This document shows, piece after piece, positions 1 to 64,000 of a stretch of DNA of 64,000 nt (position 1 is the stretch's first letter; each line of letters starts with the position of its first letter). Under the pieces are notes generated by a model. That model did not search any database. It saw nothing but the letters and a program-made list of their open reading frames with translations, and was not told where the DNA came from. Source of the DNA: Microbotryum violaceum (taxonomy: Eukaryota); assembly GCA_001244265.2 (NCBI GenBank), contig CDLV01000004.1, positions 620,001-684,000 on the forward strand, read 5' to 3'. A program made the translations under genes and the position numbers.

Positions 1-1529
1 ACGACAACAATTTGGGATGTGGTGAGGAAGACCTACCGGCATGCAGGGCTGTCGAGAGGAGTCTTGGGCGACCAGGAAATCGCGCCTCTCGGGTCTGAAC
101 GTATGAGGGGTCAATAGCTGAAGGGTAGGCTGCCAAACGGGAGTAAGGGGGCCGCCGTGACTTGCCCGAGAAAGACTACCAGTGCGACGCCGGAACCCGC
201 AGCGAACAAGGGGAGGAAAATTAGGCGTCAATACAATACGTCCGATGTTTTCTGGGAGGTGGTAGACGAGAAGGAAGCTCCAGAGCTCAGTTGCATCTTA
301 CTGATGCGATGTGTATGCGGGTGCATGACGTATTCGGGCCGCACCGACCGCCGGCTACCGAGGGCATCGGCCCGCTACCCACTGCATCCAACGGTTCGGG
401 GCCACATTCCACGCGAAGCACATGTTACAAACTTAAAAACAACACCAAAATGGACACACCGAATAGCGTGTCATGCTTTGGTACCAAATGTCGCGGTCTC
501 AATATTCGACGGTTGCATTGGTATTAGTGATGCTTCGGCACCGAAGACGAAGCCCCTGTGCACCTGACACCTCGCTTCACGGTGAACATTCCCGGCCGCA
601 CGCAAGCCAAGGACTGCCGTCCGAAGCTGATTACTCCTGAAATCATCAACTTCAAGTAGCCCGTGACCGAAATCGAGTGGTGGATTCGCTGCATGACACG
701 CGGGATGATTCGCATCTGGAAGTGACGGGTCGCGGTCACTGCATCCCGAGATCGATGCTAATTCTGACAGGATACCGCCGTAGAAATTGAGGAAGATGGA
801 GGTCTACTGTAACTATAATCCATAAAATCCTGTTCATGAATGTACTCACCAGTTAACGGGTGATCATACCATGGAGCACTTGCGAGGCTCGGACCGGACT
901 GAAGTTGTTCAGGGCTACGTTCCTTGGTAGGTGGACGACAGCTAGCGTTTGATCGCCTGCAGAGTTGACTTACATGGGCTCACTCGGTTTGCGCTGCTAG
1001 CTGTGTACAAGGGCCACTCAAGTTTCAAGAAGGCCCTGCCGCCCCTCGTACGAGTGCCGATGCCTATGAAGTCAGAAAGGCAGCAAGCTGGCAGCTCAGG
1101 ACAATCACAGCGCAGACAAAGGCGGCCAAAGAAGAAGGCTATCACCTTGGCAGGGTAAATTTTGCAGGATTTCGCCCTCAGCTCCTGTTCACTGAATCAG
1201 TCCTTTCCTGAGGCTCAGACCGTCTGGGATTGTTTAGGGGTCAATGGGCATGAGCTCATGGCATCAGCAAAATGGCCAAACGCGCGTAAGCGCGCGAAAC
1301 CTCGTAAAGCAGTCGTTAAGCGGCCTAGAGCTGCTCTTAAGCGCCCTTAACCACTCGTTAAGCTGCGCGCGCGTTAAGTGTCGCTTAAGTGTACCCTAGA
1401 TACCAGTGGGAACCCGTTAAATTAACGGGAGGATGAAATTCAAATAGCAGGATAATTGTACAGTCTACGCGATTTCAGTTCAAAAACCCCAATACGAAGA
1501 AGAAACAAAATCCATTCATCCTACATTCT

Positions 1530-3350
1530 TCGCCGAAACAGCCTGCATGTCGCTTGTTGCTGGACTTGGCTTCAAACACTCGTGCAATGAGATCCGGACG
1601 GTTGCATGCTTTGTCATTCGGCCCCAGTGCAGCCTTGATTTCCGGTGCTTCGGGGTCGTACGTCATCGTGATGAGCAGCGGAGGCTTTCCATGTTTGACA
1701 ACGCACGCCATCGCATCCTGGTATCGCTGCCACGTGATGTCGCGCGGTCTATTCTTGAACGTCGAGCCCAAGGTCATCGAACTTCCAATTTGATTCGGGG
1801 TCAAGCCGTTGATGCCTTGGGTCGTGGTGAGGCGTAGGTTCTCTTCTTGATGCAACCGGATATGTTGAGTCGATCGGTCTCAGCCTGGGAGTATCTTTCG
1901 ATCACGAACGCCGGGAAGGGACGTCGAGTGCTATGCGGGCTTGTCGCGTTTGTGCAAGTAGAACGCAAAGGATTTGTGAACGCGAGACTCACCACCTTGA
2001 CCCCTTTACTTGACCTTCGTCGTAGGTGTTCAAACATTCAATATCAGTCTGTGCTCGCGCCTTAACAGAATGGGAACACCCGAGGAGGAGCCAAAGATGC
2101 TTATGTTCATCATCACCGTTCTTTTTGTCCCCTTCCTCCTCGTCCTCACCTTCTTTGTTGCTGTCTTTTGGCGAAGAGTGGCCCAACTCGATCGAACCGC
2201 AAAGAGGAATGTTGGGGTGGAAGCCATCTTCCCCCGCGGGGAAGAGTAGTGGGTACCGGAGAGGCATCGCAGACGGATGGAGCGAGCTAACGGTTTGGTA
2301 CTTGGGCCGACCATCGGGACATCGATCACCGTGCACCTGGAGAATAAGGTCTTGCGGTCCACGATCTCCGGTGTTGGTGTCGGAATCGCAGATAAGCATC
2401 GTCATTTCCGTGCTTGACGTAGGAAGGTTGTGGGTGCGTCGGTTTCGGCCTGGTGGTAGGCAGAGGCGCAAGACCCACTCTTTGGCCGTATCCCAACCCG
2501 CACGGCCTTTGGCCGAAGCGAACTCCCTCACAAAACAATTGCCGGTGCGCAACATGGACTCGAGCTTGGTCAGCGTTGATCTTTGTATGCGAGTCTCTGC
2601 GCTGTCGGGTCCTTGAAGTCGTGTGTCGGTGGCCTCGGCCGGGTCGATCAGCCATGTCTGGGCAAAGGCTGGGCGTTGATTCACGGCAGGGATCAGGGCA
2701 CCGAGTCAATGATAGAGGCGGCCGAACACGCGAAACACGGGAGGTCCTAGAGTGCACACTTGGGTTTAGTCCCAGTGGGCAGCGAGCGAAGTAAAGGATA
2801 GTGCGTTATTGTAAGACCGGGCATTCTCGCGGAATGCTTTAGAGTCTGTGTAGGTGCATCGCACAGTTCAGCATGTGGGCCATACTGCAGAGAGATGTTG
2901 TTGGACGGAGCAACTGACCGCTATCCGAGCCTTGAAGAAGCTGCCGATACTCGAGATTGGGCTGGGGAGGGGGAGGTAGCTGCACCTTGCCCTGCGAAAA
3001 CGTGGGGCTTGAGGGGTTTGAGCGCGATATGAGCCCGGCGCACCCGCCTTTGCGGAGGAGGTGGTGGTGGGGCGAGCCCAGCGTCGAGTTGGCCATCGCG
3101 CTGACCACGCTGTCCGTTCTGCACAGCTGCACGGCGGGCTCGTATACGTGTCGCAATGCCAAGATCGGTTGAATTGTTGTCATGACGCGCCGGGGGCTGA
3201 TTCTGTTGATCGGAGCGGGACGAAGAGGAGGGTCGAGCCGCGGGGCGCCCAGCAGCGGGCGCTCGAGCAGGCCCATGGTACGGCGCTACCCTCGCGCCCA
3301 AGACTTGGCGAGGTTGCGATGGCCCTCCCTGGCGACCTTGGGACCGGAGC
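1530..3350 (-). pseudogene. Helitron Rep N-terminal fragments (Helitron_like_N), frameshifted; no HUH, catalytic Tyr or helicase
   Basis: ORF 1989-2684 has PAFAQTWLIDP, RRTHNLPTS and LHPSAMPLRYPLLFPAGEDGF. ORF 1475-1855 has QRYQDAMACVVKHGKPPLLITMT and RPDLIARVFEAK. Confidence 0.9.
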
Positions 3351-3812
3351 ATAGTAGCGAGGGTTTGTTCTTGAATGAGTGTCACTAAAATTGGATGAGA
3401 GTAGGAGGGAGAAAGCAAAGGTTTGAGGGAGTGGCGCAGGATTATTTACGTGGTTTGCTTTGTTGTTCAGCCCCTAATGCCGCTGGTCGACTGCCGGAAT
3501 GACACTCCACCGCCGGCGCACCGCATCACGTGACAAACGCCAGCCCTCGCCTCGCACGTCAAGCAGAGCTCTGCTGTAGAAGCAATATCATGCAAAGCCA
3601 CGCGCTTGCGGTTCATTAAATGCAATATGAGTGGAAGCATTGTTTTATGTGAGCGAAAAAAAGAAGGAAAATACTGGGAGCGCTGTAGCTTCGTTGGAAC
3701 GGCGCGGAAAATACAAAAGTCACCACAGCGCTTGTACATGACTTCTGATCGGAACATGGACACCACAGGCAGGTGCGGCAGACGCAACAGTATGCTGGCA
3801 CATCCACCACAG

Positions 3813-3836
3813 GCGGCCCGGAGGGCCGCAACCTAG
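3813..3836 (+). terminator. Second, oppositely oriented Helitron-type 3' end signature (hairpin + CTAG)
   Basis: GCGGCCC-GGA-GGGCCGC-AAC-CTAG|T. The hairpin is collapsed at the equivalent site in copy 2 (CTAG 35227-35230). Confidence 0.6.
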
Positions 3837-3901
3837 TTAAAAACAGCGATTTTAGGCACATTCCTTAACCCTTTTTATTGTTTTTATTTGATAGACTTCA
3901 T

Positions 3902-4030
3902 TTCCAAGTCCGTTTAGACCACTGTGACCTTGATCATATGACGACATGAGTAGTTCCAGCAGATAACAAGAAGCAAAGATTGGTTTCGCGTTGAATCAGT
4001 AACCGCACGTAATTCTCTAAATGTTTAGAC
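3902..4030 (+). repeat. Left TIR of KDZ element
   Basis: TTCCAAGTCCGTTTAGACC...AAATGTTTAGAC; inverted match to 12356-12481 with few differences. Confidence 0.93.
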
Positions 4031-4769
4031 AAGAAGCACGCGGGAACAAGCTCGCAAAGGTTTAGAGTCATTACAGTTGATCCGGAAATGATTTTCCGGC
4101 TTGATTTTCTGGCTTGGCCCTATGACGTAAGTCATTGACGGGGGAAGCTTGTAGAGCTTATAGAAAGCTTGTTGAAGTCCAGGTATATCCATTAACGCCT
4201 CAGCACTGCTGAAGCCGTGGTATGTCTGGCCCAGTGCAACACGTGATCTGACGCGGGTTGCGCGAGGTTGCGCGCCGTCCGAACCTGACGGAATCGACGC
4301 GTGTCGTGCGTTGTTGATACGTTGACAGCTCTTGTTTTTAGGCCCCATCTCGCCCGTACATTCAACACGAGACCCATTGGTCTCGCCGCGAATATCCTCG
4401 TCCTCAATCGCCGAACCGCATACACGTTACGTCTCTCGTTGATCTCCATTGATCTTGTGATCCTTTCACATCGCCAACTCATACCAAGTTTTCACGCTTC
4501 GGCGCTCGACAAGCCCCACGTGTATGTCCGGCGATTGTCGTCCGGGCTTTACCAGAGAACGAGCTTCTGAGGGCCTGCTGACATCCACGTCTTAACTATG
4601 CATTCATCGCGTGGCCTCGGAACATTGCGGGCTCCTTCCCTCCTGGACAACCATTCACAAACAAGTCTCTGGGTGCGTGGTGGAAGTGCGGCTGCGCGGT
4701 CGTCGACGCGCGGTTTGATTGGTTTAATGCAGCACCGTGTCATTCTGACCTTTCCCTGTTCGCCTTCCA

Positions 4770-6002
4770 GGCTCTGCCTGTACGATGTTCTCTTCCAATA
4801 CGATTTCGTCCAGCGAGTAATAAAATTCTAGCATAGCATTGCACTACGCTGTTGTTGAACTAACGGGCTGGGTTGGTCCGCTTTAGTGCCGACCAATTTG
4901 GTGAAGAGGGTTAAGCTCGCAAAGCCATATTGGAACGACATGAAGGATGACGCAGAGTTGATGACGAGGTTTGACGCGGCGCTTGCCTTGGAGCGTGAGG
5001 AAGCGACGCAAGTAACGCAAGCGACGGAAAGTTCATCCTCCATCAAGATCGCCCGAAACAAACCGATGAGTCACGAAGCCATTAAGAAAGCGCGCCGATG
5101 CATGCAGGCCGCGTTGGAAACCATGGTGAGTCCAAGCTCAATTTGATACTGCTCACAGTAAACTAACTGAAAGAATCATAACACCCTCAAAACCAACCCA
5201 GAGCACTTCATATGCGCAAAAATATGGACTCCAATTGTTTGCTGTGGTCTCTTCTGATCTTCCTGAACTTAATAAGGAGCGTTGCATGGTCGCGAGCCCC
5301 GGTGGTTTGGCCTTTGCCTATCGACAAGACTGGGGCGATAATTTGGGTTCAAGACAGCTGCTCTCTGACTTCGCGGATTGCGTTACCGGTAGAGCGTTCT
5401 TGGAGGAGAAAAAGGCCGAATTGGAAGCAGCTGGTCAGTAGATGCACGCGCCGACAGACTATTGTCACTTGCTGATTGATGTCCATTACGCTGTCACGCA
5501 GTTTGGGAGGCGCCACTGACGGAAGCGAATCTTGCAACAAAAGCCTCGTGGTACAGCACGATCATGAAAAAACTTTTCTGTGTGGACTACGTTCTAATCG
5601 AGATTTCAGTTGCTTCTCACTTGTTGACTACTAACGATGAGTCTTCTTCTCGGTGCAGATGATGCCGTGAAGCGACGTACCAAGAACCAAGGGCACGAAA
5701 ACAAGAACAAACCTCCCAGGTTGGTGTACGACCCAACTGCGCTCATGCAACAGGCCAGTATCGTAGTTGAATGCGGCCCGAGCCTCAACTTGGAGACGGA
5801 CTTCGCCAGCCCCATGGACAAGCCAAAAATGTCGGGGGCCGACTTGGATCGTATCATTCCCCTGCTGCGTGCAGGAGAGTTGAGATTCAGGCTAACGGAA
5901 GAGGTACTAGCGGATGCAGAAGATGAAGATGGTGCAGCTATCCCTGCCAACGGCCAAGATGGCAGCGCGGTGAGCCGCCCCGATTCCGACGAGCACTCTT
6001 AG
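4770..6002 (+). CDS. KDZ companion gene, multi-exon, possible divergent HMG-box protein; 5' end uncertain, may be decayed
   Basis: ORF pieces 4886-5146, 5235-5441 and 5637-6002 are separated by GTGAGT/GTCAGT...AG intron-like gaps. LVKRVKLAKPYWNDMKDDAELMTRFDAALALERE resembles HMG helices 2-3. Lies inside the TIRs. Confidence 0.5.
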
Positions 6003-8189
6003 AGCTTCGGGCAGCAGGTCTCGATGCCGAAATGAGCCAGCGCGCTGGGACGGACATGAAGTGTAGGGCTGAGTTGGAAGATACAATGAGCGGATGCCGC
6101 TGGACGAAGCAAGATGACTACTAGACTTAGTGCGCTAAGGATCGTGCCTGTAGTGCACCAAAGCCGCGAGCGTATCCTGCATGATCTTCGCCGTAATGAT
6201 ACCTCTGCTGCTTCCGCAGAACAAAAATACTGAAATGCTCCGTTTTTTGAAAATTTCGGATTGTAGCGTGCTCTGCGTCCTCCGAAATAGATCGCTCTGG
6301 ATCCGCAATTCTCTAAGTGCGCTCTGACATACGCAGTTCCGGATTTCCGCACTGAGTATTCGAGGTGTTCGAGGTGTTTCGAGATCATTTTACACTGGCG
6401 CACGGCCAAAAAAATCTTATCCGATCTCTCATTACGACTAGCGACCGAGTATGACGGTCTATGCTCAAGTGCTTGCCCCGAGTTGAACCCGCCAGCATGT
6501 CGTGCCTCGTCCGAAAGTGTTTCACGCGGTGTGGGCATCAGGCAATTGCCACGGGGGTCCCTACGTTTCGCTCCATCTGATCTGTCCAATCAACTCAGTC
6601 TGGAAGGCGAGCCGGTCTTCTCAACTCCAAAGTACCAGGCGACCTTTCGTGCTAAAGTTGAAATCATCATTACTAGGGTTTGAAGTGTGAGAGGAACACT
6701 GTCAGGGAACCTCGCCGTTCCTAGTAGCATCCGATCCAAGTGGCGCTGCTCACGCTCAGTATGTAGCAAATCGCACGTCTCGTATTGGCCGCCTATTACA
6801 AATATTACACCCCACCTTGCTGGGACTCCAGTGAGTGGGCCCGGGACTCCGACGGGTAACTCACAGTCGCCGCTCCTTCGTCCTTGCAGGCTGACATGTG
6901 GATGCCTGTCCATGCCAAAAGAGAATTGGTTTGTCGCATTCACATTACTTTATGAGCATTGTCAAGGAGTAACTTGGCGGATCCCGGCTGGTGTGGGACT
7001 GCGGCGACGCCACAAAAATTGCAGCTCCTCAAAAGCGACTCAAACTCCGGTTGAAAGTCGATGGAAGGGTTCAGATTTTGTCGCAAAGCGATTTCGGTGT
7101 GTTGAAAACGAAAATTTAGATGCTCACAACGGATTGGAAACATCCGAAGTTACTGCCGGCGGCCGGCGCCACGAGACCTTAAGCGACGCCAGGATACTAC
7201 TTTTTATTGAATAGATCTCATTAACAGCACAATTATTTTAGTACCAAGAAACCGAAAAAGTCGGAGGAATGCTTTCAGCACACTGGCTAACGGCCACAGG
7301 TATTAGCTTGGCGGCCTTATTCTGCTTTGTCTGCTTTGTAAGAGTAGAAATTGCACACATTTCGCTCCTTCAGCTCCTCTCAACGTCCTGTCCGCTGCTG
7401 AGAGCGCGTAATGAGGCTCGAAGTCACCGACGCAATGCGCCGGCCGGCCCAATAGCAGGCAGTGAATTTACTCACTGATGACGCATGGGCTCTTCGATAC
7501 CCATGACCAGTGAGAAACCAGTTCGAATTGCAAGGATTTCCCCGGAGTGTATCACTTCGGACTCAATCGGAGTGATCCCACAGTGGCCTCTCCAAGGCGG
7601 CAACTTGAGCTGAGTCTTGAAATTTCAGCTTCAACCTCCCGGATGATGTCAGCACAAGTCGAGACGCATAGAACATGCGACAGTGCCCACAAGCAGCTAT
7701 GCTTCTAGCAAAATCGTACTCACTTCTGAGGAAGGGGTGGCAACAGGCGCCTTCAGGTGCAGTGCTCACGGGAACATGGCTCAGGCAAGGGGAACCTCCG
7801 ACCCTTGTTCCCGTAGGAGGACGCTCGTGCGTACATCCGAGTATTGCGATTGAACCCCACCTGACGACAGGAGATATGTTGGTCATACCGAAGGGACCTG
7901 CTCACTCATTTTGACAAGGTTCGTGCTTCAGTTACTCGAGTAACAACTGGCGCTTCGAGTGAAAATGTCACTCGACTCGGGCAAGAGGAACCTCCGAGCC
8001 ATGTTCCCCTTGATAAGAGGACGCTCTGCAGAGGCGCGTTCGCACCCCCCGTTACTTCCGACCATCCGAACAGTGGGCTGAACCCTGCCTGACATGTCAT
8101 GGTTCATTATTGCAGATGCAGTAATCATCGCCACACCATTAATCATTCGAACTCATGGTAAAATTACTGCAGCCAGTGTTATTCACATT

Positions 8190-11100
8190 TCATTCTTCCG
8201 AGTCAGAGTTCGACAAAGAACGCTCCTCGTCGGGAACCAGATTATCAGAGCTGTCCGAATCGTATAGCATGCCCTCTTGCGACTCCAGCATCTGGACCGT
8301 CAGATCATGCAAAGACTTTGCGCCTTCTACATTCATGTCAGTATCCAGCTGCTCCGTGATGCGCCGCGCGAGCAGACGATCGTCATCGGTGGTCCGGAAC
8401 GACTCGGACGGCGCTGCATAGGCGCCCGATGCGTCCTCCCGAGGCGCAACACTACGCGCGCCAGCTCCAGTAGCTGTTGTCGTCTTGGAGACGTTGCCCG
8501 GGTTCAACAGCAGTTGCGGGGTGAGACGCTTCAGAGCTCGAGGGACTGGTTCGTGCGTATCCGCTGGTCCTCTGGTCGTGTACCACAGCAGTAAGAAAGT
8601 GCTATCGCGGAACCAGTCTCGTTCGCGCTTTTGAAGAGACCTCATCCGAGCGTCCAGAATGACGAGGGCACGGTCCCGGATCGTTGCGTAGGCGGTACTG
8701 CCAAATGCGCGTTCAACACGATCATGGTCATAAATCGTTGGAGCGGAATCTATTTATGTTATCAAAAAAGGTATCAGCATCTAGACCAGTGGAGTAACTT
8801 TCGACTGACAACTGACCTGTCGCGCTTAGCCAAAGTGCTTGGCGACTAGAGATGAGGTCGTGCTCGTCTTCGAGCCAAGCAAGGGTTTGTCGCACCTCGG
8901 CGCCAATCCGAGTGAACTCCTCCGCAGCTCGATCCAGGTCACGCACAGCAACGATGCCCCGTTTAACCCACGGATCGGTGGCCCAAGCAGCTTCAACATG
9001 CGGGAAAACCCCGTCTTGCCAGAAGAGATCTGTGTCTTCAAGATCAAGAATCGATGCTAGGCTACCGACTGATGGAAGATTGTTGAGGACATGCGATGGT
9101 GATGATCCGCCTGCCGTTCGAAACGCGTTGACAGCCTTGTTGTATGCCTTACGTGCCTTTTCAGCGCCAGAGTGAGTCTTGACTTCCGTTTTGCGAGCTT
9201 TGTTGGCCTCTCTCTGGCCAAATGTTGACCCGCCCCTGCCGCGACGCGTCGACAGCAATTTTTCACGGCTAGTTTTGTAGGCAATCACTTCTCGATGAAG
9301 CTTGCGCAGCGCAACAGAACACTGGCACAAGTGACGAAGCTCTGTGAAGCAAACAGGCACGTCATCGCAATCAGGAACAGGGAAATTAAGTAAGAGATTT
9401 AAGGCCAACCTGTGGACGAGATGCCGGCCCACTTCTTTGCAGTTGGACAATTGCTGCTTGATCGAGCTCCTTTGCAAGACGATCGTGCTTCGAATTCAGC
9501 CCCACAAGCGCTTCTGGTTCAGACTCGTCACTGCTCAGCAAGATGATGAGTCAGTGAGAACGAAGGACAAGCTCAAGCTCCAGTAGTTAGCACCAAGCAC
9601 GTACATGATGCAGTCAATCCTGTAAAGTTCCTCAGCAAGTTTATAAAGCTCGCTTTCCCTCAAACGATCTTCCTCAGCTTCCTGCGCAGCCGTTTTCGAC
9701 GCTTGCGCTCGTCGCTGGTCTTGCCAAGCGACGCGGAGCGCCTCCTCCGACCAGGTGGCATCGTGGGCGATAACGGCTTCAAGTTCCTTTCGAGCAGCAG
9801 TGCTCCGAGCCTTGGCTGAGCGAAGTCGGCGGGTGAACCAGGACCCTAGTTGTTGCAAAGAGTCAATACGGCGAAAGACGAAGCGGCGACTGCGGAGCAC
9901 TGACCAAGCCTTGAGACGTTCGCGTCATTCACTGCCTGCGTGCGACCGCCAAATTGACGAGGCGGTGGGACTTATTTGATGGGCGATTGATGGGGATGAG
10001 GGAGCGCAGCACGCTCCATAGTCGCTCACAACCTTCTCCATCAGTGAACCCAAAGTTCGGGATAAGACGGGGGTTGTAGTCAACCTGGCAACCCCAGGTA
10101 TGGGCGTATGCATGGAAGACACTTGGGGCAAACTCGAGTCGCTCAAACAGCTCAGGCAGAAGATGCCTCTGAAAAGGTTGAAACACAAAGCCCATATGAT
10201 CAGCAACGACATATCGGAGGGGCCCGAGCCGAGGTGGTCAATGCAAACCTTCTCAATGTGGTGCTTGAAATTACAAGCGATGTCGTACAAAACTCCAATC
10301 CTAGCATCTGGGGGAAGATGGTCCGAGATGTGCTTGACAATGGCTAAAGCGAAGTACAGCCTTGGTGATTGGAGCGCAGGCAGGCATGAGCATGAGCAGT
10401 GAAAGTAAAAATGCAAGTTGGAGTAGAGGAACATAAGCTCAATACACTCACTTTTCGCCGGTCTTCTCAAGATTCACCATTTTTAGGGCGATATCATGGC
10501 GGCACACGCCGGCTACAAGTCCTGTATCGATCTTGCGCGACGAGACTCGACCAGCGCCCCCGTCAGCAGCCTTCCACGACTCTGTGCACGCCTTCCGACG
10601 GGGCCGGAGCGATATTACTCAGTATTCAAGGCGGAACGCAAATACATCACGCTCCTCACCTTCTTCGTTGGCCGCGCTGCATTCTCGACGAGTGCTTTCA
10701 TGTCCAGGAGGGCTTTATCAGACAGAAACAAGCTCGGCACTATTCCCTGGACGTCGTATGTCGCATTATTTTCTCGGGTTTGCTGGAAGTTGCCGTCGAG
10801 CGCGATCATATAATCCAGTTGGAGGGTGTGATGGGGTCGGTTGAGCCGTTTCGGCCCGAAGCACGCTGGGCATTTGTTGGGCAGCGCGTCGGCGGTGCCC
10901 AAGAGAAAGTCGCCAACGTCGCGCTCAGATGCTTCGATGGCGCGAAACTCGTCGATCGCCCGCTGCCATTGCTTCCTCAGCTCTTTATCCTGAGCTCTAC
11001 AACCGGGCAGCAAATGAGTCCGGGTAGAATCCATGGCAAAAAGCCGATAACAAATGCTCACATGTGGGTGTCCACGATAATGCTCTGGTTTCGACCACCC

Positions 11101-12118
11101 GTTGTCCCCGAAATAGTCTTCGAAGCCTGCAGCGTGGCCAGTGAGGGCGTAAGGGGCATTACGCCAACGCGAGTTTTCTAGGCGGATCATGCGGAAGGAG
11201 AACGCTGATCCTGGGTTGACAGCGGTCGATGCTATAAACCCAAGTTGAGCCAGGCGTACAGCTTCCGCAACACTGGGCGGATTGGAAGCGCAGAACGTAA
11301 CTTGCTTGGAATAGACTGAACGGCAAGGCGCAGAGGGGGTTTCACGTGTCAGTGATACCAGGACAACGGCAAGAAACGACGCATCGCGCAAATCGGTGAA
11401 CGGAGCTGGCACGACACATACCGGTCAGTCCGTCGTACAGGACCACCTCGCGAGCATACACGTGCTGACAGTGGCATGGTGAAGGAACGTTCAAGTCGTC
11501 CTTGTCGCTGTTCGAAACGAGCGGCAGATACTGCCCATTGGTGCTTATGCGTAAATCAAGATAGAGACCCAAAAGGGCAGCGCGCTGACTCTCGCGCTGC
11601 TCGTGCTCGAGTGTGATAAACTTGAAGTAACCTTCTTGCTTAGCGGCAACCGGCGGATCGGAGACGCGGGGAGTTGGTAAAACCTCCCGTGCGAGTTCCT
11701 GGTGAGTTGAGCGTTGTAAGTCGGGGTCGGGTGGGTCCCAGCGCTCCATGGAAAGATCCATTCCCCCTAGGTCTTCGTACTCGGCCTGCTGCGCAAGAGG
11801 GAAGTCTCTGAGATAATCCTCGCTAAAATCATCGTGTGAGAAGTTCAGGTCATTGGCGAAGACTGAGCTCGAGGCGACAGGGACGCGTTGGTTCGTGCTC
11901 GTTTCGACGTTTGACGTTGCAGATGTGGTGGGAGTGGCATCCATATCTGTCTTGGCCTTCCTCGGCCTCTTACGTTTTCCTTTATCGACGATCGTACCTC
12001 CGAAAGTGACAAGGCACAGCGGCATCGTGGCGTATTGATTCGGGCAATCGGGATGGTCGAGGTAGTCCGAAGGCTTGATCCGCGGAAAGCGTGGTTTGAG
12101 TCGCGAGGGGCGGCCCAT
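8190..12118 (-). pseudogene. KDZ transposase with N-terminal CxC1-like cysteine cluster; multi-exon, apparent frameshifts near 10.5 kb
   Basis: Motifs CHC...FC...RLAQLGFIASTAVNPGSAFSF, CPACFG, IALDGNFQQ, WKAAD...DTGLVAGVCRHD, VLYDIAC and VFHAYAHTWGCQVDYNPRLIPNFGFTDGEGCERLWS. Confidence 0.9.
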
Positions 12119-12355
12119 GGTGACTGAGCGGAATGAATACGAGAACACAAGTGTAGTAGCTCAGCAGAAACCAGCTCCGGGTGGGACAAGTTTGCGACGA
12201 TCGAGGTAGTACGTCTGCAGGAAGCAGCGGCCGCCTGCATGCACGCGCGACAGATTTCTTACGTGCCACTTTGACGTGTTCCTCATCTCACAACGCGTCA
12301 AGTACGTGACTGGACACCCGCCCATGAGCATGAGCCCCGGCCTCAGGCGCTTAGA

Positions 12356-12481
12356 GTCTAAACATTTAGAAATTTACGTGCGGTTACTGATTCAACTCGA
12401 AACCAATCTTTGCTTCTTGTTATCTGCTGGAACTACTCATGTCGTCATATGATCAAGGTAGTGGTCTAAACGGACTTGGAA
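12356..12481 (-). repeat. Right TIR of KDZ element
   Basis: GTCTAAACATTT...GGTCTAAACGGACTTGGAA; reverse complement of 3902-4030. Confidence 0.93.
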
Positions 12482-14016
12482 GAGGTAGACGGGCCTGTCC
12501 CGGCGCCGAGTTGCTCCCGTCGGTAGCGGTGTGCCACCGGGCCCAGGTCGCCTATTTGCATAGGTTTTTCTGGCCGCGCGGCGGCGCTACTAAGACTGGT
12601 TACTTTTTAACCTGCCTGAGGTGCCCGCGCGTGCCTCAAGTGGAAGTGCGACTTGACTTCTGACAAATCGCACTTTTCACAATGCATGCATGACCAGGGA
12701 CTTCTCGCCGCTTGACCCTCAGCTGCGCACCCAACGCAGCATCGGACAGTGCAGTAGAAGGCTGTGGGCAAATTGATGGAAAGTGCAATACAGAGGGCGA
12801 CTGGTAGATCTCAGGTTCTATCTGCTATGTGAAAACCCGAGTATTCAAGACAATTTCGATGGCAATGTTGACCACCGGTGGATTTTCCCCGCGCCGGGTA
12901 CCCTGACTCAAAAACCTAGTCACTTTCAGTGCCACTACAGTACGATCTGGTGATGACCCTCGTTCTTACAAAGAAGATTTCAAGCAAACAGAACCGAGGA
13001 GACCGATTGAGATACCACCAGAACTGTCATCTGCAAAGGCTGCGTTGGTCGACAGTAGAAACCGTCGGAGGCCAGCAATAGCTCGCAGGCCACTTGTGCA
13101 CTCTGATGCGAGGAGGAATGGTAGAGTACGAAGAACAACATCGTGATCCTGACTCAAGGATGTTCGTTCAGGTGTATACACCCCACTTTTCTGTCCATAG
13201 CGAACTCTGAGCTTCCGCCTTTACGATGTAACAGTAGTACATGTACCGGTGAGAGCACGCAACAGATCGGGTCACACGGCAGAGAGCACATGAAAGGCGC
13301 AGGTGTGATTGGCATCAAAGTCACCTGTTTCTCAGCACCGGGACAGATATCATTGGTGTATTGTCAAACTCATTCCTCGTTATCAAACTAGAATGAGTTC
13401 AATCATACACGAACATCCTGTCAGGGGGATTAAGTGCGTCGTCATGTATCTGAAATGTCGAGAGTCCGATAATGTCGACGCAAACGTACAACTGTCTTAG
13501 TGGCTGTGTGGCTTAAAGTGGCCAAGACAACAGCATTGAAAAGCACCGAAAAACAGATCGAGTATGGGACCAGATTAGCCTTCGTTCGAGTACACATTAG
13601 AGTGTGGGGGTAAATGGAGTCTGATAATTAGCAATGTGATCTCTGCTGAGATCTCAGGAAGTATCAACAAAGACCTGGCACGGACTTCGGGCATCTGACT
13701 GGCCTGACTGCGCACGCTATAAACACCAAATGCAATGGCGGAAATTTGAAAGCGCACTAACTAAGCGCAGCCAAGAAGAGTGCCCGCTTATCTTATCGCC
13801 AGTAGCAGAGAGCTTTCCTTCTGGATCTCTAGCTGACCTGTTAGACCTCCCGCTGTCGGCACTACTGCTGGGCAGTAACCTTTTCAAGCGGGCTAGAGCG
13901 CATTTAAGCGGTAGCCAACCCCTGTCAGCGTTGGTTGCTCGGTCGTATAGTTGCTACTTTGCATTCCCTGCACTTCCGAGGGAAGGGAAATATTGTATGA
14001 CATGAAGAGACACTAG

Positions 14017-15463
14017 TCAATGAAAAGGCAAAAGCACGCGAGCGCTCGCATCATCTGTTTGGATTGAGGCTTTTGGAACAAGAGCCTTCGATTCCAGACA
14101 GCCATTAAAAATTTCACAAGTTTCGTCATCACTGCCATCATCTTCCGCATTGAACTCCCACTCCTCAAGCACAAATGCACCGTTGTCTGTGGCGTCGATA
14201 GAGTAATGACTCAAATCGTCGCTCGAATGATCACTCATGTCAAAGTCAACTCCTTCGTTCGTGTTGTCGTCCGTCTCATCAATCGTGTCACCAGGGCTGC
14301 GGGCAAACGAAGCCAAATCCGGCAGGCCATCCGCTGTCGTTTGCTCAGCGTCGTCGGTACACCAAAGCCGAAGCGCCACGCACCCCTCCATCTGTTGTTC
14401 GCCCGTGTCATGGGTGCACTGCCACAGGTAGTAATCAAGGCTCGGGATCGATGGCTCCGATGGAGGGGGCTCCGAGTCGGTCGACGTGTCGGACGCGGCC
14501 TCGTTGGGTTGCCGTGAATACTGTGGTACTCGGGATCCGGTCGCATTCCCCATTCAAATTTCTCAAAGCTAATAGAAGTCGAAGCGGCAGTAAGTTCTGG
14601 ACTCGGGCGTCTCGACGACGAGTCATTCCCGGCGGCCACGAGAGGAGGGAGAGGAAGAGGATGTGATTTCGAACGGGCCTTCACTTTTGCGCCGCAAAGA
14701 CTCGGAAAATGACGAGCATTGGTGGGATCAGTAAGGCAGCGTTTGGAAGGAAGACCGAGCCCGATATGCGGAGGAAGCGGTGAAGGGGAATGAACAGAAA
14801 GCAGCGGTTTGAACTGCCGGGACGTTTGAGGGGAGTTTTCTTCTTGTTTTCAGGAAAACTTCGAGGATCCAATACAAATTTTTCTTGTCTCTCACTTTTT
14901 TGCGTGTTTCAAGTCTCGTTTGGCATCGTCTCCAGCCTCCGACCTCAGCGTTTCGTTCTCGAACTCGGTCTCGCTTCTCGATTCTACCCCCACTGCAGTC
15001 TCTCATGTCTCTCGCCTTGGCGTCTTAAAGCTATTAATCATACCTTAGCCTTTTATTATCATATCATCTTTGATCGCTATACCATAATGCGAGCAGCGTA
15101 GCCGGAGGATTTTACAGACGCCTCGCTCTTCGGGGACAAGACTGGCTCCTTTTCTCGTTCTCGCACGGGCCATGACCTCATGGCATCTTGTTCTTTTTCT
15201 TTTTCTTCTTCGGCCCATCCCTCTGGCCCCGTGGTCGCCCCGCTCTCGATGATCGCGTCAGCCGCCTTCTTCTTCCTCCGCCTCGTGAATTTCTTACGCT
15301 TGGTCTTGGTGTCTTTTTCCTTGTCTTTCTCTACTAGGGACGCTGGATTTGCTTGTGGTAGTGTCGATGTGTGTCGCAGGGAGCCCATGCTTGAAGCGAT
15401 GCCGATGAGTGCAAGGTATGCGCCTCTGATGTGCATAAAATACAATCTGTCATTCTTGACCAC
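14017..15463 (-). other. Unidentified gene-like remnants (Lys/Arg-rich piece followed by an acidic piece)
   Basis: ORFs 15077-15463 (KDTKTKRKKFTRRRKKK) and 14017-14553 (Asp/Glu-rich) lie on the same strand; no recognisable domain. Confidence 0.3.
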
Positions 15464-16083
15464 TAGACTAAAAGCAAGTCGTAACTAGAACTCGGCAGTT
15501 CGATGTAAGGCCGGTGGCCTTACAGAAGGATCGCGAGTACTGGGCCGATCGACTCGTCGTATTCGTTGTCCTTGAAGAGGTATTGTAGACTGTATTCTGG
15601 TTTCAGGGGGTCGGTTCGAATGAATGTGTTCCTCTAAGAGGGAGAGAGAGGACCGAGACTGAACTACACAAAAGGGGGAAACCGGCCAATAATGGTCCAA
15701 TATTCGGTTAGCCGGGTTTCGGCCAGATTCAGTCGTTGGTCATGCGCGTGCGAGGCCGCTCGGGCCTCACAGTGGGGGAGGGTTAAAGCTTGAAGGTGGG
15801 GGGTGCCAGTGCCATGTGTTGAGGCAAATGGCCGATTAGCGTAGGCGAGTTAGCAAGTGCACTACTTAGCCGCTATTCTGCCTCCGAGCGCGGGCCGTGG
15901 GGGGGGGGGGTGGTATACCATGCCTGTATCATCGTTTTCCTGGGCCAAATTTCAAAAAAGCTGCCTTAACGCGTTGCGCGCGACCTGGTTTTTTTGGCAG
16001 GCTTAATTTGACCCGCATAGATGGCAGCATTGCGCGCTCGACGGCCGTATTACCCCCGCTTCACGGTTGAATTCCGCTTGACT

Positions 16084-18182
16084 AGGACCCCCGAAAGCCA
16101 GCCGGAGGCGCATTTTTTTTTTTGACATTTTGAGGACTCAAAATCCTGAAATTCGTCGAGGCGCATTGCAAAATATTGAGATTTTGGGACGAAACACACG
16201 TTTCGCCCCCGAGGCGCATGTCTAGATTTTGACATTTTCCCGTGAGTTGGCCCAATTTTGGCCTACCCTGAGCAGCCTACGGCATGACTTTGGGCCCGTT
16301 TGCCTTCGCTTCGAGACGCGTTTTGCGATGCTCGCGCTTGAACAAGTCACTTAGTACTAGCCATCTTCGGTAGTCACTTGAGTTAAGTGGCTGTGAGGGA
16401 TTAGGCCGATTAGATATTGAAAGGGCGCAGGTTCCGTTCCGCTTCACTTCGGTCCGAGATTGGAGCATAGCACGACAACATCATCCCATGCAGACCTTGA
16501 ACGATGCCTTCGATTGATCATTGCCACTCACCAACATGAACATGACGATCGCCGAGCTCCTCGCCTTCGATGTCGCTCCCGCCGACGCGTCTCTTCACAT
16601 CGAGTTGTCCAAAGACTAGCTCACCCACTACTCGACCTTATCATCTACTCGAGGCCGTTGAGAAGGCAAACAGCTTCTCACGACGACCAATCGTGCGTCC
16701 ACCAAGCTCAACTATCGAAATTTTGGTCTAAGCTAACGCGTGTTTGGTTCTACACAGCCCACACAATTGAAACTTCCGCCTCAAGTTGTCGATGCTCGCG
16801 ATACCAATTTATCGCTGAACTGGCCAACCTGATTGCCCATCAAGCTGCTCATAAGTGTAGCCACCTCAGAGCTGTTCTACTCAAAGGGAGGCCAATGGAA
16901 TTGAGCGACACAAGTCGCGGAGAGGCAGGCTTAGAGATTAGCAATACAGAGCAAGGACGCAGTGCAGTACATTCACGCGTCTTGAAAGGGTTGGTGCAGT
17001 CCATGGGACCATCTCGCTTCGAAGACATTGCGGGCACCGCAAGGAGCTTTCGCTGGACTGGAGGTGGCCAGGTGGCCCGAGCGCTCAGAACAAACGAGAT
17101 TCAGAAGAACGCCTATATTGAGGACGGCCACATTCAAGTGAGTTGTTGCTGAATTTAGGAACGAAGGCAGCTGGATCTAATGTTTTGCCGGTCCTATACT
17201 TTTAGGAAAAGCTCCTGAGAGAGACAAGCAGTATGGAGCGCTAGCACAACGCTAACCTCATTTTGGATCGCTTGACGGAGCTGTAACCGCTGCCACACCA
17301 TTGGAGATTGGATCTCTGATCTGCTTTGGCCTCAAGCGTGGCATGCATTCACTCAGCTGCGATCAAACTGCTTATGGAGAAGAAGCGCTGTCTATCGGAA
17401 TTGGTGCATTGTTTTGAGTGGCAGTTGAGCTGTGAAGTTCTTGTTTGACACAAGTCTTGTGTCCTACAGTGCGATACATCTACAGCAAAGTGACAACAAA
17501 CCACTGCAACCAAGACACGCTCGCCTCGTTGGTTCTACTGTCAAATGTCGTCGTACAGGAGCTTCGCCTCATCAAGAAAACATGCTATTCCACACACCTC
17601 ATTGATGGCACTATGCCGTTCCGCATGATTGATAGTCGACAGGTCATCGAGTCATTAGGCCCGTCAACGACTACATATCGTTCAACCACGGACCTTACCT
17701 CATGTTACCCGGACGAGCGCCTAATCAGCACGAGCGCACATGCCGAGCAAAGGTTTGCCGCCCTTCGGAGCGTGCCCGGCCTGCGAGATGCCGCCGGCAG
17801 AACCTCTACAAGTCGCACAAATGCCACCGCGGAAACAAGGAGCTCAACTTCAGCAAAAAGGAAGTCTGACAACGAAGCAGCGAGCCAGCCAGCACAGCAA
17901 GGAAGGCTTGTTTGAAGCCTGGAGCCACGCGCAACACCAGCCGAAGCGACGCGCGCCGCAAGCCACTTTCGATAGGCCGCGGCGCGCCCGCAAACGCTCG
18001 GAACGCGTTTTCGAGGACTTTTGAGCGATTTTTGGAGCATGTAGAACACGCTTTGATAATATTTCCGAGGCGCATGCGAAATTTTGACATTTTGGGGCCA
18101 AAATAGGGTAAAAAACTTTGACAAAAAGGCCAAAAAAGGGCGTTTTTCCGCATGCGCCTCTGGCTGGGCTTTCGGGGGTCCT
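16084..18182 (+). mobile_element. Non-autonomous 2.1-kb deletion derivative of the P-like/Ulp1 element
   Basis: TIRs AGGACCCCCGAAAGCC...GGCTTTCGGGGGTCCT. Flanks GCTTGACT (16076-16083) and GCTTTGACT (18183-18191). The two halves match the two ends of 37086-43968 in reverse complement. Confidence 0.92.
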
Positions 18183-18216
18183 GCTTTGACTTGCTTCTCC
18201 GCTCATCGACAGTTTC

Positions 18217-19658
18217 ATGTTCTTTATCGCCCGCTCTTCACTCTTTGCCCAGACGACCCGTCGCGCCTTGAGCACCTCCACCACCAAGATGTCCAACTAC
18301 AACGTGCAGTTGATCCTGTCCCAGTCGCCGGCTATGTTGCCCGCCTTGCCCTACCCCTCCGATGCGTTGGAGCCTCAGTGAGCCACGCGCAAGGCCCGAA
18401 TGCGTGCATGAAGCGTATGAAGCAGCAGACTGAATGAACACACGATCTTGACCGCACAGCATCTCCAAGGCGATCATGGAGTTGCACCACTCCAAGGTAA
18501 GCGCTCCCTCCCCCCGCTTGACTCCCTAGTGGGGCTGCACCTGTCCTGTGCGATCCATGATCGATGCGTGCTCCTCCCACCTCCCCACCTCACCACACCA
18601 CTTCACCACTCCCGCGGCCCGGCCGCACCTCGGCCTCTGCATGGCTTTGAGAGTGTGCACAGCTGCTGACCCAGTTGGTTCAATTCAATCCCACAGCACC
18701 AGTAAGTGTGCCTCGGCCCTGAACACGCGTCTCTGGCCCCCACGTCGGCCTACAGAGGGCGATCTGGCATCGCGTCTCATGGCGTGCGCTCCCACTGACG
18801 CCATCGCATCCGTCTGTCTACTGCCGCTCCACCGCCCCACCGCCCCACTCCGAACTTGACCAACCAGTCAAACTTACGTGACCAACCTCAACAAGGTCAG
18901 TCCACTCAATCACACCCCCCGATCCGCGCCCATCGAACCGGTGCTGACGGATCATATCCCCGCTTGCGTCCCCGATGGCGATTACGTAAACCGGAAACTT
19001 TCCCCTCCCACTCTCACCGACCAGGCCGTTGAGGACTACGCTTCCGCCGTCTCGTCCAAGGACATCAAGAAACAGATCCAGCTCCAGTCGGCCATCAAGT
19101 TCAACGGTGGTGGTGAGTACCTTTTAGGTCTTTTGGGCTCACCGACACCCCTGTTTTCCACTGACCACGGAACTTCCCATCACGATCTTGCAGGTCACAT
19201 CAACCACGTTAGTATAGAGACATGCACGTCCTAAGCACACGAGCCCTGTACCTAACCCCGAGTCGTGATACCCACCACAGACCTTGTTCTGGGAGAACCT
19301 TGCGCCCGTGAAGGAGTCGCAGTTCCCCGAGTCAGGCCCCCTCGCCGATGCCGTCAAGGCATCGTTCGGCTCGCTCGACAATCTCAAGAAGGAGGTCAAC
19401 GCCGCCGCTTTGGGCATCCAAGGCTCCGGCTGGGCCTGGTTGGGATACAACGCGTCGACCAAGTCGCTCGAGGCGGTCGCGACCGCTAACCAGGACCCCT
19501 TGTTGGGCTACACGGCCTTGCTCGGCATCGACCTGTGGGAGCACGCCTTCTACCTCGACTACAAGAACGTCAAGGCCGCTTACCTCGAGGCGATCTGGAA
19601 GGTGATTAACTGGAAGACCGTCGAGGCTCGCTTGACCGCTTCCGGCGCCAAGCTTTGA
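18217..19658 (+). CDS. SOD2: Manganese superoxide dismutase, mitochondrial-type precursor, 7 exons, 236 aa
   Basis: Exons 18217-18377, 18460-18496, 18697-18701, 18868-18895, 19025-19112, 19194-19207 and 19281-19658 sum to 711 nt, all GT-AG. Motifs LPALPYPSDALEP, MELHHSKHHQTYVTNLN, FNGGGHINH, GIQGSGWAWL and DLWEHAFYLDYKN. Confidence 0.96.
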
Positions 19659-20073
19659 ATCTGACGAACAGAGTTCTTCTCACCGAACCGTTTCTGAGCA
19701 ATTTCTGCTTGGGAAAACCTCTCGAACCTCCGTGAAAAGATCAAAGAAAAGCCTTACAATGCCCCGTTTATAGTCAATACAAAATAAATGAAATCTGAAT
19801 GGAATGTCACATGATTCGTCCCCAGATCTCGCATCAATTCGAGAATCGTTGCGGTGCAGGTACACGACACGTCTCGAACACAGACAAAGCGTTGCTTTGC
19901 TGCTGCCTTTCCTATACAAGTCAAGATTGATGCGAATGATCAAAGCCCGACGACTGTGCCGTTGGCCAATCTGAGCTATGACCGCATCGCTGGTTCGACG
20001 TTGATCGTTGCCCGACTCGTCTCGTCGATTGTTTCAACTGCGGTCCCTTCGTGCCGCCGTAGGAGCAACCGCA

Positions 20074-22117
20074 ATGGCGGGGTGCAAGACGATCAAGACA
20101 GCGCGAACACGTGGACCTGTACCATCATGGCTTCGAGGACTCTCTCTGCCCTCGCTCCTGCTGGCGTGGGGCATCGCCTCGTTGTTCGCAGGCACGGCCC
20201 CACCGTTCGCTGGTATTAATGCTGATGCTGGTGCCGGTGCTGGTGCCGGCATGGGGGTCTATGCAGCAACGGCTCTTTTGAACATCAGCAGCTCCACAAC
20301 GACGACGATCCTGCTCGATGATCCGTCTACAAGTGTGTTCAGCCTCCCCGCTGGAACGATGGCTTCGTTCGCGATGGCTGCTCCCTCGGAAACGACGACG
20401 ACTTCGAGTTCGACAACGGCGGTGCAGATCATGCTTAGCGTTTGCCAAGTACCGCTTTCGCTCCAGAACGCCGATTCAAATACTGCCTTTGCTTTCTTGG
20501 CGAGCACCCCGACCTTGTTCATCTCGAACGACTCGTCCCTTACTTCCAGTCCCGGACCGAATGATGGTGTCACCGAATTGGCTCTCACCAAAGCGCAGAG
20601 GAAGAATTATGCGATCCAAGCTTTCGTCGATGGCTTCACCAATGCTTCCTTTACTTCGACGAAATCGGGTGGCGGAGTATTTATCGGGGTTTTCGCACCC
20701 AACTCGACTGTGTCGGATGAATGGGCGTATTTACTCTCCGTCACTTCGTCCACTCAAGGATCGGATTCGATCATCCTCGAACGTACCGCCGGATTTCGCG
20801 TCGAAGGAACGGACTTTTCCTCCGCACTCCTGACCACCAGGCCTTACCCCACCAATTCGACCACTCCCGCCTTTGCGGGTATGATCGCACGAACGTCGAT
20901 CCTATCCACCACGCTTGCTTCATCGTTGTGCTTCCTTCAGAATGGATTGGAGGACGTCGTTTCGAGTCGGAGCATCAATCAGACGACAACGACGAGGCTT
21001 ACGGCGCAGGGGTACGTCAAGACGCAGTACTTGGTTGAAGGATTGAAGAATGGAGTCAATTACACGGCTTGGTTGGTCGAGACTGCGGCGGATGGGTCGC
21101 GAAAGTTGTATTCGCCGAATTATTTCGCTACTCAGACTTGTAAGTTCGCTTTACTTGAACTGCTCGACCACGATTTGGGACCTATTGATTGCTGTCACCT
21201 GACACAAGAACGATTCATCGATAGCAACCTCATGTCAATTGATCTACGACGTCCCTTTGTGCCCTCTCGTGGCCTACGCCGTACCTTCACCACTCAGCGT
21301 AACGCCCGAAGCCCTCATTTCCTTCTACTCTACGAACTTCTCCACCTACCTCTCAGCCTTCAACCGCACCCTATCCACCTTTCCCTGCAACGACTCGACG
21401 GGTGATTTTTCCCCTGTCTCGACGTGTCAGGATTGTTTGGACGCTTATACGAGTTGGCTTTGCGCCGTCACGTTCGTGAGATGTACGGATGCGCCGGAGG
21501 GGAGTACGGTATTGGAGAAGGCGATTTGGTCTGATTTGTGGACGTTACCTTCAACCACTGCTACGGGAACGAATGGGAGTTCTTCTACATCTCTATTCTC
21601 TAATGATGGTAAGACCGAATGGACTTCGACTATCGTGCGAGACAATCCGACAGCTTCGCGAACCTCTTCACTCTCGTCCGATAAGTTAGCGACCTCTTTC
21701 CCTTCCCTCGTTTTTAATACCTCTTTCACACCCGAACGAGCGAGTCCGTTTCCTTACGCCGAGGTCTTACCCTGCTTGGAATCGGTGTGCGAACTCGTAG
21801 GAGCGAAATGTCCTCCTTTGGTGGGATGGGCGTGTCCGCGAGCGAAGGGAGGGATGGGCAAGTCGGGTTATGCGATGCTGAAAGAGGTTGGGAGAGGGGA
21901 GAGACAGGTTGAGAGTTATGGGGAGGCGCAAAATGGAGGGATGGTCAAGGAAAGTGCAGAAGGGAGGAAGAGGGATTCGGATCGGTTTGGGAACGTCTTG
22001 TAGGTCCTTCGTTTGAAGAAGCGAAGATGACGAGAAGACTGATCCGCTTGAGCGCTCTTTCGCCACAGTTGTAACTCCTTGGGATCCGATATGCTCTTGG
22101 CACAGCAGTTCGTTTGA
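20074..22117 (+). CDS. MID1: Mid1 calcium-influx channel subunit, about 3 exons
   Basis: Hydrophobic N-terminal segment, many N-x-S/T sites, and a Cys-rich C-terminus (LIYDVPLCPLVAYAVP, TFPC, FSPVSTCQDCLDAYTSWLCAVTFVRC, YAEVLPC, FGNVFCN). Introns near 21140-21224 and 22000-22068. Confidence 0.88.
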
Positions 22118-22451
22118 TGATCCTTAAGTCGGCACAGACCCATCCGTGTTCTCTTGTGCTACTTGGGGCCAGATTACCTTGTCTTGCTTCAAGGATCGCC
22201 CACTGTTTCGATTTTTCTCTCCATCTGTCCATTGTTGTAGTGTTATCGACGTGTCAATCTAGAAAGTGGCTCACAGTTGACGGAGTACAGTCAGATACAC
22301 TGGTCGTATTTCACCAACACCGAGAGAGCTCCAAATGCGTTACATGGGGAGGATGCGGAAAGGCGAATAACGGTGAGGGCCGCGGCTAACACCAGATAAG
22401 TAGGAGGCAAGAACACAACAGCGAAAACGGTGCGGAGCGACACAAGTGATG

Positions 22452-24918
22452 TTACCGTACCACTTCGACAGGTATCTCAGGTTTCGGTAAACGATGCTCC
22501 TGATGACGATGGCTGGTTTCCTGAACCTTTTCCTCCCACTTCATCAGTTCGGCCATGAACCCAATGTTGGGACTGACGCCTTTCCTCCGCTTGCCCACGA
22601 ACGAATAGGCCTGATCCAACGACATCTTGTGCGATTGGACCAAGTAGGCGACGACGATCATTACGCTGCGACTTTTCCCTGCGCGGCAGTGCACATAGAC
22701 GGGTTCGTTCCGAAGCTGGCACGCGTCGATGAGCTGACACGAACGACTCAGGACGGCTTGAATGCCCGTCTCTTCGACGACGTCGCGTAAGGGGAGATGG
22801 TGGTATTGGTTCGCACGGGAGTACACCGACCGCACCAGGGAGTCCTTGCACTCGATGGCGAGGTTCAATATTGTCTCCACACCCATCGATTGGAGCTGTT
22901 CCACATCGGTCATGGTCGCTGGCTCAGGGCCGAGGTAGAGGAACGAGGGGAGGATCGTCGAAGGGTCGAAATTCGACTCGTCGGAGCGTTGCTTTGAAAA
23001 GGCTTTGGAGGGAACATTGGCCGACGACACGGCGCGTGGGATCGCCGGACGTCCCGAGAGGCGTTCCGAGGCTTGTATGCGACATAAAGACTGGAGCGAT
23101 CGCGCGCCAGGCATCATGTTGGGCGGCGCCGTCGGAGCACCTTTGCTCGTGTTCCATCCCAACGAGGATTCGGACGTGTCCAAGCGCAATGGTCGAGCCC
23201 GAGGAGCCGCGCTACGAGGCGAGATGGACATGTGCGCGGGTGCCAAGCTCAGGAACGTCGGCGTCGTTGGCTGTTCGGGTGGCGTATCTCCAGAGCCCAT
23301 CACGGCGTTGACCGTGATCGACCGACTGCGGGGTGGCGAAGGTAGAGCAAAGGTAGGCGTCGGCTTAGATCTGACCGGTGCCGAATCTTCCCTCCCGATG
23401 CAGCGCCATTCAGCGCTCAGGCCGTTCTCCGACCAAGCGTTCGCGAGCGATCCCTTCAAGACACTGGCTTCCTCTACCTCTGGCTTTTGGCGCAATATTT
23501 TGAGTAAAACTTCGACAGCGTCCCTTTCACTACTATGGGGGTCATGGTCGTCTTCATCGACGTCGCCGACTACGATGACGCCATACGAGCCTCTGATCGA
23601 GTTGACAATGAGTTTGCCCTCGTCGGTGGTGACAAATTGGTGCAGATCAAAAGAGCAAGTCTGTTTCGAGCTCTCTCCCGGCTTGCTCAGACGCCGCATC
23701 AGCAGAGCTGGGAAGGCCATGTTTCTGTGTGGTGTGAAATCCGTGGGAGTGAGAACGGAGGTAAACAAGAGAAGATCGCGAGACGGAGCGGTTAAATCAG
23801 GCTCTGCAAACTTACACCGAGCCCTTGATCCTTCCACTGGGTCCCAAAAAGTCTTGCACCGGCCTCACGTCAATAACAAGCGACGTTGTCGTGCTTTCGC
23901 GATCGCGCTCGAGTTTCTTGGATAGCTCGTGCGCAGTGATGTGGACATCAGCCTGAGTGGGCGATTCCGAGGTTGGGCCGGGCGGCAAAGGGAAAGCGTC
24001 TCCGCTGCTGGTTTCGGTCGGCGATGTCGAGGCGCGAGGTGGAAACAAGAAGACGCTTGACGAATTGTCTCGGTCACGGGACGACAACGGGTAGGCAGAT
24101 TGTGCGGGTGAGGTGACTAAGAAGCGGCGGCAGCGCGACCAAGAGAGTATGTGAGTGCAAGTTCGGATCGGACGGGTCGGAAACTTACTTCTGGTCGACG
24201 GCGCGAACAATCGGCCCAGCACCGGTGTCGCAAGCGATGGTGTAGCCAGTGAGGCCGTGGTCCTCACCGTAGTATCCAGGCTCGATGGCGCTGTAGCTGA
24301 CGCCCCCGACGACTTGGGGTGATCGACAGAATCGAGGGGTCGCGAAGTGAGCGGCAGGGAGTTACTGTGCCGGGTGGGGATCGGGATTCTGGCCGAGATG
24401 CCTGTCCCTGTCGACGGTGGCACGGAGGGACAGCTGTCTGACTTGGGCCTGTCAAAAATACCATTGCCATGATTGATTGTCCGCGCAGTCGTGGACCTCG
24501 CCGTAGTCGTAGCTGTGGCCGCGAGCACATTCGCAGTCGACGCCCCCGTGCTGGACCCGGTTGCACCGCCGCGGAGAGCCAAGCCACCCGCACCACTTGG
24601 CGCGCACTGCTCATCCTCGTCGCCGAAGTCGGAGTGGTCCGTCAGCATGGGATCGAGGTCTTTACCTGAATCGATCCTGCCCCACAACGTCGTGCTCGCA
24701 TTCGAAGAAGCGCCATCATCATCGTCGTCGTCGTCGTTGTCGCTGTCGCTGCCGCTCGCAAGGCCGGGGATGGGTGGCGACGCGCTCCTCACAGAGCGCT
24801 TTGAGGCGGGAGAGCTGGTCAGCCGGTCCAAAGGCAGGAGGAGAGACGGACTGGGCCGCGAAGGTGTAGTAGGTGGTGCAAGCCGGGCTTTGTGCAGGTC
24901 GGGCTCGTTCTGTGGCAT
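22452..24918 (-). CDS. Rhodanese-like plus dual-specificity phosphatase (MAPK phosphatase, Msg5/Pmp1-like)
   Basis: Rhodanese-like LVIDVRP...RIKGSV|NMAFPALLMRRL spans an intron near 23.8 kb. DSP domain has ILPSFLYLG, VHCRAGKSRS and VSPNIGFMAEL. Confidence 0.9.
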
Positions 24919-25402
24919 GGCGGTAAAGTACGCGAAATCACCGACTTGGCCGACGGCGGCAAGGTCGGATCAATCAGCCTTCGGAGAGGGTGGACCCCGC
25001 TCGAGTCCGAGGCGTGTATGCAGAACTGTCCGGGAGCGGTGCAGGCGGCAGGGAACCTCCCGAAACCAGGTTTGATCTTGTGGTCAAAGTCAATGCTGTG
25101 GGGCGACCCGAGCGCAAGTGGCAAGAGGACAAGTGCAGGATGGGGTCAGAGGGCAGCTTGGGCTCAGCGACCAGCCAGATGCTTTGCGCAGCGCTGAAAC
25201 AGGACCGCTGGAGACCGCTGGAAAGGGACTGAATAAGCGCGCACGGACCGCCTGCCGCGACCGAGAAGGACCCTCGGACCGAGATCGGATCAGCACATAC
25301 TGTCGCTCGAGTAAGATGGCTTTCGTGACCTTACAGAGCGTCGAGCTGTTTCTACCTCGTAGCCTTGAAATGCATTCATGTGTATGGAAATCGTCATGAT
25401 TC

Positions 25403-28400
25403 TTACGCGTCCAAAAAGCTATCAAGTGATTCGCCCAAGTGTTCTTCGATCCTCGTGATCAACGATCGTGTCGCCCTTGCGACCCCGTCTTCGCTTTCCT
25501 CGAGCGTCTCGCTCAAGAATGGTGTAGTTTCGGGGACAAAACCGAGCATGCCGTCCCCAAGCGCGACCCAGACCTGTTCGAGAGCTTCGACGGCCGCTCG
25601 CTTCACACGCAGATCATCAGAGCGGGTATGCATAAGTAACGACATGTTGAATTGCTTGAGCAAGCGCTCGTGGGCCACGAGTCGCAGCGAGTATTGCGAC
25701 AGCAGAGGCTCGTAATGCGACTTGACGAGGCCAGGTGGCAGCACTTGGCGAGAAACGAGCACCTGGTCCGCAACAGGAGTCGATAGTTTGCCCAACCGCA
25801 GGGGCGTCCAAAAGTCTGCGAGAAAGCAAGTAGAGAGGAGTCAATCGAGGTCAGCCGTCTTTCCACCTGATCTACGGTACATGATTCAACAAAGCCGAAC
25901 TTACTGCCTTCGTCGTAGTCGATCGATTTGGTCAGAGCCGACGTCACAGCAGTCCAAAGTGCGACATCTTGATTGTCGCCTCGGGCGAACGCCACAAGCA
26001 GCTCGGTGGTTTGGTCGAGCATGAACGAGAAGTAAGGCACGACGATGCTGCGCAGCTGCGTCAAAAGTCGATCCATCAACTTATAAAGCACGAAGCGACG
26101 CGGAATGAGCGCAACCTCGCCTTGTTCCACGAGATCGATCACAACCCAATCGTAGGTGCGCAGGAACAGGGGTCGGAACGTCTGCTCGTTGAGTTTGAGG
26201 ATGAATTGCACGAAAGCGCCCAGTCCGGTGTCTTCGATGCGATCAAGGTCTTCGATGAGGAGCGACGAAGGCTGGAGTCGACGAAGATCAAAGATGGCAA
26301 GGAAGAGCTTGAAAATGGACCGGTAGGCCTCGGCAATGTCTGGAACCTTGCCATATCGCAAAGCGCGATTGAGAACGTCAAGCAGACCGAGGACGCCTGA
26401 AGCAGTGGGACTCGATCCTAGCGAGGCATGCATACGAATGATAGAGGGATACAGGACCTTGGCAGGAAGCCTCTTTGCGGCGGTGGAAAGGAGTGCTGCG
26501 CGGGCTTTGCTGACCGCCGTCCCCTTGCTTCCGGCGAGCACGAGCACGTCTGGCGAGAGAGCGAGCTGCAACACCTTGTCGGTATGCGCGCCGATGAAGT
26601 TGGGGATGGAGGAGAAGAGGCCCTCAAGTGTCTCGAAAATCGGAGCCGCAATGGCCGACAAGCCGGTGGGCTGCTTGGCGACCGAGCGGAGCGTGTCGAT
26701 GGCGAAAGGCACGATCTTGGCGACAAGAGGGATGAGACGAGGACCGAGACGGCTCGTGAGTTTCGTGACAATGTTAATTGCCAGCACCCGAGTAGCGACA
26801 TCATTATCTGCCGACGCCACTGCGATGAGGTACGGAACAACTTTGGCCAAGGCGGTGTCTTCGTCGGGATAAACCGATGATGTAATGACGAGCAACGTCT
26901 CGAGCGCCCCGTCGCGGTTCTCGGTCGTTTCGGACAGCAGAGTGTGCGCCCGGTCTACGACACACACCACCGCCGGTGAGATATCGGCCCGCCTGGCGGG
27001 CTTGATCTTGGGCAAGCGGGTGCGCAAGAGACCGAATGCGCGGGGCTGGATCGTTGCGTCGGACTGATCGAGCAGCCAAAGAATCGCCTCCGAGAATGAG
27101 CTCGTCGACATGAGGTGGATCGTCGACTGGATGCACGAGTTCGTCACAGCCACAAACTCGGACTTCGCAGTCTGCGGCAAGGTTGAAGTCGGCGGTGGCA
27201 CCAAACTCAACAGGGTCCGGATGAGACTGGTCAAGCTGGAGTCGACATCTTCCAAACCGGCAGCATGAGCCGCATCGACCTTGCCAAGTAGCTGTCGTGA
27301 TTCGAGCGTGGATGCGAGAAGCGACAGTTGCCGATCAACTTGCAGTGTCATAGCGTTGTTGGCCTCACTCTCCATTTCCATGGTGCTGTGAAGCAGATCC
27401 CAAAAATCACGAGTAAGCTTCCTGGTCGTAGACCGTCGTTCCAGCGTCACAGGAACACAGGAACTTACGCTGCGCGCGCATCCAAAAAAGATGGCTCGCC
27501 TTCGAGCAAATGTCCAACTTCGGCCACGATCTGATGGAAAGCCGCTAGTTGGACCTCGATCGAGAAGTGCTCGAGCACCAGCGAAGACAACGGGCTGCCG
27601 TCGGCGGTCTTGATATCGCGCTCGGCGAGCAACATGGTCATGGCCGACAGGAAATCTCGGGAGCCAAGCGTCTCGACGAGTCGCACGATTAGCCTTAAAG
27701 AAGGCAAGGCATATGCTTGTGGTTAACACTGAGAATGAAATGGAGAGCTGAGCCAAGAAGTGGTACTCACTTGATGCGTCGATGCCGAGGCATGTGCTCG
27801 GCAGCATCCGCAAACACTTGCAAGAGATCTTTGAGGTTCGCCACAAGCGCCTCGCGGTCCCCAGACTTGCGCTTCGTCGACTTGACTAGGGCCGGGATAA
27901 TGCTCTCTAGCGTTTGATCAACGACGCGCAAGCTACAAGCGTCGTCCCGCTGAATCACGTTCGCGCCGACAAACGTAAAGATGGGCATGACGTGGTGAAC
28001 GAGTAAATCTGGTACGAGCGGGCCGAGCTGGGCGAGCAAGAGCAATGCTTGGTGACACGTCTGCGGGTTCGTCGAAGTGCGCATGAGGTCGAGCACAGGT
28101 GACATCCGAATCGAGTCGGTGATGATCGTGTTCGCATTGGGATCGACATGCGACACCAGGGCAGACAGGCTTGAGAGCACAAGTTGGCCCGAGTATTGCA
28201 CATCGACCTGAGCGGGGGCGGGGACCTCAATCATGCTGGAAAGGAGATCGAACAGCGCCAACAGAAGGTTGGGGATGGGTTCCAATTTCGCGAAGTCCAC
28301 CGACTCGAGTATAACCACCAGCTCCGGGACGCGGTCGGTTCTGCTGCCTGAGGTGACAGACGAGTTGCCCAACGAGGTGCGTCCTCGTTTTGCACCTTTG

Positions 28401-31400
28401 CTGACCGGGGACGCCAAGGACAACTTGAGCTCGTTGAGGACCAAAGTGACCGTTCCAGCATCAACTTTAATGGCGCGCACCGCCGCCAATGGGGCCGCCG
28501 CGAGCCGCGCATCCTGATGAACACCAAGACGAATGAGCTGTTTGAACACGTCGAGCCTGTCCTCGCCCCGGACTACGGAGAAGAGAGATGCGCCAAGGAT
28601 CGTGAATGCCTGCTCGCGCAGAGCGCCGCCGATCCCGAAGAGTTCCTCGAGGCTCATCAACTTGACCAAGGTCTCGAAGGCCTGGTTGTCCGCGCTCGAT
28701 TCGATCCACTTCTTGCTCGCGCCGTCGAAAGGTTGCAGCAGTTCGCGGCTGAGTTGGGCGACAACGTTCGAATCCACGTCCTTGGAAAGGTTGAACCGTT
28801 CCTCGGCTGTGTACTCGGTTATGACTTGACGCAAGATAGGCAAGACCAAATTGGCTTTGAACGAGTCTCGGACCCGCGACAATATGCGCAAGAACGTGAA
28901 GCGAGTCTCCAAATCACTCCTCCACGCCAACGCATGGGACAGCAGAAACGTCGCGACTTTGACTTTCAGCGTTGTCTTCTTGGACGGGCTAGGATGACTA
29001 GCCGATGATTTGCTCGACGAGGCATCCAGTAAGGACTCGTGAATCGAGATAAGGTAGGATCCGTCCATCAAAATCTCAGTCTTCGCAGCCGCGATCTTCG
29101 TCAGATAGTCGGTGGTATCGGCGACGTCGAGGTATTGCAAGACCGAGCTTGAGAAAGGTCCGTAAAACTTCTCGCGGCCGTAAATATGACCTGTCGACTT
29201 GGGCATGGCCTGCAGCACGGCCGAGACCAGACCCATGGCTTCAACTCGGACGCGACGATCAGGCGAGGTAAGTGCCAAGACGATAGCAGGAACGACGACT
29301 TGCCAATCGACAGGTTTGCGCAGATCGGGTGAGGCTTGGGCCTGTACATACACAGCCGCATCCCGCAAGGCGATGACACGCAGCTCGAGAGGCACAGTGC
29401 TTGAGGTGAAGATCGATGCTAGGAACGCAAGGACGTCAACGACCACCATGTGCCTAAATAGCGATCGGAGCAGGGAGCTTGCAAGTGACGAAGGAGCGGA
29501 CTTCGTCGCTGATCGAGCGTGGGCGAATTGGTAGACCGCCAGAACGAAGTCCTGCAGATCCGAGTCGTGGTCGCCGTCTTGGGGAGCGAGCCAATTCCAC
29601 CGTATCCTCTCATCACTCTGTACTGTTTCCACTACAATCAAAAGGAGCGCTGTCCGTACCCATCGCAAAGTGTGGTGCTGGTTAGGGCGAAACACGACAA
29701 CATCCGCTACCGCCGCCGCTGGCAGGCCGTTGGCAAGGTCGGCTACAAGCTCGACCTGACCGTTCTCGAATGAGTCGATTCCGAAGGCAGTCTCGGTGAT
29801 GCGACCGAAGACGTGGAGAGCGAAGCGACTACGCAGCTTTGGCTCAATCATGCCCGCAATGCGAGCGGACACGAGACTGGACAGCAAGTGAGAGCTGGCC
29901 TCTGGCAGAGATGTCTCCCCGGCTTGCGCGATAGGAGTGACACTCGACAGAAGGTAGTCTTGCGCAACCTCGTAGTGCTCTCGAGCCAAGCCAGCAATAT
30001 TGCGCGCTAAGGTTTCGACCACGGCTTCGTTGGCACGAGTAGCACCCGCGGCAAACCCGTTATTGCTGGGATCGAGCTTGAGGTCAAACGAGGATCCTAC
30101 GCCGTTCAACCAAGCCGAAGTCGTCTCGAGTTTAGAGCCTTTAAGTGCAACCCATGCCACGACTCGCTGGCCGTGATCTGCTTTGGCGCTAAGGAGGCGG
30201 CTCCAAAACACGTCCCAAACCACGCGGTCGGCGAGCTCGGGAAACTGAACGACGAAATGATCGGCGAGGTAGGCCAGGACGAGCTTCACAGAAGCGATGG
30301 GTGCAGTTGCACCGAGGCTCATTTTTAGTGCTTGCAATTGATCGACGCCACCCACGTAATTGTTAAGGATCGAGAGGGCGGAAGGAGCCAAGACCGCGGA
30401 GACGACGGAAGCATCCGACTCCGAAAGCCGTGCGACCAAAGTGTCGTGAACAAAGGAGGGATTCGAGGCGGCTATATTATCCGCTGACAGCAGCAAATAA
30501 TTGAGAGCTTTGACTCGCACTGCTGCATCGGGATCGGAAGCGGCCAAGAACACGCTTGATGACTCCGTATCGTTCGCAACAGTGCGTCCGCCCGAGAGCA
30601 CGGCGTTGACCAGGGACCACAGCTTTGGCTTGTCGTTCGCCGGGAGAGTGCTCGTGCGCACGCTGAGCTCCTTCGACCAGATCGACGGCCATCGTTGATG
30701 AACTTGCGAAAGTGCGCGCACCAAAGGTTGGGTTGATTGGCTTGACGACGCGCACAGTGCAGCGGAAACAACGGATCGTGCCAAAAGCGTCACGATGGTG
30801 TCGGGGAGTACCGTGGGCGAAATGTGCTCGGATTCACCAGTTGGCAACAAAAGCTTGGACAGGATAGCAGCTTCGGCCTCCGATTCGACACTGTGTCCAT
30901 TATGTTTTTAGATCAGTCAAGCCCCCAGGGGAAGCGCTTAGAGCTATTAAGACTTACGCCTGCGCCGCCAAGGTATTGAGGAAGGGCGTCATAAACTTTT
31001 GTGCATCGTACTGATTGCATAGTTGAATGAGCAGATCGCAAAGACGTTCGACCTTCATCAAGCTCTTCCAGCCACTACCGCCGAGGAACTTCTTGCCCTC
31101 GCCGACATCGACCACACCCTGACCAAGGTGGGTGACAACGATGAGGGTTGTGATGAAAGCCGCGTCGGTTTCTTCGTCGCCGGTATCTCGCCTTGTTTTG
31201 TTGCTGACGATCGTTTTGACGACCACTCGCAGGGTCTCGCCTTCGAAGGGTAGATGGAGCGCGTAGCGGGCGAGCAAGATGTAGGTCGCAATCAACAGAT
31301 CGGGCTGATCCCTCGACGACCGCAGCACCTCGAGAATCGTAGACAGGACGGCAGCACGTTCTCCCTCGGGAAGTTTCGTGCCGGCGCGGTCGACGTAAGC

Positions 31401-32221
31401 GGCTACGAATTGCAGCCAGAAGCCGATCAACGCTCGGTCGACTTTCTCGTCGGCCTCGAGGTAGGAGAGCGGCAGTCGGAGCAAGAAGTCGAGAAGGCCT
31501 CGCGCTGTCGAAAGAGGGTTGAACGGAGAAAGGAGGGAGATGAGGTCGGGCAAGGCGAGGGGCGCCAAGGAGGCTCGGGCGTCGAGCAAGAGCGAGAACG
31601 GCGCGGTCTTCCGCAGGGTCGGCTCGGCGATGAGGTTCAAAGCGGACGGGAAATGAGCGGTGGTGTGGTATGGCATGAACAAGGCGATCAAAGACGCGGT
31701 GTTGAGATCATTGACCCTATGAGAAGTGAATGCGCCACACATCGACGGCGGTCGTCAGCGGCGGTCGTCGTAGGTGAGAAGTCGGGTTAGACTTCGCGTC
31801 TACGACTTTCATGAGCGGACAGAGCCCAGCAGAACAGCAGAACTGACCTGAATCTGCGTAAGAGCCATTCAAGTACGACTCCAGCTGGTTTGAGCAGCAT
31901 GTGCTTCCCCAGGGCCCGGAGCACCTTGTCGAGCACTTGGCCGAGCCGATCGTTGTCCTCCTTGGTCAAGGCGCTTCGATCGATCGTCTTGGCTTCCTCC
32001 CCCAAGATGCGAGCATGGTAGCGTTCAAAGAAAGGGTCGAGGTTCGAGAGCTGGTCCCAGGCATTGGAAGCGAGTGCATGGAGATCCGCGGTCGAGATGG
32101 ACGCCGCATGGCGCGGCGAGAAGATGAACGAAGGTGGGTTCTTGAGCGACTTTGCGGACTGCAATCGTACGGAGTCGAGTGTGGTCCTCTGTGCGAGTTG
32201 CACGGCCAGAGAGCTCGACAT
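25403..32221 (-). CDS. UTP10: U3 snoRNA-associated protein 10 (HEATR1/BAP28), multi-exon
   Basis: N-terminus MSSSLAVQLAQ...VLEWLLRRF, LFMPYHTT, long HEAT-like ORFs, BP28CT-like LKLNEQTFRPLF, and C-terminus VPETTPFLSETLE...IEEHLGESL. Confidence 0.95.
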
Positions 32222-32875
32222 AGTGGGCAGTGGGCAGTCGTGGGTGGAGTGGCGTGCGTTTTCAGGGCCAAATCTCCGATGGAAGGCTGGAGCGAGCGAG
32301 GCCAGTGAATCGTTCGCCAGGTGGGTGTGCGAAGGGGGGCATCTGAATGGGCCGCCGTTTGGGCAACAAATGGATTTGCGCGCCCGGGGCCTCCGCGCGC
32401 CCAGAAATATGGATATGCGCGCCCCGCCGAACGCTTCTGCGCGCCCGCGACTCGTCTAGCCTCGTTCATGCGCGACACACGCGATCTCACGCGCTCACGC
32501 GCACGCGCGACACTCGCGCGGACTCGCGCGGCCGCCTTCTTCCACACACACACACCGCCCCCACGTCAACCTTGTCCAGTTATTCCCCGCTTTCATAACG
32601 ACTCTGTTTCACTCAACAGCCTTCAACTGCTATCATGAGAAAAGTAGATGGTATCATTCCGACTTGGGAGAGGGAGTTGGCCGCCAAGGGTGCAGGTACG
32701 TTGCAAGCTGGGAGCTCTTTGAGCCCTCCTAGTGCAGGCTGGAGCAGATGCAGAGATTCTTCCAGTGCCGATGTTCGATGTTCGATATACGATTCTGCTG
32801 CTGCATACCAAGAGTCCTGGCCGGGAGCACCGGCGCAGGATTTGTCGGCCCACCCCGACAAATAATTATCTGGAA

Positions 32876-35263
32876 CCAGTGGGAACCCGTTAAATTAACG
32901 GGAGGATGAAATTCAAAAAATAGCAGGATAATCGGACAGTCTACATGATATCAGCGCAGAGGTTAAGAAAACACAATACGAAATACAGCAAAGAAACAAA
33001 ATCCATTCATATTACATTCATTGCCGAAACAGCCTGCATGTCGCTTGTTGCCGGACTTGGCTTCAAACACTCGTGCAATGAGATCCGGGCGGTTGCATGC
33101 TTTATTGGCCCCAGTGCAGCCTTGTGTTCCGGTGAGTCGGGGCCGTACGTCATCGTGATGAGCAGCGGAGGCTTTCCATGTTTGACAACGCACGCCATCG
33201 CATCCTGGTATCGCTGCCACGTGATGTCGCGCGGTCTATTCTTGAACGTCGAGCCCAAGGTCATCGAACGTCCAATTTGATTCGGGGTCAAGCCGTTGAT
33301 GCCTTGGGTCGTGGTGAGGCGTAGGTTCTCTTGATGTAACCGGATGTGTTGAGTCAATCGGTCTTGACTTGGGAGTACATCCGTAATTCACGAACTCCAG
33401 GAAGGGACGTTGGGTGCAATGCGGGATTGAGAAGTACTCGTCGCGTTTGGCAAGTAGTGCGCAAAGAATTGTGAACGCGAGACTCGCCACCTCGACCCCT
33501 TTACTTGACCTTCGTCCTAGGTGTTCAAAGGTTCAATGTCAGTCTGTGCTTGCGCCTTCGGCAGAATGGAACATCAGAGAAAGAGCCGAAGACGCGTACG
33601 TTCGCCATCACCATCCTCTTCGTCCCCTTCCTCGCCGTCTTCATCCTCATTGTCGCGGTCTTCGTCATCCAGACCGAGACCGGCAAGTACCTCGCGCAAT
33701 TGGACACCATTGTCGATCTGCTCTCAGTTTCTGGCGATTGGCGGCCTGGCTTGGTGGAACCCGCAAAGAGGAATGTTGGGGTGGAAGCCATCTTCCCCTG
33801 CAGGAAATAGTAGTGGCTACCGGAGAGGCATCGCGGACGAATGGAGCGAGCTAACGACTTGGTACTTGGGCCAACCCTCGGGACATCGATCACCGTGCAC
33901 CTGGAGAATAAGGTCTTGAGGTCCACGATCTCCCGTGTTGGTGTCGGAATCGCAGATAAGCATCGTCATTTCCGTGCTTGACGTAGGAAGGTTGTGGGTG
34001 CGTCGGTCCCGGCCTGGCGGGAGGCAGAGGCGCAGGATCCACTCTTTGGCCGTATCCCAACCTGCGCGAGCTTTGGCCTATGCGAACTCCCTCACAAAGC
34101 GATTGCCGGTGCGCAGGATGGACGGGAGCTTGGTCAAAGTAGATCGTTGCATGCGACTGTCTGCGCCGTCGGGTCCAAGTCGAGTGTCGGTGGCCTCGGC
34201 CGGGTCGATGACCCATGTTTGAGCAAAGGCTGGGCGTTGATTCACGGCAGGGATCAGGGCGCCGAGTCAATGGTAGAGGCGACCAAACACGCGAAACACG
34301 GGGGGTCCTAGTTCCCAGTTCCGAGCCTTGCAGTGGGTGCACACGGCCGTCTGGGGGCCGAGGTCGTCGCGGATCGAAACGTGGGGCTTGAGGGGTTTGA
34401 GCGCGATTCGAGCCCGGCGCACTCGCCTTTGCGGAGGTGGTGGTGGGGCGAGCCCAGCGTCGAGTTGGCCATCGCGCTGACCACGCTGTCCGTTCTGCAC
34501 AGCTGCACGGCGGGCTCGTATACGTGTCGCAATGCCAAGATCGGTTGAATTGTTGTCATGACGCGCGGGGGGCTGATTCTGTTGATCGGCGCGGGACGAA
34601 GAGGAAGGTCGAGCCGCGGGGCGCCCAGCAGCGGGCGCTCGAGCAGGCCCATGGTACGGCGCTACCCTCGCGCCCAAGACTTGGCGAGGTTGCGATGGCC
34701 CTCCCTGGCGACCTTGGGACCGGGGCATTACACAGAAGCGAAGGTTTGTTCTTGAATGAGTGTCACTAAAATTGGATGAGAGTGGGAGGGAGAAAGGAAA
34801 GGTTCGAGGAGTGGCACAGGATTATTTACGTGGTTTGTTTTGTTGTTTAGCCCCTAATGCCGGTGGTCGACTGCCGGACGGGCAATGACACGGCGGGCGC
34901 GCCGCATCACGTGACAAATGTTAGCCCTCGCCGGCCTGGCCCCGCGCGTCAGTCGCCAGGCGCCAGGCGGAGCTGTGCTGTAGAACCAATGCCATGTAAA
35001 GCCACGCGCTTGCCGTCCATTAAATGCAATATAAGTGTAAGCATTGTTTGACGTCAACTGAAAAAGGAAAGAAAATGCTGGGAGCGCTGTAGCTTCGTTG
35101 GAACGGCGCGGAAAATACAAAAGTCACCACAGGGCTTGTACATGACTTCTGATCGGAACCCCGACGCCACAGGCAGGTGCGGCAGACACAGCAGTATGCT
35201 GGTACATCCACCACAGGCGGCGCAACCTAGTTAAAAACAGCGATTTTAGGTACATTCCTTAAC
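32876..35263 (-). mobile_element. Non-autonomous Helitron, family A copy 2
   Basis: Same hairpin (32886-32902) and CTGG|T end as copy 1, and the same Rep fragments (ORF 33007-33357 YQDAMACVVKHGKP). Keeps DDLGPQTAVCTHCKARNW, which copy 1 lacks. Confidence 0.88.
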
Positions 35264-35302
35264 TCACCTTTTTTTATCCTTATCCTTAAAACTTATCCTT
35301 AA

Positions 35303-36923
35303 TCCTTCCTGAGACATAGACAAACCACGTGGCACAAACCACGTTGCATGACGTCATAGCAGCTCTCGGTCCAGCGTCCCAGCTAGCTAGCGCTGTTTCA
35401 GACCGTTTCGCCGACGTTCGCCTACGTTCGTCGAGCTTCCATTGTATAGCACGTGACCCTCTGTGTCTCGAAGCAGACTGTTTTGCGTGTCTACCACGTC
35501 AACGTCAAAGAACGTCAGAGAACGGGAGACAAACCACGTGGCGACAGACCGTTCCGTCCACGTTCGCCGAGGTTCCAACGTTCGTCGAGGTTCCATTTCC
35601 CATCAAAGCAGCTGGGCACGTGACCCTCTGCTTCGGGCTTCACTCCACAATGTTCCGCAGCCTTCCGCGACATTCTATGAGTCCGGTTTAAACTGAGGCG
35701 CAGGCTTCTCGATCTTTCTCCCTCCTGCTCTTCACACCTTACCCATCGCATTTCTTCACCGCCAGCTGGTGACACGCATACGTGAGTCATCCCTTGACAT
35801 GGCTGTGCAGTCTTAGATATGACGGAAAAACTGATACGAAAAACAGACATTGAAAGTCAGTGAAACAGCGGAAGGATTGATTTCGTACGACTGAGAATCC
35901 GGGTCATCGGCACACCAAATGTGAGTCTTCACTGCTATTGCTACAGATGGACAACAGCAAGAATACTGATAGTTGCAACGAATCACGCAAGAAAACAGGC
36001 TCTGGTCGCGTGACTGGCGGCTCACCATCCCGTGGCAGGTCCTCAATGTCTCGGTTCGGTGGGGTGACCATCACGTTGGCAAGTGTGTGCCAATCTTTCA
36101 AAAGCAAAAGGCAGGGCAGCATGACCAACTGACCGGTTCGACTGTAACATCACAGGGGTTCCGAAGCAATGCCTTCCCGTTATTCTCAAGTCATCGCCTG
36201 CATAAATCGTCGACGCTTGCTTCATGGAATGCTGACTTCTGGGGGAAGTTGGGGTGCTGCTTGACTTCGTACGGTTGAGAATCCGGGTCATTGGCACACT
36301 AAATGTGAGTCTTTACTGCCCTTGCTAGAGATGGACAACAGCAAGAATAATGATAGTTGCACAACGTCTCGGAGGTCTGAAGGCCAGCAACGACGAAGGC
36401 TCGAGCGAGAGCGTTCCGGTCCGGTCCCACACAGTTTTTCGCCGAACCCTGCCTCTACCGCATCAACATCGACGGATCATTTTATTTCCAGAAGATTTAG
36501 GGCACAACAATTGCGGAGACTCCGGGAAAGGCAGCAAATTTGATTCTATCAATCAATCGCCTGCACCTCAGCCAACGCCCAACGTCCACTCTGTCCCGGT
36601 GGATGGCGCCGCACAGTCACCAATTGCACTGCTTCCACTGCCGGAAAATCAACTTCATCCAATGGATCCACCACCTGTGAACGTTGCGATCTCTCGAAGG
36701 TCTCAAGATCAGCAAAGACGTCGTCAACAGGAAAGTCTTGAGCGAGAGCGTTCCGTTCCGGTCCCGCACAGTTCTCTGCCCGACCCTCCGCTTTGCCAAA
36801 TCACGACGAATCAGTCCACCTCCAGGAGATCAGAAGATAGATGAAAGCAGCGTAGAACCGTAGCCATCTGCAACTGCTGATTCTCAATGTGAGGTGGCGC
36901 GCGGAGCGCGCCGCCGAACTTAG
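35303..36923 (+). mobile_element. Non-autonomous Helitron-like element, family B copy 1 (5' end approximate)
   Basis: 3' hairpin GGTGGCGCGC-GGA-GCGCGCCGCC (36893-36915), then GAAC-TTAG|T. Colinear with 36947-37085 plus 43969-46273. Contains internal duplications. Confidence 0.7.
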
Positions 36924-37352
36924 TAGAGGTAGTAAAATAAAATGAATCTGTGTGGCTAAAGAACGTCAAAGAACGTCAGAGAACGAAAGACAAACCACGT
37001 GGTTTGACGTCATCGGCAGCTCTCGGTCCAGCGCGTCCCAGTTAGCTAGCGCTGTTTCAGCATCGGCGAGACCGCTTCGCCTACCAGGATCCCCGAAAGC
37101 CCAGCCAGAGGCGCATGCGGAAAAACGCCCTTTTTTGGCCTTTTTGTCAAAGTTTTTTACCCTATTTTGGCCCCAAAATGTCAAAATTTCGCATGCGCCT
37201 CGGAAATATTATCAAAGCGTGTTCTACATGCTCCAAAAATCGCTCAAAAGTCCTCGAAAACGCGTTCCGAGCGTTTGCGGGCGCGCCGCGGCCTATCGAA
37301 AGTGGCTTGCGGCGCGCGTCGCTTCGGCTGGTGTTGCGCGTGGCTCCAGGCT

Positions 37353-40300
37353 TCAAACAAGCCTTCCTTGCTGTGCTGGCTGGCTCGCTGCTTCGTTGTC
37401 AGACTTCCTTTTTGCTGAAGTTGAGCTCCTTGTTTCCGCGGTGGCATTTGTGCGACTTGTAGAGGTTCTGCCGGCGGCATCTCGCAGGCCGGGCACGCTC
37501 CGAAGGGCGGCAAACCTTTGCTCGGCATGTGCGCTCGTGCTGATTAGGCGCTCGTCCGGGTAACATGAGGTAAGGTCCGTGGTTGAACGATATGTAGTCG
37601 TTGACGGGCCTAATGACTCGATGACCTGTCGACTATCAATCATGCGGAACGGCATAGTGCCATCAATGAGGTGTGTGGAATAGCATGTTTTCTTGATGAG
37701 GCGAAGCTCCTGTACGACGACATTTGACAGTAGAACCAACGAGGCGAGCGTGTCTTGGTTGCAGTGGTTTGTTGTCACTTTGCTGTAGATGTATCGCACT
37801 GTAGGACACAAGACTTGTGTCAAACAAGAACTTCACAGCTCAACTGCCACTCAAAACAATGCACCAATTCCGATAGACAGCGCTTCTTCTCCATAAGCAG
37901 TTTGATCGCAGCTGAGTGAATGCATGCCACGCTTGAGGCCAAAGCAGATCAGAGATCCAATCTCCAATGGTGTGGCAGCGGTTACAGCTCCGTCAAGCGA
38001 TCCAAAATGAGGTTAGCGTTGTGCTAGCGCTCCATACTGCTTGTCTCTCTCAGGGAGCTTTTCCTAAAAGTATAGGACCGGCAAAACATTAGATCCAGCT
38101 GCCTTCGTTCCTAAATTCAGCAACAACTCACTTGAATGTGGCCGTCCTCAATATAGGCGTTCTTCTGAATCTCGTTTGTTCTGAGCGCTCGGGCCACCTG
38201 GCCACCTCCAGTCCAGCGAAAGCTCCTTGCGGTGCCCGCAATGTCTTCGAAGCGAGATGGTCCCATGGACTGCACCAACCCTTTCAAGACGCGTGAATGT
38301 ACTGCACTGCGTCCTTGCTCTGTATTGCTAATCTCTAAGCCTGCCTCTCCGCGACTTGTGTCGCTCAATTCCATTGGCCTCCCTTTGAGTAGAACAGCTC
38401 TGAGGTGGCTACACTCATGAGCAGCTCGATGGGCAATCAAGCTGGCCCAGTTCAGCGAGAAACTGGTATCGCGAGCATCAACAAGAGGCGGAAGTTTCAA
38501 GTGTGTAGGCTGTATAGTACCGAAGATGCATGAGTTCAGATCGAAATTACGCTAGTTAAGCTTGGTAGACGCACGATTGGACGTAATGAGCTGTTTGCCT
38601 TCTCAATGGTCTCGAGTACGTAGCGTTCCTCAGCTTGTCTGTCAGCTTCGTCGTAAGCGATTTGCACGTCGAGTCTGGCCAATGAGAAAGGAGAACAATA
38701 TGAGGTCCGGATTAAAAGGTAGAAGAACGCTTCAGCGCACGTGGCACAGTGAAGTGTCCACTCATAAGGCTGCTTCAACGTCAAAGTCCAGAGCTGCAAG
38801 CGATCGAATTGCACGGTCGACAGCTTCCCGCTCGTTTGGGTCCAGTTTCACAACACCCTGGCACGTGCTACGCCGCATGCCATCAAGAGCAGAATCCAGC
38901 AATTCGGTGCGGAGCAGACCTTGATCTTCCTTGGTAGGATGATGGTCTTCAAGATCTACTTCAAGTGGGCATGGTATCCCGTGTCAGATACGCATCACTT
39001 GTAGACCAAGTCGTTCGGAACTACCTTGAACTGTTGTGCCATGGGCGAGTACGTCCTCGACGAGTATGTCAGGTTGCGGACCTTGGTTGCGTCTGTTGGA
39101 CGCGATGCGTTGCACAGGCTTCCACATGTGTAAACCTGAAAGCAGTTCACGCGCAGTATTTGCCGCTGCAAAACTGGTGAGAGAGATGTCGCCATCACTG
39201 GGGTACGTTCGCATCGCAACAAGGTCAAGATCGTCGAGGTCGTTGTAGGTATGATGGTAGCCTTGACGTGATCCCGCCGCCTCGGTCTTGAAACTTCCTC
39301 ATGAGCTCCAAGAGTGCAGTGACTTTGCCAGTTGCCTGTCGGATTCTAGCCGGGTTAACTACTGTATAGATTAGATTGATTTATGAAGAACGCACCTGCA
39401 AGAACTCTAGAGCATCGGACTCCTTTACAATCTGGCGTATACCCCCAAAGAAGTGCTCCACCAATTCTGTGCCATGCCGCCAGGGAATGAACGATTCCTT
39501 CGGCCAAAAATCTCGGTAGTTGCGGACGAGAGCAATCGTTGAGTCAACCATCTTCCTGACCCCATCAAGCGTTTCTTTGGCGAGGAACGAGTGAGAGCTA
39601 GATCCGGGGCGACTTCGGACAAAGTCATACCACGCCTCGAACGTATATCTGACAACGAGCAACATCCTGATACGTTCAAGGGGCTGAAGCGACCGGTTCT
39701 GGATGGCATCGTGTAACTCGCCACATAAGAACAGATATACGACCGCATCGGGGTCGAGTTTTTTGTCTTCAGCGAGTTCGGTTACGAGTTCGAGCGTCGC
39801 CTTGGAGAATGCCCGATGTGTTGCATTGTCGTCTTGACGATCACGCCCGACCACATCACGACGAGACAGAGTACGACGCGACTCCAGTCCGCCCAGGATG
39901 GTGAGCATATCCTGGTAGGCAATGCATCCGAGACCACCGAACAGCAATCTTGCTCCAGAGTCGATAGCGTTCCTCAGACATTTGGCCAGGTGTTTTTCGT
40001 CCCGACAGAAGACTATCGGCGTTCCCGCGACGTTGACGGTCGATATAGTGATCTCAGGAAACACTCCGTCCGGATCTGGGGAGGGGAGGGTGTATGATGA
40101 CGCGTTCCTTGATCCGGTTTGAGCAACAGCGCCACCCTGATCGCGCAGAAGGACGGCAACATTACGTTGCAGCACACCCTCGCTTGCCGCACCATCTGCG
40201 GAGATGGATACCAGAAGGTGTGCGACGCAACTTTTTATTAATTCTTGTATCACTGAATGTAACTGTTCGGTCGCGTCCTCCGCGTTCGTAGTTTTGCCGA

Positions 40301-43300
40301 TCACAAAAGCGGCAAACACCTGTGCTGGGGAGCCAACATCGTTCGGTGCTATCATGTAAGCTCGGATCTGAATGAAGAGGCGACACATGTTAAAGTCTCA
40401 TGGAAATGAAGTACAAACTTAAAAGAATCATTGCCACTCACTTTGGTTCCAGCAACCGGGGGTCAGGTCCGCTGAACATATCAGGGAGTTCACCCGGAGT
40501 TTCGTAGATGCGTGGCGGACCAATTGATCCGATCAGCTCGTGGCGGAATATGCCCTTCGTACGTAGTTCGCGCTCTAAACTGAGGTCTTCTGAGTAGTAT
40601 GGAGTGGTTCGCATCCTGGATCGACACTTCGTGTTGTCTACGTGCAAATTGAATGTTAGGCCGTCTGCTTCGAGTTTCGCGCAGATACGATCCATGTTGG
40701 ACTTGTCGAGGTCGAGGCGCATCCTGCCTGATGTCGCTCGGTCCATTCTGCAAGCACCTCGATCATTCAGTATGAGGTTGAATTGAAGGAACGAAAGAAT
40801 GACGGTACTCACTGCAGTTTTCGGCTTGTGGATGCGCCGATTGTAGCCTGCAGCACTCTCAGAGCCATCGGAGACGCCAGCGCCATGGCTTGCTCGAAGT
40901 CACGCAGCGCTTCGGACCGCACAAAGCCTCGCATTGATTTGCCCTTGACCATCCGATCGTGCTTGACCGTAGCCGCTTCCCTCCAAGATGTTCGCTCCGT
41001 CAAATTCTCCTGAGGCCACACCTTGCGCGAATCGTAGATACACGGTCCCTTGACCGTTGTCATCCAGGATCTCTTCTAGTCCATGATGTCGCCGGTAGAT
41101 GGCCGAGAGAAGTGTATCGCCCGCGACAGATTTTTTGTTGGTGTATTTGCGAGTTGCGCCAGCAGCATATTGACGTCGAAGGGCTGTTCGACAGGATGAA
41201 TCCTTAGGAAGCCTCGCGTATTCTTCACACGGTAAGCTTGGTCCGTCCTTGTTGATCGAATCTCGAGCGCTATACTTGCGACAATTCACACTGATGATGC
41301 GCGGTGCTCGATGATCGTTGCGCCACTTCCATTCATTCGCTTCCAATTTGACCACCTCCTTACTCTCGAGCTCCGTCATTGGTCGTTTACCAATTTTGGG
41401 ATAGAGGCGCAAACAAAGCGTCCGTCGAGGAGGGGCCCCGCCACCCTGCGCCGCAGTTGATGAAAGATAATGCATAGCCGTTTCAGACGTAAGGCCGGGG
41501 CACGGTCCTAGCGAGGGGCTGGTAGCAGTTGAGCCAGAGGCGATAGGTCTGAAGAAATTGCTGATGGGTTGGAGGTTGACACACTTCTTATTGCCGAGAT
41601 GTAATTGAAATCGTGCCTTGCACAGCAAGGCCGCCATTGGAACCAAGACATAACAACGTCCACACCACACGTACTTTGGATTGTTGACGTCGACATTCGA
41701 TCCCGGGCAAAGATCTTCGACTTTTTCAGCAAACCTCCTGAAAAGAGGCGGATGTGTTGTGGATTTGGACTTGGAGTACCAATGAATGAATGAAGATTTG
41801 CTGTAGCTACACGGCGTTGATAGATGACCTATTGTGAGATAGAGTATCGCCAAGGTCAATCAACTTGTAGCAGGCGAATGGGCGAGATAGATATCGAGTG
41901 TGTTTAAATGTATTACAACTAACCTATTGTGAGATAGAGTATCGCCAAGGACAATCAACTTGTAGCAGGCGAATGGGCGAGATAGATATCGAGTGTGTGT
42001 TAAAGAAGGAGAGAGTGAACGAGACCAGAGCCTTAGATAGTATCCGTGTGCAAGCCACCTCTGAGTCCAATCAATACGCCACACCGCCATCTGCCTCCAT
42101 CCGGCGCCGCGCCACGCGCGCGCCATCTTCCCAATGCCACAAGTCCCTCTGGACCGCTGACCCTTTACTAATTTCCCACAACAGGATGGTCGCGAGCCCA
42201 CGTCGTATGCTCCTCGGGGTGAGCTCTCGAGCTTTCGTCGGCTTCGATGCCTTGGTGAAGGTCGTTTGCGGATTTCCTCCCAGACTTTGCCTTTGATTTT
42301 GCGCCCGTGGCAACGATGGATTCGATCTCTTTGGGATCCTCGACAGCACCAACCAGAGACGATAAACGACAGAATTGACGGAGCCGTGACATGTGAGCGC
42401 GCGCTGCGTTGAATGACCCAATCCCGAACACCTCCGTCTCCACTGCATTGATCGTAGCCGGCCCGCACGAGTAGCTGTCTTCCTGTTGTTCCGCCTTAGG
42501 AGTATGAGGGAACTCGTTTTTGATGTCCAGCTTCAGAAATTTGAATAGCGTAAGGACGGCCGTCCGAGTAGCCGCGGTGATCGGAGTGGCGGAGAGCCTA
42601 GTGAGTTGATCACAGACCATGTCCGCTTGTGCATGTTGATGCGGGCCAGGACCCAATGGCTGTCGGAGCAGAGGGGTAGAAACCAGATTGACTTTGACGT
42701 CGGCGTGTTGCGCATGCAATCGCCTAGCTCGATGAGATTCCGATACTGGTTTGGCGGGCCGAAAGAGCAGGCTTTGAAGACCGAATGAGGATCCGAGTCG
42801 GGAGGGCGAGCCATTACCAAGGAGATGACGGCGGAGGGTATAAGTCCATACGATGTTTCGAAATCGGGATTCTGCACTCGTCCAGCTCGAAGGACGCTTT
42901 CAATTGATAAGTTCACCGCGGCTTCACCGAGCCAATCATGACCTGGGTAGAGACGCGAATAAGCAAGTTGCCTCAGATACGAGATGAATACGAGTGGCCA
43001 GCTGAAGGATTGGTGTACTGACTTAAGAATCTCAGGAGATAAACCAGACTCGTTCCACTTGCAAGAAGAGGCAATGGTAGAAGCCCGTCTTGCTCTTGCC
43101 ATTGCAATCCGTTCAGTATGCGACGTGCGACAGCGATACAGTTGCGGTCAATTTCGTTGATAACGATAATTTTGTCCATCCATCGTTGAGCTCGCAGCGC
43201 CCAGCTTTGAACGTCTTTTGCTCGGTCGTACTCTGACCATAGCCGATCGGCGCCGAGCGGCAAACACGTCGACCCGACGGCCAAAGATCGATATCCTTTC

Positions 43301-43548
43301 TTGCGTGCATTGATCAGAGGATCGGTAGCGAGAAGCGCGTCTCTGGTCTGAAGAGTCGGGTAGGGTAAGGTCGAATACTGGGTGGGCTCGTCTTTGGACA
43401 ACTCGATGTGAAGAGACGCGTCGACGGGAGCGACATCGAAGGCGAGGAGCTCGGCAACCGTCATGTTGGTGAGCGGCGATAATCGATCAAAGTCATCGTC
43501 GTGCAAATAGTAGTCCTGATCTTCGTCAAGAAACAAGCATGGAATCAT
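37353..43548 (-). pseudogene. Ulp1/SENP-like (C48) protease fused to a P-element/THAP9-like DDE transposase; disrupted
   Basis: Protease: DWLGEAAVN, DSHWVL, INSL, QQEDSYSCG. Then CGRC...H...C, ASPMALRVL...STSRKL, LHVDNTK, SISADGAASE, DEKHLAKCLRN, DRQDDNATHRAFS and HGTELVEHFFGGIRQ. Disrupted by a solo LTR, frameshifts and stops. Confidence 0.8.
41755..42183 (-). mobile_element. Solo LTR of a copia family, with 5-bp TSD
   Basis: TGTTG...CAACA ends; GGATG at 41750-41754 and 42184-42188. Reverse-complement similarity to LTR 60661-60938. Internal ~77-bp duplication (41827-41903 and 41922-41998). Confidence 0.92.
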
Positions 43549-46500
43549 TTCGTCGTGCTATGCTCCAGTGTTAGAACGAAGTGAAGCGGAACGGAACCTC
43601 AGGGGCCCCGTCATTTTTATCTTACTCGATAGGGGTATCTAATCCCTAATATTCTCTAACAGCCACTGAACTAAAGTGATTAGCGAAAATGGCTAGTGAC
43701 TTGTTCAAGCGCGAGCATCGCGAAGCGCGTTTCGAAGCGAAGGCAAACGGGCCCAAAGCGATGCCGTAGGCTGCTCAGGGTAGGCCAAAATTGGGCCGAC
43801 TCACGGGAAAATCTCAAAATCTGGGCATGCGCCTCGGGGGCGAAACGTGTGTTTCGTCCCAAAATGTCAATTTTTTGCGATGCGCCTCGACGATTTTCAG
43901 GATTTTGGGTCCTCAAAATGTCAAAAAAAAAAAAAAAAATGCGCCTCCGGCTGGGCTTTCGGGGTCCTCGCCTACCTTCGTCGAGGTTCCATTTCCCATC
44001 AAAGCAGCCTGGCACATGACTCTCTGCTTCCCAGACGACCGGTTTCGCGTGCCTGCCACATCGGAGCGTAGTCCCTTCAACCATCCAGTTCTGCCACTGC
44101 CGCGCAGTCATCTGCAAGCTTTCACGTCCCGTCTCCTGTACAACAATCTTCACGGAGAGCAGCGGGGCAGCAGAGACGTCGGCAGCTGCTCGCGTTCCTC
44201 CGCACAATCCTTTTCTTCCCCTCCCGCTCTAATCGCAGACGTCGCCGCCAGCAACCTCGAACAATCGCCGAAGCTCAGCGACAACGATGCCTTCGCCAGA
44301 AGCAGCAGCGCGAAACCGATCAAGACGACGTCGCGCAAACTGGTTCGTCAAGTCAACTGCACCGGCAGCAGGCAGTCTCAATGTCGCACGGCAAGTACAA
44401 CGGGCCCGCAGTTCTTCACCTCCAAGCTTGAGATTCGTTCGTACTTGAACCAGTTCCGGACCTCGGGTAGCGTCGGCCAGTGCGCCAATTCCGCCGTTAG
44501 GGGCCCCGCCAGCGTGTCACGGGCTTGCGAACACTGGGCTTCACTCCACGACATTCCGCGGTCTTCCGCGACATTCTATGAGCCCGGTTTAAACTGAGGC
44601 GCAGGCTTTTCCATCTTTCTTCCTCCTGCTCTTCACCCCTGACCCATGGCACCTCATCCCAACGCCAACTTGAGCTCGCGACATCTGAAGCGGTCGTCGT
44701 GGAAGCTCTGCAACGAATACGGGATCAAGAAATGGCTGCCGCATGCAACATAGCTACGAATTCGAGTAAGTAGCTTCATGAACTGAGCTCTTAGTATGGG
44801 ATTGTTCAGAAGCTAATGGGTTACTACCAAGCAGAAATTCCCTTCAACACGTCCTTTTCGAGTGTCAACCCTCGAGTTGTTTCTTCACCGTCCGCTGGTG
44901 ACATTGCATACGTGAGTCATCCCTTGACATGGCTGTGCAGTCTTAGATATGACGGAAAACTGATACGAGAAACAGACATTGCACGTCAGTGATTGACTTC
45001 GTACGGTTGAGGATCTGCCGGGTCATTGGGACACTAAATGTGAGTCTTCACTGCTATTGCTACAAATGAACAACAGCAAGAATACTGATAGTTCTAAAGG
45101 AGGAATCACGCAAAAAAAAATGGTTCCGTGAATTGCGGCTCACCATCCGTGGCAGATTCTCAACGGCTCCGTTCGTTGGAGTGACCGTCGTGTTGGCAGG
45201 TGTGTGCCAATCTTTCAAAAGCAAAACGCAGGGCAGCATGACTTATGACCGGTTGGACTGTAACATCACAGGAAATCCGAAGCAATGCCGTCCCGTTATT
45301 CCACGGCTCGGTTTGGTGGAGTGACCGTCGTGTTGGCAGGTGCGTGCCGATCTTTCAAAAGCAAAACGCAGGGCAGATGACCAACTAACCGGTTCGACTG
45401 TAACATCACAGGGGATCCGAAGCGATGTCTTCCCGTTATTCCGAAGTCGCTTGCTTCATGGAATGCTGACTTCTGGGGGAAAGTTGAGGTGCGGCTTGAC
45501 TTCGTACGGTGCAGAATCCGGGTCATGGGAACACTAAATGCGAGTCTTCACTGCCATTGCTACAGATGGACAACCGCAAGAATACTGATAGCTGCACGAC
45601 ATCTCGGAGGTCTGAAGACCAGCAACAACATTGTCAATGGGAAAGGCCTGAGCGAGAGCGTTCCGGTCCGGTCCGGTCCGGTCCCACACAGTTCTTCGCC
45701 GAACCCTGCCTCTACCACATCAACATCGACGAATCATTCTACTTCCAGAGGATCTAGGGCAAATCAATTGCGGAGACTCAGGGAAAGGCAGCAAATGATT
45801 CTATCAATCAATCGCCTCCACCCCAGCCAACGCCCGACGTCCACTCTGTCCCGGTGGATGTCGTCATCCAATGGTTCCACCGCCTGTGAACGCTGCGATC
45901 TCTCGAAGGCCTCAAGGTCAGCAAAGACGTCGTCAACGGGAAAGGCTCGAGCGAGAGCGTTCCGGTCCAGTCCCACCGTTCTTCCGAACCCTGCGTCTAC
46001 CGCATCAACATTGACGAACCAGTCTACTTTCAGAAGATCTAAGGCACGCCGACGTCCAGCCGCCACAGTCACCGATGGCACTGGCACCGCGTCCACTGCC
46101 GGAGGATCAACTTCATCCAATGCATCCACCGCCTATGAACGCTGCGATCTCTTGGAGGTCTCAAGGTCAGCAAAGACGTCTTCAACGGGAACGGCTTGAG
46201 CGATAGCGTTCCGTGCAACAGAAGTGCTGATTTTCAGTGTGAGGTGACGCGCGGAGCGCGCCGCCGAACCTAGTAAAAAATAAATAAACCTTCATTGAAG
46301 CTTCGTACACTCCTCGTCTTTACATCCCACTCGCCCACTCGTACACATACAATCCTCACATAAAGCACTCCTTTCCTTCCTTGTTGAGCGGATAGTTCGT
46401 CCATTTCGAGCACAACAACGCCTGGATGGGGTACCTTCTAGACGACGCCAAGCACGCTCATGTCAACAACTTAAGCGATGAACCAACTGCAAGTCAAATA

Positions 46501-47626
46501 CAAAGTGGACCTCACCCATTGCGCAGCGATAACAAAGCTCGCCAGAGCCATACCTATCGGATGATGAATCGGATTCATATGAGGATGAGGATGATTCGAA
46601 ACTCTCGGCAGCTTTGGTCGCGGTTCCCCCCAAGTCCTCGATGTCTCGCACCTCCTCAGCCTCGGGGCTTTCGAACTCTCGCAAGAACTGTTCCAGAGAC
46701 TCCGAAGAGGATTCGACAAGCGATGCATACTACGGAGTCGAAGAAGACAGATCAGAGGAGGCATTACCTGACAATGTCGTCTCCGCACCACTCCTGGCTC
46801 GGAAAGACAAGAAGATTTGGACCGGCATACCTGCGTGCTCTCTCGGCGGAACGCAGACCGACGAACTGTCGAACACGAAGCGCGGAGGCATTTCTCTCAA
46901 ACATCATCTTCACCACTGCAGAGCACAACGAGCTCCGTCTCAGACCGCTCGTTCCTGGCAAGCAGAAATCCGAATGGAAATTTGTAAGCAACCTCCCTGT
47001 CCTGGAGCTCCCAAGGTTCATAGCTACAGAGGTGTGTCGAAGCTGCGTGCTGCCCTGCATTTTGTTTCGTCCTGTGATCGAACTAACTCTTATTGGTGAG
47101 ATATATCAAAAGACGCATGACTGGGCTCCACGCAATATGAATGCTGTCTCGCTGTCGTCGAGCGACCTTACAATAAGGCGCCCTCGTCTACTCATCAACA
47201 ACAGCCGTCGGACGTGGCAGTGGGGATCTGATGACGTCCAGAACTGCCCATCACTCTTCTAGAAGCTTGGAGTCAACCTGCGAAGGTCGACCTGTTGTGG
47301 AGGTTCTGCGGATGGCCGTCGTTGCTCGGGGGCCTGCAAAAGAGATCGGGGACGTTTGAACATCGTTCAACTGCAATGACCATACAAGCAAATGTCCGCC
47401 GATTCCGAAGCGTGACTTATTAGAATCTGTATCTTCGCTCGATCTCTATGAACTGTTCTTCATGGATGAGAGAAGCGAGGGACCGGTGCCAATTCTGGTC
47501 TAATCCGAGTCGGCGCAATCACGTTCGGAGAGGCCAAGCGGGGCAGAACATCGATGTAGCAACGCATCAAAATACTGTTCCCAGAGAGATACATCACACA
47601 TTGCAAGAGATACAGACGTCTACACT

Positions 47627-47760
47627 ATGTGGTACCAAAGTCCCCATGAACGTGGTACAAGAATGACCTCGGATGTGATCCCAAAGTCCGCACCGATGTG
47701 ATCCCAAAGTCGCCTTCGATGTGGGACCAGAGTTGCCATCCTCGGGACCAAAGTGCCCTG
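47627..47760. repeat. 23-bp-period minisatellite, about 6 units
   Basis: ATGTG(A/G)(T/G)(C/A)CCAAAGT-like cores at about 47627, 47650, 47673, 47696, 47719 and 47742. Confidence 0.8.
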
Positions 47761-48373
47761 CTATTCACGCGATTAACCCAATTCCGTTAGATTTCACATA
47801 GCGATTTCGGTCGATCGGGCCCCAGATGGTCCGAGCGCATCGTGTAATTGGCGCGCTCATCATTGGCGAGCCTGCTCCGTTCGGCTTGATCCCCTTGCGT
47901 ACGCTTCGCTGTTCTCCTCTTTTCAGGAGGATCGTCGGCCACGTCAAGCGCGACAACATCTGAAACCAAAAATGACGCGAACAAGCAGACACCATACCTC
48001 ATCAACTTGCCAGAACAACCGCCGCGAGGCCGATCCGTATTCGCTGAAATTTGTAGCCGCGATCTCTCGCTATGTCAATACCTGTCGTGGTACTTCAGCC
48101 CATCCACACGATTTGAAGGCGTTCAAACACACCGACCAAAGCTGTTCAACAGCATCTGGTCCAGCCTCACGCGTGTGCTTGATCTCATTCTACGACTTGC
48201 ACGCGAGGATGGCGCAGAGTCAAGAACTTGAAGCCGACTGAATCATGACTGGATCGCCGAGCAGGTGGACAACACTTCGTACTTCTCGGATTGATTCTCC
48301 GGATTCAATAAAGCTACTGAATACTTCCCTTATTCGCCTGCAGGCCGACTCAATCATATTAACGAGATGAAGC

Positions 48374-49350
48374 GTGAGCGTTTCTGACCCTAGCTCGGCT
48401 GGGTATCGCAGCGAACTGACACCAAAAATCAACACGCTGGCCGCAGCTTTACCGCAGCTTTACCGCAGTGTCATGGGTCAGATCGCATTCGCTTGCAACC
48501 GAAGGAACAACGCCATGCAGCATCGCAACGGTCTCATGACTCTCGCATGTGGAGCGAACGACCGATTGACAACAGTTCTGTACGATTGCGGCTTGACGAC
48601 TGACATCTCGCTGGGCCACGCTCCAGGCAGCTGCGAGCTTGACGAAGGCGAATTGAAGGAGATTGGCTCGAACAAGTGTCGCAGAATTTTCTCATGTGGT
48701 AACTGATGAAGACCACGACTCAGTCCAATGGAACGGGACGAGAACAGAGTGGCCAGAGGCTAAGGGACGAACTCCAGAAGGACTAGAAAGGGATGATAAG
48801 CGGAGATAATAAAGAGCTAATAGGGACTAAAAGGGTAAGACAAATGAGGTGCTGAAGGGATTCATGAAGTCGCTAGAGGCTCAAGACGAAGTACCATAAC
48901 AGGTACTATACGTAAACTGAAGGACGATGCAACCATATAATGACAACAAGTACTTCCATGTGACCGTTAACAACGTTGACGTCACATATCACGTCAACGA
49001 TCAGCAATTGGATCGACGAACCGAGCTGCTTCATGGAACTTTTGGTTACGCCCACATCCGGACAGAACGGAGATATTGCCGGCGCTTACAACCTTCGAGC
49101 CTACTCTGCACATCAAGCATCTTTACCGCGAGTAATCTCGAGCATCTCCTCCCAACTCCCCAATCCGACTCGTCATTTACAACCGGGATCAAAGTTCAGA
49201 TATGTCGAGCGCTTGCTCGACTGGTTCCTCATCTTGGCCTCAGTCTTCGCGGTCCTCGATGCACACCACCCCCTGTCCTCGTCATAGACGGGCAACTTGA
49301 GGCGCTCTCGAAAGGACTCCTTAAAGATCAACTTTGCCCAATCTGCATTG
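48374..49350 (+). pseudogene. DUF6589-like (putative transposase) fragments
   Basis: VMGQIAFACNRRNNAMQHRNGLMTLACGANDRLTTVLYDCGLT and VTVNNVDVTYHV...LLHGTFGYAH match the recalled pattern of this family in rust fungi and relatives. Broken and truncated. Confidence 0.65.
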
Positions 49351-49654
49351 TTGATATGCATTTCAGGAGACTTGACACGCAGCAAACAGGAAGGCAAATC
49401 AACACATGTGTACTTCACTCAAACAGGAGGTCAACCGGCACATACGATCAGAATGAAGGAGATCGTGTGATTGGGGTCGTCCAACTGCCTGTACAGCTCG
49501 CCGTCTCTTCAGGTCTCCTCAGATACCACAACCGCTTTCTTTCCCGTTCGATTGAGATTGCCGGCCTGAATAAAGCATGTGATTGCGGAAATCAGCACGG
49601 ATGTCGGTCCAGCAAGCCCAGTCAACAGAAAAACTCTCCGGATGATTGCTCAGT

Positions 49655-50115
49655 GCATTTAGTGGACTAACAACAATGCTGACGGCCCGGCGTCCATAAA
49701 TGAGATACATTGCTTCGAAAATAACACTTTTGCCTGAGCTTGTTGGCGCTGTGACAAACACAGCGTCATATCGATCCCGGTTCCCAAATTGGTCGAGTTT
49801 GAAAAGTACAGCAATGGCCTCGATCTGCACGGGCCGGGGGTACGTCCTCCGAGAGTCCGAGTCGTCAAGACTTTCGCTCATAATAACTTTGACCTTCTTG
49901 CGTCATTCGCTGGAATCTCGTCGGTCCTGGTGAGTCAAACGTGGCCCCCAGGAACCAAGAACGGGCCGGCCGGCCGGAAGGTCGGTTGTCGGATTGGTTG
50001 AATGATTCGGTGTTGGGGTCGTAGGACTGGCCCTTGAAGCTGATCGCAAGGGAGGCGCCCTGGATGGATGTCGACAGGGCGGTCTCCTAATCGGCCTGGG
50101 TGCTTGTACCGACAT
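49655..50115 (-). pseudogene. RecQ-like SF2 helicase N-terminal fragment
   Basis: Q motif PRPVQIEAI, Walker A APTSSGKS and motif Ia VVSPLNAL, after which similarity stops. ORF 49903-50115 is in frame across a TGA. Confidence 0.8.
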
Positions 50116-50814
50116 GGCTCATCATGAGGGGAGATGCGATGTTGAGTGGAGGAGAGAGAGGATGCGTGAGGCGCGGCCGGGCTTAAGTGACCTGGACCTA
50201 TGCAGCCTTCGAGGCGGACCGGACTACGACTGGTCCGTGCGCCGACCTGCGTCTCGTTCCGAATCAGTTGATTCAAGCTGCTGTAGCAAGATGATCAAGC
50301 GTTCCTAGACTTAAGCTTCTGTGAAGCCTCATCAATAATGATGAAGTAAAGACTTATCTCTCCAGTTTTCAGATAGCGCCAATATATGCCATGCTACAGC
50401 AAGGGGGCACTGCACTTTTCAGGGCCAAAATTCCGGAGGGTAACTGGGCCAAGCGCGCCGATAACTCACAAGCCCCTCCCAAAACCCAACCCAAAGGGAG
50501 GGGCGTCGAGCTTAGGAGGACCCCGGCTAAGCGCGTCGATCATCATTAATTCTCAATGGCGAGTGGCCACGAGCCCGGTTGCTACCTGCCGAGTCGGCCC
50601 ACTCAGCGCACAGCTTGGGCGTCATCAGCCTCCCCGAGTCCCCGCGCCAGAGCGCACCACTAGCGCAGACAAGCGCAAGCTAGCGCACTCAGGCTGGCCT
50701 CCGCTGGCAAGTTGCCACCGCCCGGCCCTCTCCTTTCCGTCTCTCTGTACTGCCTTGTTCTAACTTGGACCAAGTTTCCTCGCATCTCTAGGACAGGCTA
50801 TCAAAATCACACAA

Positions 50815-53805
50815 TTGCCGTCATGTCACTGCTTTCTGATCTTGTACACCTCCGCACCATCGAGGTCAGCCCACTGCAGTGCACAACTCTCGAATATCGA
50901 CAACGTGATAAGCCTCGCGTCCACCACTAGCGACAGCCGTTCCTCTCGCCGCACCGATCAAGCACAGTATATCTACTCCGGTCCGCTCGTACGCAACCGT
51001 CCAGTGTCAGTGCTCGACGATGTGGCTGTCAAATGCAGTCTTGGGCAGCTCGTGTGCAGCAGCATCAACTTCAGCCTGGATCTCCTGAAGGAGCTTTTTC
51101 GCCGGGCTCACCACGTGGAAGGTAACTCCAGGAGGAATCCGCTTGCGAAAGAGCTATTCCTACAAGTACTCGTCTGCTCGTGCGATCCAAATTGTAATGC
51201 TTGCTCAAATGGGTATGTCTTCAGAAGACAACAAGTCGCGAGTCCTGTGACTCCACCACGACGTCATTGCTTCCCCGAGTACAGAGCATACGTATCAAAA
51301 CCTTTCAACGTGCTTCAAGCCGAACTGAACGAGGAAATCCAGAAGAATCGGGAGAAGGTCTCACCGTATAACTCCAAACGAAAGATGCACAGACGTCCAC
51401 CGCTGCTGCCCGAACCCGAACCCGAACACGAACGACCCCCTGGAGTGACATCGCATTATGCGCCAGCATCCGATCAGTTGAAGACTGAGATTCGTTCTGA
51501 ATGGAATGATTACTTCACCGAGGCTCGATTCCGTCTCTTCTGCTGCCTCGTCTGTTCCGAGAGAGTCTTCGGGCATAACGTACGATGGGTGCCTGAAGAC
51601 GACATGAAGCGTGAAGAATCAGGAATTTGGAAGGTATTATTAACCAACTCTACGCTACGGACGGACCTTCGACCTCCGACTTAAGATTTTTCAGCTTGGC
51701 GGGGCGCACTCATCGATCCCCGAGGTCTTCATCGACCGAGCGATTTAAACGATCAGATCGTGTACTCGTCCACGAACAACGCGCTTCAGTGCTCACTCTG
51801 TCCAGACTGTTTCAAAAGTTTGTTCCCTACCACAGGGCCACCGACTAAACCCCCTCGGTCGTTGAGCAACGGATTCTATCACGCACTGGACCACGTCCCC
51901 GCTGATGTCCGAGAATGCTTCTCCAACGCCAGTCAGCTTGAGCACCTCGTCACCGCGCGCGCCAGAGCGTACAAGATCGTGTACAAGCTGACTCGTTTCG
52001 GAGATCCCAAAGCCCAACAAAAATTCACGCGCGGGAACACCGTCATCTTCAGCCAGAACACCGCTCCGTTCACCGATGTACTGCCCATGTCAGTCGAGGA
52101 ACTCGTCGACAGTGTTTGCGTTTTATTCTGCGGAGGAAGCCCCAACCTTGCGGAGTTGGACAAGTGTCGACCCATGATCGTGAAGCAAAATCGGATTCAA
52201 AAGATGCTCAGATGGTTGATCAACGAAAGCAAGAATCCGGCGTACTCTGCCGTCTCCTTTGATGGCGAAAGACTTGCACAGCCCGTTCGACGCAGTTCCG
52301 GTGCGCTCGACCAGACCTCTCCAGCTTCTACGGCGGTTTCAGCTTCCACTTCGACTTCGGCTTCCGTCTGGGTTGCTCCCCAAGTACCGGATCGACAGAT
52401 CGCGGATGAAGACGTTCTCGTGCCCGACCTAGTTTTGGCGAATGTGGTGACCGCAGAGACAGTGGAACCAACATCATCGCTCTTTGAAGGCTACGCAACA
52501 ACGCATAACGACTCTGATGAACCAGTATTCGACACGTCCATGTGCCGCCACCCCCTACCGACGAACCAATTTACTCATGGCAGTTCTTTGAGAAAGCTCT
52601 CCGTTATTTTAACCATGACAAGCCTACCTATGTCATTCCGACAGGCGACGCCCCTTTGTGGGAATCTTCGGATGAGCTCCTGCTCTCGAAGCTGTGGCCA
52701 CACCTCGATCCATTTGGTCTCGTTGGTTTCTGTGTCGAGCGCGACGTCAAAATTTCTCTGGACGAGCAAGTCAAGCATTGGCTCAATCTATACGATAGCA
52801 TTTTTCGATGCGACCCGTCTTGCCCATTCATCGTCTCAAACATGCTCCGCCGACGAGAAGTGTTTCGCCAACTCGCTTTTCGGGTTCCCAAAGAGAGGGT
52901 GGCTCGAATCGGAGCAGCACTGCTCGAAATCGACATGGATGTTGTGTCCGAAATGATCGAAAAATCAAGGACACGAAAAGGTACAAGGCAACAACAGAAG
53001 CAGAAAAGTATATCAACCGTATTATGGCGGAATTGCAAAGTGTCGGAGACAAATTTCACGGCACAACTGCGCAGATGCTCGACATGAGGAATGAGATCCG
53101 CGGATACGTCAACGCGTTCGGTATGTACACCCTCTTCGTCACCGTCAAACCCGGCAGATGTACGCTCACCGTTGCGATGACGAGGTATCTCACAGCCTTG
53201 GGCGCATCAAGGACAAGTTTCTCCACCAAGCAGATACCGTTTAGGCCAACGACAAAAAGTCATCTAATCATGGGTTGCAACGCTCTTCCCACTGTGAAAG
53301 ATCTGTGGGGGAATACTGACACTCCATACCATTTGATTCCCATGTCTCTCAGCGGTGGACACATTCACCACGCCTAGCCAGGCCGTCTCGCGCCCAAGTC
53401 GCTCCCGGAAGTCCCGATCTCTCAACGTCAACTGAAACCACTTCTTACAGCTGAATTCGGTGAACGCGCGATGTGGGTCCCCGGCGCTGACGACCACATG
53501 CGAACACAAACTCGTCCAGACGCGCACTGTGACATGGGCGATGTCGAGTGATCTTAACTTATGCATTTACACCCCCGCTCTGGCTCGATCTCGTTGCCTG
53601 CAATGTTCATCAGCGTTTGGCACATTTACACGCCTCATTCATGTGAACCGAACTGACTCGGGAACTCTGAGTCGGTGCCGTGCTGCATACCCGATCCATG
53701 GCACGTTCTTAGTAATACTAGCTGACGCTCTCAGTCGGTGTTATGTACTCCGTCAGAGGTTCAGGGACCCGTCGCCCCCTCCGGGGGCGCGTTAATCTTA
53801 TCTAA
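50815..53805 (+). mobile_element. Helitron family C (DUF6570-like plus Helitron_like_N), truncated Rep; 5' end not located
   Basis: CLVCSE, CPDC...PPRSLSNG, QKFTRGNTVIF, WPHLDPFGLVGF and MRNEIRGYVNAFGMYTLFVT. In-frame TAA at 51682 and frameshifts. Hairpin CGCCCCC-TCC-GGGGGCG (53773-53789), then CTAA|T at 53802-53805. Confidence 0.8.
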
Positions 53806-54063
53806 TGGGGAACCCTGGGTGCGATTGCGCGGGAATCTGGCCCGCCGTGCACGTGGCTTGTGTCGGGCCGGTGATAGCAAGTTTCCAAGAAGCGGAGCCC
53901 ATCGAGTTCAACTCACACTTACTCTGAACCCTAAATGGCGAAAGAGAAGACTTTGACGGGACTTGGCGTCCTAGTTTGTCATAACATAGATGTGATTACA
54001 AGCACAAGACAACCAAAAACCACAGTCGCACGACACCACCTTTCCGGACTGGTGCTACAGCCC

Positions 54064-57030
54064 CTACGCATCATGCATTCCTTCGTCGTCTACTGCCTCA
54101 GGGTCTTGTTTTGAATCGTGGTCGGTAATGAGAAACCTCGTATCCCCTTGTCCATCGGACCCCTCTGCCTCGTAAATTACGTCGCTTGCTTCCCCTTCAT
54201 TGGGCGAGCTCGCTTCAACGCCCAAGGTGTCCTCTCGGAGCTCATCGCTAGGCGGGCCGATCAAGAAGTTCTCTACCTCGGTGACAGCCTCATCGGTGTC
54301 GGAGCTCACAGTCGCCCATCCGGCGAGTCGCATGCCGTTCAATAGCCACTCGAGCCTTTCGGCTTTCTCCCCAACCGACAAGGATCCCCCAGCGAGCGCT
54401 CCTTCGAGAGCCTCGCCAGGCGCCGCCGGAAGGCGAATCAGCAACTTGGTCCACTCGGCGAGGCGTAGCGGCATCAACCCGGGTGTCAGCCACGCTAATG
54501 ACGGGACGTCACGCACTCGTTCCGCCAGCATGGCACCAGCACGAATCCCTACCCGTCGATAGACTTCCGCCAACAGATCCACTGCAACGGCCCTACGTTT
54601 GGTCGTGTCCGAGGTTGCATGCTTGCCTGATCCATTTGACGTTTCGAAGCTGTCGATGCGAGCCTGGAGATTGAGCAAGAGGGGTAGAACGAGAGAGGAC
54701 CAAGCTACCGTCACCATGAAGCGAATGGCGGAAAGCACTTCTACTTGAGAGTCACCATCGTGAGCAGGCATTGAGGACTTGTCGCCGAGCAAGCTTTCCG
54801 CGGTTGTGTCGAGTTTTGAGCGCAGTGCGCCTAGTAATTCGAGATCGGAGAGATAAGAGGCAACGACAGCTTCGTCGAGCCAATGAGATCGGGCGAAAGT
54901 CCCCGAAATTTGGCGAACACATCTTCGTGCCAGATGCGTGGCGTGGTAAAGGAAGGGGTAAAGGCATCGATCAAAAACTTCGGCCGATTCCAAAGTCGCG
55001 TCTGCCGATGCGCTACTTTCGAGGGGTTCGGGAGCCAATCCCGCGAGCAGTAACTCGTCCGCCTCTTCAAAAATCGAGATCGTTGACGAGCTGAGCGAGT
55101 TCAAAGCTTCGAGGAGCTGCGGAAAAATGCGCATCGATTGAGCGTAGGCTTGTGGAAGTGCTGACGAAGGGCGGTTACTGCTTACAATTAGGAAAGTCCA
55201 CTCCATTTCGGGATCCGGGATCCCTTCGACACACAACTCACGCAAGTGCGTGGCGTGCGCGACACTGTACGGTTTCCCTGCCATTGGTGAGGTGACTGCA
55301 TGGTCTCAGAAATCAGGCCCAAACCGCAGTCAGCTTGGCTCGCCTGTATGCGGGGAAATGGCTCCGGTCGCGATGGGCTCACCTCCGATCAGTGTCCCCA
55401 ACAAATGACAACTCGCAACGTTTTCTCTCCCGCCGTGTACCAGCGCTCCATACTCCCAAGCCAGCCCAATCGCTTGCTCCCTCAACTTGTCGCACGCGTG
55501 GGCCCTTCGCTTGCCAAATTCACGCAGATCGGATTCACCAAAGAGGCTTGGTATATTCCGATTGATGCTCTTGAAAGAGGGAATCCGAGAAGAGTGGGTA
55601 TAGTAAGACGGCGTTGATTCTGTGGTCGTGAAGAGTAGAGGGTGGGACGAGATGCATGCGGTGAGGGCGATGACCGAGCGCGCGAGCACCTGGGTCGAAG
55701 CAGGCAAGTCGTATAAACGGCCGTTGACGGCTTGCACTTGGCTGGAGAGAACTGGAAGAGAGAACAAGCCCAGCCAGTATTGAGGCGTCGCTTTGAACAC
55801 TATTCGCAGGCAAAAGGAAGGCACATCCACACCCGTCAGAAAATTCCGCCGCACGCTGCAGATGGCGGCCTACTCACGTTCGATGAGGTGGGTGATAAGA
55901 GCTGTGCTGAGTTGCTGATCGGCGAGCGTGTCGCCAGAGTAGCGAACCAGAGGACTTTCGTTATATAGCCTAATGGCTTCCCTAGCCTCTCTCGCCGCTT
56001 CCCTGGCGATGGCTTCAGCACGCTGCGCCGCCACCACGCTTGAAAAAGGGACCGCGGCGGGCTGTCGGTAAGGCACTTCCTCGTTCTCAGCGCTTATTCC
56101 GGTATCCTTGGACATGGATGTGGCGACACGAGCTGCTACTGCGTTCTGGAGTCGACGAGCGACGAGTGAAAGCGGCTGTCCGTCCTTGCCGAGCTGAGAA
56201 AGCGACACCGGGTTCGAACTAGCGGATGTTTTCAACAACGCCGTGCCGTGCTCGCGAGCAGCAGCCGAGTCGACGAGTGTGCCCCCCGTTCTACGCGTAC
56301 GTCCGAGAAAAGACCCACAGTAAGCGTCAGTATTCGTCATCGGCCTCAGGCCCTTGCCCTTCTACTTGTGCCGTAGCCGGGACTGACTTGGCCAGCACGA
56401 TCCGTTTGCCAGCACGGGGCTCCATTTTCTTGCGCACATGTGGTGTGAATGTACATGCTGTTGAGGAAATGAAATGATGCATAGTGCGATACCGAAGCGC
56501 AGTTCCGGAGTCAGCGAGAGTAGCTCGATCTCGATTCAAGCTCGGATTTCGAGTTCCGCGGCATCGACAAGATCGCACTCGCTCGCCGGAGTTTGCGCTA
56601 CAGAGACGTACGGATGCCATGCCGAGAGCACTGCACGCAGCTCTGTCCTTCTTGGATGCACCTTACTTTCCTCAGCTTGCCTGTGCAACAAGATCGCAAG
56701 CCGACGTCAGTGCCGACGCCGATCCATGGCTGAGCTCGGTCATCGCTTAGTATCTCGCAGCAGCGGCATTAACGTGCACCACCACCACCACCAGCCTCGC
56801 GACGTACATGCATCGCAGGTGAAGCGACCTTTGGCCTTCGCATCCTTATTCGGTTTTCTATCTCCGCCGAACGCCGACGAGGAACCAGGCGACGACGGTG
56901 CATCTGTATCGTGCGAAGCCGGCGGTGTGCCTCCGACGCCTGCTGTCTCGTCGTCGCCCTCGACCAGCATGCCGGTCCCATCAAGCGCACCTGGCGCAGA
57001 GGCAACTTCGGACGAGGCTCGGGTCGACAT
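54064..57030 (-). CDS. Zn(II)2Cys6 fungal transcription factor, multi-exon
   Basis: Splicing two GTACGT...CAG introns gives CDACKLRKVRCIQEGQSCVQCSRHGIPCTF, followed by long helical ORFs down to 54064. Confidence 0.85.
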
Positions 57031-57417
57031 GAGTCCAAGAGGGGCGGGATGGAAGTCCAACACGGGCGGTGGGCGACGAGCACGCGTTCACTTAGCAAAG
57101 TGAAACGGAGCTTGCGGCCTCGGGTATGCCGCCAAAGTGGGGTGAGAGAAAAAGCTACGACAAGCCGAGTTTTGGCCCGGCGTTCAGGGTGCGGATGGGC
57201 GCGTCTCCTCTTCGGAGAACTCAGTGTTCGCGTCAAAACTTGAAGACTCATATAATTATTTCGCTTTCTCTTTCCCTCTCTCTCTCTCGCTGTGTTCCTG
57301 GATCGCTTAAACAGCTTCAAGCACCGTTCACGGAGAATCGAGATAAAAAGGAAAGTGCAAAAACCATGTGGTGCAAACCTCAATTGCGATCTTACGTAGG
57401 AGCCTCACTCTGCTCCC

Positions 57418-59680
57418 TCAATGTCCTTCTTCGGCCAGCATTTCGGCAACCGCACAGAAGAATGAGACGGGCTTGAACTTGATCGGGCGACCAAGCCACT
57501 CCGCCCACCCATATCTGACTTTTCCTACCCATCCAATTAGATCACTGTAAAGTCGGATCAAGGGGCCGAGACCGGACAAGGGCGTGCACGCGCGTGTTAC
57601 TAAATCGCAAGCCTCGGCGTTTGTTGTCCCGGGACTCACTTCGGACTCACAGGTGATTCACGTTGTTGAGCGTTGCCTGATAATTGCCCCACTTGGCACT
57701 CCGTACCGACACCAATCCGTCGTTTGGTCCTTCCTTTTCCAAAAGGATCCCATATGGGACGCGAAAGACGTTCGTCCAGGTGGGCACAAACTCGGCTCCA
57801 TAGCTATAGTAGGCGACGTCCTCCCGATCGGGCGTTTGCTCGTTGAACCTCGCCATCTTGCTTACAGTTAGGTCCTCGAATGCTCGACCACCACCGGGTA
57901 TCCCAACGGTTTCAACCAAACTCAGGAGCTTGGGAAGGTGTTGCTGCCCGATCACGTCCTCGAGCATGAAATCGGCGAACGAGGAACCTCGGTGTGGGCT
58001 CGAGATGGTCGTTAACGATCTGACAGAGAAACTGGTCGGCCGAAGGTGGGTGATCAAAAATCGACCATCAAGGCCACCCTAACGACAGATTGTGCGTCAG
58101 CTTGAGCTTCAATTTGCGTCACCATAGACTTTGGCTCGACCGACCATTGAGTGTCCAATCAGGTTTACTTGCTTCCCCGGAAAGCGCTCCTCGATACACA
58201 AGCAAAGCACCTTGGCCCGCTCTTCGATCGAGTCAGACGCTGGAACTTTAGCGATCATTACTTCGACCCCCAAGCCTTCAAGGGCCTCTTTCACGCCTAC
58301 CCAGTACGAAAATCGCAGCGGCTTGATCGAAATCGGTCCGAGCATGTCGAATCCGAACAAACCGTGACAAAAGACGATCGGGTGCTTCGGGCATCGATAC
58401 GACTCCTTGAGCACCGTATAGATGTCCATGTGCGAGTCGTCAACAGCCTCTTGATCCTCTTGATTGAGCATTGGCTCGATGTTGTCCTCATCCTCATCAT
58501 GGCGCATCTTGCGACGAGTTTGCGCATCGGAGGCGAAGGACGAGGTCGAGAACGTCCTAGTTGCCCTCGGGCCAAAGGGGTTCGAGATTGAGAACGACGA
58601 CAGTAGCGAGGCATGGCCGTCCAAAGCATTCGAAATAAAGCTACGTGGTCGATCGGGTCCCTGGGAAGCTGGGGTTGTGCCCCCCTTTGGTGAGTCTTCG
58701 TCTGCTTCCCGGTAGATCCTGCGCGCTCGACCGCTGATCCCAACCGACCTCGCCACTGTGGCGAGCTCGTCGGGCGCAAGGTCTAGCATGTCACGTTCAA
58801 GGTCATCAGCACGCTTCTGTGACAGGTGCTGCTGCGCTATTTCGTCGACGGCTGGTCTTCCAGCGAAGTACGACAGGAAACTTCGAGTTTGCTGTTGTTG
58901 CCGCTGCTCCTCCGACTCGAGATCGGGTTTGAGAGTTGCTGTTGACGTGATCGGGGTTGAAGCGCTGGGCCCGACGACTGTGAATGGCCACCACCAGTGA
59001 CCCCACCGGAGAGCATTCATATCCCCTTTCGCGTCGTCCGATTGCTGCTGCTGCTGGTCCTGCTCCTGACGAGTCGGAACGGACTGCGAAGATCTCGTAA
59101 TCAAAGGCGTGTGCTCGGTGTCGGGCAAAGGGGCGAGGGTCGTACTGGGCTCGGACGAGGCGCGTGATGTAGGGCCATACCACGGCGGTCGGACCAGCAA
59201 CTGCGAAGCCCGGCGTTTAAGGTCGCTGTCGGAGCGTATCAGGAGCGATCGCAGCGACTCAACCGAAGCACTGGGGCTGGGCTGTGAACCGGAGCTGTTG
59301 GTCGTCGTCGGTAGCGACGGGGCGAGGGTGGCCGGTGCATTGCTTGACCACGCTGGCCGCGACAAGTCAGAGTGACGGGCAGCATGCGATGACGTGGAGG
59401 CTGAAACACCACACGGAGCGACATTGGCCAGTAGCGGGCGCGGATACGGCTTCGAATGGGAGGGAACTGAGGGGGGCGAAAGTGGGGGCGAGAGGGCAAG
59501 GATAGGAGAAGGATGGCGGACGGCATGATCATGGGAGGCATGAGACGGATCGAGATGAGCCGCGAGTGCGGTCGCCAAATGAGCATCGACCCCAGCCGAA
59601 ACTTGATTACTCAGAGATGCCTTGCGTGTAGGCGGTGGCTCGGTACGCTCGATCGAGGTTGGAGATGTCGGTCGCACCAT
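57418..59680 (-). CDS. Tgl2-like triacylglycerol lipase (alpha/beta hydrolase) with a long disordered N-terminus
   Basis: PIVFCHGLFGFD, nucleophile elbow LIGHSM|GGLD split by an intron, TTISSPHRGS, NDGLVSVRSAKWG and VNH|SDLIGW. Confidence 0.9.
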
Positions 59681-60087
59681 CAGGCAAGCTCGTGAATGAG
59701 CCTCGCGGCGGCTGCGTCGCAGTGCAGCACGGAGCTGCGTTGACGATGCCACCCTGTCCAGTACCTCGCACCGCGCAGACTCGGCGCAAAGCAGTGGGTC
59801 CACAGTTTGCGACTGACAAGCGGTGGCGGGCCTGACGAGGCGAAGAGGGTGTGAAACGCGAGCTACTTGTGTGGTGTGAGCAAGTGTGTGTCCGCGACAG
59901 GCTCGCTGCGTGCCACGCGTCACACCGGCCTGGACAGGTACCTACTGCGAAAGCAAAACTTCCTACGTTCCGAGCCAGCAACAGGGGAATTTGTGAGGGA
60001 GGAAATTGGGTCTAGCAAGAGGAAGTGATTCACACCGCACTCGCCTAAGGACCCCCGAAAGCAATCAGGGGGCGGTACCAGGGTACC

Positions 60088-60328
60088 AGGACCCCCGAAA
60101 GCCCAGCCGGAGGCGCTTTTTTTTTTTTTTTTTTTTTTTTGACATTTTGAGGACCCAAAATCCTGAAAATCATCGAGGCGCATTGCAAAAAATTGACATT
60201 TTGGGACGAAACACGTTTCGCCCCGAGGCGTATGTCTAGATTTTGACATTGTCCCGTGAGTTGGCCCAATTTTGGCCTACCCTGAGCAGCCTACGGCATG
60301 ACTTTGGGCCCGTTTGCCTTCGCTTCGA
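60088..60328 (+). mobile_element. Third P-like element end (TIR plus subterminal region), truncated
   Basis: Near-identical to 16084-16315. An extra 15-bp TIR start, AGGACCCCCGAAAGC, lies at 60048-60062. Confidence 0.9.
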
Positions 60329-60339
60329 TCGCGACGGCT

Positions 60340-60620
60340 TGTATACATGTAAGGATATATCCTTACACATGAGTTAAGGTCAATACACAACCAAATCTGT
60401 TCATCTTGATATTGTAACATCAACATATAACTATTTCTGAATGGTGTCTGCAAGGACTACATGATAGCATGTGTATTGCAAGACTTGTAGTGATTCAAAA
60501 TTTCTGTGTCCTTACCGCACCTCCCGTATCCTTACCGCACCCTCGTATCCTTACATGTGTCGACATGTGTAAGGATACGCCCGCGCGCGCACGTCACATG
60601 CGTAAGGATACGCTCGCGCG
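60340..60620. repeat. Palindrome-rich segment built on TAAGGATA/TATCCTTA; possibly the start of another LTR
   Basis: Perfect 20-bp palindrome TGTAAGGATATATCCTTACA (60348-60367), plus several direct and inverted GTATCCTTAC copies at about 60508-60612. Confidence 0.6.
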
Positions 60621-60660
60621 CAAAGAGCACTGGCTGCTGCTGGTGAATAATTGACTCTTT

Positions 60661-64000
<3,340 letters not shown>

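What the first reader, a model, noticed from the sequence alone, without database searches (positions are those of the whole stretch)
37086..43968. P-element-like fungal transposon whose transposase carries an N-terminal Ulp1/SUMO-protease domain
Seen: ~30-bp TIRs, an exact 8-bp TSD, and one minus-strand gene filling the element. The gene has HW...NS...QQxDxxSCG, then a Cys/His finger, then DNTK / ADGA / DxxHxxKxxRN / DRQD / ExxEHFFG. Known: that motif order and 7-8-bp TSDs typify P/THAP9 transposases; Ulp1-like proteases are described cargo of Mutator, CACTA and Zisupton elements. Unusual here: no evident THAP domain, termini AGG...CCT instead of CA...TG, and the protease in the same gene. 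Inference: the transposase may remove SUMO or ubiquitin from itself or from silencing factors at its target. I cannot check whether this fusion is already catalogued.
Basis: partly seen in the sequence, partly recalled or inferred. Interest (0 to 1): 0.85.

Follow-up and report, generated by a model that had tools for sequence, protein, structure and literature searches.

The report
P-like fungal transposon with Ulp1 protease
This is a broken copy of a Microbotryum cut-and-paste transposon whose single gene joins a SUMO-protease-like domain to a P-element-type transposase, an architecture shared by many uncharacterised proteins of basidiomycete fungi.

Summary
Window 37086-43968 is a 6.9-kb DNA transposon with ~30-bp terminal inverted repeats, an exact 8-bp target duplication (CGCCTACC) and one minus-strand gene. 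Two more pieces of the family lie in the window. The copy is dead: a 429-bp solo LTR, at least four frameshifts and one stop codon.

A family profile hits yeast Ulp1 (E 9e-19). Models of two Microbotryum relatives match the Drosophila P element transposase (Foldseek E 3e-12, TM 0.70; next best RAG1, 6e-4). One 1173-aa relative matches both Ulp1 and P transposase in a single chain. With the LTR removed, one 521-aa reading frame joins the protease cysteine to the zinc finger, so the two are fused.

The fusion is widespread: 34 of the 42 long relatives have the protease motif upstream of the transposase motif, and all 20 relatives looked up are Basidiomycota. Protease Gln and Cys are invariant (34 of 34). 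No THAP domain was found. Spliced contigs from two coded organisms confirm six introns.

What the protease does remains inference. Ulp1-transposase fusions are known in Ginger1 and Mutator. I found none described for P elements, and Repbase could not be checked.

The parts
37078..37085 (.). Left copy of the 8-bp target-site duplication, CGCCTACC
   Evidence: Read directly
37086..37116 (+). Left terminal inverted repeat (AGGATCCCCGAAAGCCCAGCCAGAGGCGCAT)
   Evidence: pair I1 (26 nt, 96%); 4 matches against 0 expected.
37108..37201 (.). Left subterminal region with two inverted copies of GAGGCGCATGC (37108-37118 on +, 37191-37201 on -). Candidate transposase-binding repeats.
   Evidence: 11 matches against 1.75 expected; the exact copies lie only at element ends. 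pair I2.
37244..43548 (-). The single multi-exon gene (about 1,650 aa in paralogues): N-terminal domain, C48/Ulp1, linker, zinc fingers, HTH, P-type RNase H core, C-terminal region. The start is taken at the Met of ...DEMIPCLF.... Paralogue gene models add an uncertain upstream exon at 43661-43762.
   Evidence: tblastn; motif coordinates
42336..43020 (-). Ulp1/C48 protease domain, split by a frameshift. His is at 42656-42658, Asn (in place of the triad Asp) at 42605-42607, Gln at 42483-42485 and Cys at 42465-42467.
   Evidence: Pfam on the window piece: E 6.4e-4, 20.0 bits against a cut-off of 20.7. Paralogues score 23-25 bits. Alignment columns. Ulp1 profile hit.
42590..42600 (-). Lesion: about 5 extra bases between ...VINSL and SATPIT... 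shift the frame inside the protease domain
   Evidence: HSPs 177-317 (frame -1) and 309-470 (frame -3) overlap here. Sequence read.
41755..42183 (.). Lesion: solo LTR insertion (429 bp, TGTTG...CAACA) flanked by the 5-bp TSD GGATG (41750-41754, 42184-42188). It contains a 95-bp tandem duplication and is 80-84% identical to the LTR-like stretch at 60661-60909.
   Evidence: (family D1). Contigs of X1 (1) and X4 (2) join 41749 to 42184 without it.
41581..41664 (-). C-x2-C...H-x5-C zinc finger (CGRC...HLGNKKC)
   Evidence: conserved columns in A2
41218..41505 (-). Conserved PCPGLT...GGG block and second Cys cluster (WxNDH...C...PCxxC). In this copy the last Cys has become Tyr (41218-41220).
40975..40982 (-). 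Lesion: small deletion and frameshift between ...ANILEG and (K)AATVKH...
   Evidence: HSPs end at 40978 (frame -2) and start at 40979 (frame -3); paralogue residues LV are missing
40748..40812 (-). Intron (65 nt, GT..AG on the minus strand)
   Evidence: Spliced contig of X4; ends checked
40458..40462 (-). Lesion: a run of 5 C where paralogues need 6 (…PDP|PVAGTK), giving a frameshift just before the next intron
39435..40644 (-). P-type RNase H catalytic core. First Asp in HVDNTK (40636-40638); second Asp in SISADGA (40194-40196); D-x2-H-x2-K-x2-RN at 39969-40007; DRQDD at 39822-39848; Glu in ELVEHFFG (39456-39458 or 39465-39467).
   Evidence: Invariant columns. Foldseek to 6p5a_A.
39335..39394 (-). 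Intron (60 nt, GT..AG)
   Evidence: Spliced contigs of X3 and X4
39291..39291 (-). Lesion: one extra base in a T run (…MRKF|KTEAAG…), frameshift
   Evidence: One X4 contig lacks this base (depth 52.4 of 210).
38674..38764 (-). Intron (91 nt)
   Evidence: Spliced contigs of X3 and X4
38510..38574 (-). Intron (65 nt)
   Evidence: Spliced contigs of X3 and X4
38063..38130 (-). Intron (68 nt)
   Evidence: Spliced contigs of X3 and X4
38013..38015 (-). Lesion: in-frame TAA where paralogues have Cys or Tyr (…AQR*PHF…)
37799..37864 (-). Intron (66 nt)
   Evidence: Spliced contigs of X3 (2) and X4 (1)
43808..43938 (.). Right subterminal region with repeated ...AAAATGTCAA...GCATGCGCCTC units (exact GAGGCGCATGC on the minus strand at 43825-43835) and a poly-A run
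   Evidence: families D2-D4
43939..43968 (-). Right terminal inverted repeat
   Evidence: pair I1
43969..43976 (.). Right copy of the 8-bp target-site duplication, CGCCTACC
   Evidence: Read directly
16084..18182 (-). Second family member: a 2.1-kb internally deleted (non-autonomous) copy. It keeps element positions 1-1533 (97.5% identity) and 6281-6883 (80.7%) and has both TIRs. Flanks are GCTTGACT / GCTTTGAC(T), an imperfect 8-bp TSD.
60088..60328 (+). Third family member: a 241-bp terminal fragment (91% identical to element positions 6647-6883) beginning with a TIR, next to a Copia element

Best explanation
Window 37086-43968 is an inactivated, once autonomous copy of a multicopy cut-and-paste DNA transposon of Microbotryum, the anther-smut fungi.

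Shown here:
- It has about 30-bp TIRs, an 8-bp target-site duplication and repeated GAGGCGCATGC motifs beside both ends.
- It carries one roughly ten-exon gene on the minus strand.
- In intact relatives that gene encodes a single protein of about 1,650 aa with this domain order: an N-terminal domain of unknown function (~200 aa); a Ulp1/SENP-type (C48, clan CE) cysteine protease domain; a disordered linker; a C2HC zinc finger and a second Cys cluster; a P-element-type HTH; an RNase H-fold DDE core whose closest solved structure is the Drosophila P element transposase; and a long C-terminal region.
- This copy cannot make the protein. It has a Copia-type solo LTR, at least four frameshifts, one stop codon and a lost zinc-ligand Cys.
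- The family is transcribed and spliced in related organisms.
- The protease-transposase fusion is conserved across Basidiomycota, with the protease Gln and Cys invariant.

Inferred:
- The transposase recognises the subterminal repeats through its zinc-finger and HTH modules, which stand where P elements have a THAP domain.
- It excises the element and reinserts it with an 8-bp staggered cut, as P elements do.
- The fused protease is an active isopeptidase for SUMO or another ubiquitin-like protein. It acts where the transposase is bound, most likely stripping SUMO from host chromatin-silencing or repair factors, or from the transposase itself, so as to favour transposition. I put this functional step at about 0.4. 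The structural classification I put at about 0.85-0.9.
For: Mobility:
- TIR pair of 26 nt at 96%.
- The TIR pattern occurs 4 times against 0 expected in 100 shuffles.
- Exact 8-bp TSD.
- A 2.1-kb deletion derivative and a terminal fragment lie elsewhere in the window.
- GAGGCGCATGC occurs 11 times against 1.75 expected, with the exact copies only at element ends.

One gene:
- Paralogue proteins tile 43762-37247 on the minus strand.
- Excising the LTR plus one TSD copy gives a 521-aa open frame joining the protease Cys motif to the zinc-finger region.

Protease:
- Pfam PF02902 is above its cut-off in 4 of 4 scanned close paralogues and in 18 of 28 long relatives.
- Profile of 34 relatives against PDB sequences: Ulp1 at E 9.2e-19, SENP1/2 at 1e-10 to 1e-12.
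- Gln 34 of 34, Cys 34 of 34, His 32 of 34.
- Foldseek of the P0008 model: Ulp1 2hl8 at E 6.7e-8, TM 0.62.

Transposase:
- Model of P0002 (62% identical to the window core; core pLDDT mostly above 85) hits 6p5a_A at E 3.3e-12, TM 0.70 by target, over 531 columns. RAG1 scores 6e-4 and Hermes 3e-3.
- The P0008 model hits both Ulp1 and 6pe2/6p5a (E about 5e-7) in one chain.
- In the Atlas, 10 of the 10 best named hits share a family or clan. The named rows carry TNP-like/P/THAP9 Pfam domains, some on only a minority of their members.
- Pfam Tnp_P_element HTH passes its cut-off in P0050 (25.9 bits against 23). Weak TNP-like_RNaseH_N or HTH hits occur in 3 of 30 each.

Spread:
- 562 representatives at E <= 1e-3.
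- Of the 150 best, 42 are >= 1400 aa. 38 of the 42 have the protease motif, and in 34 of the 42 it lies upstream of D.KH..K..RN.
- 20 of 20 looked-up representatives are Basidiomycota.

Expression:
- Contigs of coded runs X3 and X4 skip six predicted introns exactly, all GT..AG on the minus strand.
Against: Link to P elements:
- No sequence-profile link to the P element transposase in the PDB. Profile A1 gave only a chance hit at E = 1, and profile A2 gave no P hit at E <= 1.
- Pfam P-family models reach their cut-off in only 1 of the 71 relatives scanned.
- The P assignment therefore rests on predicted structures (mean pLDDT 67-68) of relatives, not of the window's own broken protein.
- No THAP domain was found, and the termini are AGG...CCT, unlike the P-element termini as I recall them.

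Protease:
- The triad Asp is Asn in the Microbotryum lineage, so activity is not assured.
- The window's own protease fragment scores 20.0 bits, just under Pfam's 20.7.

Transcript evidence:
- The spliced contigs are short (about 200-500 nt) and were laid at 90% likeness.
- Some have short sides (21-23 nt).
- They come from runs whose RNA nature is a guess.
- No single contig spans both domains.

About function: nothing here measures protease or transposase activity.
Confidence: 0.85

Rival explanations
1. The protease domain works in cis. It cuts the polyprotein, for instance at the conserved Gly-Gly-Gly block between the zinc finger and the HTH, and so releases the transposase. This would resemble the way clan-CE viral proteases cut after Gly-Gly.
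For: A GGG block preceded by small residues is conserved in most of the 34 relatives. It lies between the N-terminal modules and the transposase. That Ulp1 and the viral CE proteases cut after Gly-Gly is recalled knowledge, not tested here.
Against: In the model the block sits in a moderately confident, structured segment (pLDDT 67-83 for residues 550-600 of P0008), not in the disordered linker. No ubiquitin-like fold precedes it as far as the secondary structure shows. No cleavage data exist.
Confidence: 0.08
2. In the Microbotryum lineage the Ulp1-like domain is catalytically weak or dead, because the triad Asp is Asn. It serves as a SUMO-binding or targeting module that steers insertion or recruits host factors.
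For: Asn replaces Asp in all Microbotryum members of alignment A2 and in Phenoliferia, whereas most Agaricomycete members keep Gly-Asp-Ser.
Against: His, Gln and Cys are kept in this lineage in sequences as little as about 25-32% identical to one another, which argues for retained catalysis. Papain-type proteases use Asn in the same role (recalled).
Confidence: 0.12
3. The DDE core belongs to a superfamily other than P (hAT, Kolobok, Transib/RAG-like, KDZ/Zisupton). Its likeness to P reflects only the shared RNase H fold with an insertion domain.
For: No sequence-level link to the solved P transposase. There is no THAP domain. Kolobok and KDZ have no solved structure, so Foldseek could not rank them. 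hAT and, by recall, Zisupton also make 8-bp duplications.
Against: Foldseek separates P (3e-12, TM 0.70) from RAG1 (6e-4, TM 0.36) and Hermes (3e-3, TM 0.26) by eight or more orders of magnitude. The only Pfam transposase models hit at all are P-family ones. No hAT-dimerisation or KDZ model hit any of the 71 relatives. The Atlas neighbours are TNP-like/THAP9. The D-x2-H-x2-K-x2-RN motif is invariant and is, as I recall, a P hallmark. Kolobok makes TTAA duplications (recalled).
Confidence: 0.07
4. Protease and transposase are separate genes or proteins in intact elements, and the long proteins in the databases are gene-prediction fusions.
For: All the long relatives are automatic gene models. 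The M. silenes-dioicae models are visibly wrong in places, reading a false frame after ...LSRRDV. Of the 150 best representatives, 99 are under 1000 aa, and only 1 of those 99 has the protease motif.
Against: In the window itself the protease Cys motif and the zinc finger share one uninterrupted 521-aa frame once the LTR is removed. The exons downstream are joined by introns confirmed in spliced contigs. The same domain order recurs in 34 of 42 long representatives from many genera.
Confidence: 0.03

Closest known systems
Drosophila P element transposase and vertebrate THAP9 (P superfamily)
   Same: It is the best structural match of the core (6p5a_A: E 3.3e-12, TM 0.70, 531 columns). An HTH of the Tnp_P_element type lies before the RNase H domain (P0050). 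The D-x2-H-x2-K-x2-RN and E-x-F-F-G-type motifs are present. The TSD is 8 bp and the TIRs about 30 bp; the figures for Drosophila P, 31 bp and 8 bp, are recalled.
   Different: No THAP domain; a C2HC finger and a second Cys cluster stand in its place. There is an added N-terminal domain plus a Ulp1 protease of about 400 aa in total, and a long conserved C-terminal extension. Termini are AGG...CCT. Sequence is too diverged for the Pfam P models or for a PDB profile search. Whether the insertion domain binds GTP is unknown.
Ginger1 transposases with a fused Ulp1 or OTU domain (Bao, Kapitonov and Jurka 2010, PMC2836005; passages read)
   Same: A DDE transposase and a C48/Ulp1 domain in a single polypeptide of a cut-and-paste transposon. 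The function of the protease is likewise unknown.
   Different: Ginger1 has a Gypsy-integrase-type DDE with the protease at the C-terminus, and was described from animals such as Hydra. Here the DDE is P-type, the protease is N-terminal and the hosts are basidiomycetes.
Ulp1-carrying Mutator elements (KI-MULEs and others) and Ulp1-encoding Cryptons (PMC2836005 and PMC3212892; passages read)
   Same: Transposons that carry a C48 peptidase domain.
   Different: The transposition enzymes differ: Mutator DDE or tyrosine recombinase. For CryptonS, PMC3212892 says the peptidase is an additional protein; I did not read the arrangement in the Mutator elements. The hosts are plants, animals and oomycetes.
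Zisupton / KDZ transposons of fungi
   Same: Abundant in Basidiomycota. The 8-bp TSD of Zisupton is recalled. A KDZ remnant lies in the same window (CxC1 at 10615-11424).
   Different: No KDZ or CxC Pfam model hits this family in the 71 relatives scanned. The structural and Pfam affinities are with P.

Membership tests
P superfamily (P element / THAP9) | RNase H-fold DDE core with an insertion domain, closest in structure to the P element transposase | tested here: met
   Foldseek of the P0002 model: 6p5a_A at E 3.3e-12, TM 0.70; the next family scores 6e-4. The P0008 model again hits 6pe2/6p5a at about 5e-7. Both are models of relatives, not of the window's broken protein.
P superfamily (P element / THAP9) | Significant match to the Pfam P-family models (PF12017, PF21787, PF21788, PF21789, PF12596) | tested here: inconclusive
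   Only P0050 passes a cut-off (PF12017, 25.9 bits against 23). P0014 reaches E 2.8e-4. In A1, 3 of 30 hit PF12017 and 3 of 30 hit PF21787, all weakly. There were no hits to the GBD or C-terminal models.
P superfamily (P element / THAP9) | 8-bp (7-8 bp) target-site duplication and short TIRs | tested here: met
   Exact 8-bp CGCCTACC and about 30-bp TIRs. The second copy has an imperfect 8-bp TSD.
P superfamily (P element / THAP9) | N-terminal THAP zinc-finger DNA-binding domain | tested here: not met
   No PF05485 hit in the 13 + 28 + 30 relatives scanned at E <= 0.01, 0.001 and 1. Other Cys/His clusters are present instead.
P superfamily (P element / THAP9) | GTP-binding insertion domain and GTP dependence | not testable with these tools
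   The Foldseek alignment covers 531 columns of a 442-residue chain, so the insertion domain is probably aligned. The residue-level alignment was not available, and the Pfam GBD model was not hit.
Peptidase family C48 (Ulp1/SENP), clan CE | Sequence match to the C48 catalytic domain | tested here: met
   PF02902 is above its cut-off in P0003, P0004, P0006 and P0007 (23.1-25.5 bits against 20.7) and in 18 of 28 long relatives. Profile A2 against Ulp1 1euv_A: E 9.2e-19. The window fragment alone scores 20.0 bits, E 6.4e-4.
Peptidase family C48 (Ulp1/SENP), clan CE | Catalytic His-Asp-Cys triad plus oxyanion Gln | tested here: inconclusive
   Gln 34 of 34, Cys 34 of 34, His 32 of 34. Asp is present in most, but the Microbotryum lineage, this window included (VINSL), and Phenoliferia have Asn.
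Peptidase family C48 (Ulp1/SENP), clan CE | CE-clan fold | tested here: met
   Foldseek of the P0008 model: Ulp1 2hl8 at E 6.7e-8, TM 0.62; SENP1, 2, 5, 7 and NEDP1 at 1e-5 to 1e-4.
Peptidase family C48 (Ulp1/SENP), clan CE | Isopeptidase activity on SUMO (as against ubiquitin or NEDD8) | not testable with these tools
   Needs an enzyme assay.
hAT superfamily | hAT dimerisation domain and a Hermes-like fold | tested here: not met
   No PF05699 hit. Hermes scores only E 3e-3, TM 0.26.
KDZ / Zisupton | KDZ transposase and CxC cysteine-cluster Pfam models | tested here: not met
   No KDZ or CxC hit in the 71 relatives scanned. The same library did detect CxC1 elsewhere in the window.

The most novel reading that the evidence does not exclude
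This is the founding example of a large, overlooked Basidiomycota-wide lineage of P-superfamily transposons. In it the THAP domain has been replaced and a catalytically constrained Ulp1-type deSUMOylase has been welded to the transposase N-terminus. The protease acts as an anti-silencing or repair-modulating device, delivered to the element's own chromatin by the transposase. If so, P-like elements are common in fungi rather than rare, and the family offers a tractable system for asking why so many unrelated transposons (Mutator, Ginger1, Crypton, CACTA, P) have independently captured Ulp1.
Probability: 0.3. Interest if true: 0.7.

Novelty: new variant of a known kind. Interest (0 to 1): 0.48.

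Why it matters
A 2017 survey of fungal cut-and-paste transposons used the Pfam P models. It reported P elements as "single occurrences" (11 copies), with RepBase entries only from Pucciniales and Allomyces (PMC5751038, passages read). The family found here escapes those models, yet it has 562 representative clusters at 50% identity. All 20 representatives looked up are Basidiomycota, and all are annotated as hypothetical proteins.

Recognising these as P-type transposases would improve repeat annotation and gene counts in mushroom, rust-relative and smut genomes.

The invariant protease residues show that the Ulp1 domain is selected for in a transposon, fused to the enzyme that does the cutting. 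That gives a concrete, assayable case for the long-open question of what Ulp1/OTU domains do for transposons.

For the window itself, the element is simply a dead transposon copy.

Tried and rejected

Searches for a sequence link to P elements:
- Profile A1 (30 core relatives) against PDB sequences gave only a chance hit, FAP43 at E = 1.
- Profile A2 found only Ulp1/SENP-type proteases and no P transposase.
- The search for homologous proteins with A1 returned only 12 proteins, all family members or unnamed, and no named P/THAP9 bridge.
- An hhalign comparison with a P/THAP9 alignment was not possible, because no tool gave me canonical P sequences.

Pfam on the window:
- Pfam on the window's own 11 ORF pieces gave one sub-threshold C48 hit, one chance hit (Beta-prop_SCAP, E 0.062) and nothing for the core.

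Sequencing runs:
- No RNA holder is listed.
- Four further introns that I predicted from the protein alignment (about 42977-43023, 40371-40437, 38984-39058 and 37406-37517) were not among the joints listed. Three joints were not shown.
- No contig spans both domains.
- A joint from 43355 to 43459 (X4 only, side 28) does not fit any predicted intron and was left unexplained.

Ideas not tested:
- The self-cleavage idea for the GGG block was considered but not tested.
- Complex prediction was not used, because no SUMO sequence from a tool was at hand and no binding claim is made.

Literature:
- Eight searches found no paper describing a P-type transposase fused to Ulp1/C48.
- Repbase and Repbase Reports are not in the library, and supplements were closed. 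An existing catalogue entry cannot be excluded.

Full report

Yes.

- The repeat finder reports an inverted pair at 37091-37116 / 43939-43964: 26 nt, 96% complementary, 6.8 kb apart (I1).
- Read directly, the match continues to the outermost bases, AGGATCCCC... and AGGACCCC..., with one 1-nt indel. The TIRs are therefore about 30 nt.
- A 25-nt TIR pattern occurs four times in the window (18153, 37091, 43940, 60093). It occurred in none of 100 dinucleotide-preserving shuffles.
- The eight bases outside each end are identical: CGCCTACC at 37078-37085 and at 43969-43976.
- BLAST of the element against the window finds two more members. One is a 2.1-kb internally deleted copy at 16084-18182, with element positions 1-1533 at 97.5% identity and 6281-6883 at 80.7%. 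The other is a 241-bp terminal fragment at 60088-60328.
- The deleted copy has both TIRs. Its flanks, GCTTGACT / GCTTTGAC(T), form an imperfect 8-bp duplication.
- The motif GAGGCGCATGC, the inner part of the TIR, occurs 11 times with up to one mismatch against 1.75 expected. Its exact copies lie only in the ends of the two complete copies. I take these as candidate transposase-binding repeats; that is inference.

**2. The gene and its state in this copy**

Paralogous proteins annotated in Microbotryum silenes-dioicae are 95-96% identical over the part of the core ORF they match (about half of it). By tblastn they tile the minus strand from about 43762 to 37247.

The frame changes are of two kinds.

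Introns:
- Six are confirmed, because contigs of two coded runs (X3, X4) skip them exactly: 37799-37864, 38063-38130, 38510-38574, 38674-38764, 39335-39394 and 40748-40812. The last was seen in X4 only.
- All six are GT..AG on the minus strand.
- These runs are only guessed to be RNA. The contigs were laid at 90% likeness, and some joints have short sides (21-23 nt).
- Even so, exact removal of six canonical introns is hard to explain other than by spliced transcripts of family members.

Lesions specific to this copy:
- About 5 extra bases inside the protease domain (about 42594-42598).
- A solo LTR at 41755-42183: 429 bp, TGTTG...CAACA, 5-bp TSD GGATG.
- A small frameshifting deletion near 40978.
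- A C-run one base short at 40458-40462.
- One extra base at 39291, which one X4 contig lacks.
- A TAA codon at 38013-38015.
- A conserved Cys changed to Tyr at 41218-41220.

Contigs from X1 (one, 4,957 nt and unspliced, so DNA-like) and from X4 (two) join 41749 to 42184. That is, they carry the element without the LTR. Two of the frameshifts sit in homopolymer runs and could in principle be assembly errors. The LTR, the 5-base insertion and the stop codon cannot be.

**3. Are protease and transposase one protein?**

- Removing the LTR and one copy of its duplication yields a single 521-aa open frame. It runs from the protease Gln/Cys motif through the linker into the zinc-finger and HTH region.
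- From there the confirmed intron at 40748-40812 leads into the exon with the first catalytic Asp. A second intron, predicted but not among the joints listed, leads into the 338-aa ORF with the second Asp and the Glu.
- Independent relatives show the same order in one chain. Of the 150 best representatives of the core, 42 are at least 1400 aa. 38 of these 42 have a His...Asp/Asn...Gln-x-Asp-x-x-Ser-Cys motif, and in 34 of the 42 it lies upstream of D.KH..K..RN.
- Pfam finds Peptidase_C48 at residues of about 200-400 in 18 of the 28 long representatives scanned.
- The shorter representatives (99 of 150 under 1000 aa) nearly all lack the protease motif. I read them as partial gene models or decayed copies. 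A protease-less sub-lineage cannot be excluded; the 849-aa Rhizophagus protein is a candidate.

**4. What are the domains?**

Protease:
- A profile of 34 long relatives hits the yeast Ulp1 catalytic domain at E 9.2e-19 and SENP1/2 at 1e-10 to 1e-12. The His, Asp, Gln and Cys blocks are aligned.
- In the alignment, Gln and Cys are invariant (34 of 34) and His is present in 32 of 34.
- The third triad residue is Asp in most members. It is Asn in the Microbotryum sequences, this window included, and in Phenoliferia.

Transposase core:
- It hits no Pfam model at E <= 0.1 in the window's own pieces.
- Its relatives reach P-family models only weakly. PF12017 passes its cut-off in 1 of 28. In A1, 3 of 30 hit PF12017 and 3 of 30 hit PF21787, all below the cut-off.
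- Profile searches of PDB sequences find no transposase.

Structure settles the core:
- An AlphaFold2 model of P0002 (M. lychnidis-dioicae, 62% identical to the window core; mean pLDDT 67.9, core blocks mostly 85-95) has as its best PDB match the Drosophila P element transposase 6p5a_A. The figures are E 3.3e-12, probability 1.00, TM 0.70 by target, 531 columns.
- The next families are RAG1 (6e-4, TM 0.36), ISCth4 (1.3e-3) and Hermes (3e-3, TM 0.26).
- A model of the 1173-aa P0008 (mean pLDDT 67.2) matches both Ulp1 (2hl8: E 6.7e-8, TM 0.62) and the P transposase (6pe2/6p5a: E about 5e-7, TM 0.50-0.55).
- The ESM Atlas gives leads in the same direction. 10 of the 10 best named hits share a family or clan, and the named rows carry TNP-like/P/THAP9 domains, some on only a minority of members. 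Structural TM to THAP9 and P clusters is 0.46-0.61.

DNA-binding modules:
- No THAP domain was detected in any of the 71 relatives scanned.
- In its place there is a C-x2-C...H-x5-C finger, a conserved PCPGLT...GGG block and a WxNDH...C...PCxxC cluster.

**5. Where else does the family occur?**

- The exhaustive representative search gives 562 clusters at E <= 1e-3 and 355 at E <= 1e-10.
- All 20 representatives whose records I looked up are Basidiomycota. Most are Agaricomycetes: Mycena, Coprinopsis, Schizophyllum, Steccherinum, Ceratobasidium, Trametes, Marasmius and others. There is also one Microbotryomycete (Phenoliferia) and one Tremellomycete (Naganishia).
- All are named 'hypothetical' or carry only an automatic domain label.
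- adds Lentinula, Blastosporella, Infundibulicybe and a Rhizophagus protein.

**6. How it most likely works**

Shown: this is a TIR/TSD-bounded, multicopy, transcribed element. Its single product combines a Ulp1-type protease with a P-type DDE transposase, and the protease nucleophile and oxyanion residues are under selection across the family.

Inferred from what is known of P elements:
- The zinc-finger and HTH modules bind the subterminal repeats.
- The DDE core excises the element and inserts it with 8-bp staggered cuts.
- Whether GTP is needed is unknown.

Inferred for the protease, at about 0.4: it is an isopeptidase for SUMO or another ubiquitin-like protein, brought to the element or target chromatin by the transposase. 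There it removes the modifier from silencing or repair factors, or from the transposase itself.

Alternatives are given under Rival explanations:
- Self-processing at the conserved GGG block (0.08).
- A binding-only role in the Asn-bearing Microbotryum lineage (0.12).
- A non-P core (0.07).
- Two separate proteins (0.03).

**7. Comparison with what is known, and novelty**

- Fusion of Ulp1 or OTU to a DDE transposase is documented for Ginger1. The same paper reports an Ulp1 domain encoded in Mutator transposons (PMC2836005, passages read). C48 peptidases are also encoded by some Cryptons (PMC3212892, passages read). A protease-transposase fusion as such is therefore not new.
- P elements in fungi were reported as rare: RepBase entries only from Pucciniales and Allomyces, and 11 copies found in a Pfam-based survey (PMC5751038, passages read).
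- Eight full-text searches found no description of a P-type transposase fused to Ulp1, nor of this basidiomycete family.
- The library excludes Repbase Reports and most subscription journals, and supplements were closed.
- I therefore rate this a new variant of a known kind. It belongs to the P superfamily by fold and by TSD/TIR anatomy, fails the THAP criterion, and carries an N-terminal Ulp1 domain.
- The particular copy in the window is an ordinary dead transposon.

Noticed in passing
window 16084-18182: A 2.1-kb internally deleted, non-autonomous copy of the same element. It has both TIRs and an imperfect 8-bp TSD. Its 3' gene part is 97.5% identical to the full copy, but the other end only 80.7%. 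It may be a chimera of two subfamilies.
   Followed up: partly
window 60088-63999: A 241-bp terminal fragment of the element is followed by an LTR-like stretch (60661-60909, 80-84% identical to the solo LTR inside the element). Next comes a Copia gag-pol ORF (61078-63999: RVT_2, rve, gag) that runs off the window. The element was probably truncated by the Copia insertion.
   Followed up: partly
window 41827-42003: The solo LTR contains a 95-bp tandem duplication (82-nt repeat, 96% identical). One X2 contig has the LTR with only one unit (joint 41903 to 42003).
   Followed up: no
window 39428-39867, versus proteins P0003, P0004, P0006 and P0007: The annotated M. silenes-dioicae gene models leave the true frame after ...LSRRDV and read a false frame (TKNSTPMRSY...). 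They therefore lack the DRQDD and E-x-x-EHFFG motifs. The window copy and P0001/P0002 keep the right frame there. The database proteins of this family are unreliable in the catalytic core.
   Followed up: partly
alignment A2; window 42605-42607: The third residue of the protease triad is Asn instead of Asp throughout the Microbotryum sequences and in Phenoliferia, whereas most Agaricomycete members keep Gly-Asp-Ser.
   Followed up: partly
window 41431-41505; alignment A2: A PCPGLT...YLxRT...GGG block is conserved across the family, between the zinc finger and the second Cys cluster. Its role is unknown. A Gly-Gly cleavage site is one speculative reading.
   Followed up: no
window 10615-11424 (-): An ORF with a CxC1 cysteine cluster of KDZ (Kyakuja-Dileera-Zisupton) transposases (E 1.6e-7). 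This is a remnant of a different DNA transposon superfamily.
   Followed up: no
window 51685-52956 (+): An ORF with DUF6570 (E 1.9e-22). As I recall, this domain accompanies Helitron-like helicases, so it may be another mobile element.
   Followed up: no
window 20005-31754: Ordinary host genes lie between the transposon copies: Mid1 calcium-channel component (20005-22003, +), a dual-specificity phosphatase (22452-23864, -) and a UTP10/BP28CT nucleolar protein (25603-31754, -).
   Followed up: no
window 43355-43459: One X4 contig skips 103 nt here (ends TC..AC, side 28). No intron is predicted at this place. It may be a variant copy, an alternative intron or a mislaid contig.
   Followed up: no
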